Shown: one piece after another, positions 1 to 40,544 of the stretch
How the letters are laid out: each line of letters starts with the position of its first letter
Position numbering within the stretch: position 1 is the first letter of the stretch
DNA from: Gammaproteobacteria bacterium
Lineage (GTDB): Bacteria > Pseudomonadota > Gammaproteobacteria > HK1
DNA: 40,544 nucleotides
Assembly: GCA_041581935.1 (NCBI GenBank)
Contig: JBFICP010000001.1
Location: forward strand, 1-40,544
Reading direction: 5' to 3'
The notes under the pieces: generated by a model
What the model saw: only the letters and a program-made list of their open reading frames with translations
The model's database searches: none
Told to the model about the DNA's origin: nothing
Made by a program: the position numbers and the translations under genes

Positions 1-1013
1 ACGCGGTTTCTGCCATGGCGCTTGGCATCCGCCATGGCGACATCGGCACGGCTGAGTAACGCGTCCATTATCTCGCCGTCGGTCGCGTCCTCGGCCGAAC
101 CGTCTCCGCTTTCGGCAAGGTCAGCCGGATACATCGCGACGCCAACGCTGGCGGTAACGAACACTTCTCGACCCGCGACTCGATAGGGCTTCGCCAACGC
201 GGTGTTGATTTCTCCTGCCAGTCTGACCGCGTCGTCGACACGCACTACATTGTGAAGTAGCAGCACGAACTCGTCGCCGCCGATCCGCGACAGCGCCATG
301 TCCTCGTGCTCCACTCCAGAGATGACTGCAATATCGGAGTCGCGAATCCAGCTTTCGAGCCTCTTCGCCACACCCTTCAGCAGTCCGTCCCCGCTGGTGT
401 TACCCAGCGTGTCGTTGACCTTCTTGAAGTGATCGAGGTCGAAGTACAGCAACGCGAAGCTCTTCGACGCTTCTTTCGTCCGCGCCAGGGCTTTCGCGAA
501 ATACATCATGAAAAAGCGCCGATTGGGAAGCCCCGTCAGCACGTCGAATTTCATCAACCGATCCTGGTTGGCCTTGGTCGCCAGCGTATTGCGCACGCGT
601 AATGCCAGCTCGCTGGGATCAACCGGCTTGTTGAGCACATCTGTGGCCCCGAGCTCCAAAGCCTTGAGCTTGGTTTCCGAATCCGTCGCGGCCGTGATTA
701 TGATTGACGGGATATACTGCAGCTCTTCGTCCATCCCCATTGATTCGAGGATATCGAGTCCCGTAACCTCCGGCATCATCACGTCGAGCAGAACGATGTC
801 CGGCTTTTTGCTCTGCATCAGCGCGATGGCCTCCTTCGGGTCGGTCGTCGACACGAAGTTCTTGTAGTCCGCATCCTCGAGAAGATTAGATAGTGTCTCG
901 ACGATGATCGGCTCATCGTCGACCATCATGATGGTCGCCTGCTTCAGGGCTTCGAGGCGCACATCCTGGTCCCCCGCCGAGACTTTGTCTGATTTCTGCT
1001 CGATTGCCGCCAT
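1..1013 (-). CDS. Response regulator, receiver (REC) + GGDEF diguanylate cyclase; 3' end cut by the window edge
   Basis: It is absent from the ORF track because it is open at the edge. My minus-strand translation from ATG 1013..1011 reads MAAIEQKSDK...ATIMMVDDEPIIVETLSNLLEDADY...DIVLLDVMMPEVTGLDIL (CheY-like REC). It continues LTGLPNRRFF...DHFKKVNDTLGNTSGD...RIGGDEFVLLL (intact GGDEF). Confidence 0.85.
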   Translation of the reverse strand, partial: MAAIEQKSDKVSAGDQDVRLEALKQATIMMVDDEPIIVETLSNLLEDADYKNFVSTTDPKEAIALMQSKKPDIVLLDVMMPEVTGLDILESMGMDEELQYIPSIIITAATDSETKLKALELGATDVLNKPVDPSELALRVRNTLATKANQDRLMKFDVLTGLPNRRFFMMYFAKALARTKEASKSFALLYFDLDHFKKVNDTLGNTSGDGLLKGVAKRLESWIRDSDIAVISGVEHEDMALSRIGGDEFVLLLHNVVRVDDAVRLAGEINTALAKPYRVAGREVFVTASVGVAMYPADLAESGDGSAEDATDGEIMDALLSRADVAMADAKRHGRNR

Positions 1014-1022
1014 GAGCTCTGC

Positions 1023-3074
1023 CTACGCGCCCTTGTCGGAAGCCCGCCCGCCCAGCGCTTCGGCGGCCTGGCGCGCGCTTTTCTGCCACTCGGTTGTTTG
1101 CTCGACGGAGAGTTGTCCTTGAAACTCGTCGCAACCCCATTTCTTGAGGAACTTCAGCTGATCTTCCGATTCGACGCCTTCGGCCACGATCTTCAATCCC
1201 ATTCCCTTGGCGAGCTTAATGGCGGCGACAACGACCGCTGCCGCATCACTATTGCCGGGAATTTCCTTTACGAGCGATGCATCCACTTTGATCTCGTCGA
1301 GCGGAAAACGCTTCAGATAACCCATGGAGCAAAGTCCGGTACCGAAATGGTCAAGACACAAATTGACGCCGAGGCGCTTGAGCTCCCGCAACGCGTCCAG
1401 ATTTCTTTCGGGATTTTCCATGAGCACTTCCTCGGGAAACTTCAAGGTCAGAAACTTTCCGTCCAAGCCCGTCTTCTCAAGTGTTTTACGAATAGTATTG
1501 GCGAGATTCTCGACATTCCGAAACTGTCGTCCCGATATGTTCATCGACACGCGGATCGAATCGAATCCCGACTGTTGCCACCGCTTGTTGAGTGCGCACG
1601 CAAGAAGCAGTGCCCGCTCCCCCGCGGGTATGATGAGCCCGGTCTCCTCTGCGATCGGAAGAAACTTCTCAGGGGGTACTATCCCCCACTCGGAGTGCCT
1701 CCATCGCAGCGTGCCTTCGGCGCCCGACACTCGTCCTGAAGTCGTCTCCAGCTTTGGCTGAATAGAGAGAAACAGCTCGTGTCGGGAGGGAGCGAGCTGC
1801 AATTGCTCTTCGAGTCGCTGACGTTCCTGAGACTTGACGTTGTATTCTTTCGAATGATGCTGGAAGTCATTGCCGCCGTTCTTTTTCGCCTCTGCCATCG
1901 CAGCGCCGGCATTCGCCACCAACGCGTCGGTGGTGGTGCCGTCTCCGGGAAAAATTGTTATGCCGATGCTGGCGGTGATGCTCACTTGTCGACCGCCTAC
2001 GTGGAGCGGCTTCTCCAGCATCGACAGTAGTCGCCGCGATAACAGGTCGGCAACTTCCACATGCGGCAATATCGGAATCAACACTCCGAACTCGTCACCA
2101 TCGACTCGAGACAATGCAATCTCGTCATCATTCACTCCCGAGACACCGGGCAGATCGCTTTCGCGCATATGCTCCTCCAAAGCCGCGGCGACAGCTTTGA
2201 GAACAGCATCTCCGATCTCGGTTCCGAGCGTATCGTTGACGTGCTGGAAGCGATCGATGCCGATCAGGAGCAAGGCACACTCACCGCTCGATTCGCCGGC
2301 ACATTTGAGCACGCGAGTGAATCGCTCCATGAATAACCGGCGGTTCGGCAGCCCCGTCAGATCGTCGTAATTCAACAAACGATCCTGGTGGGCTTTCGCG
2401 GTAAGGGTGTTGCGAACCCTGAGCGCGAGCTCACTGGGGTCGACCGGCTTACCGAGAACGTCGGTAGCACCCAGACCGAGGGCCAGCAGCTTGGTAGCGG
2501 AATCGGTGGCCCCGGTGAGAACGATCGCCGGAATGTGCTTCAATGATTCGTCGCCGCGCATACCGTTGAGAATGTCCAGTCCGGTGACGCCGGGCATGTT
2601 GACATCCAGCAGTACGACATCGGGCTTGTTTTCACCCAAGAGATCCAGCGCCGAGGAGGAATCGGTAGTTGCGATGAAGCTGCGATAACCGGCATCTTCG
2701 AGGACGCTCTTGAGTATATCGACGATGATGGACTCATCGTCGACTATCATGATGGTGGCCTTGGATGTGGCCTCGAAGCGTGAATCCGCCGCTTTCGCGT
2801 CGCCCCGTGTGACGGGTTTTGCGCCGCATGGAGCCCCACCGGCGCCGGACGGGCACGGATCGTCTTCCGGCCGCGCTTGCCCCGCGCGGGAAGCCTGTTC
2901 AATTTCGGGTGGCGCGCCGGTTTGCATTGGCATAATAGGCGGTGTACCGGGCGGCCTCGCGGGCACCAGAAAACACTCCTGAAGCATAGCCCGCCACGGG
3001 CCGCGCGCCGGACGGCGATGGTGAAGCCGGTCACATGGCGCGCCTTCGACCGCACTGCTTCGAGCGCGGTGCAA
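1023..3074 (-). CDS. Response regulator REC + degenerate GGDEF + EAL-type domain (c-di-GMP turnover or sensing); start uncertain
   Basis: 683-aa ORF. REC: IMIVDDESIIVDILKSVLEDAGY...DVVLLDVNMPGVTGLDIL. GGDEF region: LTGLPNRRLF...RVDGDEFGVLI. EAL region: GAEGTLRWRH...FLPIAEETGLI...MNISGRQF...LDHFGTG...IKVDASLV...AEGVESE...CDEFQGQL. The track start at 3074 is a TTG without an SD. ATGs at 2987, 2933 and 2927 are alternatives. Confidence 0.85.
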   Translation of the reverse strand: MHRARSSAVEGAPCDRLHHRRPARGPWRAMLQECFLVPARPPGTPPIMPMQTGAPPEIEQASRAGQARPEDDPCPSGAGGAPCGAKPVTRGDAKAADSRFEATSKATIMIVDDESIIVDILKSVLEDAGYRSFIATTDSSSALDLLGENKPDVVLLDVNMPGVTGLDILNGMRGDESLKHIPAIVLTGATDSATKLLALGLGATDVLGKPVDPSELALRVRNTLTAKAHQDRLLNYDDLTGLPNRRLFMERFTRVLKCAGESSGECALLLIGIDRFQHVNDTLGTEIGDAVLKAVAAALEEHMRESDLPGVSGVNDDEIALSRVDGDEFGVLIPILPHVEVADLLSRRLLSMLEKPLHVGGRQVSITASIGITIFPGDGTTTDALVANAGAAMAEAKKNGGNDFQHHSKEYNVKSQERQRLEEQLQLAPSRHELFLSIQPKLETTSGRVSGAEGTLRWRHSEWGIVPPEKFLPIAEETGLIIPAGERALLLACALNKRWQQSGFDSIRVSMNISGRQFRNVENLANTIRKTLEKTGLDGKFLTLKFPEEVLMENPERNLDALRELKRLGVNLCLDHFGTGLCSMGYLKRFPLDEIKVDASLVKEIPGNSDAAAVVVAAIKLAKGMGLKIVAEGVESEDQLKFLKKWGCDEFQGQLSVEQTTEWQKSARQAAEALGGRASDKGA

Positions 3075-3147
3075 GCAAATAGGAAGAAGACGATTTTCGG
3101 AACCTAAAGGGGGCAGCCGGACGACGTCCCGTAGGTTCCCGGTGGAG

Positions 3148-3780
3148 CTATCCCGCGGCCCCGGCGCCGGGTGTACCGGCTTCGCCCACTTGCTCGGTTC
3201 CCCAGCCGCCCCTCGCCGCCAATGCCATCATGACGAAGGCCCAGCCACTGAAAATCATTTCAATGCCGAACAAGACACCGATTATCCAAAGAGCGCTGGT
3301 GGGAAACTGCGCGCCGATGTAAATGGCCAGCACAAGAGACAGAATGCCGCTGACGGTTATCCAGCCACGCTGAGGCAGCTTCTCGACGCGGATCGCGAGA
3401 AGAATTTTGAAGATGCCCGATAATACGAAGTAAACCAGAATCGTTGCGGTCAGAGCCAGCAATCCGGCGACCGGGTTCACGATCATTATCAGACCGACAC
3501 CGAGATATAGCAGCCCGCAAAGAGTCTGCAGTAACCCACCGCGCCAACCGGTGGCTTTCAATGCGTGCACGCCGTGGGCGACGCCGCTGATCACAAGCAG
3601 CCAACCGACCAGCAACTCGACCGCGATGCCCGACGCAAACGGCGTACCGATGGCAATCACGCCGAGCACGATCAAAGCGATGCCGAGCGCCATGAACCAG
3701 CCCCAACGTTCGCTGACCGCCTTCAAATCCAGATCGACGATTTTTCCCGCGAGGCCGCTGTCACCGACTGTCTCGTTCAT
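3148..3780 (-). CDS. HdeD/DUF308-like multi-pass membrane protein
   Basis: The ORF is hydrophobic and Gly-rich, with about 6 predicted TM helices (WFMALGIALIVLGVIAIG, LLVGWLLVISGVAHG, LLYLGVGLIMIV, and others). I prefer the ATG at 3780 (MNETVGD) because GGGGGA lies about 8 nt upstream. The track ORF extends to 3882. Confidence 0.55.
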   Translation of the reverse strand: MNETVGDSGLAGKIVDLDLKAVSERWGWFMALGIALIVLGVIAIGTPFASGIAVELLVGWLLVISGVAHGVHALKATGWRGGLLQTLCGLLYLGVGLIMIVNPVAGLLALTATILVYFVLSGIFKILLAIRVEKLPQRGWITVSGILSLVLAIYIGAQFPTSALWIIGVLFGIEMIFSGWAFVMMALAARGGWGTEQVGEAGTPGAGAAG

Positions 3781-3842
3781 GAAGCTTCCCCCTGAGATTG
3801 TGCTAGCCCGATTATACCGCGAGGTAAGGCTTCTCGCCGACG

Positions 3843-5153
3843 TCAGCGCCGACAATCCAGCCAATCCCGAAGGCGATACCATTCGGTAACGACGGGAACC
3901 ATTCGTCGAGTGAGAAAATGCACCGGGTAGTGACGGAAATTCAGGTCATCAAAGGCGGTGTGCCCTTCCTTGTCTCCGAGTATCTTCAGGGCCACCTTGT
4001 GACCGAAGTACGTCGAACGCACGACTCCGGTGCCACAGTAGCCCATCGCGAAGTAGATGCGATCCCGGTTACCCAGGTGGGGAAACACGTCCTGCGTATA
4101 CGCGACGTATCCCGACCAGGCGTGAGTAATGCGTGTGCCCGCGAGCTCGGGAAAGACACGCAGCATGTCGTCATAAAGATGCACGAAGCCCTCGGCATCT
4201 TCGGGCAGCGATCCGCCCTTTATCCTGCCACCCCACAGAAACCGCCTGCCTTCGGTGCATAGCCGCATGTAGTGGTAGATACGCGAGCTGCTGCCGACAA
4301 CGCGGTTTTTCGGCATCAATCGCCGAACCTGCTCGGGGGCCAAGGGTTCGGTGGCGATGATGGCGCTGCCGATTGGGACGACGCGGCGATTGAACATCGG
4401 AAGCTGCGCGCCGGTGTAGCCGTTGGTGGCGACCAGCACGCAGCGCGCCTGCAACCGGCCGCGACCGGTGCTCACGAAGACGCGCCCGGAATTTTCAGAA
4501 ATTGCGCCAACGGGGTTGTGGCCTATGACCTTCGCCCCCGCAGCCTCGGCCTTTTCCAGCAATCCACGATGATAAAGGGCCGGATGCAGCGAGCCGTCAT
4601 TGGGCAGCACGGCACCGCCGTGATAGAAATCGCTGCCGACCTCCGCGTGCTGCTCGCTCCGGGGCACCATGTGTGACTCGACGCCGGCGAGTCTGCGCAT
4701 GTCCTCCATATCCCGGGCTAGCGCCTCGTAGTGGCGCGGAATTACCGCCCCGCGGAATCGTCCGACGCGAGAGAAATGACAATCGATGCCCTCGCCTTCT
4801 ATGAACTCGCCGAGGTGGCGAAGCATCGCCAGGCCTTCGGTGACCAGTGCCCGGGCCTTTTGCTCACCGTGGTTCGCGATCAGCTGGGCGGCGGTGAACT
4901 TCTGATTGCCGGTGCCGCATTGACCACCGTTGCGGGTGCTGGCGCCGTAGCCGGGCGCTTCGGCGTCGATGACGACGACCTCGCGCCCGGCCCGTGCCAG
5001 GGTGAGTGCTGCCGACAGACCGGTATAACCGGCGCCGACGATGACGACGTCGGCGCTCGCCGGCATCGCTGTCTCGGCATGCGCGCGTGGCGCCGCCGCC
5101 TCCCACCACCAAGGGGTGAATTTCACATCATGCGAAAAAGCCTCGAGCGTCAT
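3843..5153 (-). CDS. FAD-dependent oxidoreductase, PuuB/OrdL (gamma-glutamylputrescine oxidoreductase-like) family
   Basis: 436 aa. Dinucleotide fold VVIVGAGYTGLSAALTLARAGREVVVIDAEAPGYGASTRNGGQ. It recalls E. coli PuuB along its length (YHYMRLCTEGRRFLWGGR, MGYCGTGV, C-terminal FRHYP...YRLRDWL). A GAGG SD lies before ATG 5153. Confidence 0.8.
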   Translation of the reverse strand: MTLEAFSHDVKFTPWWWEAAAPRAHAETAMPASADVVIVGAGYTGLSAALTLARAGREVVVIDAEAPGYGASTRNGGQCGTGNQKFTAAQLIANHGEQKARALVTEGLAMLRHLGEFIEGEGIDCHFSRVGRFRGAVIPRHYEALARDMEDMRRLAGVESHMVPRSEQHAEVGSDFYHGGAVLPNDGSLHPALYHRGLLEKAEAAGAKVIGHNPVGAISENSGRVFVSTGRGRLQARCVLVATNGYTGAQLPMFNRRVVPIGSAIIATEPLAPEQVRRLMPKNRVVGSSSRIYHYMRLCTEGRRFLWGGRIKGGSLPEDAEGFVHLYDDMLRVFPELAGTRITHAWSGYVAYTQDVFPHLGNRDRIYFAMGYCGTGVVRSTYFGHKVALKILGDKEGHTAFDDLNFRHYPVHFLTRRMVPVVTEWYRLRDWLDCRR

Positions 5154-5193
5154 ATCCTCAGTCTCACCTGGCTTCGATCAAAGAAGCCGAGCC

Positions 5194-5207
5194 GAGCGAA
5201 GCCCGAC
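5194..5207. repeat. Partial copy of a REP-like intergenic core (gagcgaagcccgac)
   Basis: The 14-mer differs at one base from gagcaaagcccgac at 23012..23025. It lies in the 71-nt spacer between two minus-strand genes, next to a small hairpin ggcttc/gaagcc (5170..5188). Confidence 0.4.
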
Positions 5208-5224
5208 ATTCGACCGTTGCGCGA

Positions 5225-6103
5225 TCATGCCTGAACTCCCGACAGGGTCGCGACACCCGCCAGTATCATTCCAATTCCCAGCCATTGCACCCAGGACATG
5301 GCTTCACGTATGACCAGACGCGCAAGCAGAACCGTCACTGCGGAGAATGTCGATGCCAGTACGGCGGTCACGGCAGACGTCGCGTCCTGGCTGCCGGCTA
5401 CCAGCGCCAGAAGCGCGCCGCCGTCGAGAACGCCTTGCGCACACAGAATCGGCCACCAGCGCATTGGTATTCGCGGCATCTCGCGACGGGCCGCGAACAG
5501 CACAATGCAGCAGGCCAGGCTTATCCAGCGACCGAGAAACACGGCCTGGACTTCCCCGTAGATGGCTCCCGCCTCCTGTCCGGCAGCCACGGTGACGGCA
5601 AACGCGAGCGACGCCGCCAGCGCAATCAGCACTGTGATACGAAGGTGTGCACGCGTAAACGCGCCTCGGCTTTCGAAGTGTCTTGCCGAGCGCGCGACCA
5701 CGAAAACACCGACCATGACTGCGGCCATGGCGGCCCACTCCATCGCGCCCGGGCGCAAGCCGAGCGCCAGAGCGAGCAGAATATTGAAGGCTGGAAAGGT
5801 GCCGGCGATCGGTGCGACGATCGTTACGGGCCCGCGCACCAACCCCTGATAGAGCAACAGAGTTGCCAAGGTCAATCCGACGCCCATCAGCAGCAGCAAC
5901 CACCACCCGGCGCCCAGGTCACCGCCCAGTTCGCCGATGGGTAGATCGACGACGAGCACGACGCCGGTAAGAACCACCGCGCTCGCCACCAACATGCCGA
6001 ACAGGGCGTTGACATGACCGACGGCGCCGCCGGTGAAGCGCGCGATGAAGTCCGCGCTGCCCCAGGCGACGGCCGCCACGACGCCACCCAGCGCGGCGTT
6101 CAT
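5225..6103 (-). CDS. EamA/DMT-family transporter (10-TM permease)
   Basis: 292 aa and strongly hydrophobic, with a two-fold repeated 5-TM organisation. The N-terminal AAVAWGSADFIARF is typical of EamA domains. Confidence 0.75.
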   Translation of the reverse strand: MNAALGGVVAAVAWGSADFIARFTGGAVGHVNALFGMLVASAVVLTGVVLVVDLPIGELGGDLGAGWWLLLLMGVGLTLATLLLYQGLVRGPVTIVAPIAGTFPAFNILLALALGLRPGAMEWAAMAAVMVGVFVVARSARHFESRGAFTRAHLRITVLIALAASLAFAVTVAAGQEAGAIYGEVQAVFLGRWISLACCIVLFAARREMPRIPMRWWPILCAQGVLDGGALLALVAGSQDATSAVTAVLASTFSAVTVLLARLVIREAMSWVQWLGIGMILAGVATLSGVQA

Positions 6104-6150
6104 GCAGAAGTGCTCGTTACGTTAATATATTTTGAACGAACGTTGTTCAC

Positions 6151-6753
6151 GTGGCCGCGAGCCCGCTTTCGCCAATGGCCGATATCGACGACGACGATCC
6201 GAAAGTCGCTCCGCTGGACCCCGCCGGTCGGGCCACGCGGCGCGCGTTTCTCGCCTGGCAGTGCCGCATCCGCCAGATGGCGGTGCGCCGGGCCGGCGGT
6301 CGCCCCAGTGCGGGCATGCGCCCCGGCGTCTCGGTGCCACCCCACCGGATGGACCTGGGCCCGGTAATCGTGCTCATCCGAAAAAAAGCGTCACAGGATA
6401 CGACGGCTCAGTTTCGACACATGGTGAAAAGAACACGGGACCCCGCTGAGCGCCGCGAAAGCGCGCTGCGTTTTCTGGCGGCCGCTTACTACCAAACACC
6501 TGATTCATTCAGCGACGAGATGACGGCGTTATTTGGTCCGTGCTCCGCGCTGCTCGATCGCGTTCTCGATGCGGGTCGGTGCGTCCTCGACTTCGAGCAA
6601 TTCGAGCAGCGATACCGGCTGGACTGCCGCGTGCGCGAGTTGGCGAGCTCCGACCCGGCGTTTGAGTTCACCTTCTGGCACAACAGCCTGTTCAATCCGG
6701 CGATACCTGGAGATGCACGAGTCATCGCCTTCAAGCCCGACTGGTCCGACTGA
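6151..6753 (+). CDS. Hypothetical protein, no recognisable domain
   Basis: 200-aa ORF, convergent with the downstream operon. The C-terminal two thirds look protein-like (ALRFLAAAYYQTPDSFSDEMTALFG...FEFTFWHNSLFNP). The start is uncertain (ATG 6151 or 6175). Confidence 0.5.
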   Translation: MAASPLSPMADIDDDDPKVAPLDPAGRATRRAFLAWQCRIRQMAVRRAGGRPSAGMRPGVSVPPHRMDLGPVIVLIRKKASQDTTAQFRHMVKRTRDPAERRESALRFLAAAYYQTPDSFSDEMTALFGPCSALLDRVLDAGRCVLDFEQFEQRYRLDCRVRELASSDPAFEFTFWHNSLFNPAIPGDARVIAFKPDWSD

Positions 6754-6816
6754 CATTGACCCGTAAATCGGTCTTGGCACGGCGACACTCGACCTACGGT
6801 AAAAAGCAATTCCGGA

Positions 6817-7227
6817 TCAGAATTTTCGATAGGCCTTGTTCAAGTCCACCATCGGATGGCGCCGGGACATCTGAAACTTCACTAGCAACTCGCGCGCCAG
6901 CATATCCCGGTCCTGCTGATTATTCGGGAGCTTCATGTTCTCCGGTATGCTGACCCAGCCGTTGATATTGCGATCGAAGACCGCGGGACGGCCGTCCTCA
7001 TAGCCCATGTGAATATCCTCGAGCCAGTTGAGATCATCCCAACCCATGGTTTCCATGTACTTTTTCAGAAACGGCGTCAGGCGCGAGTAGTCCGGAACCA
7101 GGTTGACGTCGTAACGGTAGCCGATGTGCTGGCCAATCTGCTGCTCTCGATCGGTGTCGATTCCGGAGCCTTTCATGTAGCGATCGACATCGTCGCCCGT
7201 CGAACTCGTCTCGGTCTTTTTAGCCAT
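6817..7227 (-). CDS. Hypothetical hydrophilic 136-aa protein, last gene of the glutamate-synthase-like operon
   Basis: An AAGGAG SD lies about 8 nt upstream of ATG 7227, immediately after the stop of the upstream gene (7240..7242). I recognise no TM segment and no known motif (…YMETMGWDDLNWLEDIHMGYEDGRPAVFDRNINGW…). Confidence 0.7.
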   Translation of the reverse strand: MAKKTETSSTGDDVDRYMKGSGIDTDREQQIGQHIGYRYDVNLVPDYSRLTPFLKKYMETMGWDDLNWLEDIHMGYEDGRPAVFDRNINGWVSIPENMKLPNNQQDRDMLARELLVKFQMSRRHPMVDLNKAYRKF

Positions 7228-7239
7228 GAAATTGCTCCT

Positions 7240-8625
7240 TCAGAATCGCGTCATGTCCGGGCGGCCGACGGTATATTGGGTGCCTGCGAGGGGCACTTGC
7301 GCCATCGCCGATGCTTCGGACGTGAGGGCCGCCAGATCCTCCGGCTCCAGAGAATGCACGTTGGTTTTGCCGCAGGCGCGGGCCATCATCTGGCATTCGA
7401 TGGTAAGCGTATGCAGGAAATTGTAGACCCGCTCGGCGGCGGCATCCGGATCCAGCCGCTTGCGCAATACCGGGTCTTGGGTCGCGACGCCGACGGGACA
7501 GCGCCCCGTGTGGCAGTGATAACAATATCCCGCCGGGACACCGATTTCGCGTTCGAAGTCCGATTCAGGAATTGCCTTGTTGCAATTGAGCGCCATCAAG
7601 GAAGAGTGCCCGATGGCCACCGCGTCTGCGCCCAGCGCCAACGCTTTGGCCACGTCGCCGCCGTTTCGAATGCCGCCCGCGTAGATGAGCGAGATCTCTC
7701 CCGACTTTCCCACGTCGTCGAGCGCGTGCCGCGCCTGGCGAATGGCGGCGATTCCCGGTACCCCGGTTTCCTCGGTGGCAAGATGCGGGCCGGCGCCGGT
7801 GCTACCTTCCATACCATCCATGTAGATGCAGTCCGGATCGGTCTTCGCGGCCATGCGCACGTCGTCGTATACACGTGCCGCGCCGAGCTTCAACTGAATC
7901 GGAATCTCCCAGTTGGTGGCTTCTCGAATCTCCTCAATTTTGAGCGCGAGGTCGTCAGGTCCAAGCCAGTCGGGATGGCGCGCGGGGGATCGCTGATCAA
8001 TGCCGGCCGGCAACGAGCGCATTTCCGCCACCTGATCAGTGACCTTCTGGCCCATGAGATGGCCGCCGAGTCCAACCTTGCACCCCTGACCGATGAAAAA
8101 CTCACACGCGTCGGCGAGTCGCAGATGGTGTGGATTGAAGCCGTAACGCGACTGAATGCACTGGTAAAACCATTTCTCCGAGTAACGGCGCTCGTCGGGA
8201 ATCATGCCACCTTCCCCGGAGCACGTGGCGGATCCGGCCATTGTCGCACCACGCGCAAGCGCGGTCTTGGCCTCGTAGCTGAGCGCGCCGAAGCTCATGC
8301 CGGTGATGTACACGGGAATATCCAGCACCAGTGGACGTTTGGCCCGCGGGCCGAGCACGGTTTTGGTGTCGCACTTCTCGCGATAGCCTTCGATGACGAA
8401 GCGCGTCAGCGTCCCGGGCAGAAATGTGAGATCGTCCCAGCTCGGAATTTTCTTGAAAATCGAGAAGCCGCGCATGCGGTAGCGCCCGAGCTCCGCCTTG
8501 ATGTGTATGTCGTTGATGACTTCCGGTGGAAACAGAAAACTCTTCCCGAGCCTGTACCGCTCGCTCTCCGCCGGCTTGGACACGGGCGCCGGGGTGACTT
8601 CCGACTTGGCCATTTTGCTACTCAT
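7240..8625 (-). CDS. FMN-binding glutamate synthase family protein (GltB central-domain-like; MgsC/GlxC-like)
   Basis: 461 aa. Motifs: ITGMSFGALSYEAK, SGEGGM, GQGCKVGLGGHLMGQKVT, DGMEGSTGAGP, GGIRNGGDVAKALALGADAVAIG, CYHCHTGRCPVGVATQDP. A GGAGAGG SD is present. Confidence 0.9.
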   Translation of the reverse strand: MSSKMAKSEVTPAPVSKPAESERYRLGKSFLFPPEVINDIHIKAELGRYRMRGFSIFKKIPSWDDLTFLPGTLTRFVIEGYREKCDTKTVLGPRAKRPLVLDIPVYITGMSFGALSYEAKTALARGATMAGSATCSGEGGMIPDERRYSEKWFYQCIQSRYGFNPHHLRLADACEFFIGQGCKVGLGGHLMGQKVTDQVAEMRSLPAGIDQRSPARHPDWLGPDDLALKIEEIREATNWEIPIQLKLGAARVYDDVRMAAKTDPDCIYMDGMEGSTGAGPHLATEETGVPGIAAIRQARHALDDVGKSGEISLIYAGGIRNGGDVAKALALGADAVAIGHSSLMALNCNKAIPESDFEREIGVPAGYCYHCHTGRCPVGVATQDPVLRKRLDPDAAAERVYNFLHTLTIECQMMARACGKTNVHSLEPEDLAALTSEASAMAQVPLAGTQYTVGRPDMTRF

Positions 8626-8644
8626 TGCAGTCCTCTCCGGGGCG

Positions 8645-9490
8645 CTACAGCACCAGCTTCTTTTCGGTGGGCTCGAGGTTGTCGTAGTTCCAGAGCTGCT
8701 TGCCCGATACGATCTTGGTCATGTTCTCGACACCGTCGGGGGCATCGAGGTCGTACATGGCGAGCTTTCTCTTTAACCACGCCGCTTCCAGGTCGGTCAT
8801 CTCGGCTTCCACGGCGTCGACGCCGAGGTCCGCGATTTTCCCACCCACATATATAATCCCGTCGTACATGGAGTCGCCGAGATTCTTCCCGGCGTCTCCG
8901 CAGATAATCATCCGGCCGCGCTGCATCATGAATCCGCTGAAGGCACCCGTACGACCGCCGACGATGATGGTTCCGCCCTTCATGTCGATGCCGGTTCGGC
9001 TCCCGACGTCACCCTTGCATACGAGGTCGCCGCCGCGAATCGCTGCTCCGAAGGTGGAGCCTGCGTTTTTCTCGATGACGACGGTCCCCGACATCATATT
9101 CTCGGCGCAGGACCAGCCAACACGCCCGGAGATGCGTACATTCGGGCCATCGATGAGACCGACGCCGAAATAGCCGAGGCTACCCTCGAAGTAGAGCTGC
9201 AGACGATTGAGAATACCTACGCCGATCGAATGCTTGGCGCCGGGATTCTTTACAACGATGGTGCCATATCCCTCGCGCATGAGATCGCGAATTTTCAAAT
9301 TGATGGCCTTGGAATCCATGTTGGCAACGTCAATCTCGATGCGCTTGTTGAAGTCGACATCGAACGCACCCGGATAGGTAAAGTTCTCCTCTTCCTCGGG
9401 CAGGAAAAAGACCTGCTGGGTGCGGCCCGCCAGCTGCTCCGTGTGCATTCCCATCTCGTAGGATGCATGGTCGCGATCTAGCTCTGCCAT
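8645..9490 (-). CDS. GXGXG-motif protein (glutamate synthase C-terminal beta-helix domain-like; MgsB/GlxD-like)
   Basis: 281 aa with repeated G-x-G turns: GSLGYFGVGLIDGPNVRISGRVGW...GTVVIEKNAGSTFGAAIRGGDLVCKGDVGSRTGIDMKGGTIIVGG...ICGDAGKNLGDSMYDGIIYVGG. It overlaps the upstream gene by 13 nt. Confidence 0.9.
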   Translation of the reverse strand: MAELDRDHASYEMGMHTEQLAGRTQQVFFLPEEEENFTYPGAFDVDFNKRIEIDVANMDSKAINLKIRDLMREGYGTIVVKNPGAKHSIGVGILNRLQLYFEGSLGYFGVGLIDGPNVRISGRVGWSCAENMMSGTVVIEKNAGSTFGAAIRGGDLVCKGDVGSRTGIDMKGGTIIVGGRTGAFSGFMMQRGRMIICGDAGKNLGDSMYDGIIYVGGKIADLGVDAVEAEMTDLEAAWLKRKLAMYDLDAPDGVENMTKIVSGKQLWNYDNLEPTEKKLVL

Positions 9491-10413
9491 ACTTTGACCT
9501 CCCCTTCGTAGGGATCGTAGGTGTCGATCTCGTGGGGAAAGATGCTTCTGATGGCGACCTCTTCCGAGGCCAGCGCAACGAAATCATCGCTCTCATACAA
9601 GACCATGGGTTTTGCGGCCATGACGTCCTTGGCCATTCCGAGCTTGTCGCCAGTTGCCACCACGTAGGTAAACACGCCGTCAAGCTCATGAATGGATTGC
9701 TGCATGGCTTCCTCGAGCTCCTCTCCGCGATCGATAGCATCGGCGAGATACACGGCGATGAGCTCGGAGTCGCAGTTGGACATGAAGCGGTGACCGCGGC
9801 GCTCGAGTGCGCGACGCTTGCCCCAGTAGTTGGTCAGCTGGCCGTTGTGCACCACCGACACGTCGTTGAACGGATATGCCCAGTAAGGATGTGCGGATCG
9901 AATATCGACATCGGATTCCGTCGCCATGCGAGTGTGGCCGATGGCATGGGTGCCCTGGAAATCGTCGAGACCATACTGCTTGGATACGCGATTGGCGTCT
10001 CCGAGATCCTTGATGAGTTCGAGCGCGTGACCAATCGAGAGAATCTCCGCGCCGTCGACGTCCTCGATATAGTCCGCCAGCCGTTTCAGATCGCCGTCGA
10101 AGCTGAAAACATACCGATGGGCATATTCGGTAACCTGCTCCTCGGATTCGATGCGGGCGCCCAGCTCCTTCATGCGATTATCGACGGTCGCCTTGCGTTC
10201 CTTCATCTGGCGTACGATGTCGAAACCTTTCTTGATGTCTTCCTGCTCGGCCACCTTGAAACGCATGACGTGCTTGTCCGCCATCGGATTGCCGTACAGC
10301 GCAAATCCGCTGGAGTCGGGACCGCGATGCTTGAGCGACTGAAGCATCGCGGTCAACTCCCCGCCGATATTTGCGCTCTTTCCCTTGTGAATCAGTCCGG
10401 CTATTCCGCACAT
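9478..10413 (-). CDS. Class II (Ntn) glutamine amidotransferase-like protein (MgsA/GlxB-like)
   Basis: 311 aa. It starts MCGIAGL (Cys directly after Met, the Ntn nucleophile). Also present: HRGPDSSGFALYG, HTRMATESDV, VVHNGQLTNYW, CDSELIAVYL. Confidence 0.9.
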   Translation of the reverse strand: MCGIAGLIHKGKSANIGGELTAMLQSLKHRGPDSSGFALYGNPMADKHVMRFKVAEQEDIKKGFDIVRQMKERKATVDNRMKELGARIESEEQVTEYAHRYVFSFDGDLKRLADYIEDVDGAEILSIGHALELIKDLGDANRVSKQYGLDDFQGTHAIGHTRMATESDVDIRSAHPYWAYPFNDVSVVHNGQLTNYWGKRRALERRGHRFMSNCDSELIAVYLADAIDRGEELEEAMQQSIHELDGVFTYVVATGDKLGMAKDVMAAKPMVLYESDDFVALASEEVAIRSIFPHEIDTYDPYEGEVKVWQS

Positions 10414-10482
10414 GGATAAACACTCCTGGTCAATTTCAGGCCGCCCATAGGCTGCATTGACGATCGCCTGTCCTGACGATTG

Positions 10483-11955
10483 TCAGGGCAGACAGTCGAT
10501 ATATGTTTTCAAATCCCACTCGGTAACCGTGTGATTGAAGCGCTCCCACTCGTCGCGCTTGTAATGCATGAAGACCCTGAACATCTCATCCGGCATTGCC
10601 TCTCGAATAATTTCGTCGGCCTCCAGCCTCTCCAGCGCGTCGCCGAGAGACATGGGCAGCTTCTTCACCATCTTTCCCGCCTCCATGGCCTCGTAGATGT
10701 TGCGTTCTTCGGGTTCGCCGGGATCAATGTCGTTGTCGATACCGTCCTCGAACGCCTTCAGCAGCGCGCCCGCCATGAGGTACGGATTGACCATGGAGTC
10801 CACGGAACGGTATTCGAAGCGTCCCGGTGCCGAAATGCGCAAAGCGCATGTGCGGTTCTGATAACCCCAGTCGGCGAACACCGGTGCCCAGAATCCGGTA
10901 TCCCATAGTCGTCTGTAAGAGTTCACCGTAGATGATCCGATAGCGGTCAGAGCACCGAGATGCTTCATTACTCCGCCGATGCACTGCAACCCAACGGGTC
11001 CGGGCTTTCGCTCATCGAGCTTGGGATCCGGCATGAACAGATTCTCGCCACCGGTGCGATACGAGAACGCACCCTCCATTCCCGGCAGGGGTTTCTGATG
11101 GAGGCGATTCACCTGGTCTTCGCCGCCCGTCCAAAGCGACATGTTGTGATGACAGCCGGACGCCGAAACACCCATGAAAGGCTTGGACATGAAGCACGCG
11201 ATGTAGCCCATCTCACGGGCCACCTGGGCGCATATTTGGCGGTACGTCGTGAGCCGATCGCAGGTTCTCAACGCCTCGTCGAAGGTAAAATTGAGCTCGA
11301 GCTGCCCGGGCGCGTCCTCGTGATCGCCCTGGATCATGTCCAGACCCATAGCCTGAGCGTACTCGATGACCTTCATGAAGGCCGGGCGCAACCCCTCGAA
11401 CTGGTCGATGTGATAACAGTTCGGCTTGGTGACTCCGCCATTCGGTCCGCCGTCCTCGCCACGTTTCAACCACATCATCTCCGGCTCGGTGCCGTGGCGC
11501 AGATGCATGCCTTTGTACTTGTGCTTGAATGCATCGTGGAGAATGCGCAGATTCCCACGGCAGTCCGAGGTCAGATGACCGCCGGGATTCTCCCGCTCTT
11601 CACGATTGCGAAAGCAGGTGCAATAGACTCTTGCAACGCGTTTGTCCCAGGGAAGCTGACAGAAGGTTTCCGGATCGGGAATGCCCACTAGCTCCGAGGC
11701 CTCGGGACCGTATCCAATGTAATGCCCGTGGCGATCCAGATAGAGATTCGCCGTCGAGCCATAGACCAGCTGAAACCCGCGCTCAGCGATGCGTTCCCAG
11801 TGATCCGCGGGAATGCCCTTGCCGACGATGCGGCCGGTAACCGAAATGAACTGGTAGTAGATGTAGGTGATGCCGAGCTCGTTGATTTTTTCGCGCACCT
11901 GCCTGACGAGCTCGTCGCGTCCGGGCGCACTGACATGGACTTCCAGATCGGTCAT
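10483..11955 (-). CDS. Glutamine synthetase family protein (gamma-glutamyl-amine ligase candidate; GmaS/PuuA-like role)
   Basis: GS catalytic-domain motifs: GDHEDAPGQLELNF, MSKPFMGVSASGCHHNMSLW, STVNSYRRL, YQNRTCALRI, VDSMVNPYL. I prefer ATG 11955 (MTDLEVH) because GGAGGAG lies upstream. The track ORF extends to 12000. It is longer than the GS paralog at 31966. Confidence 0.85.
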   Translation of the reverse strand: MTDLEVHVSAPGRDELVRQVREKINELGITYIYYQFISVTGRIVGKGIPADHWERIAERGFQLVYGSTANLYLDRHGHYIGYGPEASELVGIPDPETFCQLPWDKRVARVYCTCFRNREERENPGGHLTSDCRGNLRILHDAFKHKYKGMHLRHGTEPEMMWLKRGEDGGPNGGVTKPNCYHIDQFEGLRPAFMKVIEYAQAMGLDMIQGDHEDAPGQLELNFTFDEALRTCDRLTTYRQICAQVAREMGYIACFMSKPFMGVSASGCHHNMSLWTGGEDQVNRLHQKPLPGMEGAFSYRTGGENLFMPDPKLDERKPGPVGLQCIGGVMKHLGALTAIGSSTVNSYRRLWDTGFWAPVFADWGYQNRTCALRISAPGRFEYRSVDSMVNPYLMAGALLKAFEDGIDNDIDPGEPEERNIYEAMEAGKMVKKLPMSLGDALERLEADEIIREAMPDEMFRVFMHYKRDEWERFNHTVTEWDLKTYIDCLP

Positions 11956-12033
11956 TTTCTTCTCCTCCTGGCGCCGATCATCGACATCGGCTTCGTTCAA
12001 TCGTCCGCCGGGTATTCCCGACTCTGTTGTTCT

Positions 12034-13377
12034 TCAGCTCCAAGGGAATGGGCTGTGAGACACCGGGTGGAGCTTTCCCTCGGCGTAACGCGAAAAACGA
12101 AACGGCTTCAGCAATTCGCTGCTGGAGCCGCAGATCTCAGCGGCGACCAGCTTGCCGACTCCGATCATCTTGTAGCCGTGATTCGAATCTGCGATCACGT
12201 AGCAGTTTTCTCGAAACACGTCGAACACCGGAAAGCTGTCCGGCGTGAACGCGCCGATACCACCGGACGGCTCGTTTTTGTATTTGCCGATTTGGCCCGA
12301 AAACCGCTCCTGACAGTGCGCCAGCGCCGAGCACCACATGTGTGCGAACCAATCGTCGACGACATAGTCCGGGGACTCGGTGCCGTAAGGGTCCACCTTT
12401 ACGTCGTCTGGCGGCGTGGTGATCTTATTGGGTGCCGCGCCGCCCTGGATGCCGCCGAAATGGAAATCCGGCTTGTAGTAGATACCCCACATCTGCTCGG
12501 TGATGAGCGATCCATCCACATCCGAAACAAGCGGTGCATCGCTGTCTACGTGGATGACGGGCGGGAAATCGCCATCGTTGGTCCTCTGCAGTCCCGGATC
12601 AACCCCCAAGGTGCCTTCCTGCAGCGACCAGAAGACCCACATGGGAATATCATCGTGCATGGTCCCGTCCGATCCTTTGATGCTGACCTTGCGCGGCAGC
12701 TCGAGCATGTCCCAGAGGCTCTTTACCCAGGGTCCGGCGGCCACGACGACGTAGTCGCATTCGATTGGGCCGCGATCGGTTTGCACGGCGCGGATCGCGT
12801 CACTCGCGTCGGCACTGACGAATCCCGTGACCCGTGCGCCGGTCAGAATCCGAACGCCTTCCGCTTCCGCCTTGTCGGCGAGTCCGTAAAGGCTGCTGGT
12901 ATTGTTGGCGTAGCCGCCGCGCTTCTCGTGCAGAACCGAAGTGATCCCCTCGGCCCGCCAATCGTGGAACAGACGGCGCATGTACTCGGACGATGCCTTG
13001 GCGCCTTCGACGAAAACCGATTCGTAGTCGATGTCCCTCTGCTGGTCGGCGATTCCGGCGACGTCTTCGCGCATGCATTCGGGACTTATCTGCATGTAGC
13101 CGACGGGATGATAGTGGTAGGTTTCCGCGTCGCTCTCCCAGACCGAGACACTGTGTGCCATGAGCTCGCGCATAGCCGGCTGGAAGTAATTGTTACGAAC
13201 CACGCCGCAGGCGATTCCCGAGGCCCCGGCGCCGATGGAGGTCTTGTCGACCACCAGAACGTCCTCGCCACTGCCGCGGCCACGGGACTTGAGCTCCCGG
13301 GCAAGATGCAACGCGGTGCTGAGACCGTGGATACCGGCGCCGATGATCAGATACTTGGCGTGGGTCGGAAATGCCAT
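12034..13377 (-). CDS. FAD-dependent oxidoreductase (DAO / sarcosine-oxidase-beta-like family)
   Basis: KYLIIGAGIHGLSTALHLAR...VLVVDKTSIGAGASGIACGVVRNNY is the typical DAO N-terminus. ATG 13377 (MAFPTHAK) places the GxGxxG at the N-terminus. The track ORF extends to 13431. Confidence 0.85.
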   Translation of the reverse strand: MAFPTHAKYLIIGAGIHGLSTALHLARELKSRGRGSGEDVLVVDKTSIGAGASGIACGVVRNNYFQPAMRELMAHSVSVWESDAETYHYHPVGYMQISPECMREDVAGIADQQRDIDYESVFVEGAKASSEYMRRLFHDWRAEGITSVLHEKRGGYANNTSSLYGLADKAEAEGVRILTGARVTGFVSADASDAIRAVQTDRGPIECDYVVVAAGPWVKSLWDMLELPRKVSIKGSDGTMHDDIPMWVFWSLQEGTLGVDPGLQRTNDGDFPPVIHVDSDAPLVSDVDGSLITEQMWGIYYKPDFHFGGIQGGAAPNKITTPPDDVKVDPYGTESPDYVVDDWFAHMWCSALAHCQERFSGQIGKYKNEPSGGIGAFTPDSFPVFDVFRENCYVIADSNHGYKMIGVGKLVAAEICGSSSELLKPFRFSRYAEGKLHPVSHSPFPWS

Positions 13378-13557
13378 CGAAGTTATCCTGTATAGACCAA
13401 ATTGAGGCCGGAAGTTCTTCCGAGGCGCCATGGCCCTCAGGTTGTCGCGACCTGCCCGTCAACCATCGCCGTGTCGACTCGGTCGCGAAATTACAGTTTC
13501 AGTCGCTCGGTTGCGGCTTGCGGCGCGTTTACGGTAGCGGGTATATTCAAACCGGCT

Positions 13558-13599
13558 TTGGGACCAATTTCAAGCCTGACGAAAAGAATCAATGGTCCA
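13558..13599. promoter_or_regulatory. Candidate GntR/FadR-type operator half-palindromes in the divergent promoter region
   Basis: ttgggaccaa (13558..13567; TTGG-nn-CCAA) and tggtcca (13593..13599; TGG-n-CCA) lie 30 to 75 nt upstream of the GntR gene. They sit in the 254-nt spacer shared with the oxidoreductase operon. The TGGTCC core resembles FadR-type boxes. Confidence 0.3.
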
Positions 13600-13631
13600 A
13601 ATCAATACCACTTTGAAATGGCTCGAGTGCG

Positions 13632-14366
13632 ATGGCCAATAGCTCGAATGGCTTCGCCGGATCCGCCCCGCCACGCAGCGGGGCAAACCTCGCCCAACCC
13701 GCCGTAACCGGCTCGGCGCGCATCGTCACGCAGCTGCGCCGCGCCATCCTCGACGGAAACTACGGCTATCGCGAGCGGGTACCTTCGGAGCGCGAGCTGG
13801 CGGCCGAGTTCGGCGCTGCGCGCGGCACGGTTCGCACCGCTTTGAAGCAACTCGAGGACATGAATCTCGTCATTCGGCGACCGGGGAGCGGAACCTTCGT
13901 ACGCTATCGCGGCCACGCTGACGAGGAGGACATCGCCGAGCAGACCTCGCCGCTCGAGCTGATCGAGGTGCGCCTGTCCGTGGAACCCTCGGTGGCGCGC
14001 CTGGCGGTCATGCACGCCAATGCCCAGGACATCGAACGCATGGCGGAGGCGCTGGCGCGGGTGGAGGGCGCGAATACCGATCCGGAAACGTTCTCGCGCG
14101 CTGACGAGACCTTTCATCTGGCGCTGGCCGAGAGCACCCGCAACCCGCTCATGGTCTGGCTGTACCGCCACATCAACGATGTGCGCGGGCATGCGCAGTG
14201 GAGCGTGCGCAAGGACAAGATTCTCACGCCGGCACGCATTTCCGAGTACAACAAGCAACACCGCGAGCTGTTCACGGCAATCGAGAGCCGGGATACCCAG
14301 GCCGCGGCCGAAATCATGACTCGGCATTTGGAAAAGGCCCGGGCCGACCTGCTGGGATTTGCCTGA
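13632..14366 (+). CDS. GntR-family transcriptional regulator, FadR subfamily (wHTH + FCD domain)
   Basis: 244 aa. LRRAILDGNYGYRERVPSERELAAEFGAARGTVRTALKQLEDMNLV is the GntR wHTH. The helical C-terminal domain has the E..R..E, H, H pattern typical of FCD (LELIEVRLSVEP...FHLALAE...EYNKQHRELF). Confidence 0.9.
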   Translation: MANSSNGFAGSAPPRSGANLAQPAVTGSARIVTQLRRAILDGNYGYRERVPSERELAAEFGAARGTVRTALKQLEDMNLVIRRPGSGTFVRYRGHADEEDIAEQTSPLELIEVRLSVEPSVARLAVMHANAQDIERMAEALARVEGANTDPETFSRADETFHLALAESTRNPLMVWLYRHINDVRGHAQWSVRKDKILTPARISEYNKQHRELFTAIESRDTQAAAEIMTRHLEKARADLLGFA

Positions 14367-14372
14367 CGCCGA

Positions 14373-15476
14373 CTAAGGTTCTTCGCTCACTCGATAGTCG
14401 GACGCGTCCAACCAGCTCCGGCGCACCTCGATCCCCCAGCCAGGGCCATCGGGTATCGATACGTTTCCGTCCACGGTGACGGGCACCGGATCGTATATGC
14501 CTGTCTGCCAGGGGTAATAGCCCTCATCGGGCTCGATGGAAAACTCCACGTAGGGGCCTGCGTTGGTCAGCGCGCCCATGAGATGTAAGGTGAAAACCGT
14601 CACCAGTGACAGGTTTGCCGAGTGCGGCGTTACCGGAAGACCCGCCACACGCGCCATCTCCGCGACCCGAAGCGTACGGCAGATACCGCCCAGGTAGCAG
14701 ACATCGGGCTGCGCCACGTTCACCGCGCCGATATCGATCATACGACGCCATACACCGAGATCGCAGTCCTGCTCACCGCCCGTGACATCGATATCGAGGG
14801 CACGCGTGACTTCGGCCGTCCATTCGAGCTGCCAGTACGGACACGGCTCCTCGAAGTGCACCACACCGTGGTCCTCGAGCATGCGGCCCACGGAGATGGC
14901 CTTCGCCGGTGTGTAACAGCTGTTGGCGTCGACCAGCAGGCGCACACCGTCTCCGACGGCGCTGCGCACCGCGGGAACGATAGCCTCAGTGCGTCCGGGC
15001 CACTCGTCCCGATCGTGGCCGCATTCGCGCCCGATTCGGAATTTGAAAGCGTTGTAACCATGAGTGTCACGCAGCTTCGCCAGGCGCGTTGCCTCGGCCT
15101 CGGGCGTGATGTCGCGGCGCATGCTGGAGCCGTACACCGGAAAGGCGCGTGGCTCGCCGCCGAGCAGCTCGCAAACGCTCTTCTCTTCGAGCTTTCCCCG
15201 CAGATCCCACAGGGCGGTATCCAGCCCGCCGATTGCGCGCTGCAGGTAGGAGCCCGGAAATTTGTGCTCCTTCACGGGAATTGCGTCGATCAGGGCTTCG
15301 ATGTTCAGGGCATCGTGCCCGAGCGCGTGGGGCGCCACCTGGCGGTGCACGATCAGAGCCGTGATATCCGCATTGTAAGGCGCCACCTGCCCCCAACCCT
15401 GCGCACCGGTATCCGTCGTGACCCGCACCAGGCAGACGAAGGCGTTGCTGAAAGTCTCGATGCGCTGGATCTTCAT
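14373..15476 (-). CDS. Mandelate racemase / muconate lactonizing enzyme family protein (enolase superfamily, probable acid-sugar-type dehydratase)
   Basis: 367 aa. MKIQRIETF...GWGQ is the capping domain. Metal-ligand contexts are [17 protein letters not shown] and VTGGEQD. The substrate cannot be inferred. Confidence 0.85.
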
Positions 15477-15487
15477 AATCAGTACTC

Positions 15488-15509
15488 ACATACGCTCATG
15501 CTCGTATGT
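15488..15509. promoter_or_regulatory. 7-8-7 inverted repeat (acatacg-N8-cgtatgt) in a divergent promoter region
   Basis: Perfect 7-bp arms at 15488..15494 and 15503..15509, between the enolase-family gene (minus) and the TauE-family gene (plus). It is a plausible operator, and the GT/AC-rich arms fit GntR-type sites loosely. Confidence 0.3.
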
Positions 15510-15599
15510 AGCGAATCACCGAGTCGGCATCGTGCCGCAGTGTTTAAAATGGCGTAGCCTCTGCGGGTCGACTACTCGCACGCATTAGCGGTTTGTCCG

Positions 15600-16367
15600 G
15601 TGGAGACGTTTCTTTCTGCGATCAATCTGACGCTCGGAGAGCTCGGGTATTGCGTAGTCGCGGTATCGGCCGGTGCATATCTAAAGGGCTATACGGGATT
15701 CGGCGCCTCGATGCTCTGGGTGACGAGTCTCTCGCTCGCGCTGCCGCCGCTGCAGGTTGTCCCCATGGTCCTGATGTTCGAGGTGCTCACGAGCATCTAT
15801 CTGCTCCCCGGCCTCTGGCGGCAAGTTGACTGGAAATCAATCATCGTGCTGCTGATCGGCACCTGGGTAACCACCCCTTTCGGCGTCTACGCGCTGTCAT
15901 CGCTTCCGGCGTCGCCGATTCGCATCGCGCTCGGGCTCGTCGTGATTGCCGCCGCAATTCTCATCTTGCGCGGATTCGCATTGAGCCGGGTTCCCGGAAC
16001 GCCCGCGACACTGGCCGTCGGCGGCACCGCGGGATTGCTGAACGGCAGCATGGGAATCGTTGGTCCACCCGTGATTCTGTTCTACTTCTCTTCTCCCATC
16101 GGGGTTGCCGCGGGACGCGCATCGATTATCACCTACTTCATCGGTACGGACACTGTCGCCGTCGCGATATTTTCCGCTCAGGCCCTGATCGGCGAATCGC
16201 TGATATGGAGGACGCTTACGTTCCTGCCGGTTCTGTTCCTCGGGGTCGCGCTCGGCAACCGCGGATTTATCGGCACCGATCCCGCCAGATTCAAGCGGAT
16301 CGCGCTCGTGGTCCTGATAGCCCTTTCTGTCGCGCTCCTGGTTCGTGCTGTCTGGTTTTCTGGCTAG
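15600..16367 (+). CDS. TauE/SafE-family anion (sulfite/organosulfonate) exporter
   Basis: 255 aa, about 8 TM, Gly-rich helices (AYLKGYTGFGASML, GGTAGLLNGSMGIVGPPVILFY) typical of the family. GTG start. Confidence 0.75.
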   Translation: METFLSAINLTLGELGYCVVAVSAGAYLKGYTGFGASMLWVTSLSLALPPLQVVPMVLMFEVLTSIYLLPGLWRQVDWKSIIVLLIGTWVTTPFGVYALSSLPASPIRIALGLVVIAAAILILRGFALSRVPGTPATLAVGGTAGLLNGSMGIVGPPVILFYFSSPIGVAAGRASIITYFIGTDTVAVAIFSAQALIGESLIWRTLTFLPVLFLGVALGNRGFIGTDPARFKRIALVVLIALSVALLVRAVWFSG

Positions 16368-16371
16368 TTGT

Positions 16372-17265
16372 CTACATCTTGCCTTTCCAGGGCACCAAGA
16401 GCTTTTCGATACGCCGCATCAGGAGGTCGAACGCAAAAGCAATGAGACCGATGACCACAATGCCCAGGAAGACGATATCGGTCGCAAGGAACCGAGCGGC
16501 ATTGAGAACCATTACGCCGAGACCCGCCTTTGCCGCAACCATCTCTGCCGCGACCAGCGTTGTCCAACCGAATGCAATCGCGACTCGCATTCCGGTGAGA
16601 ATCTCCGGCAATGCGGCCTTGATGACAACTTGCCAAATGACCTGATTCTTGCTTGCTCCCATCGAATAGGCGGCGTGGATCTGCTCGATGGATACCGACC
16701 GAACGCCGGCCCTCGCATTGATGGCGAGCGGCGCGAAACACGCGAGAAAGATGAGAAATATTTTGGAGAAATCGCCAATACCGAACCAGATGATCGTCAG
16801 GGGCAGGTATGCGAGCGGCGGAATCGGCCGGTAAAACTCGATGGGGGGATCGAACACACCACGGGCCATTCGGTTCATGCCCATGGAGATACCGATGGGC
16901 ACGGCTGTGATAACGGCGAGGAAGAAGGATGTGAAAACCCTGTAAAGGCTCCACAATGTGTGCTCGAGCAGCGTGTGCTCGCTGAATCCCTCACACTCGG
17001 CCGTAACGTCTGCTCTCGCGCCGATGAAGACCATGAGCCTCTGAAAATAGTGCTCGGTGCACGCGATCTTGTTGAATTTCGCAATCACCATCTCGGGCGA
17101 TGGCAGAAACAGAGGTCTGACAAGTTCCAGATGCGTGACCAGCCACCAGCTGAAGAGAATCACAACGATAGTGACGACACTGATCAGCGTGCTGCGACCG
17201 GAACCCGGCGCGCCGTAGGGATCAACTGTCTGCTGCGCAGGTCCGGCAGTCCTCAACGAAAACAT
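16372..17265 (-). CDS. tauC: ABC transporter permease, taurine/sulfonate/nitrate (TauC/SsuC) type
   Basis: 297 aa. It carries the BPD_transp_1 EAA-like region AAYSMGASKNQVIWQVVIKAALPEILTGMRVA. It lies in an operon with TauB- and TauA-like genes. Confidence 0.8.
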   Translation of the reverse strand: MFSLRTAGPAQQTVDPYGAPGSGRSTLISVVTIVVILFSWWLVTHLELVRPLFLPSPEMVIAKFNKIACTEHYFQRLMVFIGARADVTAECEGFSEHTLLEHTLWSLYRVFTSFFLAVITAVPIGISMGMNRMARGVFDPPIEFYRPIPPLAYLPLTIIWFGIGDFSKIFLIFLACFAPLAINARAGVRSVSIEQIHAAYSMGASKNQVIWQVVIKAALPEILTGMRVAIAFGWTTLVAAEMVAAKAGLGVMVLNAARFLATDIVFLGIVVIGLIAFAFDLLMRRIEKLLVPWKGKM

Positions 17266-17270
17266 TTTAT

Positions 17271-18062
17271 CTACTTCTCCATTTCCTCACCGTAGATAAT
17301 CGAAAGAACCTCTTCGCGAACTTTAATGAACTTCGAGGCCGATTTGATTTTCCTGGCGTCACCGGTATCGAAATACTCTGCGGAGAAATCGAGACTGTAT
17401 TCGTGGGTAATGCGTCCCGGTCTTGGCGACATCACAATCAAGCGCGTCGCCATGAACAGCGCTTCCTCGACGCTATGTGTGATAAAAAATACGACCTTTT
17501 TGGTTTTTTTCCATACCTGCAAAATCAGCTCTTGCATGTTTTCCCGCGTGAACGCGTCCAAAGCTCCCAAGGGCTCGTCCATCAACAACATGTCGGGATT
17601 TGTCGTAAGGGCCCTCGCCAATCCGACGCGCTGCTGCATACCGCCCGAGAGCTGATAGACCGGATACGTTTCGAATTCCGATAATCCCACGAGGTTGAGA
17701 TTTTCGCGTGCAATGCGGCGCCGCTCTTCGTGCTTTATACCCTGGAGCTTGAGCCCGAACTCGGTATTCTCCACCACGTTGAACCACGGAAACAGCGCAT
17801 GCTTCTGAAAGACAACGCCTCTGTCCCTTCCCGGTCCCAGTACCGGTTCACCCATATGTGTGATTTGGCCGAATGTGGGTGGAATGAATCCGGCTATGAC
17901 GTTGAGCAGGGTGGTTTTTCCACATCCCGAAGCACCGAGCGCGACGACGAACTCGTCTTCGGAGAAGTTTAGATTGACCTTTTCGAGCGCGTGAACGCTC
18001 CCCCCTCCGGTGATGGAAGGAAATACAACACCAATGTTGTCTAGTCTTAAGATTTCGGTCAC
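17271..18062 (-). CDS. tauB: ABC transporter ATP-binding protein (TauB-like)
   Basis: Walker A GASGCGKTT, Q-loop VFQ, signature LSGGMQQR, Walker B LLMDEPLGALD, H-loop ITHS. Confidence 0.9.
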   Translation of the reverse strand: MTEILRLDNIGVVFPSITGGGSVHALEKVNLNFSEDEFVVALGASGCGKTTLLNVIAGFIPPTFGQITHMGEPVLGPGRDRGVVFQKHALFPWFNVVENTEFGLKLQGIKHEERRRIARENLNLVGLSEFETYPVYQLSGGMQQRVGLARALTTNPDMLLMDEPLGALDAFTRENMQELILQVWKKTKKVVFFITHSVEEALFMATRLIVMSPRPGRITHEYSLDFSAEYFDTGDARKIKSASKFIKVREEVLSIIYGEEMEK

Positions 18063-18077
18063 GAGTGCGTGGAAAGA

Positions 18078-18105
18078 GCGTTCCCGGCCCGCAGGCCGGG
18101 AACGC
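18078..18105 (-). other. Perfect 12-bp stem / tetraloop intercistronic hairpin between the tauA-like and tauB-like genes
   Basis: gcgttcccggcc (18078..18089), loop cgca, ggccgggaacgc (18094..18105). On the minus strand only a weak TCTTTCC tract follows. Confidence 0.7.
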
Positions 18106-18133
18106 CTCTTGGCGTTATTTCGTTTTTGTCAGG

Positions 18134-19132
18134 CTAGCATTTGCCATCAAGCACCATTTGGGCGTACTTCGGCGTGGCAGAATCCTTGTAGCTGTCCAAA
18201 ACCGCGTCCAATTTGCCCTGCGACTTCAAAAACTGCGAAGCCGCCATGAGCGCGTTCTGAACGCCACCATCGAGCCATACAGGGGACACCTGCTGTTCGA
18301 GCGTTGGGTAGTCGTACAAGGCCAGCACACCTCCCACCTGATCGGCCTGGCCCGATACCGCTTTCGCGATCGCTTTCGCTTTGTCGGTTCCCGGTCCGTA
18401 TGCACTCGGGTTCGATCGGTAATCGGCATCTGCTGCAGAAACCATCTTGACCCAGGCACAGGCAAAATCCGGGTTCTTCTCGGTAAAGCCCTTGCGCGCT
18501 ACCATTGCGTCAAATGTCGCTTTACCCCAGTTGCTGAGATCGCCGGAGGTGATCAGCACGCGGCCTTTCCCCTTCATCCTGCCGAGCGCGGGATCCCAAA
18601 CAAAGCCGCCATCGATGTCACCACGTTCCCAGGCAGCCACCATGTCCGGCGGTGACATGTCGATGACCCTGAGATCTTTCGGATTGATATTGAACTGATC
18701 GAGGGCGAACATCATGTGAAAATGCGTCGTCGATCCGAACGGCACTGCGATCGTCTTACCCTTCAAATCCTGCGGTGCGGTGACTTTTTCATTAACAACC
18801 AGAGCTTCCGCGTCATTGATATTGTCATAGATATAGATAACTTGAAGATCCACACCTCGGCTGAAGCCGGCGGCGGTTGGCGATGAACCGTTAAGAGATA
18901 TGTCTACGGAACCCGAAGCCATGGCGTTGATGACCTCGGTGCCCGATGTGAATTTCACGAATTCGATGCTCTTGCCGGCGAGACCCTCTTTCTTTAGTCG
19001 TTCCATATTGGCCTTCCATGGACCGTATACCAATTGATAACCGACCGTTACATCCGCCGCGCTTGCGACGCCAGAAAATGCGGCTAGCGCGGCGACAAGG
19101 AAGACAGGGAGTTTGTTCAGGAAGCGTTTCAT
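18134..19132 (-). CDS. tauA: Periplasmic substrate-binding protein, taurine-binding TauA-like
   Basis: 332 aa with a signal peptide (LVAALAAFSGVASA). It recalls E. coli TauA over blocks: EALVV..K....PQDLKGKTIAVPFGSTTH, AAWERGDIDGGFVWDPA, ASQFLKSQGK. Confidence 0.8.
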   Translation of the reverse strand: MKRFLNKLPVFLVAALAAFSGVASAADVTVGYQLVYGPWKANMERLKKEGLAGKSIEFVKFTSGTEVINAMASGSVDISLNGSSPTAAGFSRGVDLQVIYIYDNINDAEALVVNEKVTAPQDLKGKTIAVPFGSTTHFHMMFALDQFNINPKDLRVIDMSPPDMVAAWERGDIDGGFVWDPALGRMKGKGRVLITSGDLSNWGKATFDAMVARKGFTEKNPDFACAWVKMVSAADADYRSNPSAYGPGTDKAKAIAKAVSGQADQVGGVLALYDYPTLEQQVSPVWLDGGVQNALMAASQFLKSQGKLDAVLDSYKDSATPKYAQMVLDGKC

Positions 19133-19372
19133 GGAATTCCCCTCCGTTTTCGATGCTTGTTATGAAGTTCCCGATTTAGGCGTCAGACGAAGTGCCGAGG
19201 CCCCGAGGCGAGACGTTATCACAATTTCTGCCCGCCATCATACCGGCTCGCCCGTGCCACGTACGCTGGACCGATGCCGGCAAAACCTGGTCCAGTTGTC
19301 CGAGCCGATGCTCCGAAGCGTTGACCAGGCTCAAGATTGCAAGGATGACAAAAACGGGCTCGAGTGACGCGG

Positions 19373-20458
19373 CTAAAACGTGATGACGTTTCGTAGCGCC
19401 TCGCCGCGATTGACCGATGCGATGGCCTCGTTGATTTGATCGAGCGGATAGCGTCCGGTGATCAGCTCGTCGAGCTTGAGCTTTCCCTCGCGATAAAGAT
19501 TCACTAGCCTCGGTATGTCGGTGCCGACCCTGGAAGAACCCATCTTGCTGCCGAGAATTACCTGGCAATCGTTGGCAACCGTCAGCGGCTCGAAACCGGC
19601 GAGTTCTCCCGACGCCGGCATGCCGACCAGCACCAGCGTACCGCCCTTGCGGATGAGCCCGAACGCTTGCTCGATAACGGTTTTCAGCCCGACGGTGACG
19701 AACACGTAGTCCGCACCACGCCCGCCGGTCAATGCGCGCACCGCCACACCGGGTTCCTCGCGAGTGGAATTAATGCCACGGGTCGCACCGAAGCGTGCGG
19801 CCGCGGCGAGCTTATCGTCGGAGACATCAATGGCGATGATCTCCCGACAATCGCTCAACGCGGCGCCCTGAATGCTGTTGAGCCCGACGCCTCCCGTGCC
19901 GATGACGACGACATTGGAGCCGGCTTCGACCCGCGCCGTGTTGACGACCGCTCCGAGCCCCGTGATGACGCCACAGGCAAGCAACGATGCGCTGTCGAAC
20001 GGAATCGCATCGGGAATCACGACCGCCTGCGACGCATCGACAACGACCTGCTCGGCGAACGCACCGGTTCTCAATCCCTGAACCATGCGGCTGCCATCGA
20101 TGGCGCTGATGGGTCCACGCCGATCGAGCGGAAATTCGTTCTCGCACAGCACCTCGTCTCCCCTGGCACAGTGAAAGCACTGTCCGCATGAGCGAATGAG
20201 CGTAACGACCACGTGATCGCCGGCGCTGAAACCCTCCACGCCGGCGCCGACCTCCTCGACAACTCCCGATGCCTCGTGGCCGTAGACCGCTGGCAGGTCA
20301 CCGCCCCAGGCACCATCGGCGTAGTGAATGTCGCTGTGACAAATCGCGCAGGCCGCAATCTTCACGCGAATCGATCCGGTACCCGGCGATGCCAGCTCCA
20401 CCGCCTCGATGCTGAGGGGCCTGGCGAACTCCCGGCAGACGGCGGCTTTTATTCTCAT
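19373..20458 (-). CDS. Zn-dependent alcohol dehydrogenase (MDR superfamily)
   Basis: Catalytic-Zn context CAICHSDIH and GHEASGVVEEVG. Structural-Zn Cys cluster CGQCFHCARGDEVLC. NAD fold VVVIGTGGVGL. I prefer ATG 20458 (MRIKAAV) because GGAGG lies 8 nt upstream. The track ORF starts at 20473. Confidence 0.9.
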   Translation of the reverse strand: MRIKAAVCREFARPLSIEAVELASPGTGSIRVKIAACAICHSDIHYADGAWGGDLPAVYGHEASGVVEEVGAGVEGFSAGDHVVVTLIRSCGQCFHCARGDEVLCENEFPLDRRGPISAIDGSRMVQGLRTGAFAEQVVVDASQAVVIPDAIPFDSASLLACGVITGLGAVVNTARVEAGSNVVVIGTGGVGLNSIQGAALSDCREIIAIDVSDDKLAAAARFGATRGINSTREEPGVAVRALTGGRGADYVFVTVGLKTVIEQAFGLIRKGGTLVLVGMPASGELAGFEPLTVANDCQVILGSKMGSSRVGTDIPRLVNLYREGKLKLDELITGRYPLDQINEAIASVNRGEALRNVITF

Positions 20459-20521
20459 GTACCCGGCCTCCACATCTACGCTCTGCTACTTTTCGAGAGC
20501 TTAAAGGATCGCAGACACCGG

Positions 20522-21424
20522 TTACGAGCTTGCGCGGTAGTGCTCGCGGAAGAACTCTCCGAGAAGCCGGAACTCGCCAGCGCGACCGCTGCCGCTTCTC
20601 CATGCGAGCCCTATCTCCCGGTAGGCGTCGTCACGCATCGGGTAGGTCTTCACGCTCGTGCCCGCCAGTATCGATGAATCCTCCGCCATCTCGGGGAGAA
20701 ACGAGATGCCGAGATCCGCATCCACCATCTCGACGAGCGTCAGCAGGCTGCTGGCAGAGAAACGACTGACCTTGTCGAGCTTGCGAATCCGGCATGCGGA
20801 GATTGCGTGATCGCGCAGACAGTGGCCGTCTTCGAGAAGCAGCACACTCTCGGCATTGAGGCGATTGAAGCGATAGTGCCCAGGGTCCACCAGCTTGGTA
20901 TCCGCGCGACAGGCGAGCCGAAACCGGTCCTTGAACAGGCGCATGACCTCGACGTTGCGCATCTCGAAGGGCAGTGCAAGCAGAATCAGGTCGAGATCGC
21001 CCGCCATGAGCCTGTCGTATACGACCTGGGTCGTGTCCTCGCGCAGTAGCGGCTGAAGCCGCGGGTATTTCTCGCGCAGCGCCGGCAACACCTTCGGCAG
21101 CAGAAACGGCGCGATGGTGGGGATCACGCCGAGCCGCAACGGGCCGGCCAGGGCATCGCGGTTGCCGGCGGCAATCTGCACCAGCGCCTCCAGGTCGCGG
21201 ATGCACAGGCGCGCCTGGACAGCCACTTCCCGGCCCAGTTGGCTGACCGTGACCTTGCGGTTGGTGCGGTCCACCAGCCGCACCCCGAGCAGGGTTTCGA
21301 GCTCGCGGATCGCCACGCTGAAGGCGGACTGGGACACGAAGCAGGCTTCGGCGGCTTTGCCGAAGTGCTCGTGCTCCTCGAGGGCCACGAAGTAACGAAG
21401 CTGCTTGACGGTGGGAAGGTTCAC
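20522..21424 (-). CDS. oxyR: LysR-family hydrogen-peroxide-sensing regulator OxyR
   Basis: N-terminal LysR HTH ([35 protein letters not shown]). It has the diagnostic [17 protein letters not shown], with two Cys 9 residues apart as in E. coli C199/C208. It is divergent from dps. Confidence 0.9.
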
Positions 21425-21446
21425 GGGACGATCCGGAGGTGACGAG

Positions 21447-21510
21447 CTTATATTCGATTTTATATATCATTATTATTTATATAAGTCACTTTATTTAATA
21501 TTCGAATATC
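21447..21510. promoter_or_regulatory. AT-rich divergent oxyR/dps promoter-operator region
   Basis: A strikingly AT-rich tract in a GC-rich context. The direct repeat atattcga occurs at 21450..21457 and 21498..21505. The position fits OxyR autoregulation and dps activation. Confidence 0.5.
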
Positions 21511-21551
21511 CCCATAGTGCTGCTCTCGACGATCGAAAGCGGAGGACGGCC

Positions 21552-22043
21552 ATGAGCATCGACATTGGAATTGAACAGGAAGATCGCCGCGCGATCAGCG
21601 AGGGCCTCTCGAGGCTGCTCGCCGACAGCTACACGCTGTACCTCAAGACCCACAACTATCACTGGAACGTCACCGGCCCGCTGTTCAGCACCCTGCACAC
21701 GATGTTCGAGGAGCAGTACACGGAGCTGGCGGCGGCGGTCGACGAGATAGCCGAGCGCATCCGGGCGCTGGGCTTCCCCGCGCCGGGCTCGTACACGCGC
21801 TTCACCGAGCTGACCTCCATCGAGGAGGAGAACGGCGTGCCCGACGCGGAGCACATGATTCGCCAGCTCGTCATCGGCCAGGAGACCGTGGTGCGGACCG
21901 CGCGCGGAATCTTCCCGGTGGTCGAACGGGTCAACGACGAGCCGACGGCCGATCTGCTTACCCAGCGCATGCAGATTCACGAGAAGAACGCCTGGATGCT
22001 GCGTTCCATGCTCGAGACCGACAAAGCCGCCGTTGCGGGCTGA
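21552..22043 (+). CDS. dps: Dps (DNA starvation/stationary-phase protection, ferritin-like)
   Basis: [30 protein letters not shown] is the Dps ferroxidase-site signature. ATG 21552 is preceded by GGAGGA. The track ORF start at 21405 would run through the AT-rich promoter. Confidence 0.9.
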
Positions 22044-22101
22044 GCATGCCGCCGATTATCGAATTTTGACAACCGTGAACTAAGACAGAGGAAACAGATC
22101 G

Positions 22102-22845
22102 ATGTTGGAAAATAGAGAAGGCAAGCGTGTGCCGAAAACGACTTTCCGAGTGCGACGTGGCCATGATTGGGTCGATGTCACGACCGATGAGCTCTTCGCG
22201 GGCAAAACCGTGGTGGTGTTCGCGCTGCCGGGCGCTTTCACGCCGACGTGCTCATCATCCCACGTGCCCCGCTACAATCAGCTCGCCCCGCAGCTTCGCG
22301 CGCACGGCGTGGACGATATTGTTTGCATTTCGGTGAACGACTCATTCGTTATGAACGAGTGGCAGACGTCCCAGAAAGCCGACGAGATTCGCTTCATACC
22401 CGACGGCAACGGCGCTTTCACGAACGGCATGGGCATGCTCGTAGACAAGGAAGAGCTCGGCTTCGGCAAGCGGTCGTGGCGCTACTCAATGCTGGTGAGG
22501 GACGGCGTCATCGAGAAAATGTTCATCGAGCCCGAAGTCCCCGGCGATCCCTTCGAAGTATCGGATGCCGACACCATGCTCGCCTACGTGGCGCCCGATG
22601 CTCCCATGCCCATGGACGTGACGGTTATGTCGCGAGACGGTTGTCCGCACTGCGTGCGAGCGAAGGAGTTGCTGCGAAACGCAGGGATCGATTTCGAAGA
22701 GCTGGTTCTCAATCGCGACTACACGGATCGCTCATTGCGCGCCGTCGCCGCGAGCGCGAGCGTTCCGCAGGTGTTCGTGAACGGCGACCACATCGGCGGG
22801 GCCGATGCGCTCGAGTCCTGGTTGGCCGAAAGAAAGGCCGCTTGA
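22102..22845 (+). CDS. Hybrid peroxiredoxin (Prx5-type) - glutaredoxin fusion
   Basis: The N-terminal [17 protein letters not shown] carries the peroxidatic Cys motif. The C-terminal domain has CPHC and [13 protein letters not shown] (Grx). The architecture matches the known Prx-Grx hybrid of Haemophilus. Confidence 0.9.
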
Positions 22846-22853
22846 GGCGGTCC

Positions 22854-22887
22854 GATGACGGGAGCGGAGTTGTTCGCTCCCGTCATC
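22854..22887 (+). terminator. 13-bp perfect stem-loop directly after the prx-grx stop (terminator-like, no U-tract)
   Basis: gatgacgggagcg (22854..22866), loop gagttgtt, cgctcccgtcatc (22875..22887), beginning 9 nt after the stop. The lack of a T-run lowers confidence that it is an intrinsic terminator. Confidence 0.4.
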
Positions 22888-22895
22888 TGCAGTGC

Positions 22896-23029
22896 GTAGG
22901 TTGGGCTGAGCCCATGAGTCCAGGGGCGAACCCGTTAGAGCGAAGCAGGCCGAGACTGTTCTCAAAAGCCATCCGCATTCTCGCCATCCATGGCGGTCGG
23001 GCACCCGAGTCGAGCAAAGCCCGACCTAC
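22896..23029. repeat. REP-like intergenic palindromic units
   Basis: gtaggttgggctgagccca (22896..22914) and gtcgggc-N16-gcccgac-ctac (22996..23029). The GGTTGGGC core recurs in the palindrome at 31874..31932, and the gagcRaagcccgac core recurs at 5194..5207. Confidence 0.55.
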
Positions 23030-23523
23030 GGAACTGGCGAGAGCACGACGGCGTGGCCGGCGTCCGGCGGCGTTGACACGGTGAACACGGCTGTCTCGGG
23101 CGTATACGGATTCGTGATATCGACGAACGCCGCCCAATCGCGGCGGTACTCGAGATAGTCGACGAGCCGGCCTCGATGGAGAAATACGATGACCGTGAGC
23201 AGGTCGTCCGCGATGAGCTTCTCACGGGTCTCCCGCGACCAGTCCCACTGGAACGGACAGTCGGCGACCGCACCGCCGGGCTTGTAGTTAACAAGAATCT
23301 CGGCTTGGTCCCAATCGAAGCCGGTGATACGCGACAAGCGCACGGGGTCGGCGCCCTCAACACCCGCATCGATGGCCGCGCGCAGCGCCTCGCGCAGCTC
23401 GGCGTGGCTGCGGCAGCTCTTGTAGGTCGTGATGAAGTGATACCCGAGGCCGAGAGTCAGCACGATCGCCGAGATATACAGCACCGGCCGCGTCGGCAAT
23501 CCGGCCAATGCGTCCTTCAACAT
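23026..23523 (-). CDS. Hypothetical membrane-anchored protein (one N-terminal TM)
   Basis: 165 aa. The N-terminal helix is PVLYISAIVLTLGLGYHFI. The rest is soluble with no motif I recognise. Confidence 0.55.
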   Translation of the reverse strand: MLKDALAGLPTRPVLYISAIVLTLGLGYHFITTYKSCRSHAELREALRAAIDAGVEGADPVRLSRITGFDWDQAEILVNYKPGGAVADCPFQWDWSRETREKLIADDLLTVIVFLHRGRLVDYLEYRRDWAAFVDITNPYTPETAVFTVSTPPDAGHAVVLSPVP

Positions 23524-23543
23524 ACGGCGTTCGATATGTAGCT

Positions 23544-23584
23544 AGAAGAAAGAACCCTCGCCGACGCGGAATCGCCGGCGAGGG
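23544..23584 (-). terminator. Rho-independent terminator of the amt / small-ORF operon
   Basis: On the minus strand a 9-bp GC-rich stem (ccctcgccg / cggcgaggg; plus-strand 23555..23563 and 23576..23584) is followed by TTCTTTCTTCT (plus-strand 23544..23554). It starts 19 nt after the stop of the 77-aa ORF. Confidence 0.6.
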
Positions 23585-23602
23585 GTGCTGCTTGGTATTT
23601 AC

Positions 23603-23836
23603 CTATGGATTTTCAGGCCTTTCACCGCTGATGATCTTTCTCAACGATTCGGCGCCGCCGAAGCGCTTCACCTCCTCTTCGTAGGTCTTGTTCTCGCGCC
23701 TCGTCTCCACGACATGCCACCAGATCCAGAACGCCAGGCCCAAGATGAACCAGAGCATTTCCGTGCCGACGAAGGGATACATCGGACCGATATCGGTGAT
23801 GGTGCCGGCCCAGTTTTCGAAGCTACCCGTAGACAT
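23603..23836 (-). CDS. Small (77-aa) single-pass membrane protein co-transcribed with the ammonium transporter
   Basis: It starts 12 nt downstream of the amt stop. It has one Trp-rich TM (MLWFILGLAFWIWWHVV) followed by a charged tail (ETRRENKTYEEEVKRFGG). Confidence 0.6.
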   Translation of the reverse strand: MSTGSFENWAGTITDIGPMYPFVGTEMLWFILGLAFWIWWHVVETRRENKTYEEEVKRFGGAESLRKIISGERPENP

Positions 23837-23848
23837 ATGCGTTCCTCC

Positions 23849-25252
23849 TCAATCTGCGCCCGCGCGAGCACCGACGGCCTCGCTCTCTGCGTTGATGATG
23901 CCCTGCTCGTCGGCGAAGCGTTCCGCGTTGGCCCCGACGTCGAGACCGGCGAGCTCCACTTCCTTGGGAATACGCAGCAAGCCGGCAGCATTCAGAATCT
24001 TTGCCGTGACCCAGCCCGGCAGGAATCCCAGCACCCAGAACATGATCACGGCGCCGATGAACTGACCCCACGGGGTAATGACGGCGAACGAGGGGTCCGG
24101 CGAGGACGGGTATCCCCACAGGAATATTCCGGCGATGAATACACCGAAACAGCCCGCGTACCCGTGCACGGCCACCGCGCCGACGGCATCGTCGATCTTG
24201 AATCTCTTCTCCACGAAATAGTGGACCTTGTACATGAAGATCACGCCACCCGCGGCGATGAACATCGCCTGTATCGGATGATACAAATCGTTGCCCGCCG
24301 ATGCGGCGATGATGCCTGCGAGACCCGATGAGTAGGTCCAGAACGCATCGCCTTTGGACACGATGTAACCCATCAGGAGCCCTCCCGAGAGCGACATCAG
24401 GAAGTTGACGGTGATCGCGGACAGCGTGGTTGGCGCGAGATAAATATTGGTCGCCGAGAAGAACACGCCGTCGCCGTCCTGGATATCCCACATGGGCACG
24501 TTGCACGCCACATAGAATCCCCAGAATCCCGTATAAATGAGAAACAGACCGATGGTCACCAGCCAGGGATTGCGCGGATGGATGTTGCGCGGGGTACCGT
24601 CGGCGGCGAATTTGCCGATGCGCGGTCCCAGCACGAACAGGATTCCGAGGGCATACCCGCCGGCGATGGCGTGAATGACACCCGATGCGTAGGCATCGTG
24701 ATAACCGAGCTTTTGCACCATCCAGCCCGCCGAGTGCCAGCCCCAGGCGGCGTCGATAATCCACCACACCGAGCCGATGCCGACCGCCAGAATCCAGAAG
24801 CCGGTCGACTTGATGCGCTCGATCACCGAGCCCGAGACGATGGACGCCGCGGTCCAGGAGAACAGCAGGAATGCCGCCCAGAAAACGCCGTTGATACGCG
24901 CCCATCCGGCCGTGTCATCGGCGGTCAGCGCCTCGGTCGCCGGGGTGCCGCCCATGTGCGGGCCCATGAGCTCGCTCCAGGCCACCGCCCACGGAGCAGA
25001 CTCGATGCCGCCGGTGATGCCGGGGCCGTTTGGGAAGGCGAAATAGATCCACCATCCGAAGAAGAAGAACGTGATTGTCACCAACGGGATGAGCATGGTG
25101 TTCTTCATCAGCGTGTGCATGTGATTCTTGTGCCGGCTGGCACCGACCTCGTACATGCAAAAGCCGACGTGGATGAAGAACATGATCACCACCGTCAACC
25201 AGTAGTAGAACTCGGTAAAGAGTATTCCGAGTGCGGTTAGTTCATTGTCCAT
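23849..25252 (-). CDS. amt: Ammonium transporter (Amt/MEP family)
   Basis: 467 aa, about 11 TM. Amt-type contexts: HVGFCMYEVGASRHKNHMHTLMKN, ASGVIHAIAGGYALG, DDAVGAVAVHGYAGCFGV (both pore His contexts are present). Confidence 0.9.
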   Translation of the reverse strand: MDNELTALGILFTEFYYWLTVVIMFFIHVGFCMYEVGASRHKNHMHTLMKNTMLIPLVTITFFFFGWWIYFAFPNGPGITGGIESAPWAVAWSELMGPHMGGTPATEALTADDTAGWARINGVFWAAFLLFSWTAASIVSGSVIERIKSTGFWILAVGIGSVWWIIDAAWGWHSAGWMVQKLGYHDAYASGVIHAIAGGYALGILFVLGPRIGKFAADGTPRNIHPRNPWLVTIGLFLIYTGFWGFYVACNVPMWDIQDGDGVFFSATNIYLAPTTLSAITVNFLMSLSGGLLMGYIVSKGDAFWTYSSGLAGIIAASAGNDLYHPIQAMFIAAGGVIFMYKVHYFVEKRFKIDDAVGAVAVHGYAGCFGVFIAGIFLWGYPSSPDPSFAVITPWGQFIGAVIMFWVLGFLPGWVTAKILNAAGLLRIPKEVELAGLDVGANAERFADEQGIINAESEAVGARAGAD

Positions 25253-25624
25253 TCTCTACCTCCCCTCCGGTCGCTTTTTGCTTGATTGCCCCGCAGGCCC
25301 AAACCCCCTGGCCTCGCGGGCACGCACGCTCGAGCGGCTTCCCGTCACGTCCGACGACGTGATTGTTTATCTCGGGAAACTTGAGAAGTGAACGCGGATG
25401 AGGAACGCAACGAACGAAACGCGAGCGGGCAGCAACGGGGAACGTCCGAAAACCCCCGCATGGATGTGTCCCCCCGACGCGAAGTTGTCGCGGTTCTCAT
25501 CTTCCCCCGATTTCCTCCTCGATGATTCGCGCGTGCAACACGAACCAACAGAGGATTAATATACTGGAAATTCTTTCCCAATGTGCAACAAATATTCAAC
25601 ACACGACAGGATCGGTCGGCACTA

Positions 25625-26284
25625 ATGGCTCCCAAGACTTTGAAAGAAAAGGGCTCCGGCACGCCAGGCGCTCCGACCACACGGCGCGTACAGGGAGCGG
25701 CGCCCGCCAATCAGCTGGAGATCGCCATCGGTCAGCAGGTGCGCGCATTTCGCAAGCAGCTGAGCATGACCGTGGCGGAGGTCGCCGGCCAGGCCGATCT
25801 GTCGCCGGGCATGCTGTCGAAAATCGAGAACGGTCTGACCTCGCCGTCACTGGCGACCTTGAAGGCGCTTTCCGGTGCGCTGAACGTTCCGGTCACGGCA
25901 TTTTTCCGAAAGTACGAGGAGGAACGCGATGCGACCTTCGTCAAGGCCGGTCAGGGGCTCAACATCGAGCGCCGCGGCACCCGCGCCGGCCATCAGTATC
26001 AGCTGCTGGGCCATACGGTGGGCAAGCAGGTGTTCGTTGAGCCGTACCTGATCACGTTGACCGAGGAGTCCGATGTCTTCCCGCTGTTTCAGCACGACGG
26101 GGTCGAGTTCATCTACATGCTGACCGGCGAGGTCATCTATCGCCACGCCAGCGAGACCTTCCGCCTGACCCCGGGGGATTCGTTGTTCTTCGACGCCGAT
26201 GCGCCCCACGGCCCGGAGGAGCTGGTGGACCTCCCGATTCGCTTTCTGGCCGTCATCGTCGAGCCCCGGGGCGCGGATTCGTGA
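25625..26284 (+). CDS. XRE-family HTH regulator with C-terminal cupin domain
   Basis: HTH: IGQQVRAFRKQLSMTVAEVAGQADLSPGMLSKIENG. Cupin: FQHDGVEFIYMLTGEVIY...GDSLFFDADAPHG. The start is at 25625 or 25583. Confidence 0.85.
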   Translation: MAPKTLKEKGSGTPGAPTTRRVQGAAPANQLEIAIGQQVRAFRKQLSMTVAEVAGQADLSPGMLSKIENGLTSPSLATLKALSGALNVPVTAFFRKYEEERDATFVKAGQGLNIERRGTRAGHQYQLLGHTVGKQVFVEPYLITLTEESDVFPLFQHDGVEFIYMLTGEVIYRHASETFRLTPGDSLFFDADAPHGPEELVDLPIRFLAVIVEPRGADS

Positions 26285-26426
26285 AATGGCCCATTAGGAA
26301 GGGGCTCATTCATGTGGGGAAAGTTTTTCTCTTGCAGGTTGATCCGGCCCGAGCGAGGGTTTACGCTCATCGGGCTCGGGAATTCGGTCCCATTGGCTCG
26401 AGCACAGTCGCTCACCAGGAGGCACC

Positions 26427-27338
26427 ATGTGTGGCATAGCCGGCATCATGTACAAGACCCGGGGCGCTCTGGGAGGCACCGGTCGGGCGCTCATCGACAT
26501 GCTCGACGGCTGCCAGCATCGCGGCCCCGACTCCACCGGATTCGCGCTCTACGGTGACGCCGCCGAAGACCGGCTGCGTCTGCGCTTCTTCGTCGGCGAA
26601 GGCGACGAGGCGGACACGGCCGTGGCGCGCATCAAGGAGCGCTTCGACGAGCACGGCGCCGCCATCGTCGAGGAGCAGCGGGTGGGCAACAACTACCGCT
26701 GCACCGTGAACTTCGACGGCGACCTGCAGAAGTTCGCCTACGCGATGGAGCACGCCGCCAAGGTGATCTCCATCGGCTCGAGCCTGGAGATCGTCAAGGA
26801 CGTCGGCAGCGCCCACGATGTTGACGATCGCTACGGCGTGCACACGCATCAAGGTACCCATGGACTCGGCCACGTGCGCCTCGCCACCGAGTCCGACGTC
26901 AAGCCCGAGGCGTCGCATCCCTTCTGGGCCACGGGCTTCGCCGATGTGGCCATCGTCCACAACGGCCAGATCACCAACTACTGGAAAATGCGCCGGCGGC
27001 TCGAACGACGCGGCTTCGAGTTCACCACCGACAACGACAGCGAGCTCATCGCAGTCTATCTCGCGGACAAGTTGTCCCAGGGCATCTCACTCAAAGACGC
27101 GTTGGCGACTTCCATCGACGATCTTGACGGCACGTTCTCGTTTCTGGTTTCCACCAAGGACGAGATCGGCTACGCCAAGGATCGTCTGGCGGCGAAACCC
27201 ATGATCATGTACGAGACCGACGATCTGATCGCCGTGGCTTCGGAAGAAGTGTCGCTGAATCGACTTTTTCCAGGCCAGGCGCTCAGCACCGTGGAGCCAC
27301 CACCGGGAACTTTTGATACGTGGTCACGATCGATCTAG
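26427..27338 (+). CDS. Class II (Ntn) glutamine amidotransferase-like protein (GlxB/MgsA-like), paralog of 9478..10413
   Basis: It starts MCGIAGIMYK and is preceded by AGGAGG. Motifs: HRGPDSTGFALYG, HVRLATESDV, IVHNGQITNYW, NDSELIAVYLAD. Confidence 0.9.
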   Translation: MCGIAGIMYKTRGALGGTGRALIDMLDGCQHRGPDSTGFALYGDAAEDRLRLRFFVGEGDEADTAVARIKERFDEHGAAIVEEQRVGNNYRCTVNFDGDLQKFAYAMEHAAKVISIGSSLEIVKDVGSAHDVDDRYGVHTHQGTHGLGHVRLATESDVKPEASHPFWATGFADVAIVHNGQITNYWKMRRRLERRGFEFTTDNDSELIAVYLADKLSQGISLKDALATSIDDLDGTFSFLVSTKDEIGYAKDRLAAKPMIMYETDDLIAVASEEVSLNRLFPGQALSTVEPPPGTFDTWSRSI

Positions 27339-29278
27339 CGAAAATCCGGGTTCGTGAAGCGAACGAGCTCATCCGCAAGCACGGAGCCGCGGGTGAGGAC
27401 GTCACCATCGTCAATCCCGATGCCCGCCATCACATCGGCGTGGGGCTCACCGACCCGATCAACGTGCACGTCAAGGGATCGGCCGGGTACTTCTGCGCGG
27501 GCCTGACCGATCGGGCGCGCTTCGAGGTCGATAACAACGTCGGCTGGGGGCTCGGCGACAACATGTACAGCGGATCGGTGGTGGTGCGTGGCAACGCCGG
27601 CGCCATCGCCGGCGTCGGCATCCGCGGCGCGGAGCTCGTGGTCCACGGCAACATCGGCTCGCGCGCCGGCCAGGTCATGAAAGAGGGCACGCTCGCCTGT
27701 GCCGGCAATGCCAACTTCATGGCCGGCTACATGATGTACGGCGGGCGTATCATTATTCTCGGGCATTCCGGCGAGCGCGTCGGCGAGGACATGACCGGCG
27801 GCACCATATTCGTCGGCGGCGACGTGCAGTCGCTGGGCTCGGATGCCGAGCAGGTCGATATCGAGGACGCCGAAAAGGAATCGATCCTGGAGTTTCTCGA
27901 TCGTTACCAGATCAAGCACCGCGGAACGTTCAGCAAGATCGTCAATGCCGGCAAGAAGCTGCGTTACGGCTCCGCGGAGCGCCAGATGCGCAGCCTTCCC
28001 TTCTTCGGCTTCTCCGGCACCTCCGAGTACTGGAACCCGAAGGTCCAGGAGGACATCCACATCAAGGCCCAGAGCGGGCGCTACCGCATTCGCGGCTACG
28101 GCGGCGCGCGGCCGTTGCCGCATGTGGCCGATCTGGCGTTCAAGAAGGACCTCTCCGGGGCGGGGCGCGACCCCGACGTGATCTCCAAGGTTCGGATGTA
28201 CACCGAGATCGGCGGCATCAACGGCGCCGAGCCCCTGAAGCTCAGCATGCCGGTGATGATCGCGCCCATGAGCTACGGGGCGCTCAGCCGATCCACCAAG
28301 CAGGCGGTGGCCATGGCCTCGGCGATGTCGAAAATCGCCGAGAACACCGGCGAGGGCGGCATGAGCGACGCGCAACGCGACGCCGCCGGGCAGCTCATCT
28401 TTCAGTGCCTCGGCGGACGGCTGGGCTGGAACATCCACGACATGAAGCGCGCCGACGGCCTGGAGATCTACATCTCCCAGGGCGCCAAGCCGGGACTCGG
28501 CGGCCAGCTCATGGCCAAGAAAGTCACCAAGGAGCTCGCGGCGATCCGCGGAATCCCCCACGGCATTGATCTCCGCTCGCCCTCGCGGCACCCGGACATC
28601 CTCGGCGCCGACGATCTGGTCATCAAGATCGAGGAGTTTCGCGAAGCCACCGGCTACCGGTTGCCGGTGAGCGTGAAGCTCGGTGCCGGGCGCGTGCGCG
28701 ACGATATCAAGATCGCGGTCAAGGACGGTTTCGACTTCGTCGAGCTGGACGGCATGCAGGGCTCGACCGGCGCCGGCAGCGGCGAGGTCATCGACTTCGT
28801 CGGTATTCCGACGCTCGCGGCGATCATGGAAGCGTTGGACGCGCTCGAGGAGATCGGGCGTCGCGACGACATCGAGATCGTGCTGATGGGCGGGCTGCGC
28901 GACGGCGTCGACGCGGTGAAGGCGCTGTGCCTGGGCGCGGACGCCGCCGCATTCGGCACCTCGGTCATCATCGCCGGCGGCTGCATCGCCTGCATGCAGT
29001 GCCACGTGGGCCAGTGCGTCACCGGAATCGCGACCCAGGACCCGGAGCACGAGAAGCGCTACAAGCCCAACGTCGAGGCGGAGAACATCCACCGGTTTTT
29101 GGAAGGCGTACGCTGGCAGATTGCCGCCATCACCCAGGGGCTCGGTTACGACGATGTGCGCGCGCTCAATCGGGACGATCTGGTGGCGCTGACACCGGAG
29201 GCGGCCGCCATCACGCGCTTGCCTTACGCGCCGGAGTACCGCAAGCGCAATCCGGAGCTCTCGGTGCAGGCGGGCTGA
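27320..29278 (+). CDS. Fusion protein: GXGXG domain + FMN-binding glutamate-synthase domain (GlxD+GlxC-like)
   Basis: 652 aa. The N-terminal half carries GXGXG repeats (GSAGYFCAGL...GNAGAIAGVGIRGAELVVHGNIGSRAG...GHSGERVGEDMTGGTIFVGG). The C-terminal half carries IAPMSYGALS, TGEGGM, SQGAKPGLGGQLMAKKVT, DGMQGSTGAGS, GGLRDGVDAVKALCLGADA, CIACMQCHVGQCVTGIATQDP. The GTG start overlaps the upstream gene by 19 nt. Confidence 0.9.
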   Translation: MVTIDLAKIRVREANELIRKHGAAGEDVTIVNPDARHHIGVGLTDPINVHVKGSAGYFCAGLTDRARFEVDNNVGWGLGDNMYSGSVVVRGNAGAIAGVGIRGAELVVHGNIGSRAGQVMKEGTLACAGNANFMAGYMMYGGRIIILGHSGERVGEDMTGGTIFVGGDVQSLGSDAEQVDIEDAEKESILEFLDRYQIKHRGTFSKIVNAGKKLRYGSAERQMRSLPFFGFSGTSEYWNPKVQEDIHIKAQSGRYRIRGYGGARPLPHVADLAFKKDLSGAGRDPDVISKVRMYTEIGGINGAEPLKLSMPVMIAPMSYGALSRSTKQAVAMASAMSKIAENTGEGGMSDAQRDAAGQLIFQCLGGRLGWNIHDMKRADGLEIYISQGAKPGLGGQLMAKKVTKELAAIRGIPHGIDLRSPSRHPDILGADDLVIKIEEFREATGYRLPVSVKLGAGRVRDDIKIAVKDGFDFVELDGMQGSTGAGSGEVIDFVGIPTLAAIMEALDALEEIGRRDDIEIVLMGGLRDGVDAVKALCLGADAAAFGTSVIIAGGCIACMQCHVGQCVTGIATQDPEHEKRYKPNVEAENIHRFLEGVRWQIAAITQGLGYDDVRALNRDDLVALTPEAAAITRLPYAPEYRKRNPELSVQAG

Positions 29279-29279
29279 C

Positions 29280-31823
29280 GTGGCCGTCTACGATATCAAC
29301 CGCATTCTCGTGCCGAAGGCGCCGCCCGAGTACCGAGACGATACCGCCGACATACATTACGTGCCGGCGCCCTGTCAGGTGGCGTGCCCAGTCGGCACCG
29401 ACGCGCCTTCCTATCTCGCCTACATCTGGGAAGGCAAGTACGAGGAGGCCTTCGAGGCCATCACGGCGACCAATCCGTTCAGCTCCATCTGCGGGCGCGT
29501 ATGCGACGCGCCGTGTGAGCCCGCCTGCCGGCGGACTTCCGCGGACGGCGCCGTGCAGATCCGCAATCTCAAACGCTTTGTCATGGACAAGGTGGGCCAT
29601 CGGTACGATCCGCCCGCCATACCCGTGACCAAGTCCCAGAGCGTGGGCATCGTCGGCGCGGGCCCCGCGGGACTGGTCGCTGCACACGATTTGTGCGCGG
29701 CGGGCTACTCGGTGGATGTTTACGAAATGACCGATCGGCCGGGCGGCATGATGGTGTGGGGCATTCCCGCGTTTCGCCTGCCGCCGGGCATCATCGAGGA
29801 AGATATCCAGCGCCTCCGGCAGCGTTGCCCGGGGCTCACCATGCACTTCTCGACGGCGCTCGGACGCGACATGAGCCTCGATGAATTGAAGCAGCGCCAC
29901 GACGCGGTGTTGCTCACCATCGGCTCCTGGTGGGGCAAGACCATGGGCATTCCCGGCGAGGACGACGAACGTGTCGTCGACGGCGTCGGATTCCTGAGGC
30001 GCGTGAACGCCGGTGAACGTCCGGAGCTTCCCGAGACAGTGGTCGTTGTCGGCGGCGGCGATGTCGCCATGGACGCCTGCCGTGTCGCCAAGCGCCTGCC
30101 CGGCTGCAAGACCGTCAAGGTGATCTACCGGCGCGGACCCGACGAGATCCCCGCGCGGCGCATCGAGCTCGAAGGCGCCGTCAAGGAGGGCATCGAGTTC
30201 GTCTACAACACCCAGCAGGTGTCGGTGGCCGCGCACGGCAATCAGCTCAGTCTTCGTTGCGTGCGCACCGAGGCCGGCGAGCCCGGCGAGGATGGCCGGC
30301 GAAGGCCGGTGATCGTGCCGGACAGCGAGCACGACATCGCCTGCGGCATGGTCATCGCCGCGGTCGGCCAGCAGGCCGAGTGTGAAGAGCTCGATCGGCG
30401 CGGCATGATGAGACCCGATCGTGTGCGCGCGGAATTCGATCGCATGCGCACCGATGACGCGAAAGTCTTCGCGGCCGGCGACGGGGCCTTCGGGGGATCC
30501 ACCATCGTCATGGCCATGAGTCATGGCCAGCGCGCGGCCTACTACGTCAAGGCGTTCCTGGAGGGGCGCGACGAACCGATGCCCTATCGAACACCCTATC
30601 GCACGCGGCGCGTGCCGGTGGCCCAGGATCTGCTGTGGGAAAAGCTGCCGGTGCAGGAACCCGAATTTTTCGGCCTCGGTAAAAACCCCATCGAATTTCC
30701 GGAGATCGAATCGACCTACGACGAGGAGACGGCACGCAAGGAAGCAGCACGCTGTTACCGCTGCGATGCGGAGACCGGATCCGCCGATTACTCGGTGCGT
30801 CATCGCGAGGATCTGTTCTCCATGGCGCGCACCAACGTGGTCGATCACGTCAAGCACAAGGCGATGCTGGATCGCCGCCTGCGACTGCGGGAAAACCCGT
30901 TTCCCGAGGGTCGTGCACCGAGCCTCGACGATTTGATATTCCTGCCTGCCAACCTGTCGCGCCTGGTGATCGACCCGTACCGCGAAGCGTGCCGGATCAG
31001 CACCGATCTCGGGGGCAAGCTGGATCTCGAGATGCCGTATCTGGCGACCGGATTCGACGACGCACCGACGGATGTGCGCATCGCCGTGGCCACGGCGCTA
31101 GCCACCCTCGGTTTGAGCTACGTGGGCAAGCGCACCATCGATGAGCGCGCCGACGGCCGCGTGCCCTGGCTGCAGCTCGTCGTGCCCGGCGAGTCCGATC
31201 CGAGCGCCTCGGCGAAAGCGCTTGTGCACGTGCAGAAGTCCGTCTTTCAACCACCGGCGCTGACTCGCCTGCACGCGGATCAGCTGCTGGGTATGGCGGT
31301 CTCATCCACCGAAATTCTCGAGCAGTGCATCGTCCATGCCCTGGAGCACGAATTCGACATGCTGCTGCTCGACGCCACGCGTGGAATCGAGGGACGCTGG
31401 CCGGAGCTCTCGGGGACGCCGAATCCGAGCATACTCCGTGACGCCATCGCCATTCTCCGGCGCCTGGGGCAGGAGGAGGAAATCGACCTGGTGTATTTCG
31501 GCGGCGTGCGCTCGGGCACCGATTCCGCCAAGCTCATCGCGCTCGGCGTCAAGGCGGTGGTGCTGGGCACGGCGCTCGGAATCGCCGCGGGCGGGGCCAT
31601 CTCCGCTGGTGCCAACCTCGAGTTCGCACCGGACTGGAGCGAGGAAGAGCGCAGCGGCGGCATCGTCAATATCGTCAACGCCAGCGCCGGCGAAGCCTCG
31701 ATGATGGCGCGCTGCACCGGCAAAACGAATCTGCACAACCTCGAGCCGGAGGACCTGCGCGCGATCACCATCGCGACCTCGCAGGCGATCGGCGTGCCGC
31801 TGACCGGACTGCGCCCGGCGTAG
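29280..31823 (+). CDS. Fusion protein: GltD-like Fe-S/FAD/NAD(P)H oxidoreductase + C-terminal degenerate glutamate-synthase-like TIM-barrel domain
   Basis: 847 aa. The N-terminal Cys clusters are PCQVACPVGTD and CGRVCDAPCEPACRR. Also present: VGIVGAGPAGLVAAHDL...DRPGGMMVWGIPAFRLP, VVVVGGGDVAMDACR, VFAAGDGAFGG. The C-terminal third aligns by eye to the FMN-domain proteins (LIFLPANLSRLVIDPYRE..., FGGVRSGTDSAKLIALGVKAVVLG, MMARCTGKTNLHNLEPEDL). It lacks their MSxGALS and GSTGAG strings. The GTG start lies 1 nt after the upstream stop. Confidence 0.8.
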   Translation: MAVYDINRILVPKAPPEYRDDTADIHYVPAPCQVACPVGTDAPSYLAYIWEGKYEEAFEAITATNPFSSICGRVCDAPCEPACRRTSADGAVQIRNLKRFVMDKVGHRYDPPAIPVTKSQSVGIVGAGPAGLVAAHDLCAAGYSVDVYEMTDRPGGMMVWGIPAFRLPPGIIEEDIQRLRQRCPGLTMHFSTALGRDMSLDELKQRHDAVLLTIGSWWGKTMGIPGEDDERVVDGVGFLRRVNAGERPELPETVVVVGGGDVAMDACRVAKRLPGCKTVKVIYRRGPDEIPARRIELEGAVKEGIEFVYNTQQVSVAAHGNQLSLRCVRTEAGEPGEDGRRRPVIVPDSEHDIACGMVIAAVGQQAECEELDRRGMMRPDRVRAEFDRMRTDDAKVFAAGDGAFGGSTIVMAMSHGQRAAYYVKAFLEGRDEPMPYRTPYRTRRVPVAQDLLWEKLPVQEPEFFGLGKNPIEFPEIESTYDEETARKEAARCYRCDAETGSADYSVRHREDLFSMARTNVVDHVKHKAMLDRRLRLRENPFPEGRAPSLDDLIFLPANLSRLVIDPYREACRISTDLGGKLDLEMPYLATGFDDAPTDVRIAVATALATLGLSYVGKRTIDERADGRVPWLQLVVPGESDPSASAKALVHVQKSVFQPPALTRLHADQLLGMAVSSTEILEQCIVHALEHEFDMLLLDATRGIEGRWPELSGTPNPSILRDAIAILRRLGQEEEIDLVYFGGVRSGTDSAKLIALGVKAVVLGTALGIAAGGAISAGANLEFAPDWSEEERSGGIVNIVNASAGEASMMARCTGKTNLHNLEPEDLRAITIATSQAIGVPLTGLRPA

Positions 31824-31873
31824 AGCGTTTTCGGGGAATCCGATATTCTCTCGCGGGCAGGGGAATTCGATCC

Positions 31874-31932
31874 TGTAGCAGCACCGTCGGTTGGGCTTGG
31901 CTGCGCTTCGCCCAACCGACGGTGCTCCTACA
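31874..31932. repeat. 59-nt REP-like palindrome between the gltD-like fusion and the GS gene
   Basis: The perfect 16-bp arms are gcaccgtcggttgggc (31881..31896) and gcccaaccgacggtgc (31910..31925). They are extended by tgtag/ctaca with one mismatch. The element shares the GGTTGGGC core with 22896..22914. Confidence 0.75.
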
Positions 31933-31965
31933 TGAGAAAATCAAAAAACGAATGGGAGGTTCACC

Positions 31966-33273
31966 ATGGCCGTTGATCTCGACAAGATCGCGAAATCCGA
32001 GGGCATAAAGTACTTTCTCATCAGCTTCGTCGACCTGTTCGGCGTTCTGCGCTCGAAGCTCGTTCCGGCGCGCGCCATCGCCCAGATGCAGGCCGACGGC
32101 GCGGGATTCGCGGGATTCGCCGCATGGCTGGATATGACCCCGGCCGACCCGGACATGTTCTCCATTCCCGATCCGGAGAGTCTCATTCAGCTGCCCTGGA
32201 AACCGGAGGTCGCGTGGCTTGCCGGGGATCTGTGGATGGACGGCAAACCGGTGGAGGCATCGCCCCGCATCGCACTCAAGCGCCAAATCGAGAAGGCCGC
32301 GGGGCAGGATCTCTACATGAAATCCGGTGTCGAGTGCGAGTACTTTCTGGTCAATTCAGACGGCACTGCGATTTCCGACGATCGTGATATTCAGGAGAAG
32401 CCCTGTTACGACCAGGCGGCGCTCATGCGCCGCTACGACGTCATCAGCGAAATTTGTGATTGCATGATCGAGCTTGGCTGGAATCCCTACCAGAATGACC
32501 ACGAGGACGCTAATGGTCAGTTCGAAATGAACTGGGATTACACCGATACCCTGGTGACAACAGATCGCCATGTGTTCTTCAAGTACATGGTGAAATCGAT
32601 TGCCGAGAAACACGGACTGCGAGCGACTTTCATGCCGAAACCGTTTCCGAATCTTACCGGCAACGGCTGTCACGCCCATGTATCGGTGTGGGACAAGTCG
32701 GGAAGCGTGAACAAATTTTCCGATGACAGCGACGAGATGGGCCTATCGAAGCTTGCGTATCAGTTCCTTGGCGGCGTGCTGCACAATGCCGACGCGCTTG
32801 CAGCAATCTTCAATCCCAGTGTCAATAGCTACAAGCGCATCGATGCGACGGTGACGCTCTCCGGCGCCACCTGGTCGCCCAATGCCATTAGCTATTCCGG
32901 AAACAATCGCACACACATGGTTCGAATTCCGGATCCCGGCCGCTTCGAGCTACGCTTGATGGACGGCGCTGCCAATCCGTACCTGCTGCAGGCCGGTGTC
33001 CTGGCCGCGGGTTTGGACGGTATCGCTAACGCAAGGGATCCGGGCGAGCGGCTGGACATCAACATGTACACAGAAGGACAAAGGCTGCGGCGAATCCGCC
33101 GGCTTCCCTTGAACATGCTCGATGCCGTACGCCTGTTCGACAAGAGCAAGGTTCTACGCGAAGCCTTCGGTGATGAGCTCATCAGCAGCTATGTGAAGCT
33201 CAAGCTCAAGGAGTGGCAAAGCTACTCGACCACCATTACCCCATGGGAGCGCGACCATACGCTCGATGCTTGA
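31966..33273 (+). CDS. Glutamine synthetase family protein, GlnT (rhizobial type-III nomenclature) / GmaS-like, 435 aa
   Basis: Motifs: NDHEDANGQFEMNW, MPKPFPNLTGNGCHAHVSVW, NPSVNSYKRI, GNNRTHMVRIP, DGAANPYL. A GGGAGG SD is present. The size matches GlnT/GmaS-type enzymes. Confidence 0.9.
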   Translation: MAVDLDKIAKSEGIKYFLISFVDLFGVLRSKLVPARAIAQMQADGAGFAGFAAWLDMTPADPDMFSIPDPESLIQLPWKPEVAWLAGDLWMDGKPVEASPRIALKRQIEKAAGQDLYMKSGVECEYFLVNSDGTAISDDRDIQEKPCYDQAALMRRYDVISEICDCMIELGWNPYQNDHEDANGQFEMNWDYTDTLVTTDRHVFFKYMVKSIAEKHGLRATFMPKPFPNLTGNGCHAHVSVWDKSGSVNKFSDDSDEMGLSKLAYQFLGGVLHNADALAAIFNPSVNSYKRIDATVTLSGATWSPNAISYSGNNRTHMVRIPDPGRFELRLMDGAANPYLLQAGVLAAGLDGIANARDPGERLDINMYTEGQRLRRIRRLPLNMLDAVRLFDKSKVLREAFGDELISSYVKLKLKEWQSYSTTITPWERDHTLDA

Positions 33274-33316
33274 TCGCCGCCTGCGCAGCTCTGCAGGAGC
33301 GAGTTACCTTCCGGGA

Positions 33317-33793
33317 ATGAGCGCGCTCGCGAACCGGAGGCGTCGGTGTTCACGGGCAAGCGCGCTTTTACGACGCGTCTTCGTTAGTTGCGCGCTAATG
33401 ATACTCGCGAGCTGCGGAACGATTTACGTCAATCCGGCGGACCGCAATCCGAAGTATCTCAAGGAGACCGATTTCATTTCCAGCCGAAACACGGAAATGA
33501 CCTATCGACGCATCTACACCATGCTGTACCGGTGCACGAGTGGTTACTATCGTATTCGGGGCAACTACGACCCGGATGCACGGCACGCGGAGATTTCGGT
33601 GGACACGGGCGTCGGATTCCAGAACGACCTCTATTTTGCGGATTCCCACGTGATGCGCATCGTTATCGACGCCGACGGACTCGAAAAGAGCACGGTACAA
33701 ATCAAACAGACGAGTCGCCACGGCGCGCCGTTCGCGAACGCCATGGCACAGTGGGTGAACGAAGGCAGCGACGACTGCGCTGCCGGATCCTAG
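33317..33793 (+). CDS. Putative lipoprotein, unknown function
   Basis: A basic N-terminus is followed by a hydrophobic stretch and the lipobox ILASC-G (ALMILASCGTIY). The start is uncertain (the track ORF begins at 33266). Confidence 0.55.
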   Translation: MSALANRRRRCSRASALLRRVFVSCALMILASCGTIYVNPADRNPKYLKETDFISSRNTEMTYRRIYTMLYRCTSGYYRIRGNYDPDARHAEISVDTGVGFQNDLYFADSHVMRIVIDADGLEKSTVQIKQTSRHGAPFANAMAQWVNEGSDDCAAGS

Positions 33794-34149
33794 CGGGAAG
33801 ACTTGCGTTTGCCGTTCGACGAGGAGCTGGAGCTCCTTCCGTCTCTACCCAGCTTCTTCAGCTTAGACTGAAGCTGGTCGATGGTCTGCATGTTCTCACC
33901 GTAGGCTCTGACGAGCTGTCGCGTGAGATCGGACAGCCCCTTGATCGCGATGGTCAGGTCGTCCTTTCTCGCGTTGACCAGGTCGATCTGCATGAGGACC
34001 AGGCCAGCCACGTCCTCGGGGCGCGAAACGATCCGCGGTTGCTGAGCGGCGGCTGCCTGGTCGGCGGCGGCGCCCGGGGGCGGCGTGGCCCTGGAGCCCG
34101 GATTCTGGTCATCTCTCGTGCTGGCCGATTCCTGAGTGCCTTTGGTCAT
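33790..34149 (-). CDS. Hypothetical protein with a Pro/Ala-rich N-terminus, a predicted coiled-coil core and a Ser/Lys/Arg-rich tail
   Basis: 119 aa. It contains ...LVNARKDDLTIAIKGLSDLTRQLVRAYGENMQTIDQLQSKLKKLG...SSSSSNGKRKSSR. I recognise no family. It is convergent with the lipoprotein gene, overlapping by 4 nt. Confidence 0.45.
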   Translation of the reverse strand: MTKGTQESASTRDDQNPGSRATPPPGAAADQAAAAQQPRIVSRPEDVAGLVLMQIDLVNARKDDLTIAIKGLSDLTRQLVRAYGENMQTIDQLQSKLKKLGRDGRSSSSSSNGKRKSSR

Positions 34150-34484
34150 GGCTCGTGCGTCCTTAGATGGTGGGTTCGGAAACGGTCCCTACGCACCGCT
34201 TCGACATGTCCTTTATCGGCCGGATCCCGGGATAGTTTAGCCATCCGAGGCCCCGGCACGGCCCCGAGCCGCGGGCGAGGGCCGCGATCGGCTCACCCGG
34301 CGTGCGGGGGGTGCGCGATTCGCCCGGTTCGCGCGGTGGAGGTGTCCCGAGCGTGACGGAGTCGGCAATTTGCGTGCTTCCGGGGCGTCAATCGTCACAG
34401 CGGTGTAGCGCCCAAGGTTTAAGGAATGCCGGATCCGGCCGATACTCCTTTTAGGAATTTAGTTAACCGCCAGAGGGGTGAGCC

Positions 34485-35249
34485 ATGGCTTACGCCATCC
34501 CCAAGATACCGGCTTCGGACAAGGAACCGCCGGCCGAAGCAGGAGAAGAGGCCCCGAATACCCGGGATGCCGATAGGCGGCACGTTGCCTGGCTGCAGCT
34601 GCACCCTGAAAAACGCGGCGCGGACCCCTATCGCTACGTCCTGCTTCTGCGCTTCACCCTTCTGAATCTGTTCGGCTTCGGCCTCCTGGGCGCGGCCTAT
34701 GCCCACGGGCTCGTGGCCATGGCTCTGGAAGCCGATCGGACCTATCTGTCGCTGGTCATCTTCCTGGTGTTTCTCGTCGGGCTGGGCTTATCGGCCCACA
34801 AGGTCTGGCAGACCAGCCATGAGCTCAACAGCGTGCGCGACTTCGAATCCGGCGACGACTCTCCGGCGGCTCGCTACCTGGCCCCGATGCTGGACGGAGA
34901 CGCGGACAGCCGCGCCAACCTGGTCGGAGCCCTGCGAATGAAGATTGCCCACCGCACCGCGGTGGTGCGCCACATTGCCAACAGCCTGGTTCTGCTAGGA
35001 CTGATCGGCACGGTGGTCGGCTTCATCATTGCGCTCGGCGGCGTCGATCCCGAGCACGCATCCGATGTGAAAGCCATTGCGCCCATGGTATCGACGTTGA
35101 TTCAGGGCATGTCGACGGCACTCTACACGACTCTTATCGGCGCCGTGCTCAATGTCTGGCTGATGGCGAATCACCAGGTTCTCGCTGGCGGCACCGTGAA
35201 GCTGATCACGGCACTGGTGGAAATGGCGGAGATCCATGCGCGAGATTGA
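34485..35249 (+). CDS. MotA/TolQ/ExbB-family proton-channel protein
   Basis: 254 aa. The family signature in the C-terminal helices is NSLVLLGLIGTVVGFIIAL...LIQGMSTALYTTLIGAVLNVWLMA. N-terminal TM helices are present. A GAGGGG SD is present. Confidence 0.85.
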   Translation: MAYAIPKIPASDKEPPAEAGEEAPNTRDADRRHVAWLQLHPEKRGADPYRYVLLLRFTLLNLFGFGLLGAAYAHGLVAMALEADRTYLSLVIFLVFLVGLGLSAHKVWQTSHELNSVRDFESGDDSPAARYLAPMLDGDADSRANLVGALRMKIAHRTAVVRHIANSLVLLGLIGTVVGFIIALGGVDPEHASDVKAIAPMVSTLIQGMSTALYTTLIGAVLNVWLMANHQVLAGGTVKLITALVEMAEIHARD

Positions 35250-35841
35250 CCTTTTCGACGACGAAAGCGGCGCCACCGTGTTTCGCGACGTGATCATGCT
35301 GGCGCTCGCCGGATTCGTGATGATCGTCATGTTGCTTCTCCCGCACATCAATCCCCGTGCCGCTGAAGAGCAGGAAGCACGCAGCCCTGGAAACGTCATC
35401 GTCGAGCTGCGCTGGCCCGACCACATTGACGCAGACGTGGACCTTTGGGTGGAGGGCCCGAATGATTCACCGGTCGGATATTCGAACAAGGATGGAAGGG
35501 TGTTCAATCTGCTGCGAGACGACCTGGGACGCGATTCAGACCTGACCGATCTCAATTACGAGTTCTCGTATAGCCGCGGCGTCCCCGCGGGAGAGTATAC
35601 GGTCAATGTGCATTTGTATCGAAACAGCGGGCATTACTATCCAATTCCGGTCACTGTCGCGGTCAGCGTGAAAGGTAACGACGCCTCGTCGTCACAACGC
35701 TTGCTGAACACGAAGCTGGACCTTCTGCGTGAAGGACAGGAAACCACGGTGTTTCGCTTTCAGCTCAACGAAAATGGCGATCTCATAGCAGGAAGCGTGC
35801 ACGATCTTCCGCGCGCGCTGCGCAGCAGGGTGAAATTGTGA
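35236..35841 (+). CDS. ExbD/TolR/MotB-like membrane-anchored protein with a non-canonical (DUF2135/YfaP-like?) periplasmic beta-domain
   Basis: 201 aa. It overlaps the MotA-like gene by 14 nt. The single TM has a conserved-position Asp (TVFRDVIMLALAGFVMIVMLLL; compare ExbD F-I-D-V-M-L-V-L-L). The periplasmic part is VIVELRWPDHIDADVDLWVEGPNDSPVGYSN...PAGEYTVNVHLY. Confidence 0.7.
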   Translation: MREIDLFDDESGATVFRDVIMLALAGFVMIVMLLLPHINPRAAEEQEARSPGNVIVELRWPDHIDADVDLWVEGPNDSPVGYSNKDGRVFNLLRDDLGRDSDLTDLNYEFSYSRGVPAGEYTVNVHLYRNSGHYYPIPVTVAVSVKGNDASSSQRLLNTKLDLLREGQETTVFRFQLNENGDLIAGSVHDLPRALRSRVKL

Positions 35842-36377
35842 CCGAGCTCTATATCTTGTTTGCCGCGTCGACGGCGCTGGCTGCTCTTCTGGCGATGATC
35901 AGCATTTGGTCGCATCGCAAGCTGACCGCCAAGGTGACGGCATTGGTAGCAACTGCGCTTTTCATCCCCACGGTGTACATGAGTTACTCTGATCTGCTGA
36001 GCCGCCCGAAGCCCGCCAGTCTGGAATGGTGGCACCGGGATGCGTCTGAAGCCACAGTCGTCGGCTCGAAGCTGCGAGAGGGGGAAGCGATCTATCTGTG
36101 GATCGAGTTGGCGGAGGCCGACGAGCCGCGTGCCTACCGGTTGCCCTGGGCGCAGGAGCTGGCCAAGCAGCTCTACGGCGCTCAGCGCGAGGCGGAGGCA
36201 AAAGGAACGAAGGTGAAGATGCGCTTGCCGTTCAGGAACCGAACCGACGAGCAGGAGCTGCTGTTCTACGCTCAACCGCAGCCGCCGCTACCGCCCAAGA
36301 GTGCCGGGCGCGAATCATCCAGCTACTTTCAGCATTCCAGCACGCGTTCAAGGCGCAACGACATCGGCGGAAGCTGA
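35838..36377 (+). CDS. Hypothetical 2-TM membrane protein, third gene of the MotA-like module
   Basis: 179 aa. Its start and the upstream stop overlap as GTGA. The TM helices are LYILFAASTALAALLAMISIW and VTALVATALFIPTVYMSY. The soluble C-terminal part has no recognisable motif. Confidence 0.6.
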   Translation: MTELYILFAASTALAALLAMISIWSHRKLTAKVTALVATALFIPTVYMSYSDLLSRPKPASLEWWHRDASEATVVGSKLREGEAIYLWIELAEADEPRAYRLPWAQELAKQLYGAQREAEAKGTKVKMRLPFRNRTDEQELLFYAQPQPPLPPKSAGRESSSYFQHSSTRSRRNDIGGS

Positions 36378-37475
36378 CGGTTTGCGGCGGCGATCGGCAC
36401 CGAGCCGTGGTGCCGGCGTAATGACCGACTGAAATGCCTGGCCACGGTCGGGCGCCTGCGCCTCGTCGGGCATCGTCGAGGCATCGGGAATCGCGATCGT
36501 CAACACGACACCCAGAGCGCCCGCGGCGACGACTGCCACGCGCCATCGGCGCAACAATCCCCACGGTCGGCGTTGCGGACCTTTTTCGCCAGCCATGATT
36601 CGCTCGAGGAGTTCCCTGGCGACGGAGCCGACGGCGCCGACGAGTCCGCGGGATCTGCGCGTGACAATCGATACCAGATCGGCATCGAACGGGCTGTCGC
36701 CGACCAGACCGGCGCGACACAGACACATGTGCAAATAATCACTGACCTGTTCGTGGTCGAATCGAGGCATATCGAACGTGGCGACGGCACCCGAAAAGCG
36801 AGCGGTCCCGGGGAGCGCTTCGAGGTGCGGCATCAAGTCGGGCTCGGCACCGATCAGAAACCGAACCCCGTATTTCTCCCAGCGCTTGGCAAGGTACTTG
36901 AGCTGGCCGAGGGCATCGGGCTCGAGAAGGTGGGCGTCATCGATGACGATGACGACGTTGCGCGAGCGAGCCGTGATCATCTCGAGAAACGTGTCCGCAT
37001 CCCTCAGCTCGGCAACGACCGGTTCGCGCAGCGGCAGACCGAAAGTCGATACCAGTGCGTGAGTGAGCGCCTTGGCATCGTATTGGACAAGCCCCCGCAG
37101 GTAGAAAACCCTGAATCGTCCGGCTGCTGCTGCGGCGACCATATCCAGCATGGTGCTCTTGCCGCTGCCCGGTTCGTCGACCAGCAACACGTTGGCGTGC
37201 TCGAGCGCCCGGCCAAGCTCTTCGAGGCGCGCGGTGAGGGCCGGCGTGCTGAAGTAGAACGCGCGGTCCGCGGTGTTTGGGAAGGGCTCCTTTTCAAAGC
37301 TGAAGGCTCGCATACGCAGAAAGGATCGGCCGTCTTCGTCGGTAATTGATAGGAATTCGTCCCGGCCTTTGGGTTTACCGTCACATCGTTCATTCGGTGG
37401 AGGCGGGACACCCGGAGCGAGACGGTGCGCAAACACCTCGTCCCCCGGCGACAAGGCGTCATCCGTCGCTTGCAT
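36348..37475 (-). CDS. ExeA/GspA-like AAA ATPase with a C-terminal TM anchor, lacking a peptidoglycan-binding domain
   Basis: The ExeA-type N-terminus is FEKEPFPNTADRAFYFSTPALTARLEEL. Walker A is LLVDEPGSGKSTML and Walker B is VVIVIDDAHLL. The C-terminal TM is WRVAVVAAGALGVVLTIAI, with only about 45 residues after it. The start is at 37475 or 37313 (MRAFSFEKEPF). Confidence 0.75.
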   Translation of the reverse strand: MQATDDALSPGDEVFAHRLAPGVPPPPNERCDGKPKGRDEFLSITDEDGRSFLRMRAFSFEKEPFPNTADRAFYFSTPALTARLEELGRALEHANVLLVDEPGSGKSTMLDMVAAAAAGRFRVFYLRGLVQYDAKALTHALVSTFGLPLREPVVAELRDADTFLEMITARSRNVVIVIDDAHLLEPDALGQLKYLAKRWEKYGVRFLIGAEPDLMPHLEALPGTARFSGAVATFDMPRFDHEQVSDYLHMCLCRAGLVGDSPFDADLVSIVTRRSRGLVGAVGSVARELLERIMAGEKGPQRRPWGLLRRWRVAVVAAGALGVVLTIAIPDASTMPDEAQAPDRGQAFQSVITPAPRLGADRRRKPSASADVVAP

Positions 37476-37668
37476 TCGGCCACGCCATCAAAATCGCACG
37501 ATGTACCTGTTCAGCGCGTTGCAGGACGGGACGCAGCCGACGTTGCCCAGGATTTCGGAATTGCCGAACGGCCGGCGCCCTTGGCAGCCGCGTAAGACGT
37601 CGCCCACAATCTCGGCCGCCGGCCGATCTTCATGACTAGAATTTTTTCCTGCCGGCGTTGGGTTGCCG

Positions 37669-38532
37669 TCAGGTCCGATAGCGCTTTGCTCTGGTGAGCA
37701 TTTCCGGTAACCCGACGATTGCGTTCTGGGACTCGAAGTCGAGCATCTTGTCGAGCTGGGAGATGGTCGTTCCTTCTCTTTTCAGTGTCTCGAGAAACGG
37801 CTGCAGCTGCTTGCCGATGAAGCGCCCGATTGCACCCGGGTGTATGACGATGGAGAACCCCAGCCGCTCGAGCTGCTTCGCGGGCAGCAGCGGCGTCATG
37901 CCCGTTTCCACCATGTTCGCGAGCAGTGGCGCGTCAAGGCTTTTGCCGATTCGCTCGAGCTCCGCCTCGCTGCGGGGCGACTCGACAAAGATGACGTCAG
38001 CGCCGGCCGCCGCGTAAGATTGTGCACGCTCGAGGGCTTCGTCGAGGCCGAGCACACCACGCGCATCGGTTCGCGCGATGATAATGAAGTCCGGGTCTTG
38101 GCGGGCATCCAGGGCCGCCGCCAGCTTGCCGAGCATATCGGACACCGGGATCAGGCGCTTGTGGTCAAAGTGCCCGCAACGTTTCGGCATCTCCTGATCT
38201 TCGATGTGGCAGCCTGCGACGCCGGCCCGCTCGTAGGCGCGAATGGTTCGCATGACGTTGACGGCGTTGCCATAACCCGTATCGGCATCGGCGATGAGGG
38301 GGATTTCGACGGCATCCGCGATTCGCCCAGCCTGGTCGAGCATCTCGGAAAAGCTAACGAGCCCCAGGTCCGGCACGCCGAGGCGCGAATGCGAAACACC
38401 GGCGCCGGTCATGTAGACGGCCTCGAATCCCGCCGTCTCCACCATGCGTGCCAGATAGGCATCGTAGGTCCCGGGACAGAGCAGAATCTCCGGCCGCTCG
38501 ATGAGGGCTTTGAGTCGCGTCGTCTTGCGCAT
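37669..38532 (-). CDS. Isocitrate lyase / PEP mutase family enzyme (2-methylisocitrate-lyase-like, KRCGH motif)
   Basis: Motifs: PGTYDAYLARMVETAGFEAVYMTGAG, ADADTGYGN, HIEDQEMPKRCGH, IIARTDA. I prefer ATG 38532 (MRKTTRLKALIE). The track ORF extends to 38598. Confidence 0.85.
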   Translation of the reverse strand: MRKTTRLKALIERPEILLCPGTYDAYLARMVETAGFEAVYMTGAGVSHSRLGVPDLGLVSFSEMLDQAGRIADAVEIPLIADADTGYGNAVNVMRTIRAYERAGVAGCHIEDQEMPKRCGHFDHKRLIPVSDMLGKLAAALDARQDPDFIIIARTDARGVLGLDEALERAQSYAAAGADVIFVESPRSEAELERIGKSLDAPLLANMVETGMTPLLPAKQLERLGFSIVIHPGAIGRFIGKQLQPFLETLKREGTTISQLDKMLDFESQNAIVGLPEMLTRAKRYRT

Positions 38533-38629
38533 CGGCGCTAGCCTAACATCGCGGCGCAAAAAAATGTCGATCCCGGTCTCACCGGAATTCGAATCCAACC
38601 TGCCGCAGGGGCGGGCGTTTCGACCGGGC

Positions 38630-39124
38630 TCAGTTGCCGACCCGCTGAAGTCCGTCGTCGAGAAAATGCTCCAGCTTCTGATAGTCGTCGCCGTCGAAGC
38701 TCTTGAACCGCAATCCGATGCGGTATTCGTTTTCCGCTACCCGGCGCGAGAATACCGCCGTGCAGCGCGTGTCGATGACGTCGGGCATGCCCGAGGACTC
38801 GGGAAAGCGCAGCCGCACGTCCACCTCCCGGGTGCTACTGGGAAGGCGGCGCTGGTCGAGGGGCAGAATGCTGTTTACCGTGATCCGATCGCAGGCAATC
38901 TGGATACCCGCCGGCGACAGGTTGACGGTGATGGCGTGGATGAGCTCGCCACTCGCTGTCGACACCTCCACGGGAAGATGCGCCGGGACCCTCGGATAGT
39001 CTCTTTTATACTTTCTCACGCGGAACTTCGCTGGCTGGGTGCGGCCACTGGCATGCTGAAGTGCGGGCCCATCAGCACCGCACCTCCCCCTGATCGAAAG
39101 CTTAGCCCAAGGACTCGTCGACAA
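38630..39124 (-). CDS. PilZ-domain protein (c-di-GMP receptor candidate)
   Basis: An RxxxR-type motif (RVRKYKRDYPR) is followed about 25 residues later by (D/N)xSxxG (NLSPAGIQI). The start is uncertain. Confidence 0.65.
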   Translation of the reverse strand: MSTSPWAKLSIRGRCGADGPALQHASGRTQPAKFRVRKYKRDYPRVPAHLPVEVSTASGELIHAITVNLSPAGIQIACDRITVNSILPLDQRRLPSSTREVDVRLRFPESSGMPDVIDTRCTAVFSRRVAENEYRIGLRFKSFDGDDYQKLEHFLDDGLQRVGN

Positions 39125-39344
39125 CCGCAGATTAGCGATTCCGCGCGTACGCTCTGCGGCCTATTTCACAGCTTTTGAACGCCACCGGCAGCAATCGAAG
39201 GACCCCGCGGAGGGGGTCCCCCGCCCCAGCTTGCCCGGCAGCACCCCGCTGGGGAAGGGCGTGTTAAGCCGGCGCCGGAGCGCCGTCCCTGCCAACCGTG
39301 TGCGCGACCGCCAGGCGCACGGCCCCGAATACGAATCAGCTTCC

Positions 39345-40289
39345 TCAGGCCGTGTTGCGCCTGCGCCGCGCCTCGGCGAGCGGTAACGCGCGCCGCTCCT
39401 CCTCGTAGGTGTCGCAACGTTCCAGGTATTCTCTGGTGCTCTTCGGCATCGGCACCCGCGCACCCGATATATAGGTGAGCAGGTCATTACCATCGGAAAT
39501 CAGCCGCATGCCCTGATCGATCATGCGCAGCTCGCTGCTGGAGGCGTGCTTGGAGATCTGCGGCCGGAACCCGAGCAGTGCCTCGCCGGCCGCTACGAAG
39601 CGCGGCCAGATTTCGAATATGGCGGTATCGGTGCGGATGGTCTCGCTCTCGAGCTTGGCTGCTTCGCAAACTTCCTTGATGAGCGGGCCAGCCCCGGAGA
39701 AAGCCCGATCGTCGGCGAACAGCTCGCACATCCTTGCGCCGATCATGTCGATGTTGCGCATGGTTTGAGCGATTTTGACGTAGCGCGAGTTGTAAAAATC
39801 CTCGATGCTCATGGTGAATGCCTTGAGCGGCTCGCCCCACAGCTCGTCGATGCCCTCATGACCGCTGTAGTGCTTGACGGTCTTTCCGAGCTCCAGCGCC
39901 TCCTGAAAGTAGTCGCCGCACTGGCGCATGAGCTCGTTGTCCGGGCTGATGTGAACGCCTTTTTCTCCGAGATCGACCACCGTTGTGAAAATGTCTGCGG
40001 CCCGATTGAATAGCGCGCCCGCGAGCATGGCGCCGTTGACGCGCTTCCTGGCGGGGTCCGGTTCGGCGTCGAAGGCGCTGCGCGCGAGGTCAAGGCTCTC
40101 GCCGGGAGTGTTGATGCCGTGCTCGGTATGATGGAACAGCCGCCGGGTGAGGCTATCGATGAGGCGCTTCTTGGCGGTCAGTGATTCCTCGGGCGGGGCG
40201 TAGTACCGAATCCAGTATCCGTCAAAATAGATGCAAGGCTTGGCGCCGACGTCCTTTCGAGTGCCGTTTTTTACTTTTTTTGACACCAC
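39345..40289 (-). CDS. Hypothetical 314-aa soluble protein, no recognisable domain
   Basis: The GTG start is preceded by GAGGAG (40290..40300). The predicted protein is helical and hydrophilic (…FYNSRYVKIAQTMRNIDMIGARMCELF…). I recognise no TM segment and no catalytic motif. Confidence 0.65.
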   Translation of the reverse strand: MVSKKVKNGTRKDVGAKPCIYFDGYWIRYYAPPEESLTAKKRLIDSLTRRLFHHTEHGINTPGESLDLARSAFDAEPDPARKRVNGAMLAGALFNRAADIFTTVVDLGEKGVHISPDNELMRQCGDYFQEALELGKTVKHYSGHEGIDELWGEPLKAFTMSIEDFYNSRYVKIAQTMRNIDMIGARMCELFADDRAFSGAGPLIKEVCEAAKLESETIRTDTAIFEIWPRFVAAGEALLGFRPQISKHASSSELRMIDQGMRLISDGNDLLTYISGARVPMPKSTREYLERCDTYEEERRALPLAEARRRRNTA

Positions 40290-40544
40290 GATCTCTCCTC
40301 ACTGCAGCTGGAAGGCGGACGCGAGTGCCGGCAAGAGGCTGTCAAAGGACCCGGCGGGAAGCATGCTTCGTGTCTGCCAGGACAAGACGATATCATACGC
40401 AGCGGGAATTTCGACTACCGATCGAGGCCCCGGCCCGTGAGTGGCGACTGGCGCGGCGACGGTGGACTCGGATCCGGGACGAGGCAAAAAAGGGGGGCGA
40501 GCCCGTGCTCGAGCGACTGTTCGACCTCGAGGGTCATGGCACCG

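Follow-up and report, generated by a model that had tools for sequence, protein, structure and literature searches.

The stretch of DNA analyzed here (the window, 40,544 nucleotides) carries six co-oriented genes on the minus strand, running from position 13377 to position 6817. The first (12034 to 13377) encodes a DAO-family flavoprotein of 447 amino acids (FAD465/447, hereafter FAD465; Pfam DAO, E = 3e-34); its start at 13377 matches the MAFPTH... start of its orthologs, and a longer open reading frame extends to 13431. It is followed by GS490 (10483 to 11955; 490 aa), a GS-like ATP-dependent ligase (Gln-synt_C, 4e-81); GAT311 (9478 to 10413; 311 aa), a class-II (Ntn) amidotransferase subunit resembling MgsA/GlxB (GATase_6/7, 1e-15); GXGXG281 (8645 to 9490; 281 aa), a GXGXG-domain subunit resembling MgsB/GlxC (Pfam GXGXG, 1e-16); FMN461 (7240 to 8625; 461 aa), an FMN glutamate-synthase-domain subunit (Glu_synthase, 7e-89); and unk136 (6817 to 7227; 136 aa), a small protein of no known family. 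The gaps, in operon order, are 78, 69, -13 (the GAT311 and GXGXG281 genes overlap by 13 nt), 19, and 12 nt, and a search of the operon interior, on the operon strand, returned no terminator-like site. The first-pass annotation had described these tightly spaced genes and their products and had recognized in them the logic of the N-methylglutamate (NMG) pathway; the genes lie at the coordinates it gave, and the elements of that logic are indeed there, namely the GS-like ligase, the GltB-like enzyme in three pieces, and the FAD enzyme. Convergent to the operon, on the plus strand, lies a conserved gene, unk200 (6175 to 6753, with an ORF start at 6151; about 192 aa from Met9).

Conservation was assessed in 81 loci from other species, 43 of them fully flanked, with neighbors scored within about 10 kb. 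Wherever the flank is long enough, these loci share one five-gene order (GS-GATase-GXGXG-FMN-136aa). The conserved arrangement is far beyond chance, and relatives of unk136, used as a marker, are present in at least 535 species genomes. The convergent unk200 gene is a seventh conserved member of the set, near the module in 52 of the 81 loci and usually directly after unk136. The FAD gene, by contrast, is a variable member. It was found no more than 10 kb from the module in 34 of 81 loci; among the 43 fully flanked loci, 26 have it and about 40% lack it in the neighborhood. The gene set is real, very widely conserved, and uncharacterized, as had been supposed at first pass: a literature search found no paper describing the module, and homologs of both unk136 and unk200 are named "hypothetical" throughout. 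For unk136, which matched nothing in Pfam or NCBIfam, this applies to every source name listed; all 8000 of the 8000 candidate 90% clusters scored were homologs, there are only 303 clusters at 50% identity, and a search among the clusters for genuine fusions found none. The protein is 75% identical to its SAR324 counterpart over residues 23 to 136, contains no cysteine, and has three invariant histidines (H34, H73, and H124); its AF2 model (pLDDT 67) gave no fold match in the PDB. It is very conserved and always follows the FMN gene, and we propose that it is a fourth subunit or an accessory protein. The other protein, unk200, likewise has no Pfam match and has 629 homolog clusters ("hypothetical" in the source names given). 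Nearly all top Foldseek matches of its AF2 model (pLDDT 89) are PNPOx-like/FMN-split-barrel proteins, at weak scores (E = 1e-3 to 1e-1, TM of about 0.4), and its predicted fold is FMN-binding split-barrel-like.

Divergently upstream, as first proposed, is a gene for a GntR-family regulator with an FCD ligand domain (13632 to 14366, plus strand; Pfam GntR, 2e-18; FCD, 2e-29), whose ortholog (45 to 71% identical) occupies the same position in 55 to 56 of the 81 loci. The intervening promoter/operator region (13378 to 13631) contains one exact ATTGGT/ACCAAT box at 13563, with near-matches around 13397 and 13590 to 13616. The box is found in 53 of 56 orthologous GntR-operon intergenic regions, and 41 of the 56 have two or more copies, compared with shuffled means of 6.7 and 0.5 loci, respectively, and with 3 of 55 in a coding control. 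By this distribution, ATTGGT behaves as a conserved operator motif associated with the GntR/FCD regulator. The TMA cluster, in contrast, has an AraC-type regulator (TmaR in R. pomeroyi), and GlxA-like AraC genes occur near NMG genes in 12 to 13 of the loci.

The ligase GS490 is 85% identical to SAR324 proteins, 30 to 33% identical to GmaS orthologs, 29% to E. coli GlnA, and 25% to E. coli PuuA. Placed phylogenetically against GmaS, GlnA, and PuuA, it forms a separate neighbor-joining clade, and it reaches the cutoff of none of the NCBIfam GS models (302 bits versus 469.6 for TIGR03105, 253 versus 429 for GlnA, and 222 versus 650 for PuuA). About 40 extra amino acids are inserted between positions 281 and 323, and, as noticed at first pass, the protein is longer (by 55 aa) than the 435-aa paralog at 31966, which is a true GmaS ortholog (E = 1e-192 to RhGmaS, 7cql). 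Inspection of the ammonium-site residues in an alignment revealed a pocket of the GmaS type. The RhGmaS amine-pocket residues K30', Y147, Q175, D177, E179, E186, and N188 (roles from PMC7948447) and the flap Trp300 are kept in 8 of 8 GS490 orthologs, and the only change is Y174 to Ile. Like GmaS, GS490 replaces the His/Ala/Ala of E. coli GlnA with Asp/Gln/Asn, and a Trp occupies the position of the essential Glu-flap glutamate of GS. GmaS prefers monomethylamine (MMA) over ammonium, and RhGmaS takes dimethylamine (DMA) in vitro (PMC7948447). The full GmaS amine pocket, the equivalent of the catalytic Asp177, and the Trp in place of the flap glutamate together indicate that GS490 is an amine ligase and not a glutamine synthetase, and we propose that it acts as a gamma-glutamyl-(alkyl)amide synthetase.

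The three synthase-like subunits occur as separate genes in the same order as in MgsABC (GlxBCD). GAT311, which begins MCGI with the cysteine directly after Met, is 75% identical to its SAR324 ortholog and 32% identical to the MgsA-type protein of the same SAR324 locus; GXGXG281, about 55 aa longer than MgsB, is 76% identical to its ortholog and 39% to the MgsB-type protein; for FMN461 the corresponding values are 88% and 52% (MgsC-type). With 27% for the ligase against SAR324 GmaS, these components are not orthologous to characterized GmaS/MgsABC, and the module is an uncharacterized relative of the NMG pathway, adding two conserved proteins, unk136 and unk200.

A further difference lies in the FMN subunit. 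FMN461 contains the motif NCNK-(17 aa)-CYHCHTGRCPVGVATQD. It has four cysteines, three of which align with the C-X5-C-X4-C of E. coli GltB, and none of the four varies among the 8 module sequences aligned. Among eight canonical MgsC-type sequences, by contrast, seven have none of the three GltB-aligned cysteines and one (L025) keeps the third, whereas a cysteine at the extra, fourth position occurs in three. FMN461 evidently retains the GOGAT iron-sulfur site, whose cysteines the MgsC-type proteins have lost, keeping at most one of the three; with such a site, the FMN subunit would be expected to exchange electrons with a partner.

The module also shares its amidotransferase, FMN, and GXGXG domains with GOGAT (bacterial GltBD, ferredoxin-GOGAT, and the split archaeal form), as well as a partner ligase that supplies the amide substrate. 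A rival reading is an ammonium-assimilating system in which a true glutamine synthetase is paired with a split glutamate synthase, dependent on ferredoxin or a flavoprotein, like that known from archaea. The GltB-type cysteines and the Ntn cysteine fit such a system, as do the Amt genes nearby, the ferredoxin gene in SAR324, and the Asp that GS490 keeps at the position aligning with the GS Asp50' loop (YLDRHG versus YFDGSS). We nevertheless consider this very improbable: the flap glutamate essential to GS is a Trp, the residues replacing the GlnA His/Ala/Ala are exactly those of MMA-preferring GmaS, the GlnA model cutoff is missed, and neither the FAD N-demethylase-like gene nor the C1 genes would have a role. 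Unlike in GOGAT, the domains are separate proteins, the operon has no GltD gene, 17 residues are inserted between the first cysteine and the others, and the ligase active site is GmaS-type, not GS-type.

The flavoprotein is 64% identical to its SAR324 ortholog. The Pfam DAO match covers only residues 27 to 245, the N-terminal half, and the score against the TIGR01373 soxB model is 74 bits (cutoff, 529 bits). Its best PDB matches are 1y56_B (annotated sarcosine oxidase; 1e-11), SoxB (1e-7), and dimethylglycine oxidase/dehydrogenase (1e-5), and its closest solved relatives are therefore N-methyl-amino-acid oxidases. FAD465 is by these matches a distant relative of sarcosine oxidase beta and dimethylglycine oxidase, with which it has the DAO-type FAD domain in common; unlike that family, it lacks the folate-binding GcvT domain and has no partner subunits in the operon. 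We propose that it is an oxidative N-demethylase. The earlier statement that a single FAD subunit replaces the four Mgd proteins (MgdABCD) holds in the window; elsewhere the module often lies beside Sox/Mgd-like heterotetramer genes.

The first-pass annotation placed the operon outside a methylotrophy context, which the neighborhood contradicts. The window itself has, 10 to 20 kb from the operon, Amt, the true GmaS, and an NMG-synthase-like cluster, with the GmaS gene adjoining its own Fe-S, GltD-coupled synthase-like genes; tdm, tmm, and dmmD were not found in the window. Elsewhere the module lies inside TMA/TMAO/MMA islands. In SAR324 it comes immediately after tdm, in divergent orientation to gmaS-mgsABC, and Amt and OpuAC are in the vicinity; this locus also adds a 2Fe-2S ferredoxin gene. 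Among the 81 loci, neighbors include Tdm orthologs (17 loci; 51 to 58% identical to P. aminophilus pAMI6 Tdm), Tmm (8; 59 to 76%), the dmm/tmm-linked APC permease (7), GmaS-type proteins (8 to 10), Sox/Mgd-like alpha subunits (11 to 16), and Amt (19 to 26). At least one of Tdm, Tmm, DmmD, GmaS, and SoxA-like (Sox/Mgd) proteins lies within about 10 kb in 29 of the 43 fully flanked loci; a strict methylated-amine neighbor is absent from the other 14. Because the window holds GmaS, Amt, and NMG-like genes and the module occupies such islands in other genomes, its substrate is most likely a methylated amine.

The earlier reading, glutamate-mediated deamination of some other primary amine unrelated to C1 metabolism (ethylamine, ethanolamine, or an amino-sulfonate or phosphonate), would have the FAD enzyme oxidize the N-alkylglutamate to glutamate and an aldehyde. 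Several other genes in the window suit it. The nearest encode a TauE exporter, an ABC transporter of the NitT/TauT type, a member of the enolase superfamily, and a Zn alcohol dehydrogenase; there are also an EamA transporter and a second DAO enzyme, which weakly matches oxidase models for aminophosphonate and pipecolate. Ligases of the GS-like type are also known that act on ethanolamine, polyamines, and isopropylamine. As in the module, PuuA (putrescine), GlnA4 (ethanolamine), and IpuC (isopropylamine) activate the amine as a gamma-glutamyl amide; those pathways, however, oxidize the alkyl chain, then hydrolyze the amide, and lack a GOGAT-like three-protein enzyme (the sequence comparison covered PuuA). 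This reading seems improbable to us, since those window neighbors are not conserved across the 81 loci (EamA in 6, the others in essentially none), the recurrent neighbors are Tdm, Tmm, DmmD, GmaS, Mgs, Mgd, and Amt, and the pocket residues of GS490 are of the methylamine-ligase type.

The conclusion that the substrate is not methylamine itself is still plausible, for a reason other than that first given: the module co-occurs with canonical gmaS-mgsABC, both in the same loci and in the window, while DmmA, DmmB, and DmmC had no matches in the window or within about 10 kb of the module in any of the 81 loci. Our preferred but tentative reading, with the substrate drawn from gene neighborhood only, is a GntR-controlled, glutamate-mediated, electron-coupled catabolic route for a small methylated amine other than MMA, most probably dimethylamine. 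In an ATP-dependent step, GS490 would join the amine to glutamate at its gamma-carboxyl, so that DMA would become N5,N5-dimethylglutamine. A complex of GAT311, GXGXG281, and FMN461, probably with unk136, would then work like glutamate synthase: the Ntn subunit would hydrolyze the gamma-glutamyl amide and channel the amine to the FMN site, where it would condense with 2-oxoglutarate and be reduced to the N-alkylglutamate. Candidate electron partners for the FMN subunit are FAD465, the split-barrel unk200, or a ferredoxin as in SAR324. FAD465 would remove one methyl oxidatively as formaldehyde, from either N,N-dimethylglutamate (variant A) or gamma-glutamyl-dimethylamide (variant B), and the product, N-methylglutamate or gamma-glutamylmethylamide, would enter the ordinary NMG pathway. 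Against this route, we know of no GOGAT-type site that performs a reductive amination with a secondary amine. The lack of tdm, tmm, and dmmD in the window, the 14 fully flanked loci with no strict methylated-amine neighbor, and the loci with no FAD465 gene near the module also weigh against it. If correct, the route would be a previously undescribed way of breaking down dimethylamine, which is a climate-relevant compound of the ocean.

The main alternative is a second, electron-coupled monomethylamine system operating under conditions (for instance, of nitrogen limitation or affinity) other than those of canonical GmaS/MgsABC. GS490 would form gamma-glutamylmethylamide, which the Fe-S synthase, with 2-oxoglutarate and reducing equivalents, would convert to N-methylglutamate and glutamate by GOGAT logic, and FAD465 would be a single-subunit N-methylglutamate oxidase or dehydrogenase. 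The GS490 pocket, near-identical to that of GmaS, would fit MMA as well as DMA, which counts against the dimethylamine route. The ammonium/methylammonium-type Amt is a frequent neighbor, the module sits in NMG islands, and FAD465 resembles SoxB, the catalytic type of NMG dehydrogenase. We nonetheless judge a second MMA system unlikely, if less so than the other alternatives. The module is almost always added to canonical gmaS-mgs genes in its locus or window rather than replacing them, the window already has GmaS with its adjoining synthase-like genes, and the adjacency of tdm and dmmD to the module without dmmABC would be left unexplained.

For the dimethylamine route, the co-occurrence with gmaS-mgsABC means that the module is not redundant with the MMA enzymes, and the module may fill the place of the missing dmmABC beside tdm, tmm, and dmmD. 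In P. aminophilus, tdm and tmm flank dmmDABC, and in the Granulosicoccaceae the gene order is Tmm-Tdm-GntR and then the module. SAR11 and abundant marine Gamma- and Deltaproteobacteria are reported to lack dmmDABC (Lidbury 2017). The argument is tempered by the reach of the dmmABC search, about 10 kb around the module: in R. pomeroyi, dmm (SPO1579-1582) and tdm, which we take to be SPO1562, are about 17 genes apart by locus-tag numbering. Like DmmDABC of R. pomeroyi, P. aminophilus, and M. silvestris, the module occurs beside tdm, tmm, and the APC permease, and in two loci (L019 and L044) a DmmD ortholog (57 to 58% identical) adjoins the GntR gene and the module. The two systems have no sequence relationship, DmmA, DmmB (DUF3445), and DmmC (PDR/VanB reductase) having no counterparts in the module loci. 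Their proposed net role, removal of one methyl from DMA, would be the same, but the chemistry proposed for the module is ATP and glutamate dependent rather than an NADPH/O2 monooxygenation.

The six genes of the module lie on the minus strand, separated in operon order by 78, 69, -13, 19, and 12 nucleotides (nt). They encode a DAO-family flavoprotein (FAD465; 12034-13377; 447 amino acids [aa], with a Pfam DAO match of E 3e-34 in the N-terminal half only), a glutamine synthetase (GS)-like ligase (GS490; 10483-11955; 490 aa; Gln-synt_C, E 4e-81), a class-II Ntn amidotransferase (GAT311; 9478-10413; 311 aa, starting MCGI, with GATase_6/7 domains), a GXGXG protein (GXGXG281; 8645-9490; 281 aa; Pfam GXGXG), an FMN glutamate-synthase-domain protein (FMN461; 7240-8625; 461 aa; Glu_synthase, E 7e-89), and a 136-aa protein matching no Pfam or NCBIfam family (unk136; 6817-7227). 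Gene calls and Pfam domains agree with the order, strand, and gene types reported in the first-pass annotation. The FAD465 start at 13377 coincides with those of its orthologs; a longer open reading frame (ORF) extends to 13431. On the plus strand, a GntR/FCD regulator (13632-14366) is divergent from the operon, and a 200-aa ORF with no Pfam match (unk200; 6151-6753) converges on its end. A terminator scan detected no terminator-like sites on the operon strand inside the operon, counts in the sigma-70 and terminator scan of the whole window equaled shuffle expectation, and Rfam and tRNA scans of the window returned no match. Long plus-strand ORFs, such as 7009-8856 and 11722-13395, lie across conserved genes of the minus strand and were set aside as chance or shadow ORFs.

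All seven genes have orthologs on four SAR324 contigs. The ligase is 84 to 86% identical to proteins of marine SAR324 bacteria, and identities to the SAR324 orthologs are 88% for FMN461, 85% for GS490, 76% for GXGXG281, 75% for both GAT311 and unk136, 64% for FAD465, and 37% for unk200. The G+C content of the operon is 0.56 to 0.60, against 0.62 to 0.64 in its flanks and about 60% for the organism. This lower G+C content, together with the 64 to 88% identity to SAR324, suggests horizontal transfer or unusually strong constraint, and the gene neighborhoods of the module may therefore be partly coinherited. Neither a whole-operon megablast nor a tblastn search with unk136 matched anything in a plasmid collection.

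When an alignment of unk136 was scanned against one genome per GTDB species, relatives were recovered from at least 535 genomes, and metagenomes hold thousands of variants. The 80 best loci plus SAR324 formed a set of 81 nonredundant loci, which were mapped by tblastn with defined reference proteins. Carriers in this set include Alphaproteobacteria (Dongiaceae, Kiloniellaceae, Rhodospirillales, and Hyphomicrobiales), Gammaproteobacteria (Granulosicoccaceae and Arenicellales), a Burkholderiaceae metagenome-assembled genome (MAG), a Candidatus Cybelea MAG, and SAR324. One carrier, Virgifigura deserti SYSU D60014 (L011), is in culture. The order ligase-amidotransferase-GXGXG-FMN-136-aa protein is kept in every contig that is long enough. 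The divergent GntR gene occurs in 55 to 56 of the 81 loci, and the unk200 gene in 52, mostly convergent and directly after the unk136 gene. The FAD465 gene occurs in 34 of 81, either leading the operon or lying a few kilobases away, and about 40% of well-flanked loci lack it nearby. The module is thus a genuine regulated unit that has been successful through vertical and horizontal descent, not a chance juxtaposition.

The intergenic regions between GntR and the operon share an ATTGGT box, which is present at least once in 53 of 56 regions and at least twice in 41. Shuffled sequences yielded 6.7 and 0.5 loci at these two thresholds, and coding pieces of the same size yielded 3 of 55. In the window (13378-13631) and the 56 orthologous regions, the ATTGGT/ACCAAT boxes, which probably serve as the operator for this GntR subfamily, are often arranged as an inverted pair, ACCAATTTT...AAAATTGGT.

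The ligase reaches none of the curated NCBIfam cutoffs for GS proteins, scoring 302 bits against the GmaS model TIGR03105 (cutoff, 469.6) and 253 bits against the GlnA model (cutoff, 429). We aligned GS490 orthologs with the GmaS of PDB entry 7cql (RhGmaS), three other GmaS orthologs, and GlnA and PuuA of Escherichia coli. The orthologs form a separate neighbor-joining clade, with 30 to 33% identity to GmaS, 29% to GlnA, and 25% to PuuA. The first-pass annotation had named close orthology of all components to GmaS and MgsABC with demonstrated methylamine specificity as an observation that would count against a distinct pathway; at this identity, and below the TIGR03105 cutoff, GS490 is no close ortholog of GmaS. 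GS490 owes its extra length to an extended N terminus, a lengthened loop at GS Asp50', and about 40 residues inserted between positions 281 and 323.

Roles have been assigned to the amine-pocket and flap residues of RhGmaS (PMC7948447), and those lining its methylamine site (Lys30', Tyr147, Gln175, Asp177, Glu179, Glu186, and Asn188) are kept in 8 of 8 GS490 orthologs, as is the Trp that replaces the "Glu-flap" glutamate of GS. The sole change nearby is Tyr174 to Ile. E. coli GlnA differs from GS490 at 6 of these 8 positions, sharing only Glu179 and Glu186. Of the checks proposed at first pass, placement against GmaS, GlnA, and PuuA and inspection of the ammonium-site residues return a clade of its own with GmaS-type residues. 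From the kept pocket and flap residues, GS490 is predicted to be an amine ligase of the GmaS type on a distinct conserved scaffold. A PuuA-type pathway was rejected: GS490 is not a PuuA ortholog (222 bits against NF045547, with a cutoff of 650, in addition to the low identity), and the operon proteins scanned contain no class-I (PuuD-type) amidotransferase or aldehyde dehydrogenase domain.

The remaining core proteins resemble both the N-methylglutamate (NMG) synthase and glutamate synthase (GOGAT). As in the NMG pathway, the three synthase genes run in the order Ntn amidotransferase, GXGXG, FMN, beside a ligase with a GmaS-type amine pocket. Unlike that pathway, the module has no GmaS ortholog as its ligase and has a single DAO gene in its operon in place of the four-subunit MgdABCD. 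Identities to the canonical gmaS-mgsABC products of the same SAR324 locus are 27% for the ligase, 32% for the amidotransferase, 39% for the GXGXG protein, and 52% for the FMN protein; the module components are paralogs, not orthologs, of the characterized NMG set. As in GOGAT, the amidotransferase, which starts MCGIAGL, has the N-terminal nucleophile Cys1.

The FMN proteins of the module and of the canonical pathway differ in their cysteines. The FMN subunits of eight modules, drawn from distant taxa, were aligned with eight canonical MgsC-type proteins and E. coli GltB. FMN461 has Cys at all three positions aligned to the GltB motif C-X5-C-X4-C, whose residues we take to be the 3Fe-4S ligands of glutamate synthases, next to the FMN site. 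Its own motif, NCNK-17 aa-CYHCHTGRC, contains a fourth Cys, and all four are invariant in 8 of 8 module sequences; a 17-aa insertion relative to GltB sets the first apart from the others. In contrast, the MgsC-type proteins, which include one encoded beside glnT on a Ponticoccus plasmid that also has an annotated tdm, have Asp, Trp, and Asp at the three aligned positions, except that one (L025) keeps the third Cys and three have Cys at the position of the fourth. The absence of Fe-S cysteines as a feature of MgsC is derived here from these eight sequences and not taken from a published definition.

The aligned cysteines indicate a putative Fe-S cluster in FMN461. For the canonical NMG synthase, the internal cycle is believed to be redox neutral. 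Because the Fe-S cysteines are kept, we infer that the module synthase would exchange electrons with a partner, as GOGAT does. The operon contains no GltD gene, and candidate partners are FAD465, unk200, and a SAR324 2Fe-2S ferredoxin. The gene for this 116-aa protein (Fer2; L001:15252-15602) follows the unk136 gene in SAR324 and was not found in the other 80 loci. Cys1 and the three GltB-aligned cysteines are what a plain GS/GOGAT pair for ammonium assimilation would have, but the ligase, which lacks the flap Glu and has a GmaS-type site, contradicts such a pair and makes it highly improbable.

The solved structures nearest FAD465 are enzymes that remove N-methyl groups from amino acids. The AlphaFold2 (AF2) model of unk200 is confident (pLDDT, 89) and has a weak but consistent match to FMN-binding split-barrel proteins. 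The unk136 protein has no cysteine and three invariant histidines; its AF2 model is moderate (pLDDT, 67), and Foldseek found nothing in the PDB better than E 1.7. A profile search of 1.84 billion representatives returned no remote homologs or genuine fusions of unk136, the few long matches being rejected as error-ridden, frameshifted reads.

In aerobic degradation, trimethylamine (TMA) is converted by Tmm to trimethylamine oxide (TMAO), which Tdm splits into dimethylamine (DMA) and formaldehyde. DmmABC then converts DMA to monomethylamine (MMA) and formaldehyde, DmmD capturing the C1 unit, and MMA passes through gamma-glutamylmethylamide (GmaS) and NMG (MgsABC) to glutamate and methylene-H4F (MgdABCD). 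Reference Tdm, Dmm, APC permease, and Tmm proteins came from pAMI6, a chromid of P. aminophilus that has been studied genetically and on which tdm, dmmDABC, a gene for an APC permease, and tmm are found (PMC4543880). Neighbors were counted within about 10 kb in the 81 loci. Tdm orthologs (51 to 58% identical to the reference) occur in 17 loci, Tmm (59 to 76%) in 8, the APC permease (46 to 57%) in 7, and DmmD (57 to 58%) in 2 (L019 and L044), immediately by GntR and the module. Also counted were Amt (19 to 26 loci), a Sox/Mgd-like alpha subunit (11 to 16), a GlxA-like AraC regulator (12 to 13), and a GmaS-type ligase (8 to 10), and SoxA/SoxB-like genes adjoin the module in 11 to 19 other loci.

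Several arrangements recur. In SAR324, the operon starts 166 nt past a DUF1989+GcvT gene whose product is 55 to 58% identical to Tdm of P. aminophilus and Ponticoccus, and gmaS-mgsABC runs divergently from it; genes for Amt and for an OpuAC binding protein lie alongside. Granulosicoccaceae have Tmm-Tdm-GntR followed by the divergent module, and in the lineage of locus L072, tdm lies downstream of the unk136 gene on the same strand. The first-pass annotation had placed the operon outside a methylotrophy context, which fails across loci: of the 43 loci whose core is complete and whose flanks are good, 29 encode at least one Tdm, Tmm, DmmD, GmaS, or SoxA-like protein. A tblastn search with the pAMI6 queries gave 0 matches to DmmA, DmmB (DUF3445), and DmmC (PDR/VanB reductase) in the window and in the flanks of about 10 kb of all 81 loci. 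In the module islands, the DMA step is the only step of the aerobic TMA pathway without a candidate gene.

The window itself has no tdm, tmm, dmmD, or SoxA-like gene, and its right flank has no C1 genes; Amt, a GmaS ortholog, and a second amidotransferase/GXGXG-FMN/GltD-like set lie 10 to 20 kb from the operon. Nearer neighbors of the operon include TauE, a NitT/TauT-type ABC transporter, and an alcohol dehydrogenase, which would fit the original proposal that the substrate is some primary amine other than methylamine. These neighbors are specific to the window and are not conserved elsewhere, leaving that proposal improbable.

Lidbury et al. (PMC5520151) reported that SAR11, as well as abundant marine Gamma- and Deltaproteobacteria carrying the rest of the pathway, lack dmmDABC, a situation that they termed a bottleneck. 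RhGmaS turns over DMA in vitro (PMC7948447). The module has the right parts for a DMA route, since it combines a GmaS-like ligase, an amidotransferase-tunnel-FMN enzyme that could load an amine onto 2-oxoglutarate, and a flavoprotein related to N-demethylases. Judged by neighborhood and residues, a glutamate-mediated DMA route is a serious possibility that falls just short of probable. Two variants of this route can be envisaged, each with the net reaction DMA + 2-oxoglutarate + ATP -> NMG + formaldehyde. In the first, dimethylglutamine would be converted to N,N-dimethylglutamate and then to NMG and formaldehyde. In the second, the flavoprotein would demethylate dimethylglutamine to gamma-glutamylmethylamide, which the Fe-S synthase would then reduce onto 2-oxoglutarate with the electrons just released. 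We know of no precedent for GOGAT-type reductive amination with a secondary amine.

An alternative is that the module is a second, electron-coupled system for MMA, in keeping with an amine pocket unchanged from GmaS and with the Amt neighbors. Such a system leaves unexplained both why the module adds to the canonical gmaS-mgs genes instead of replacing them and why it is paired with tdm and dmmD without dmmABC, and we consider it rather unlikely. The DMA route can be stated in a fuller form, which we advance more tentatively than the route as such: that the module is the missing DMA system of the numerous bacteria in which tmm, tdm, and gmaS are present and dmmABC is not (among them SAR324, Granulosicoccaceae, Arenicellales, and a large number of Alphaproteobacteria from sea and soil), acting through N5,N5-dimethylglutamine and then N,N-dimethylglutamate or gamma-glutamylmethylamide, with a GOGAT-like Fe-S enzyme coupled to the FAD demethylase and with unk136 and unk200 as subunits or electron carriers.

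Methylated amines make up a sizeable share of the dissolved organic nitrogen in the sea and serve as precursors for marine aerosols. It has been accepted since 2017 that many marine lineages of high abundance lack the DmmABC step, which creates a metabolic bottleneck (PMC5520151), and a 2026 study of TMA-pathway regulation still takes dmmDABC as the DMA enzyme (PMC13390433). The literature searched, including that study, yielded no published description of the module, of an alternative DMA route, or of the predicted intermediates; matches to "dimethylglutamine" came from reviews that deal with cyclodepsipeptides of marine origin and with anti-HIV compounds rather than with amine metabolism in bacteria. 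We rate the module among the glutamate-mediated amine pathways, and its occurrence in at least 535 species, its position beside tdm, tmm, or dmmD, and its fitting demethylation chemistry make it a concrete candidate, open to testing, for another DMA route. If it were one, the proposed marine "DMA bottleneck" would be at least partly an annotation gap, and N5,N5-dimethylglutamine, N,N-dimethylglutamate, or gamma-glutamylmethylamide would be intermediates new to bacterial metabolism. Even if the substrate is not DMA, the module adds a new branch of GS-like amine ligases that is very conserved, a sequence marker (the Fe-S cysteines) separating electron-coupled from redox-neutral NMG synthases, and two widespread, annotation-less protein families, unk136 and unk200. 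Where sources name the homologs, the ligase is called "glutamine synthetase" and unk136 and unk200 "hypothetical protein," names that can mislead the reading of the nitrogen cycle in metagenomes. The high interest of the module stems from turning an open question of marine nitrogen and aerosol biogeochemistry into a few simple experiments.

Other genes recur near the module. A PhyH-family dioxygenase recurs next to the module and Tmm/Tdm, or in the interval separating them, in L006, L007, and L012 (about 4.6 to 19 kb) and also in L010, L024, L044, L049, and L082; an APC-family permease, 46 to 57% identical to the pAMI6 dmm/tmm neighbor, goes with it in L006, L007, L012, and L044. Two MAGs, one of Methyloceanibacter and one of an uncultured alphaproteobacterium, encode a third type of GS-like ligase adjacent to the module and upstream of GntR (L025:1417 and L050:1486); this ligase is 40 to 42% identical to GmaS and has Q175 changed to Ser and N188 to Asp in its amine pocket. 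In the window, unk200 is adjoined by an EamA transporter and a second DAO-family oxidoreductase that weakly matches models of aminophosphonate and pipecolate oxidases (3843-6103); near the module, EamA occurs in 6 and this second DAO type in 3 of the 81 loci.

A second amine cluster occupies 23849-33273 of the window. It includes an Amt transporter (minus strand) and, at 25583-26284, an XRE-cupin regulator; an amidotransferase is encoded at 26427-27338 and a four-Cys GXGXG+FMN fusion at 27320-29278. The 847-aa product of 29280-31823 is GltD-like and has an additional FMN-like domain at its C terminus, and 31966-33273 encodes the GS-like paralog that had been called GmaS/GlnT-type and proves to be a true GmaS ortholog (E 1e-192 to 7cql). 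The cluster appears to be a version of the GmaS/NMG-synthase cluster coupled to NAD(P)H. In locus L042, the Amt, amidotransferase, fusion, and GltD-like genes come after the module with their order kept. Just past gmaS in the window (33388-37475) are genes for a MotA/ExbB-like protein, several small Pfam-less proteins, and an AAA_22 ATPase, a group that also occurs in two related MAGs (L091 and L092).

Follow-up and report, generated by a model that had tools for sequence, protein, structure and literature searches.

A three-protein relative of glutamate synthase with its own reductase, encoded beside gmaS: probably a reductive route for methylamine nitrogen

Introduction

Methylamine is a widespread marine source of nitrogen and carbon, and gmaS is its marker gene. 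The step from gamma-glutamylmethylamide (GMA) to N-methylglutamate, and the source of reducing equivalents, have so far been poorly defined. The N-methylglutamate synthase that has been purified carries FMN only. In the N-methylglutamate pathway, the counterpart of rhizobial glnT-glxBCD is gmaS-mgsABC (PMC3160333, PMC13390433), and Roseobacters transcribe gmaS together with canonical mgsABC (PMC13390433). The sequence-only reading of the present locus had treated the function of the rhizobial cluster as unknown. This is not the case, because in R. leguminosarum pPR2 the glnT-glx cluster sits amid sarcosine-oxidase-like (sox/mgd), purU and dmm genes. The ligase RhGmaS has a Km of 27 uM for methylamine and of 8.7 mM for NH4+ (PMC7948447). 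GlnT/Glx-type proteins of SAR11, a different organism with a different architecture, showed no induction under nitrogen limitation (PMC3870248).

This study addresses an operon in a 40,544-nucleotide stretch of DNA from a gammaproteobacterium, hereafter the window. Its core consists of three genes, encoding an Ntn amidotransferase, a GXGXG-FMN fusion, and a GltD-like reductase that continues into a stripped FMN barrel. This three-protein cousin of glutamate synthase, with its own NADPH-type reductase, is uncharacterised, and the literature on gmaS or mgs together with gltD or the small subunit yielded no description of the cassette architecture. The reductase-coupled synthase occurs in hundreds of marine Alpha- and Gammaproteobacteria, most of them uncultured. 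Current annotations read 'glutamate synthase', 'FAD-dependent oxidoreductase' and 'type III glutamine synthetase', and would thus wrongly suggest a second ammonium-assimilation system. The operon is probably a reductive methylamine route rather than a second ammonium GS/GOGAT.

Organization of the operon

The operon is preceded by a divergent gene for an Amt-family (methyl)ammonium transporter (23849..25252, minus strand; PF00909, E 3e-51), and all its genes lie on the plus strand. The first (25625..26284, ATG start) encodes an XRE-HTH and cupin transcriptional regulator (HTH_3, E 3e-13; Cupin_2, E 3e-11), followed by a class II (Ntn) amidotransferase of the MgsA/GlxB type (26427..27338), a GXGXG and Glu_synthase fusion of 652 aa (27320..29278), a GltD-like fusion of 847 aa (29280..31823), and gmaS (31966..33273). 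Read directly off the DNA, the second and third genes overlap by 19 nt, with GTG at 27320 and the TAG ending at 27338, and a single nucleotide separates the TGA ending at 29278 from the GTG at 29280. The sequence-only reading had placed the five genes, both junctions and the divergent Amt gene exactly where we find them.

The spacer before gmaS measures 142 nt and folds, taken whole, at -60.4 kcal/mol (z -3.6). It holds a long hairpin on the plus strand (31875..31931) with a stem of about 22 bp and no T-run on its 3' side. The hairpin was considered as a genome-wide REP element and rejected, since it is not a genome-wide repeat. An Rfam scan of 23000-34500 gave no match at E 0.1 or better, and a promoter and terminator scan gave counts that were not above those in shuffles.

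A GmaS orthologue and an XRE-cupin regulator

The product of gmaS, annotated as GlnT or type III GS, scores 670 bits against TIGR03105 (cut-off 470) and 643 bits against the RhGmaS structure (Rhodovulum sp. 12E13, PDB 7CQL), which bears out the earlier assignment to the GlnT/GmaS type. Although the title of TIGR03105 is 'type III glutamate-ammonia ligase', the model takes in GlnT/GmaS. The protein is about 70% identical to RhGmaS over the full length and 64-67% identical to GlnT of Rhizobium and Methylobacterium. Its ATP, glutamate, Mg, methylamine-pocket and catalytic residues are all conserved in the alignment to 7CQL (Y147, Q175, D177, E179, E186, N188, K30', A48' and W300; pocket roles as given in PMC7948447). 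Ala occupies the position of the GS ammonium-binding Asp50', and Trp replaces the Glu of the Glu-flap. By this residue-level comparison, the operon 'GS' is a GmaS orthologue that keeps the methylamine pocket and is devoid of the ammonium-binding Asp.

The XRE-cupin regulator is orthologous to the regulator of the N-methylglutamate cluster: it shares 64% identity across 189 aa with the HTH protein whose gene immediately precedes that of the amidotransferase in the pPR2 glnT-glx cluster. The Amt protein falls far under the NCBIfam amt cut-off (165 bits vs 343), and its orthologues, of 67-91% identity, adjoin the cassette in two arrangements in Gamma- and Alphaproteobacteria.

The locus had been proposed as an alternative GS/GOGAT. 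The modules and the redox coupling of that proposal stand, as the next section describes, but its ammonium sense does not: the GS is a GmaS without the ammonium-binding Asp, the regulator is orthologous to that of an N-methylglutamate cluster, and the genome already holds a canonical GltB-GltD pair.

The predicted three-protein flavoenzyme

The amidotransferase begins M-C-G-I-A-G, with the catalytic Cys right after Met1. It belongs to GATase_6/7, with no match to the GATase_2 family of GltB, and is 37-39% identical to the rhizobial and Methylobacterium MgsA. The GXGXG-FMN fusion consists of a beta-helix at residues 29-171 (PF01493, E 3e-16) and an FMN synthase barrel at residues 304-610 (PF01645, E 2e-92). 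Its motifs MSYGALS, NTGEGG, QGAKPGLGGQL, DGMQGSTGA, GGLRDG and C-x5-C-x4-C align to 1EA0, 2VDC and 7MFM. These FMN domain motifs are equally GltB-like and MgsC-like, and glutamine may be the amide donor of the enzyme.

The Fe-S ligands separate the synthase from the canonical MgsC. The motif C555-x2-C558-x2-C561-x4-C566 (28982..29017, plus strand) includes the C-x5-C-x4-C [3Fe-4S] ligands of GltB, aligned by eye to C1102, C1108 and C1113 of the Azospirillum protein. All four cysteines occur in 20 of 20 cassette homologues and are absent from the MgsC of Rhizobium and Methylobacterium, which read YDDWHEGKDPAG where the cassette has C-x2-C-x2-C-x4-C. Because the FMN domain keeps the GltB cysteines that canonical MgsC is missing, a redox-active reaction of the GOGAT type is supported.

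The reductase module (29280..30791, plus strand) comprises Fer4_20 (E 4e-23), FAD and NAD(P)H Rossmann domains (Pyr_redox_2, E 2e-26), and an extension that bears C492-x2-C495. Its matches in the PDB are 9BOV (1.8e-88), NfnB 4YLF (2e-72) and GltD 2VDC_G (8e-61). Cysteines 32, 36, 71, 75, 79, 83, 492 and 495 are invariant in 27 of 27 reductase homologues and would be enough for two [4Fe-4S] clusters, and mean identity to the window's protein is 72-82% across the module. The earlier argument that a GltD-like protein points to redox activity is backed by these eight cysteines together with those of the synthase.

Such strict conservation would be a heavy cost for a mere repair function, and this bears upon a second explanation. 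The enzyme could be an ordinary redox-neutral N-methylglutamate synthase (glutamate + methylamine -> N-methylglutamate + NH3), in which the GltD module serves only to prime or rescue the redox state of the flavin, or links the flavin to another partner, and supplies no stoichiometric electrons. The position and order of the operon do match mgsABC-gmaS of Rhizobium. Additionally, a sister architecture, P0129, carries GXGXG, FMN barrel and stripped barrel in one chain and retains the Fe-S motif although it has no GltD module, so that the Fe-S cluster need not depend on the reductase. P0129 lies in the order soxB/D/A/G-like, XRE, amidotransferase, P0129 and GS-like, which ties the synthase lineage to N-methylglutamate dehydrogenase genes. 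However, the MgsC of the validated type lacks the Fe-S cysteines, and we consider the redox-neutral explanation quite improbable.

The remaining part of the GltD-like fusion is a C-terminal, FMN-type TIM barrel of about 340 aa (30792..31823, plus strand). Its AF2 model (pLDDT 89) has a complete FMN-type fold and matches FMN barrels at Z 20-22, including GltB 819-1189. The barrel is stripped of the GMSxGALS, GEGG, QGAKPG and DGxxGGTGA motifs and of the Fe-S cysteines of the Glu_synthase domain, while it keeps GGVRSGTD and the N- and C-terminal motifs, with the phosphate-loop motif GG-x-R-x-G-x-D invariant. We rejected the barrel as an equivalent of the GltB central domain: it has no PF04898 match, and its structure matches the GltB FMN domain instead. 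A likeness to that central domain is retained as a functional analogy only.

Docking of the stripped barrel with the GXGXG-FMN protein predicted a complex at ipSAE 0.81 (three runs, 0.81-0.82), where the best control reached 0.00. Of solved complexes, 58 of 80 attain that mark, as do 2 of 110 mismatched pairs; both counts apply only roughly here, since we used alignments of our own. At least 86% of contacts are common to the runs, and partner pLDDT is at least 87. The predicted interface includes the region of the synthase Fe-S motif and the invariant motifs of the barrel, whose phosphate loop lies inside it. The reductase is thus predicted to dock on the synthase through the stripped barrel.

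This model also bears on a third explanation, by which the enzyme runs in the oxidative direction, with N-methylglutamate or glutamate oxidised at the FMN and electrons passing via Fe-S and FAD to NAD(P)+, or in which FMN is still bound by the C-terminal barrel for a second reaction, in the manner of dihydropyrimidine dehydrogenase. The invariant phosphate loop and the complete fold of the barrel are consistent with bound FMN, and the GltD-plus-barrel architecture resembles that dehydrogenase (1GT8, Z 14.5). Yet the barrel has lost its catalytic and Fe-S motifs, its modelled phosphate loop lies in the interface, and a purely oxidative enzyme has no use for an intact Cys1 amidotransferase. We regard this explanation as very improbable.

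Conservation of the cassette

We found 48 related genome loci. The three core genes stand in identical order in all 45 that reach the upstream genes, and the contigs of the remaining three begin inside the fusion gene; with 45 of 45 in one order, the arrangement is not due to chance. The sequence-only reading had named a GltD-like gene that is not conserved in orthologous operons as the outcome that would speak against it; the gene is found in 48 of 48 loci. In the plasmid collection there was no full-length relative of the fusion protein, only GltD-like parts, and the ESM Atlas search yielded nothing beyond clusters of the protein itself and generic families of the GltD/DPD kind.

In the fusion-protein tree, gmaS adjoins the cassette in at least six separate lineages, including the deepest branches, and in two gene orders. 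Among 400 genomes sampled from the class of the window's genome, gmaS is present in about 6% overall and in three of the five cassette carriers, where it is adjacent each time. The majority of related loci form two large alphaproteobacterial clades in which gmaS is not adjacent, and five of five complete genomes of these clades encode a 66-71% identical gmaS elsewhere. These carriers also encode other MgsABC-like sets, so the cassette is not the sole candidate in them. Outside the core their neighbours vary (LarA, AFOR, M20 peptidase, GlnE, ABC transporter) and give no functional lead.

This distribution bears on another explanation, that the cassette is a genuine NAD(P)H glutamate synthase isoenzyme, dependent on glutamine and assembled from rearranged parts, which works with Amt and the ordinary GS, with GmaS a mere neighbour that consumes or regenerates glutamate. 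As the sequence-only reading held, all functional modules of GOGAT are present (amidotransferase, FMN barrel, GXGXG and FAD/NAD(P)H subunit), and with them the catalytic motifs, the Fe-S ligands and a reductase of the GltD type. Many loci have an adjacent Amt gene, GlnE lies near the cassette in one alphaproteobacterial clade, most alphaproteobacterial loci are without adjacent gmaS, and one carrier, G366 (94% complete), has the cassette and no gmaS orthologue at E 1e-100. On the other side, a canonical GltB with its central domain is already present in the window's own genome and in five of five complete carrier genomes; the cassette as the genome's only GOGAT is rejected on the same grounds, with canonical GltB/GltD in each. 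An amidotransferase of the MgsA type also speaks against this explanation, as do a regulator and a GS with orthologues in the N-methylglutamate pathway, the adjacency of gmaS in at least six lineages, and the position of the sister form P0129 in a sox/mgd cluster. We judge the glutamine-dependent isoenzyme unlikely.

A proposed methylamine version of the GS/GOGAT cycle

We give about even credence to the operon being a methylamine version of the GS/GOGAT cycle, with reductive transfer of methylamine nitrogen onto 2-oxoglutarate. The most likely reaction would be gamma-glutamylmethylamide + 2-oxoglutarate + NAD(P)H -> glutamate + N-methylglutamate. The Amt-type transporter would supply methylammonium, and GmaS would ligate methylamine to glutamate with ATP to give GMA. 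The Cys1 amidotransferase of the three-protein iron-sulfur flavoenzyme would hydrolyse GMA to glutamate and methylamine, and the amine would reach the FMN barrel of the GXGXG-FMN protein, where it would form an imine with 2-oxoglutarate. Electrons would pass from NAD(P)H to FAD and two [4Fe-4S] clusters of the GltD-like module, then to the synthase Fe-S site and FMN, with the catalytically stripped C-terminal barrel holding the reductase on the synthase. Reduction of the imine would give N-methylglutamate, so that the overall products would be N-methylglutamate and glutamate, under the presumed regulation of the XRE-cupin protein. An unlinked Sox/Mgd-type enzyme would then demethylate N-methylglutamate to glutamate, and methylamine nitrogen would enter glutamate with no free ammonia released.

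Gene content and order, conservation, cofactor motifs, the residue-level identity of GmaS and the orthology of the regulator are direct observations; GMA rather than glutamine as the substrate, the product, the direction of electron flow and the preference for NADPH are what we infer from them. The description of the operon as self-contained is doubtful, because the product would need an N-methylglutamate dehydrogenase and the operon encodes none; the window holds no mgdABCD or sox-like genes for it, and the two SoxD-type genes of the genome lie only on other small contigs.

With slightly less than even confidence, we propose a new activity, an NAD(P)H-dependent gamma-glutamylmethylamide:2-oxoglutarate amidotransferase ('methylamine GOGAT'). 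Paired with GmaS, this enzyme would assimilate methylamine nitrogen into glutamate in the manner of GS/GOGAT, without ammonia release, while a dead barrel copy tethers the Fe-S chain of the reductase over the synthase. If true, this would represent a second, energetically different route, by direct reductive assimilation instead of ammonia release.

Comparison with known systems

The gmaS-mgsABC operons of R. leguminosarum pPR2, Methylobacterium sp. DM1 pLVM1 and Ruegeria pomeroyi share with this operon the order of XRE regulator, amidotransferase, GXGXG, FMN barrel and GS-like ligase, with identities of 64%, 37-39%, 39-40% and 64-67% for regulator, amidotransferase, FMN barrel and ligase. Unlike them, the operon has GXGXG and FMN fused, an FMN barrel with Fe-S cysteines, an extra gene for the GltD-like reductase and stripped barrel before gmaS, and no mgdABCD, sox-like or dmm genes nearby. 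Its gmaS follows a reductase-coupled cassette, whereas that of Roseobacters is paired with canonical mgsABC. Another cluster in the window (7240-12000) is closer to MgsC (53%).

NADPH-glutamate synthase GltB-GltD (EC 1.4.1.13; Azospirillum 1EA0, 2VDC and 6S6S) has the same module set: the Ntn amidotransferase, the FMN barrel with catalytic motifs and C-x5-C-x4-C, the GXGXG helix, and an NAD(P)H/FAD subunit that has the ligands of two [4Fe-4S] clusters. In contrast, the operon synthase has GXGXG before the barrel and a fourth cysteine in the Fe-S motif, the reductase has the first C-x2-C of GltD moved to residues 492-495, and the stripped barrel is additional. The GltB central domain PF04898 has no match in any operon protein, while the same model detects the genome's real GltB at 337 bits. 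Curated scores are far under their cut-offs, both for GltB (NF008730, 157 bits vs 1047) and for the GOGAT small subunit (TIGR01317, 191 vs 448). The homarine operon homABCDER (PMC13236597) was rejected as a relative, its gene content being unrelated.

Outside the cassette lineage, the barrel most similar to that of the operon synthase (48% identity) belongs to P0258, a set of GXGXG-ferredoxin-FMN fusions which we take to be relatives of the small 'archaeal-type' GltB/GOGAT family. They likewise have GXGXG before the FMN barrel and the motif C-x2-C-x2-C-x4-C-P, but they carry a 2x[4Fe-4S] ferredoxin insert and neither the stripped barrel nor the reductase fusion. Dihydropyrimidine dehydrogenase and NfnB-type enzymes (1GT8, 4YLF, 9BOV) resemble the GltD-like fusion in combining a GltD-like NAD(P)H-FAD-[4Fe-4S] module with an FMN-type TIM barrel. 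Unlike theirs, the barrel of the operon no longer has the catalytic and Fe-S motifs that mark its family, and its predicted docking partner is a separate catalytic barrel. If true, the enzyme would be a natural hybrid of GOGAT and N-methylglutamate synthase, in which a pseudo-enzyme domain is reused for docking.

Operon layout and conservation of the cassette

The operon lies on the forward strand of a window that is an entire 40.5-kb contig, taken from a metagenome-assembled genome of 86% completeness whose closest relatives are uncultured Gammaproteobacteria. It encodes an XRE-HTH/cupin regulator (25625-26284), a class II amidotransferase with the N-terminus M-C-G-I-A-G (26427-27338), a 652-aa fusion of GXGXG and Glu_synthase domains (27320-29278), an 847-aa Fer4_20 and Pyr_redox_2 protein extended at its C-terminus by about 340 aa (29280-31823), and a type III glutamine synthetase, or GS (31966-33273). 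An Amt gene (23849-25252) is divergent from the operon. ORFs and domain matches confirm these five genes and the Amt gene where the sequence-only reading had placed them, and the tight junctions it described, a 19-nt overlap and a 1-nt spacer, are read directly from the DNA. The reductase fusion gene and the GS gene, gmaS, are 142 nt apart, and in this spacer lies a hairpin whose stem spans about 22 bp (31875-31931). It has no T-run and no further copies elsewhere in the genome, and may act in the processing or stability of the mRNA. In another part of the window, 22102-22845 encodes one 247-aa protein in which a Redoxin (peroxiredoxin-type) domain is fused to a glutaredoxin domain.

The amidotransferase, the GXGXG-FMN synthase and the GltD-like fusion constitute a cassette. 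Their order is identical in 45/45 loci reaching upstream, out of 48 species-genome loci, the contigs of the remaining three starting within the fusion gene. These 48 loci come nearly all from marine Alpha- and Gammaproteobacteria, and the GltD-like gene, whose conservation the sequence-only reading had singled out, is conserved across them. Full-length relatives of the 847-aa protein are abundant in metagenomes, at 67-84% identity. No cultured carrier turned up; among hits with a name, a Terasakiella MAG at 54% comes closest. The cassette is rare and patchy: of 399 other genomes sampled from this class five carry it, and none of three from the same family does. One alphaproteobacterial chromosome, OY763937.1, bears two copies (loci L035 and L052), separated by some 1.6 Mb and oppositely oriented, with identical fusion proteins.

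Redox machinery of the synthase and reductase

Aligned with GltB structures, the synthase barrel keeps all catalytic motifs and also C-x5-C-x4-C, which sits within a C-x2-C-x2-C-x4-C motif present in 20/20 homologues. Canonical MgsC, of the N-methylglutamate synthase MgsABC (GlxBCD), has no cysteines at the aligned Fe-S position in Rhizobium and Methylobacterium. The synthase shares 39-40% identity with MgsC, 48% with a GXGXG-ferredoxin-FMN type and 36% with the GltB of this genome, and is, judging by sequence, a lineage separate from MgsC. Structural matches of the reductase part include NfnB-like and GltD chains. It has exactly eight invariant cysteines, six of them in the Fer4_20 region; a C-x2-C lies at 492-495, beyond the nucleotide domains. 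This permuted set of eight suffices for two [4Fe-4S] clusters. By analogy with GltD, the YRR motif that follows the second Rossmann strand may point to NADPH. It is improbable that the cassette is a redox-neutral N-methylglutamate synthase to which this reductase is auxiliary, and an oxidative or DPD-like enzyme is more improbable still.

The stripped C-terminal barrel and its predicted docking

Residues 505-847 of the reductase fusion belong to a small family, with 423 representatives among 1.8 billion proteins. The predicted structure of this region is an FMN-type TIM barrel, complete in its fold (pLDDT 89), and its structural matches to flavocytochrome b2, IPP isomerase II and GltB 819-1189 reach Z 20-22. 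Its sequence marks it as a Glu_synthase paralogue, nearest to MgsC-type barrels, that no longer has the motifs GMSxGALS, GEGG, QGAKPG and DGxxGGTGA or the Fe-S cysteines and that retains GGVRSGTD along with conserved motifs at its N- and C-termini. Two of its cysteines, residues 571 (YREAC) and 812 (MMARC) of the fusion, at about 30990 and 31713 in the window, are invariant in 27/27 homologues; they also occur in MgsC-type barrels and are absent from the cassette's own catalytic barrel. The stripped barrel is further found in an all-in-one chain (P0128, 1486 aa), in a synthase fusion without GltD (P0129, 1031 aa), and alone. On one short contig, the gene for a stand-alone barrel of 344 aa (L076, 93-1401) directly precedes a SoxD gene.

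Complex prediction of the stripped barrel with the GXGXG-FMN protein gave an ipSAE of 0.81 (0.81-0.82 over three runs; best control 0.00). Of 80 solved complexes, 58 reach that mark, as do 2 of 110 mismatched pairs, counts that are approximate here since custom alignments were used. The runs have at least 86% of contacts in common, with partner pLDDT of at least 87, and the predicted interface joins the synthase's QGAKPG loop and Fe-S motif region to the barrel's invariant motifs. This model supports a role of the stripped barrel as a docking module binding the GXGXG-FMN protein, with the caveat that the model may have remembered GltB's own domain packing.

Linkage to gmaS and proposed function

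The window's GS matches the structure of Rhodovulum gamma-glutamylmethylamide synthetase (GmaS) with 643 bits, and is 64% identical to rhizobial 'GlnT'. In the alignment it keeps Tyr147, Gln175, Asp177, Glu179, Glu186, Asn188 and Lys30', as well as the GmaS-specific Ala48' (the ammonium-binding Asp in GS) and Trp300 (the flap Glu in GS). For methylamine the Rhodovulum enzyme has a Km of 27 uM, for ammonium one of 8.7 mM (PMC7948447).

By a quick tree of the fusion protein, at least six lineages, the deepest branches among them, have gmaS adjacent to the cassette. There are two gene orders: XRE lies upstream in one and separates the fusion gene from gmaS in the other. Two large alphaproteobacterial clades lack this adjacency and carry gmaS elsewhere, 66-71% identical, in 5/5 complete genomes. 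Within the class sample, gmaS occurs in 24/399 genomes and in three of the five cassette carriers, adjacent in all three. The other two carriers are an 80% complete genome whose contig ends at the cassette and G366, which is 94% complete. Well-assembled and without a gmaS orthologue, G366 has a flavin reductase and a gamma-glutamyltranspeptidase after its cassette (L070, 13932-16333), which hints at an alternative source of gamma-glutamyl amides.

The P0129 locus (L073, JGI 3300037048 contig, 771-12779) reads soxB/D/A/G-like genes, XRE-cupin, amidotransferase, P0129 and a GS-like protein 38% identical to the window's GmaS. P0129 joins GXGXG, FMN and stripped barrel in a single chain, lacks the GltD module and keeps the four-Cys motif. 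SoxD genes are found elsewhere, unlinked to the operon.

The sequence-only reading had proposed an alternative GS/GOGAT-like operon. Against an ammonium-type GOGAT, canonical GltB with its central domain and GltD are already present in the window's genome and in 5/5 complete carrier genomes. A glutamine-dependent GOGAT isoenzyme is unlikely. The likeliest reading, to which we give even chances, is that GmaS and the cassette form a methylamine analogue of GS/GOGAT. Such a system would convert gamma-glutamylmethylamide, 2-oxoglutarate and NAD(P)H to glutamate and N-methylglutamate, which unlinked Sox/Mgd-type enzymes would demethylate. Amt proteins carry methylammonium, and uptake of it by the neighbouring Amt would fit this role.

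Comparison with known N-methylglutamate clusters

The window holds a second, unfused set of GS-like, amidotransferase, GXGXG and FMN-barrel genes between two DAO-type oxidases (3843-13431, reverse strand). Its barrel (cluster at 7240-12000) is 53% identical to Rhizobium MgsC, nearer than the cassette synthase, and retains a C-x2-C-x4-C motif. A third Glu_synthase-family gene of this genome, on contig C63 (L063, 10496-12091), encodes a stand-alone 531-aa FMN-barrel protein; it adjoins malic enzyme and MFS transporter genes and has no amidotransferase or GXGXG partner.

Our literature search found no description of the cassette architecture. The rhizobial glnT-glxBCD clusters, which the sequence-only reading held to be of unknown function, have one: the R. 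leguminosarum pPR2 cluster is a methylated-amine/N-methylglutamate pathway (PMC3160333, PMC13390433). It runs from sox/mgd-like genes through the GlxA regulator, XRE HTH, amidotransferase, GXGXG, FMN barrel and glnT to purU, an aminomethyltransferase, dmmABC and a tmm-like gene. Because this gene order is alike and the pPR2 XRE protein, an orthologue of the window's regulator, shares 64% identity with it, the window's operon is syntenic with mgsABC-gmaS. It differs in that mgsB and mgsC are fused and an extra reductase gene is inserted.

Follow-up and report, generated by a model that had tools for sequence, protein, structure and literature searches.

Three overlapping membrane-protein genes of bacteria and phages as a possible new type of envelope motor powered by protons

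Three overlapping membrane-protein genes, designated A, B, and C, were located at 34485-36377 by an open reading frame (ORF) check of the window, i.e., the whole 40,544-nucleotide stretch of DNA that was analysed. We propose, with moderate confidence, that their products assemble into a single proton-driven machine of the membrane, complete in itself and of the MotA/ExbB (5:2 motor) type, two partners of which are new. The 5:2 stoichiometry and the rotation are taken from analogy only, and the formation of a complex, its ligand, and its cellular role are inferred. The initial annotation had taken the locus for a MotA/ExbB-type unit that stands alone, without known accessory genes, and whose partner protein in the periplasm is new. 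This proposal was supported, and none of the three outcomes that would have refuted it, namely an assignment to TolQR/ExbBD, a loss of synteny, and an unconserved transmembrane (TM) Asp, occurred. When the sequence was re-read, its coordinates, both overlaps (14 nt and GTGA), the peptides that it quoted, and the position of the Asp codon were all borne out. The features of the locus are the following.

34472..34478, + strand: Shine-Dalgarno-like AGAGGGG, 6 nt 5' of the gene A ATG (read from the sequence; function inferred)
34485..35249, + strand: gene A, 4-TM MotA/ExbB-type channel subunit, 254 aa, ATG start (ORF, Pfam, alignment)
34941..35201, + strand: TM3-loop-TM4 core of A, residues 153-239 (Pfam match region, invariant columns)
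35236..35249, + strand: A/B overlap of 14 nt, translational coupling (read from the sequence)
35236..35841, + strand: gene B, bitopic protein, 201 aa, ATG start (ORF, homologues)
35287..35289, + strand: GAC codon of B Asp18 at the N-terminal end of the TM helix, candidate proton-binding residue (sequence)
35287..35349, + strand: TM helix of B, residues 18-38 (AlphaFold helix 10-38, conservation)
35392..35823, + strand: beta-sandwich domain of B, residues 53-196 (AlphaFold, conservation, Foldseek)
35838..35841, + strand: GTGA, in which the B stop overlaps the GTG start of C (sequence; C start confirmed by N-terminal alignment)
35838..36377, + strand: gene C, two TM helices and a C-terminal domain, 179 aa, GTG start (ORF, homologues)
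35847..35987, + strand: TM hairpin, residues ~4-50 of C, whose connecting loop is positively charged (alignment)
36000..36302, + strand: predicted periplasmic domain of C, residues ~55-155 (conservation, DUF4131 matches)

Gene order and carriage of the trio

Since the N-termini of A, B, and C align with those of their homologues, the three start codons are considered to be right. The A/B junctions overlap or abut repeatedly in related loci. The neighbouring genes, over approximately 8 kb on the upstream side and 4 kb on the downstream side, code for enzymes of the N-methylglutamate type, a protein resembling glutamine synthetase, a putative lipoprotein, an AAA_22 ATPase, a member of the PEP-mutase family, and a PilZ protein, and they include one ORF without assignment. 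Profile searches of these flanks agreed with the initial annotation in finding no Ton, Tol, flagellar, gliding, or Zorya gene. In a scan for promoters and terminators, no signal exceeded the shuffled expectation, and the GC content bore no sign of recent transfer. The convergent AAA_22 ATPase, PilZ protein, and PEP-mutase genes were rejected as members of the system because they are linked to it in the two closest relatives only. An 'Autotransporter' match upstream in the related locus L077 was irrelevant, as it is not conserved.

The order A-B-C on one strand, at a 1:1:1 ratio, was kept in 137 of the loci examined. It was found in 71 of the 74 genome loci, with C syntenic with B in 72, and in 63 of the 89 viral loci, most of the others being cut by contig ends. 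No gene other than the trio was conserved around the bacterial or phage loci, the bacterial neighbourhoods offered no consistent functional hint, and linkage to TolB, Pal, CpoB, or a TonB-dependent receptor was seen in no lineage. One lineage, and this lineage only, has the arrangement B'-A-B-C-C', in which B and C are duplicated together; the pairing of B with C rests on this single duplication event. Taken together, the overlaps, the fixed order, the 1:1:1 ratio, the lack of any other conserved gene, and the co-duplication of B and C indicate that the three genes are one unit. These data bear on the reading that no motor exists, in which case A would be an ion channel under regulation, or else a remnant, merely accompanied by B and C as unrelated small envelope proteins. 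Direct evidence of assembly is indeed absent. Nevertheless, overlapping reading frames, together with an order and ratio fixed in bacteria and phages alike where nothing else is conserved, are hard to reconcile with that reading, and we consider it very improbable.

The trio occurs as one conserved lineage in proteobacterial chromosomes and as many others in phages. Azospirillum brasilense is among its carriers, and a second B copy on the Azospirillum replicon was not located. Among the phage carriers are rhizobiophage 16-3 (p038/p040/p042), another rhizobiophage, of 171 kb, and 89 contigs of IMG/VR. The viral scan returned nothing with patterns made from close relatives, and the 89 contigs were retrieved with a degenerate hand-made pattern. 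A periplasmic trypsin-like protease often adjoins the phage-borne trio, the upstream protease of phage 16-3 being p036, and PHROGs holds no family even for the phage copies of the trio. This widespread phage carriage was beyond the reach of the initial annotation and changes the framing, as the trio is not solely a cellular envelope system.

The phage loci raise the possibility of a superinfection-exclusion or anti-phage system, in which a proton-powered complex on the periplasmic side of the inner membrane, with the presumed OB fold of C facing DNA, would block phage DNA entry or envelope breaching in a loosely Zorya-like manner. In temperate phages the trio neighbours either the immX immunity region, as in 16-3, or an att site, as in RHph_TM3_3_14B. 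It is also present in phages with lytic-type gene content, and lytic-type phages are known generally to encode exclusion proteins. All 89 of the IMG/VR contigs found bear it. However, no nuclease or other effector is linked to it, and throughout a bacterial family the cellular clade is found at a single locus, amid metabolic and housekeeping genes and not in variable defence islands. Moreover, B shares 65-73% identity between beta- and gamma-proteobacteria, which is unusual among defence genes.

Sequence features and predicted folds of the three proteins

The MotA/TolQ/ExbB signature that had been ascribed to A was confirmed by Pfam: MotA_ExbB (PF01618) matched residues 153-239 with 30.9 bits against a gathering score of 22.9 (E 2.6e-7), and the Azospirillum homologue scored 34.0 bits. 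By profile membership, A is thus a divergent channel protein of the MotA/ExbB family, a statement made at the level of sequence. The match spans TM3-TM4 only, a point in favour of the reading without a motor. The Gly/Thr motifs of the last two TM helices, which line the ion path in the superfamily, are present, and G172, G175, T176, G179, T215, T216, and W225 were invariant in 27 aligned homologues. In the viral copies, G175 and G179 were kept in 65/65 and T216 in 59/65; position 176 is Thr or Asn (Asn in half of them), and T215 is often Ser. The closest solved structure is MotA 8gqy (E 1.3e-3), and A is missing the Pro that precedes GxxGT in the aligned MotA sequence. The charge distribution gives A a MotA-like topology, N-in with four TM helices. 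Its N-terminal ~50 aa are variable and the chain stops ~25 residues beyond TM4 (both in the 27-homologue alignment); the cytoplasmic TM2-TM3 loop is short, ~50 aa. The phage copies of A are reduced to 129-140 aa with the loop nearly gone (~10 aa), while the B and C domains are retained. Assignment to a canonical TolQ or ExbB family was not obtained, since the NCBIfam models for TolQ, ExbB, and PomA gave A only 11.1, 11.0, and 13.4 bits against cut-offs of 221, 135, and 341, respectively.

B is the most conserved protein of the trio, with 5304 homologues at E<=1e-3 that fall into 1782 clusters at 50% identity. No family of Pfam, NCBIfam, PADLOC, or PHROG matched it. Its single TM helix has a conserved Asp near the end that is inferred to be cytoplasmic, as in ExbD/TolR. 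Asp18 was found in 16/16 sequences, in 138 of 143 diverse representatives (~96%), and in 75 of 78 viral copies, so that the TM Asp cannot be called unconserved. A charged Asp conserved within a TM helix is difficult to account for unless the protein belongs to a channel complex, which further weakens the reading without a motor. On the other hand, no charge bias was detected across the B helix, which leaves that reading some room. Given the absent bias, the orientation of B was assigned by analogy with MotB, ExbD, and TolR, and the periplasmic location of its domain is likewise inferred from that analogy. A conserved motif, P36-H37-x-N39-P40, marks the boundary of the helix.

The initial annotation had held that the periplasmic domain of B is neither ExbD/TolR-like nor an OmpA/MotB domain, and the modelling and the profile searches agree with it. 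The AlphaFold model built from a 94-sequence alignment (pLDDT 93) is an all-beta sandwich whose periplasmic domain has no helix; it replaced an earlier model from 16 close sequences (pLDDT 66), for which Foldseek was uninformative. As modelled, the fold is neither the mixed alpha/beta fold of ExbD/TolR nor that of OmpA. ExbD did not match the window B at E<=1 (Pfam) and was absent from the 25 families most often matched by 94 B members; OmpA did not match these members either, and MotB_plug matched one of the 94 (E 0.009). The sandwich bears ~15 almost invariant polar or aromatic residues, including an Asp/Asn/Arg/Trp patch; W60, D67, D69, W71, G81, R94-D95-D96, G98, N107, E109, R114, and N124 are near-invariant, and H126 is also counted among the invariant residues. 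The top Foldseek neighbours were DUF4425 (3u6g) and the Ca-bound 2lge (E about 5e-3, probability 0.97-0.98). They share ~10% identity with B at TM-scores of 0.3-0.45 and are soluble structural-genomics proteins of unknown function, 2lge being from Parabacteroides, so they are uninformative on mechanism. All that Foldseek returned for B from PDB and the viral models were beta-sandwich proteins without annotation and large phage proteins that are uncharacterised. Neither B nor C found a match among the solved structures, whether searched as a single sequence or as a profile.

C, for which 254 homologues were collected, had been described as belonging to an unknown family. This holds insofar as no Pfam, NCBIfam, PADLOC, or PHROG family matched it, but it must be qualified by a sub-threshold resemblance to DUF4131, which was matched in register (profile positions 3-106) by 12 of 26 C homologues, all below the cut-off. 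The best homologue reached 28.0 bits (E 2e-6; cut-off 31.6), and the window C itself did not match. DUF4131, the ComEC N-terminal module, consists of two TM helices and an OB fold, and it also occurs stand-alone (PMC5031224). The C domain therefore only resembles an OB fold, on the strength of sub-threshold profile matches and without a structure prediction, and its beta-beta-beta-helix-beta pattern is an inference. The net charge is +2.9 in the loop, +0.5 after TM2, and -0.2 at the N-terminus, and this distribution places both the N-terminus and the C-terminal domain outside, in the periplasm. The domain carries the motif LLSRPKP and a conserved tail, F143...P152-P-K154. About 110 residues follow the membrane, TM1 has no conserved His, and neither a match to the TonB, TolA, or TonB_C profiles nor a periplasm-spanning linker was found in C.

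Comparison with known proton-driven systems

The trio shares with ExbB-ExbD-TonB and TolQ-TolR-TolA three adjacent inner-membrane genes in identical order, a MotA_ExbB protein with GxxGT and Thr-containing helices, a bitopic protein with an Asp at the start of the helix, and a third protein that is anchored in the membrane and has a Pro-rich stretch as well as a domain in the periplasm. A very divergent Ton/Tol-type system must hence be weighed, with A as ExbB/TolQ, B as ExbD/TolR, and C as TonB/TolA, serving outer-membrane uptake or stabilisation and, in phages, acting as a host-boosting auxiliary set. The tolQ-tolR-tolA order, the Pfam family of A, the TM Asp of B, and the short Pro-rich tail of C (PQPxxPPK) all fit it, and a phage-like contig with the trio also encodes a PstS-like gene. 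Phage-borne ExbB-like genes have earlier been interpreted as auxiliary uptake genes (PMC11361711). However, A is a 4-TM protein of MotA-like topology that falls far under the NCBIfam cut-offs, B has a periplasmic beta-sandwich where ExbD/TolR are alpha/beta, and ExbD is not among the families most often matched by B members. C, moreover, consists of a two-helix hairpin followed by a domain that only resembles an OB fold, and it lacks a conserved TM1 His, a long linker, and any TonB_C or TolA domain. Outer-membrane partners are unlinked in every lineage. We consider a Ton/Tol-type system improbable.

Compared with the MotAB/PomAB stator, A is likewise a 4-TM, N-in protein with MotA 8gqy as its top solved match, and B has the TM Asp. 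However, the cytoplasmic loop of A, short in the window and shorter still in phages, leaves no interface at which torque could be generated, B is without a plug and without an OmpA domain, and flagellar genes are absent nearby. AglR-AglQ-AglS combines one A-type gene with two B-type paralogues, an arrangement comparable to the single B'-A-B-C-C' lineage, but AglQ and AglS are TolR-like, a C-type protein is lacking, and the trio has no Glt partners.

ZorAB of Zorya is also a non-flagellar, stand-alone MotAB-like pair tied to phage biology, and ZorA models were the top PADLOC matches of A, as would suit an anti-phage role. The similarity is weak and local, covering ~60 residues, with NCBIfam ZorA scores of 10-16 bits against cut-offs of 100-700. 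Unlike Zorya, the trio has no long cytoplasmic ZorA tail, no ZorB-type peptidoglycan-binding domain, and no ZorC, ZorD, or ZorE, it is borne by phages themselves, and neither B and C nor their neighbours match a PADLOC model. The resemblance of C to the ComEC N-terminal module, a predicted DNA binder with the same layout of a TM helix pair followed by a small beta-rich domain, could also be read as support for an anti-phage role, but the link is below threshold. Unlike ComEC, C has neither competence or beta-lactamase domains nor linkage to competence genes. An anti-phage function is accordingly held to be unlikely, though less so than a Ton/Tol one.

Proposed mechanism and significance

We favour a self-contained machine in which A would form a proton-conducting ring in the inner membrane, with B inside the ring and its Asp18 binding and releasing protons. 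The beta-sandwich of B would be held directly above the membrane on the periplasmic side, where its invariant Asp/Asn/Arg/Trp face resembles a ligand site that might accommodate a divalent cation or a glycan. C would be anchored at the side of the ring by its two-helix hairpin and would expose its OB-fold-like domain to the periplasm. If the analogy with ExbB-ExbD-TonB and TolQ-TolR-TolA holds, the passage of protons would rotate A with respect to B, and C may serve as the transducer or the substrate holder. Since the phage A is nearly loop-free while the B and C domains are kept, C has a charge bias, and the B sandwich is conserved, the output is probably periplasmic. Given the short linkers of B and C, the machine probably acts near the inner membrane and not at the outer membrane. 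The target may be an envelope polymer or something in transit across the periplasm.

A more specific reading can be offered only tentatively. It is possible, though we would not yet expect it, that the trio represents an unrecognised class of 5:2 proton motor, found mostly in phages and with a single lineage that was domesticated in proteobacterial chromosomes. In such a motor, a beta-sandwich axle and a partner with an OB fold would act on the outer side of the inner membrane, for instance on DNA or a glycan polymer in transit.

The understood motors of the MotA/ExbB type are few, namely flagellar MotAB/PomAB, ExbBD-TonB, TolQRA, AglRQS, GldLM, ZorAB, and SiiAB, and each of them showed a different use of inner-membrane proton flow for envelope work. 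Recent surveys consider that further such motors are still to be discovered (PMC12204202, PMC12505986). A literature search found no published description of the A-B-C trio, which may represent a new class of envelope motor powered by protons. It is a large family with two partner folds, that of B modelled and that of C only inferred, which are unseen in known motors. The minimal phage ring subunit of ~130-140 residues is suited to structural work, and Azospirillum brasilense as well as Sinorhizobium meliloti with phage 16-3 are tractable hosts. Furthermore, carriage by several kinds of phages implies an unexamined role in infection biology. If the tentative reading were true, the trio would be an energised gate used by phages and cells to control the crossing of the envelope.

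Gene structure and protein predictions for the trio

On re-reading of the sequence, the three ORFs, their overlaps and the transmembrane Asp codon proposed in the initial annotation were all found at exactly the same positions. The overlap of A with B is 14 nt long, and a GTGA is common to the end of B and the start of C. The starts of A, B and C are correct, since all three N-termini align with those of homologues.

Features of the trio
6 nt before the A start, + strand: Shine-Dalgarno-like motif AGAGGGG (sequence reading)
34485..35249, + strand: gene A, ORF of 254 aa, MotA/ExbB-type channel
35236..35841, + strand: gene B, ORF of 201 aa, one-TM protein
35287..35289, + strand: codon 18 of B, GAC (Asp)
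35838..36377, + strand: gene C, ORF of 179 aa with a GTG start, two-TM protein

Residues 153-239 of A matched Pfam MotA_ExbB with 30.9 bits, above the gathering score of 22.9, and the MotA/TolQ/ExbB channel identity first proposed for A was thus supported. When A was compared with the TolQ and ExbB families, as the initial annotation had suggested, it fell far under the NCBIfam cut-offs (11 vs 221 and 11 vs 135, respectively), as it did for all other named subfamilies, including PomA (13 vs 341) and the ZorA models (10-16 vs 100-700). The ZorA matches in PADLOC were only local, covering approximately 60 residues. The best solved relative, found with a profile built from 27 homologues, was MotA (8gqy, E 1.3e-3). 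In the alignment, G172, G175, T176, G179, T215, T216 and W225 of the last two helices were invariant. The net charges of the TM2-TM3 and TM3-TM4 loops were +4.1 and -2.5, a bias that gives a predicted MotA-like topology of four helices with the N-terminus inside.

B had no family in Pfam, NCBIfam, PADLOC or PHROGs, neither for the window's protein nor for 94 diverse members scanned singly, and no sequence relative of B was found in the PDB. The AlphaFold model, built on a 94-sequence alignment, was confident (pLDDT 93) and consisted of a helix at residues 10-38 followed by an all-beta sandwich. The modelled fold differs from that of ExbD/TolR and is not an OmpA domain either, in agreement with the earlier claim for the periplasmic part of B. 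Its closest structural neighbours were DUF4425 (3u6g) and a Ca-bound Parabacteroides protein (2lge), each with E of approximately 5e-3 and both structural-genomics proteins without annotation; the remaining ones were large, uncharacterised phage proteins. Conservation was assessed in 150 representatives at 50% identity. Loss of the transmembrane Asp among homologues would have refuted the initial annotation; Asp18 was retained in 138/143. In the periplasmic part, W60, D67, D69, W71, G81, R94-D95-D96, G98, N107, E109, R114, N124 and H126 were nearly invariant. According to the strand assignment of the model, these residues alternate along adjacent strands, from which we infer, without inspection of the coordinates, that together they line one side of the sandwich, as is seen in ligand-binding modules.

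The two hydrophobic helices of C are connected by a loop of strongly positive charge (+2.9), which places the C-terminal domain of approximately 110 residues in the periplasm. This domain follows an inferred strand-strand-strand-helix-strand pattern, and the protein carries the motif LLSRPKP and a conserved FYAxPQPxxPPK tail. The description of C as a two-TM protein of unknown family held for the window's own C, which had no family match, but was qualified by its homologues: 12/26 gave in-register matches to DUF4131 (profile positions 3-106), all sub-threshold, the top score being 28.0 bits vs the cut-off of 31.6. DUF4131 is the ComEC N-terminal module, a TM helix pair with an OB fold, which also occurs stand-alone (PMC5031224). 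Judged from sequence, the resemblance is a lead and not membership.

The trio mirrors ExbB-ExbD-TonB and TolQ-TolR-TolA in both gene order and logic, and could be read as a very divergent Ton/Tol system. However, the membership tests came out against B and C, for which this reading was rejected; the trio differs in the new folds of B, as modelled, and C, as inferred from sequence, and in having linkers that could not span the distance to the outer membrane.

Conservation and genomic context

B had 5304 homologues at E<=1e-3 in a clustered protein database, and its profile gave 1782 clusters at 50% identity. A one-genome-per-species scan yielded 76 loci, in gamma-proteobacteria (Granulosicoccaceae, Acidiferrobacterales and Chromatiales), beta-proteobacteria (Burkholderiales) and alpha-proteobacteria (Rhodospirillales and others). 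A neighbourhood comparison, as envisaged in the initial annotation, found the trio syntenic: A, B and C stood together, in that order and on a single strand, in 71 of the 74 loci with a full B, and over all loci examined the ratio was 1:1:1 in 137. The same trio was present in more distant members examined individually. The possibility that A, B and C are unrelated co-travelling proteins was rejected in view of this synteny and of the buried Asp. Between the window and beta-/gamma-proteobacterial homologues, B was the most conserved (65-73% identity; A, 46-70%; C, 42-56%). The sole lineage with duplicated partners, on a 3.67-Mb metagenomic contig (L080 6719-9630), has the order B'-A-B-C-C', with B (paralogues 53% identical) and C each present twice beside a single channel gene; this layout of one channel and two B recalls AglR with AglQ and AglS.

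When all neighbouring ORFs were clustered de novo, no further conserved neighbours emerged beyond lineage level. Neighbours in genome loci included malate synthase, ABC-F, CinA, Map and SfsA. In the window, the trio is flanked by N-methylglutamate-type enzymes, a glutamine-synthetase-like protein, an ammonium transporter and a putative lipoprotein, and by a convergent AAA_22 ATPase, a PEP-mutase family protein and a PilZ protein. The GC content of the trio is in line with that of the flanks, and the window showed no prophage genes.

Features flanking the trio
23849-25252, - strand: ammonium-transporter gene, upstream of the next run (domain content)
26427-33273, + strand: GATase-domain, Glu_synthase/GXGXG, Pyr_redox_2/Fer4_20 and glutamine-synthetase-like proteins (domain content)
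33266-33793, + strand: 175-aa ORF, lipoprotein-type signal with LASC lipobox
33790-34149, - strand: 119-aa ORF, opposite strand to the 175-aa ORF
36348-37475, - strand: convergent AAA_22 ATPase, 375 aa, weakly similar to PEP-CTERM-associated ATPase
37669-38598, - strand: PEP-mutase/isocitrate-lyase family gene, near the trio
38630-39124, - strand: PilZ-domain protein, 2.3 kb downstream of the trio
39345-40289, - strand: 314-aa ORF, 81% identical in close relatives L001 and L002

From domain content, the 26427-33273 run is inferred to be the N-methylglutamate route of methylamine use. The 175-aa ORF, as annotated, starts inside the 3' end of the glutamine-synthetase-like gene; this ORF and the 119-aa ORF are without family and 71-84% conserved in the related loci L002 and L003. 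The AAA_22 ATPase ends in a TM helix with a short tail, an ExeA-like layout; its gene and gene C overlap by 30 nt at their 3' ends, and L001 and L002, the two closest relatives, are the only ones in which it accompanies the trio. Flagellar stator units can be bound by PilZ proteins (PMC11725899); the PilZ gene is linked to the trio in close relatives only. The 314-aa ORF had no match in Pfam, NCBIfam or PADLOC. In L001 (contig CAXMNG010000274.1), from a bin labelled Salibacteraceae (Bacteroidota), B is 93% identical to the window's and the downstream genes are the same; bins labelled Nitrospiraceae and Phycisphaeraceae also contain proteobacterial-type copies. All these copies are probably binning errors rather than transfer.

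Among cultured bacteria, the trio lies on chromids of Azospirillum brasilense and A. argentinense (B, 60% identity). The divergent Azospirillum neighbours are an Amidase_3 cell-wall amidase, a BON-domain protein and a TPR protein; a BON protein also occurs near the trio in locus L084, and a PG_binding_1 protein in L184. All these neighbours are weak hints of an envelope link, no more. A tblastn search with B hit two places per record in NZ_CP059450.1 and six other Azospirillum chromids, and the second place was not within 8 kb of the located copy (L091).

The trio in phages

In cultured phage genomes, tblastn with B returned ten records of nine phages, every one a rhizobiophage. In the temperate phage 16-3, p038, p040 and p042 correspond to A (138 aa), B and C, with the small unrelated ORFs p039 and p041 at the two junctions, and the trio is preceded by p036 (L087 4244-5143), a trypsin-like periplasmic protease. 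RHph_TM3_3_14B has the same gene set, with a Seg-like homing endonuclease between A and B (L088 5258-6016). In RHph_I1_18 (171 kb) and the RHph_N3_19 group (68 kb), which we infer from gene content to be lytic, the trio lies amid early-type genes (nucleotidyltransferase, exonuclease, tRNAs and endonuclease VII).

IMG/VR was searched with a degenerate DNA pattern for LLRDDLG...D....N.E, which gave 89 stretches; B was encoded in 89/89 and the A-B-C order was kept in 63/89. The contigs ranged from 36% to 69% GC and reached 347 kb, and viral neighbours of the trio included a primase-helicase, an SbcC-like protein and an R2K ATP-grasp protein. A trypsin-like protease stood directly upstream of A in 38/89 viral loci, down to 42% B identity. 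The protease is of the serine type, carries a signal or anchor at its N-terminus and is as low as 30% identical; it may be a fourth, phage-specific component. On an unrelated metagenomic contig of phage-like character, the trio is followed 2 kb downstream by an ICL/PEP_mutase gene (L181 4103-5377); a PEP-mutase-type gene thus occurs near the trio both there and in the window, which may be coincidence.

By average-linkage clustering of B, the 74 genome loci and the window formed one clade at an identity of at least 45%, and most phage copies fell in other clades; cells and phages therefore carry separate, old lineages. Phage A proteins retain the four helices, and their cytoplasmic loop is nearly absent, which argues that the output is not cytoplasmic. 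Carriage by phages and the ComEC-like module of C would suit a superinfection-exclusion or defence system; nevertheless, the housekeeping context of the trio and the absence of effectors speak against it.

A proposed proton-driven machine of the MotA/ExbB type

The data support a reading of the trio as one self-contained machine of the MotA/ExbB kind, driven by protons, in which A would be the ring, B the axle that bears the Asp, and C a third partner, anchored in the membrane and periplasmic. Complex formation, the 5:2 stoichiometry, rotation and the ligand are inferred, as is the orientation of B, which has no charge bias. Neither B nor C belongs to a curated family, and no published description of the trio was found in the literature; it is absent from the consulted passages of two recent motor surveys (PMC12505986, PMC12204202), in which further motors are said to await discovery. 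With its large family, its occurrence in phages and its tractable hosts, the trio extends a known kind of machine.
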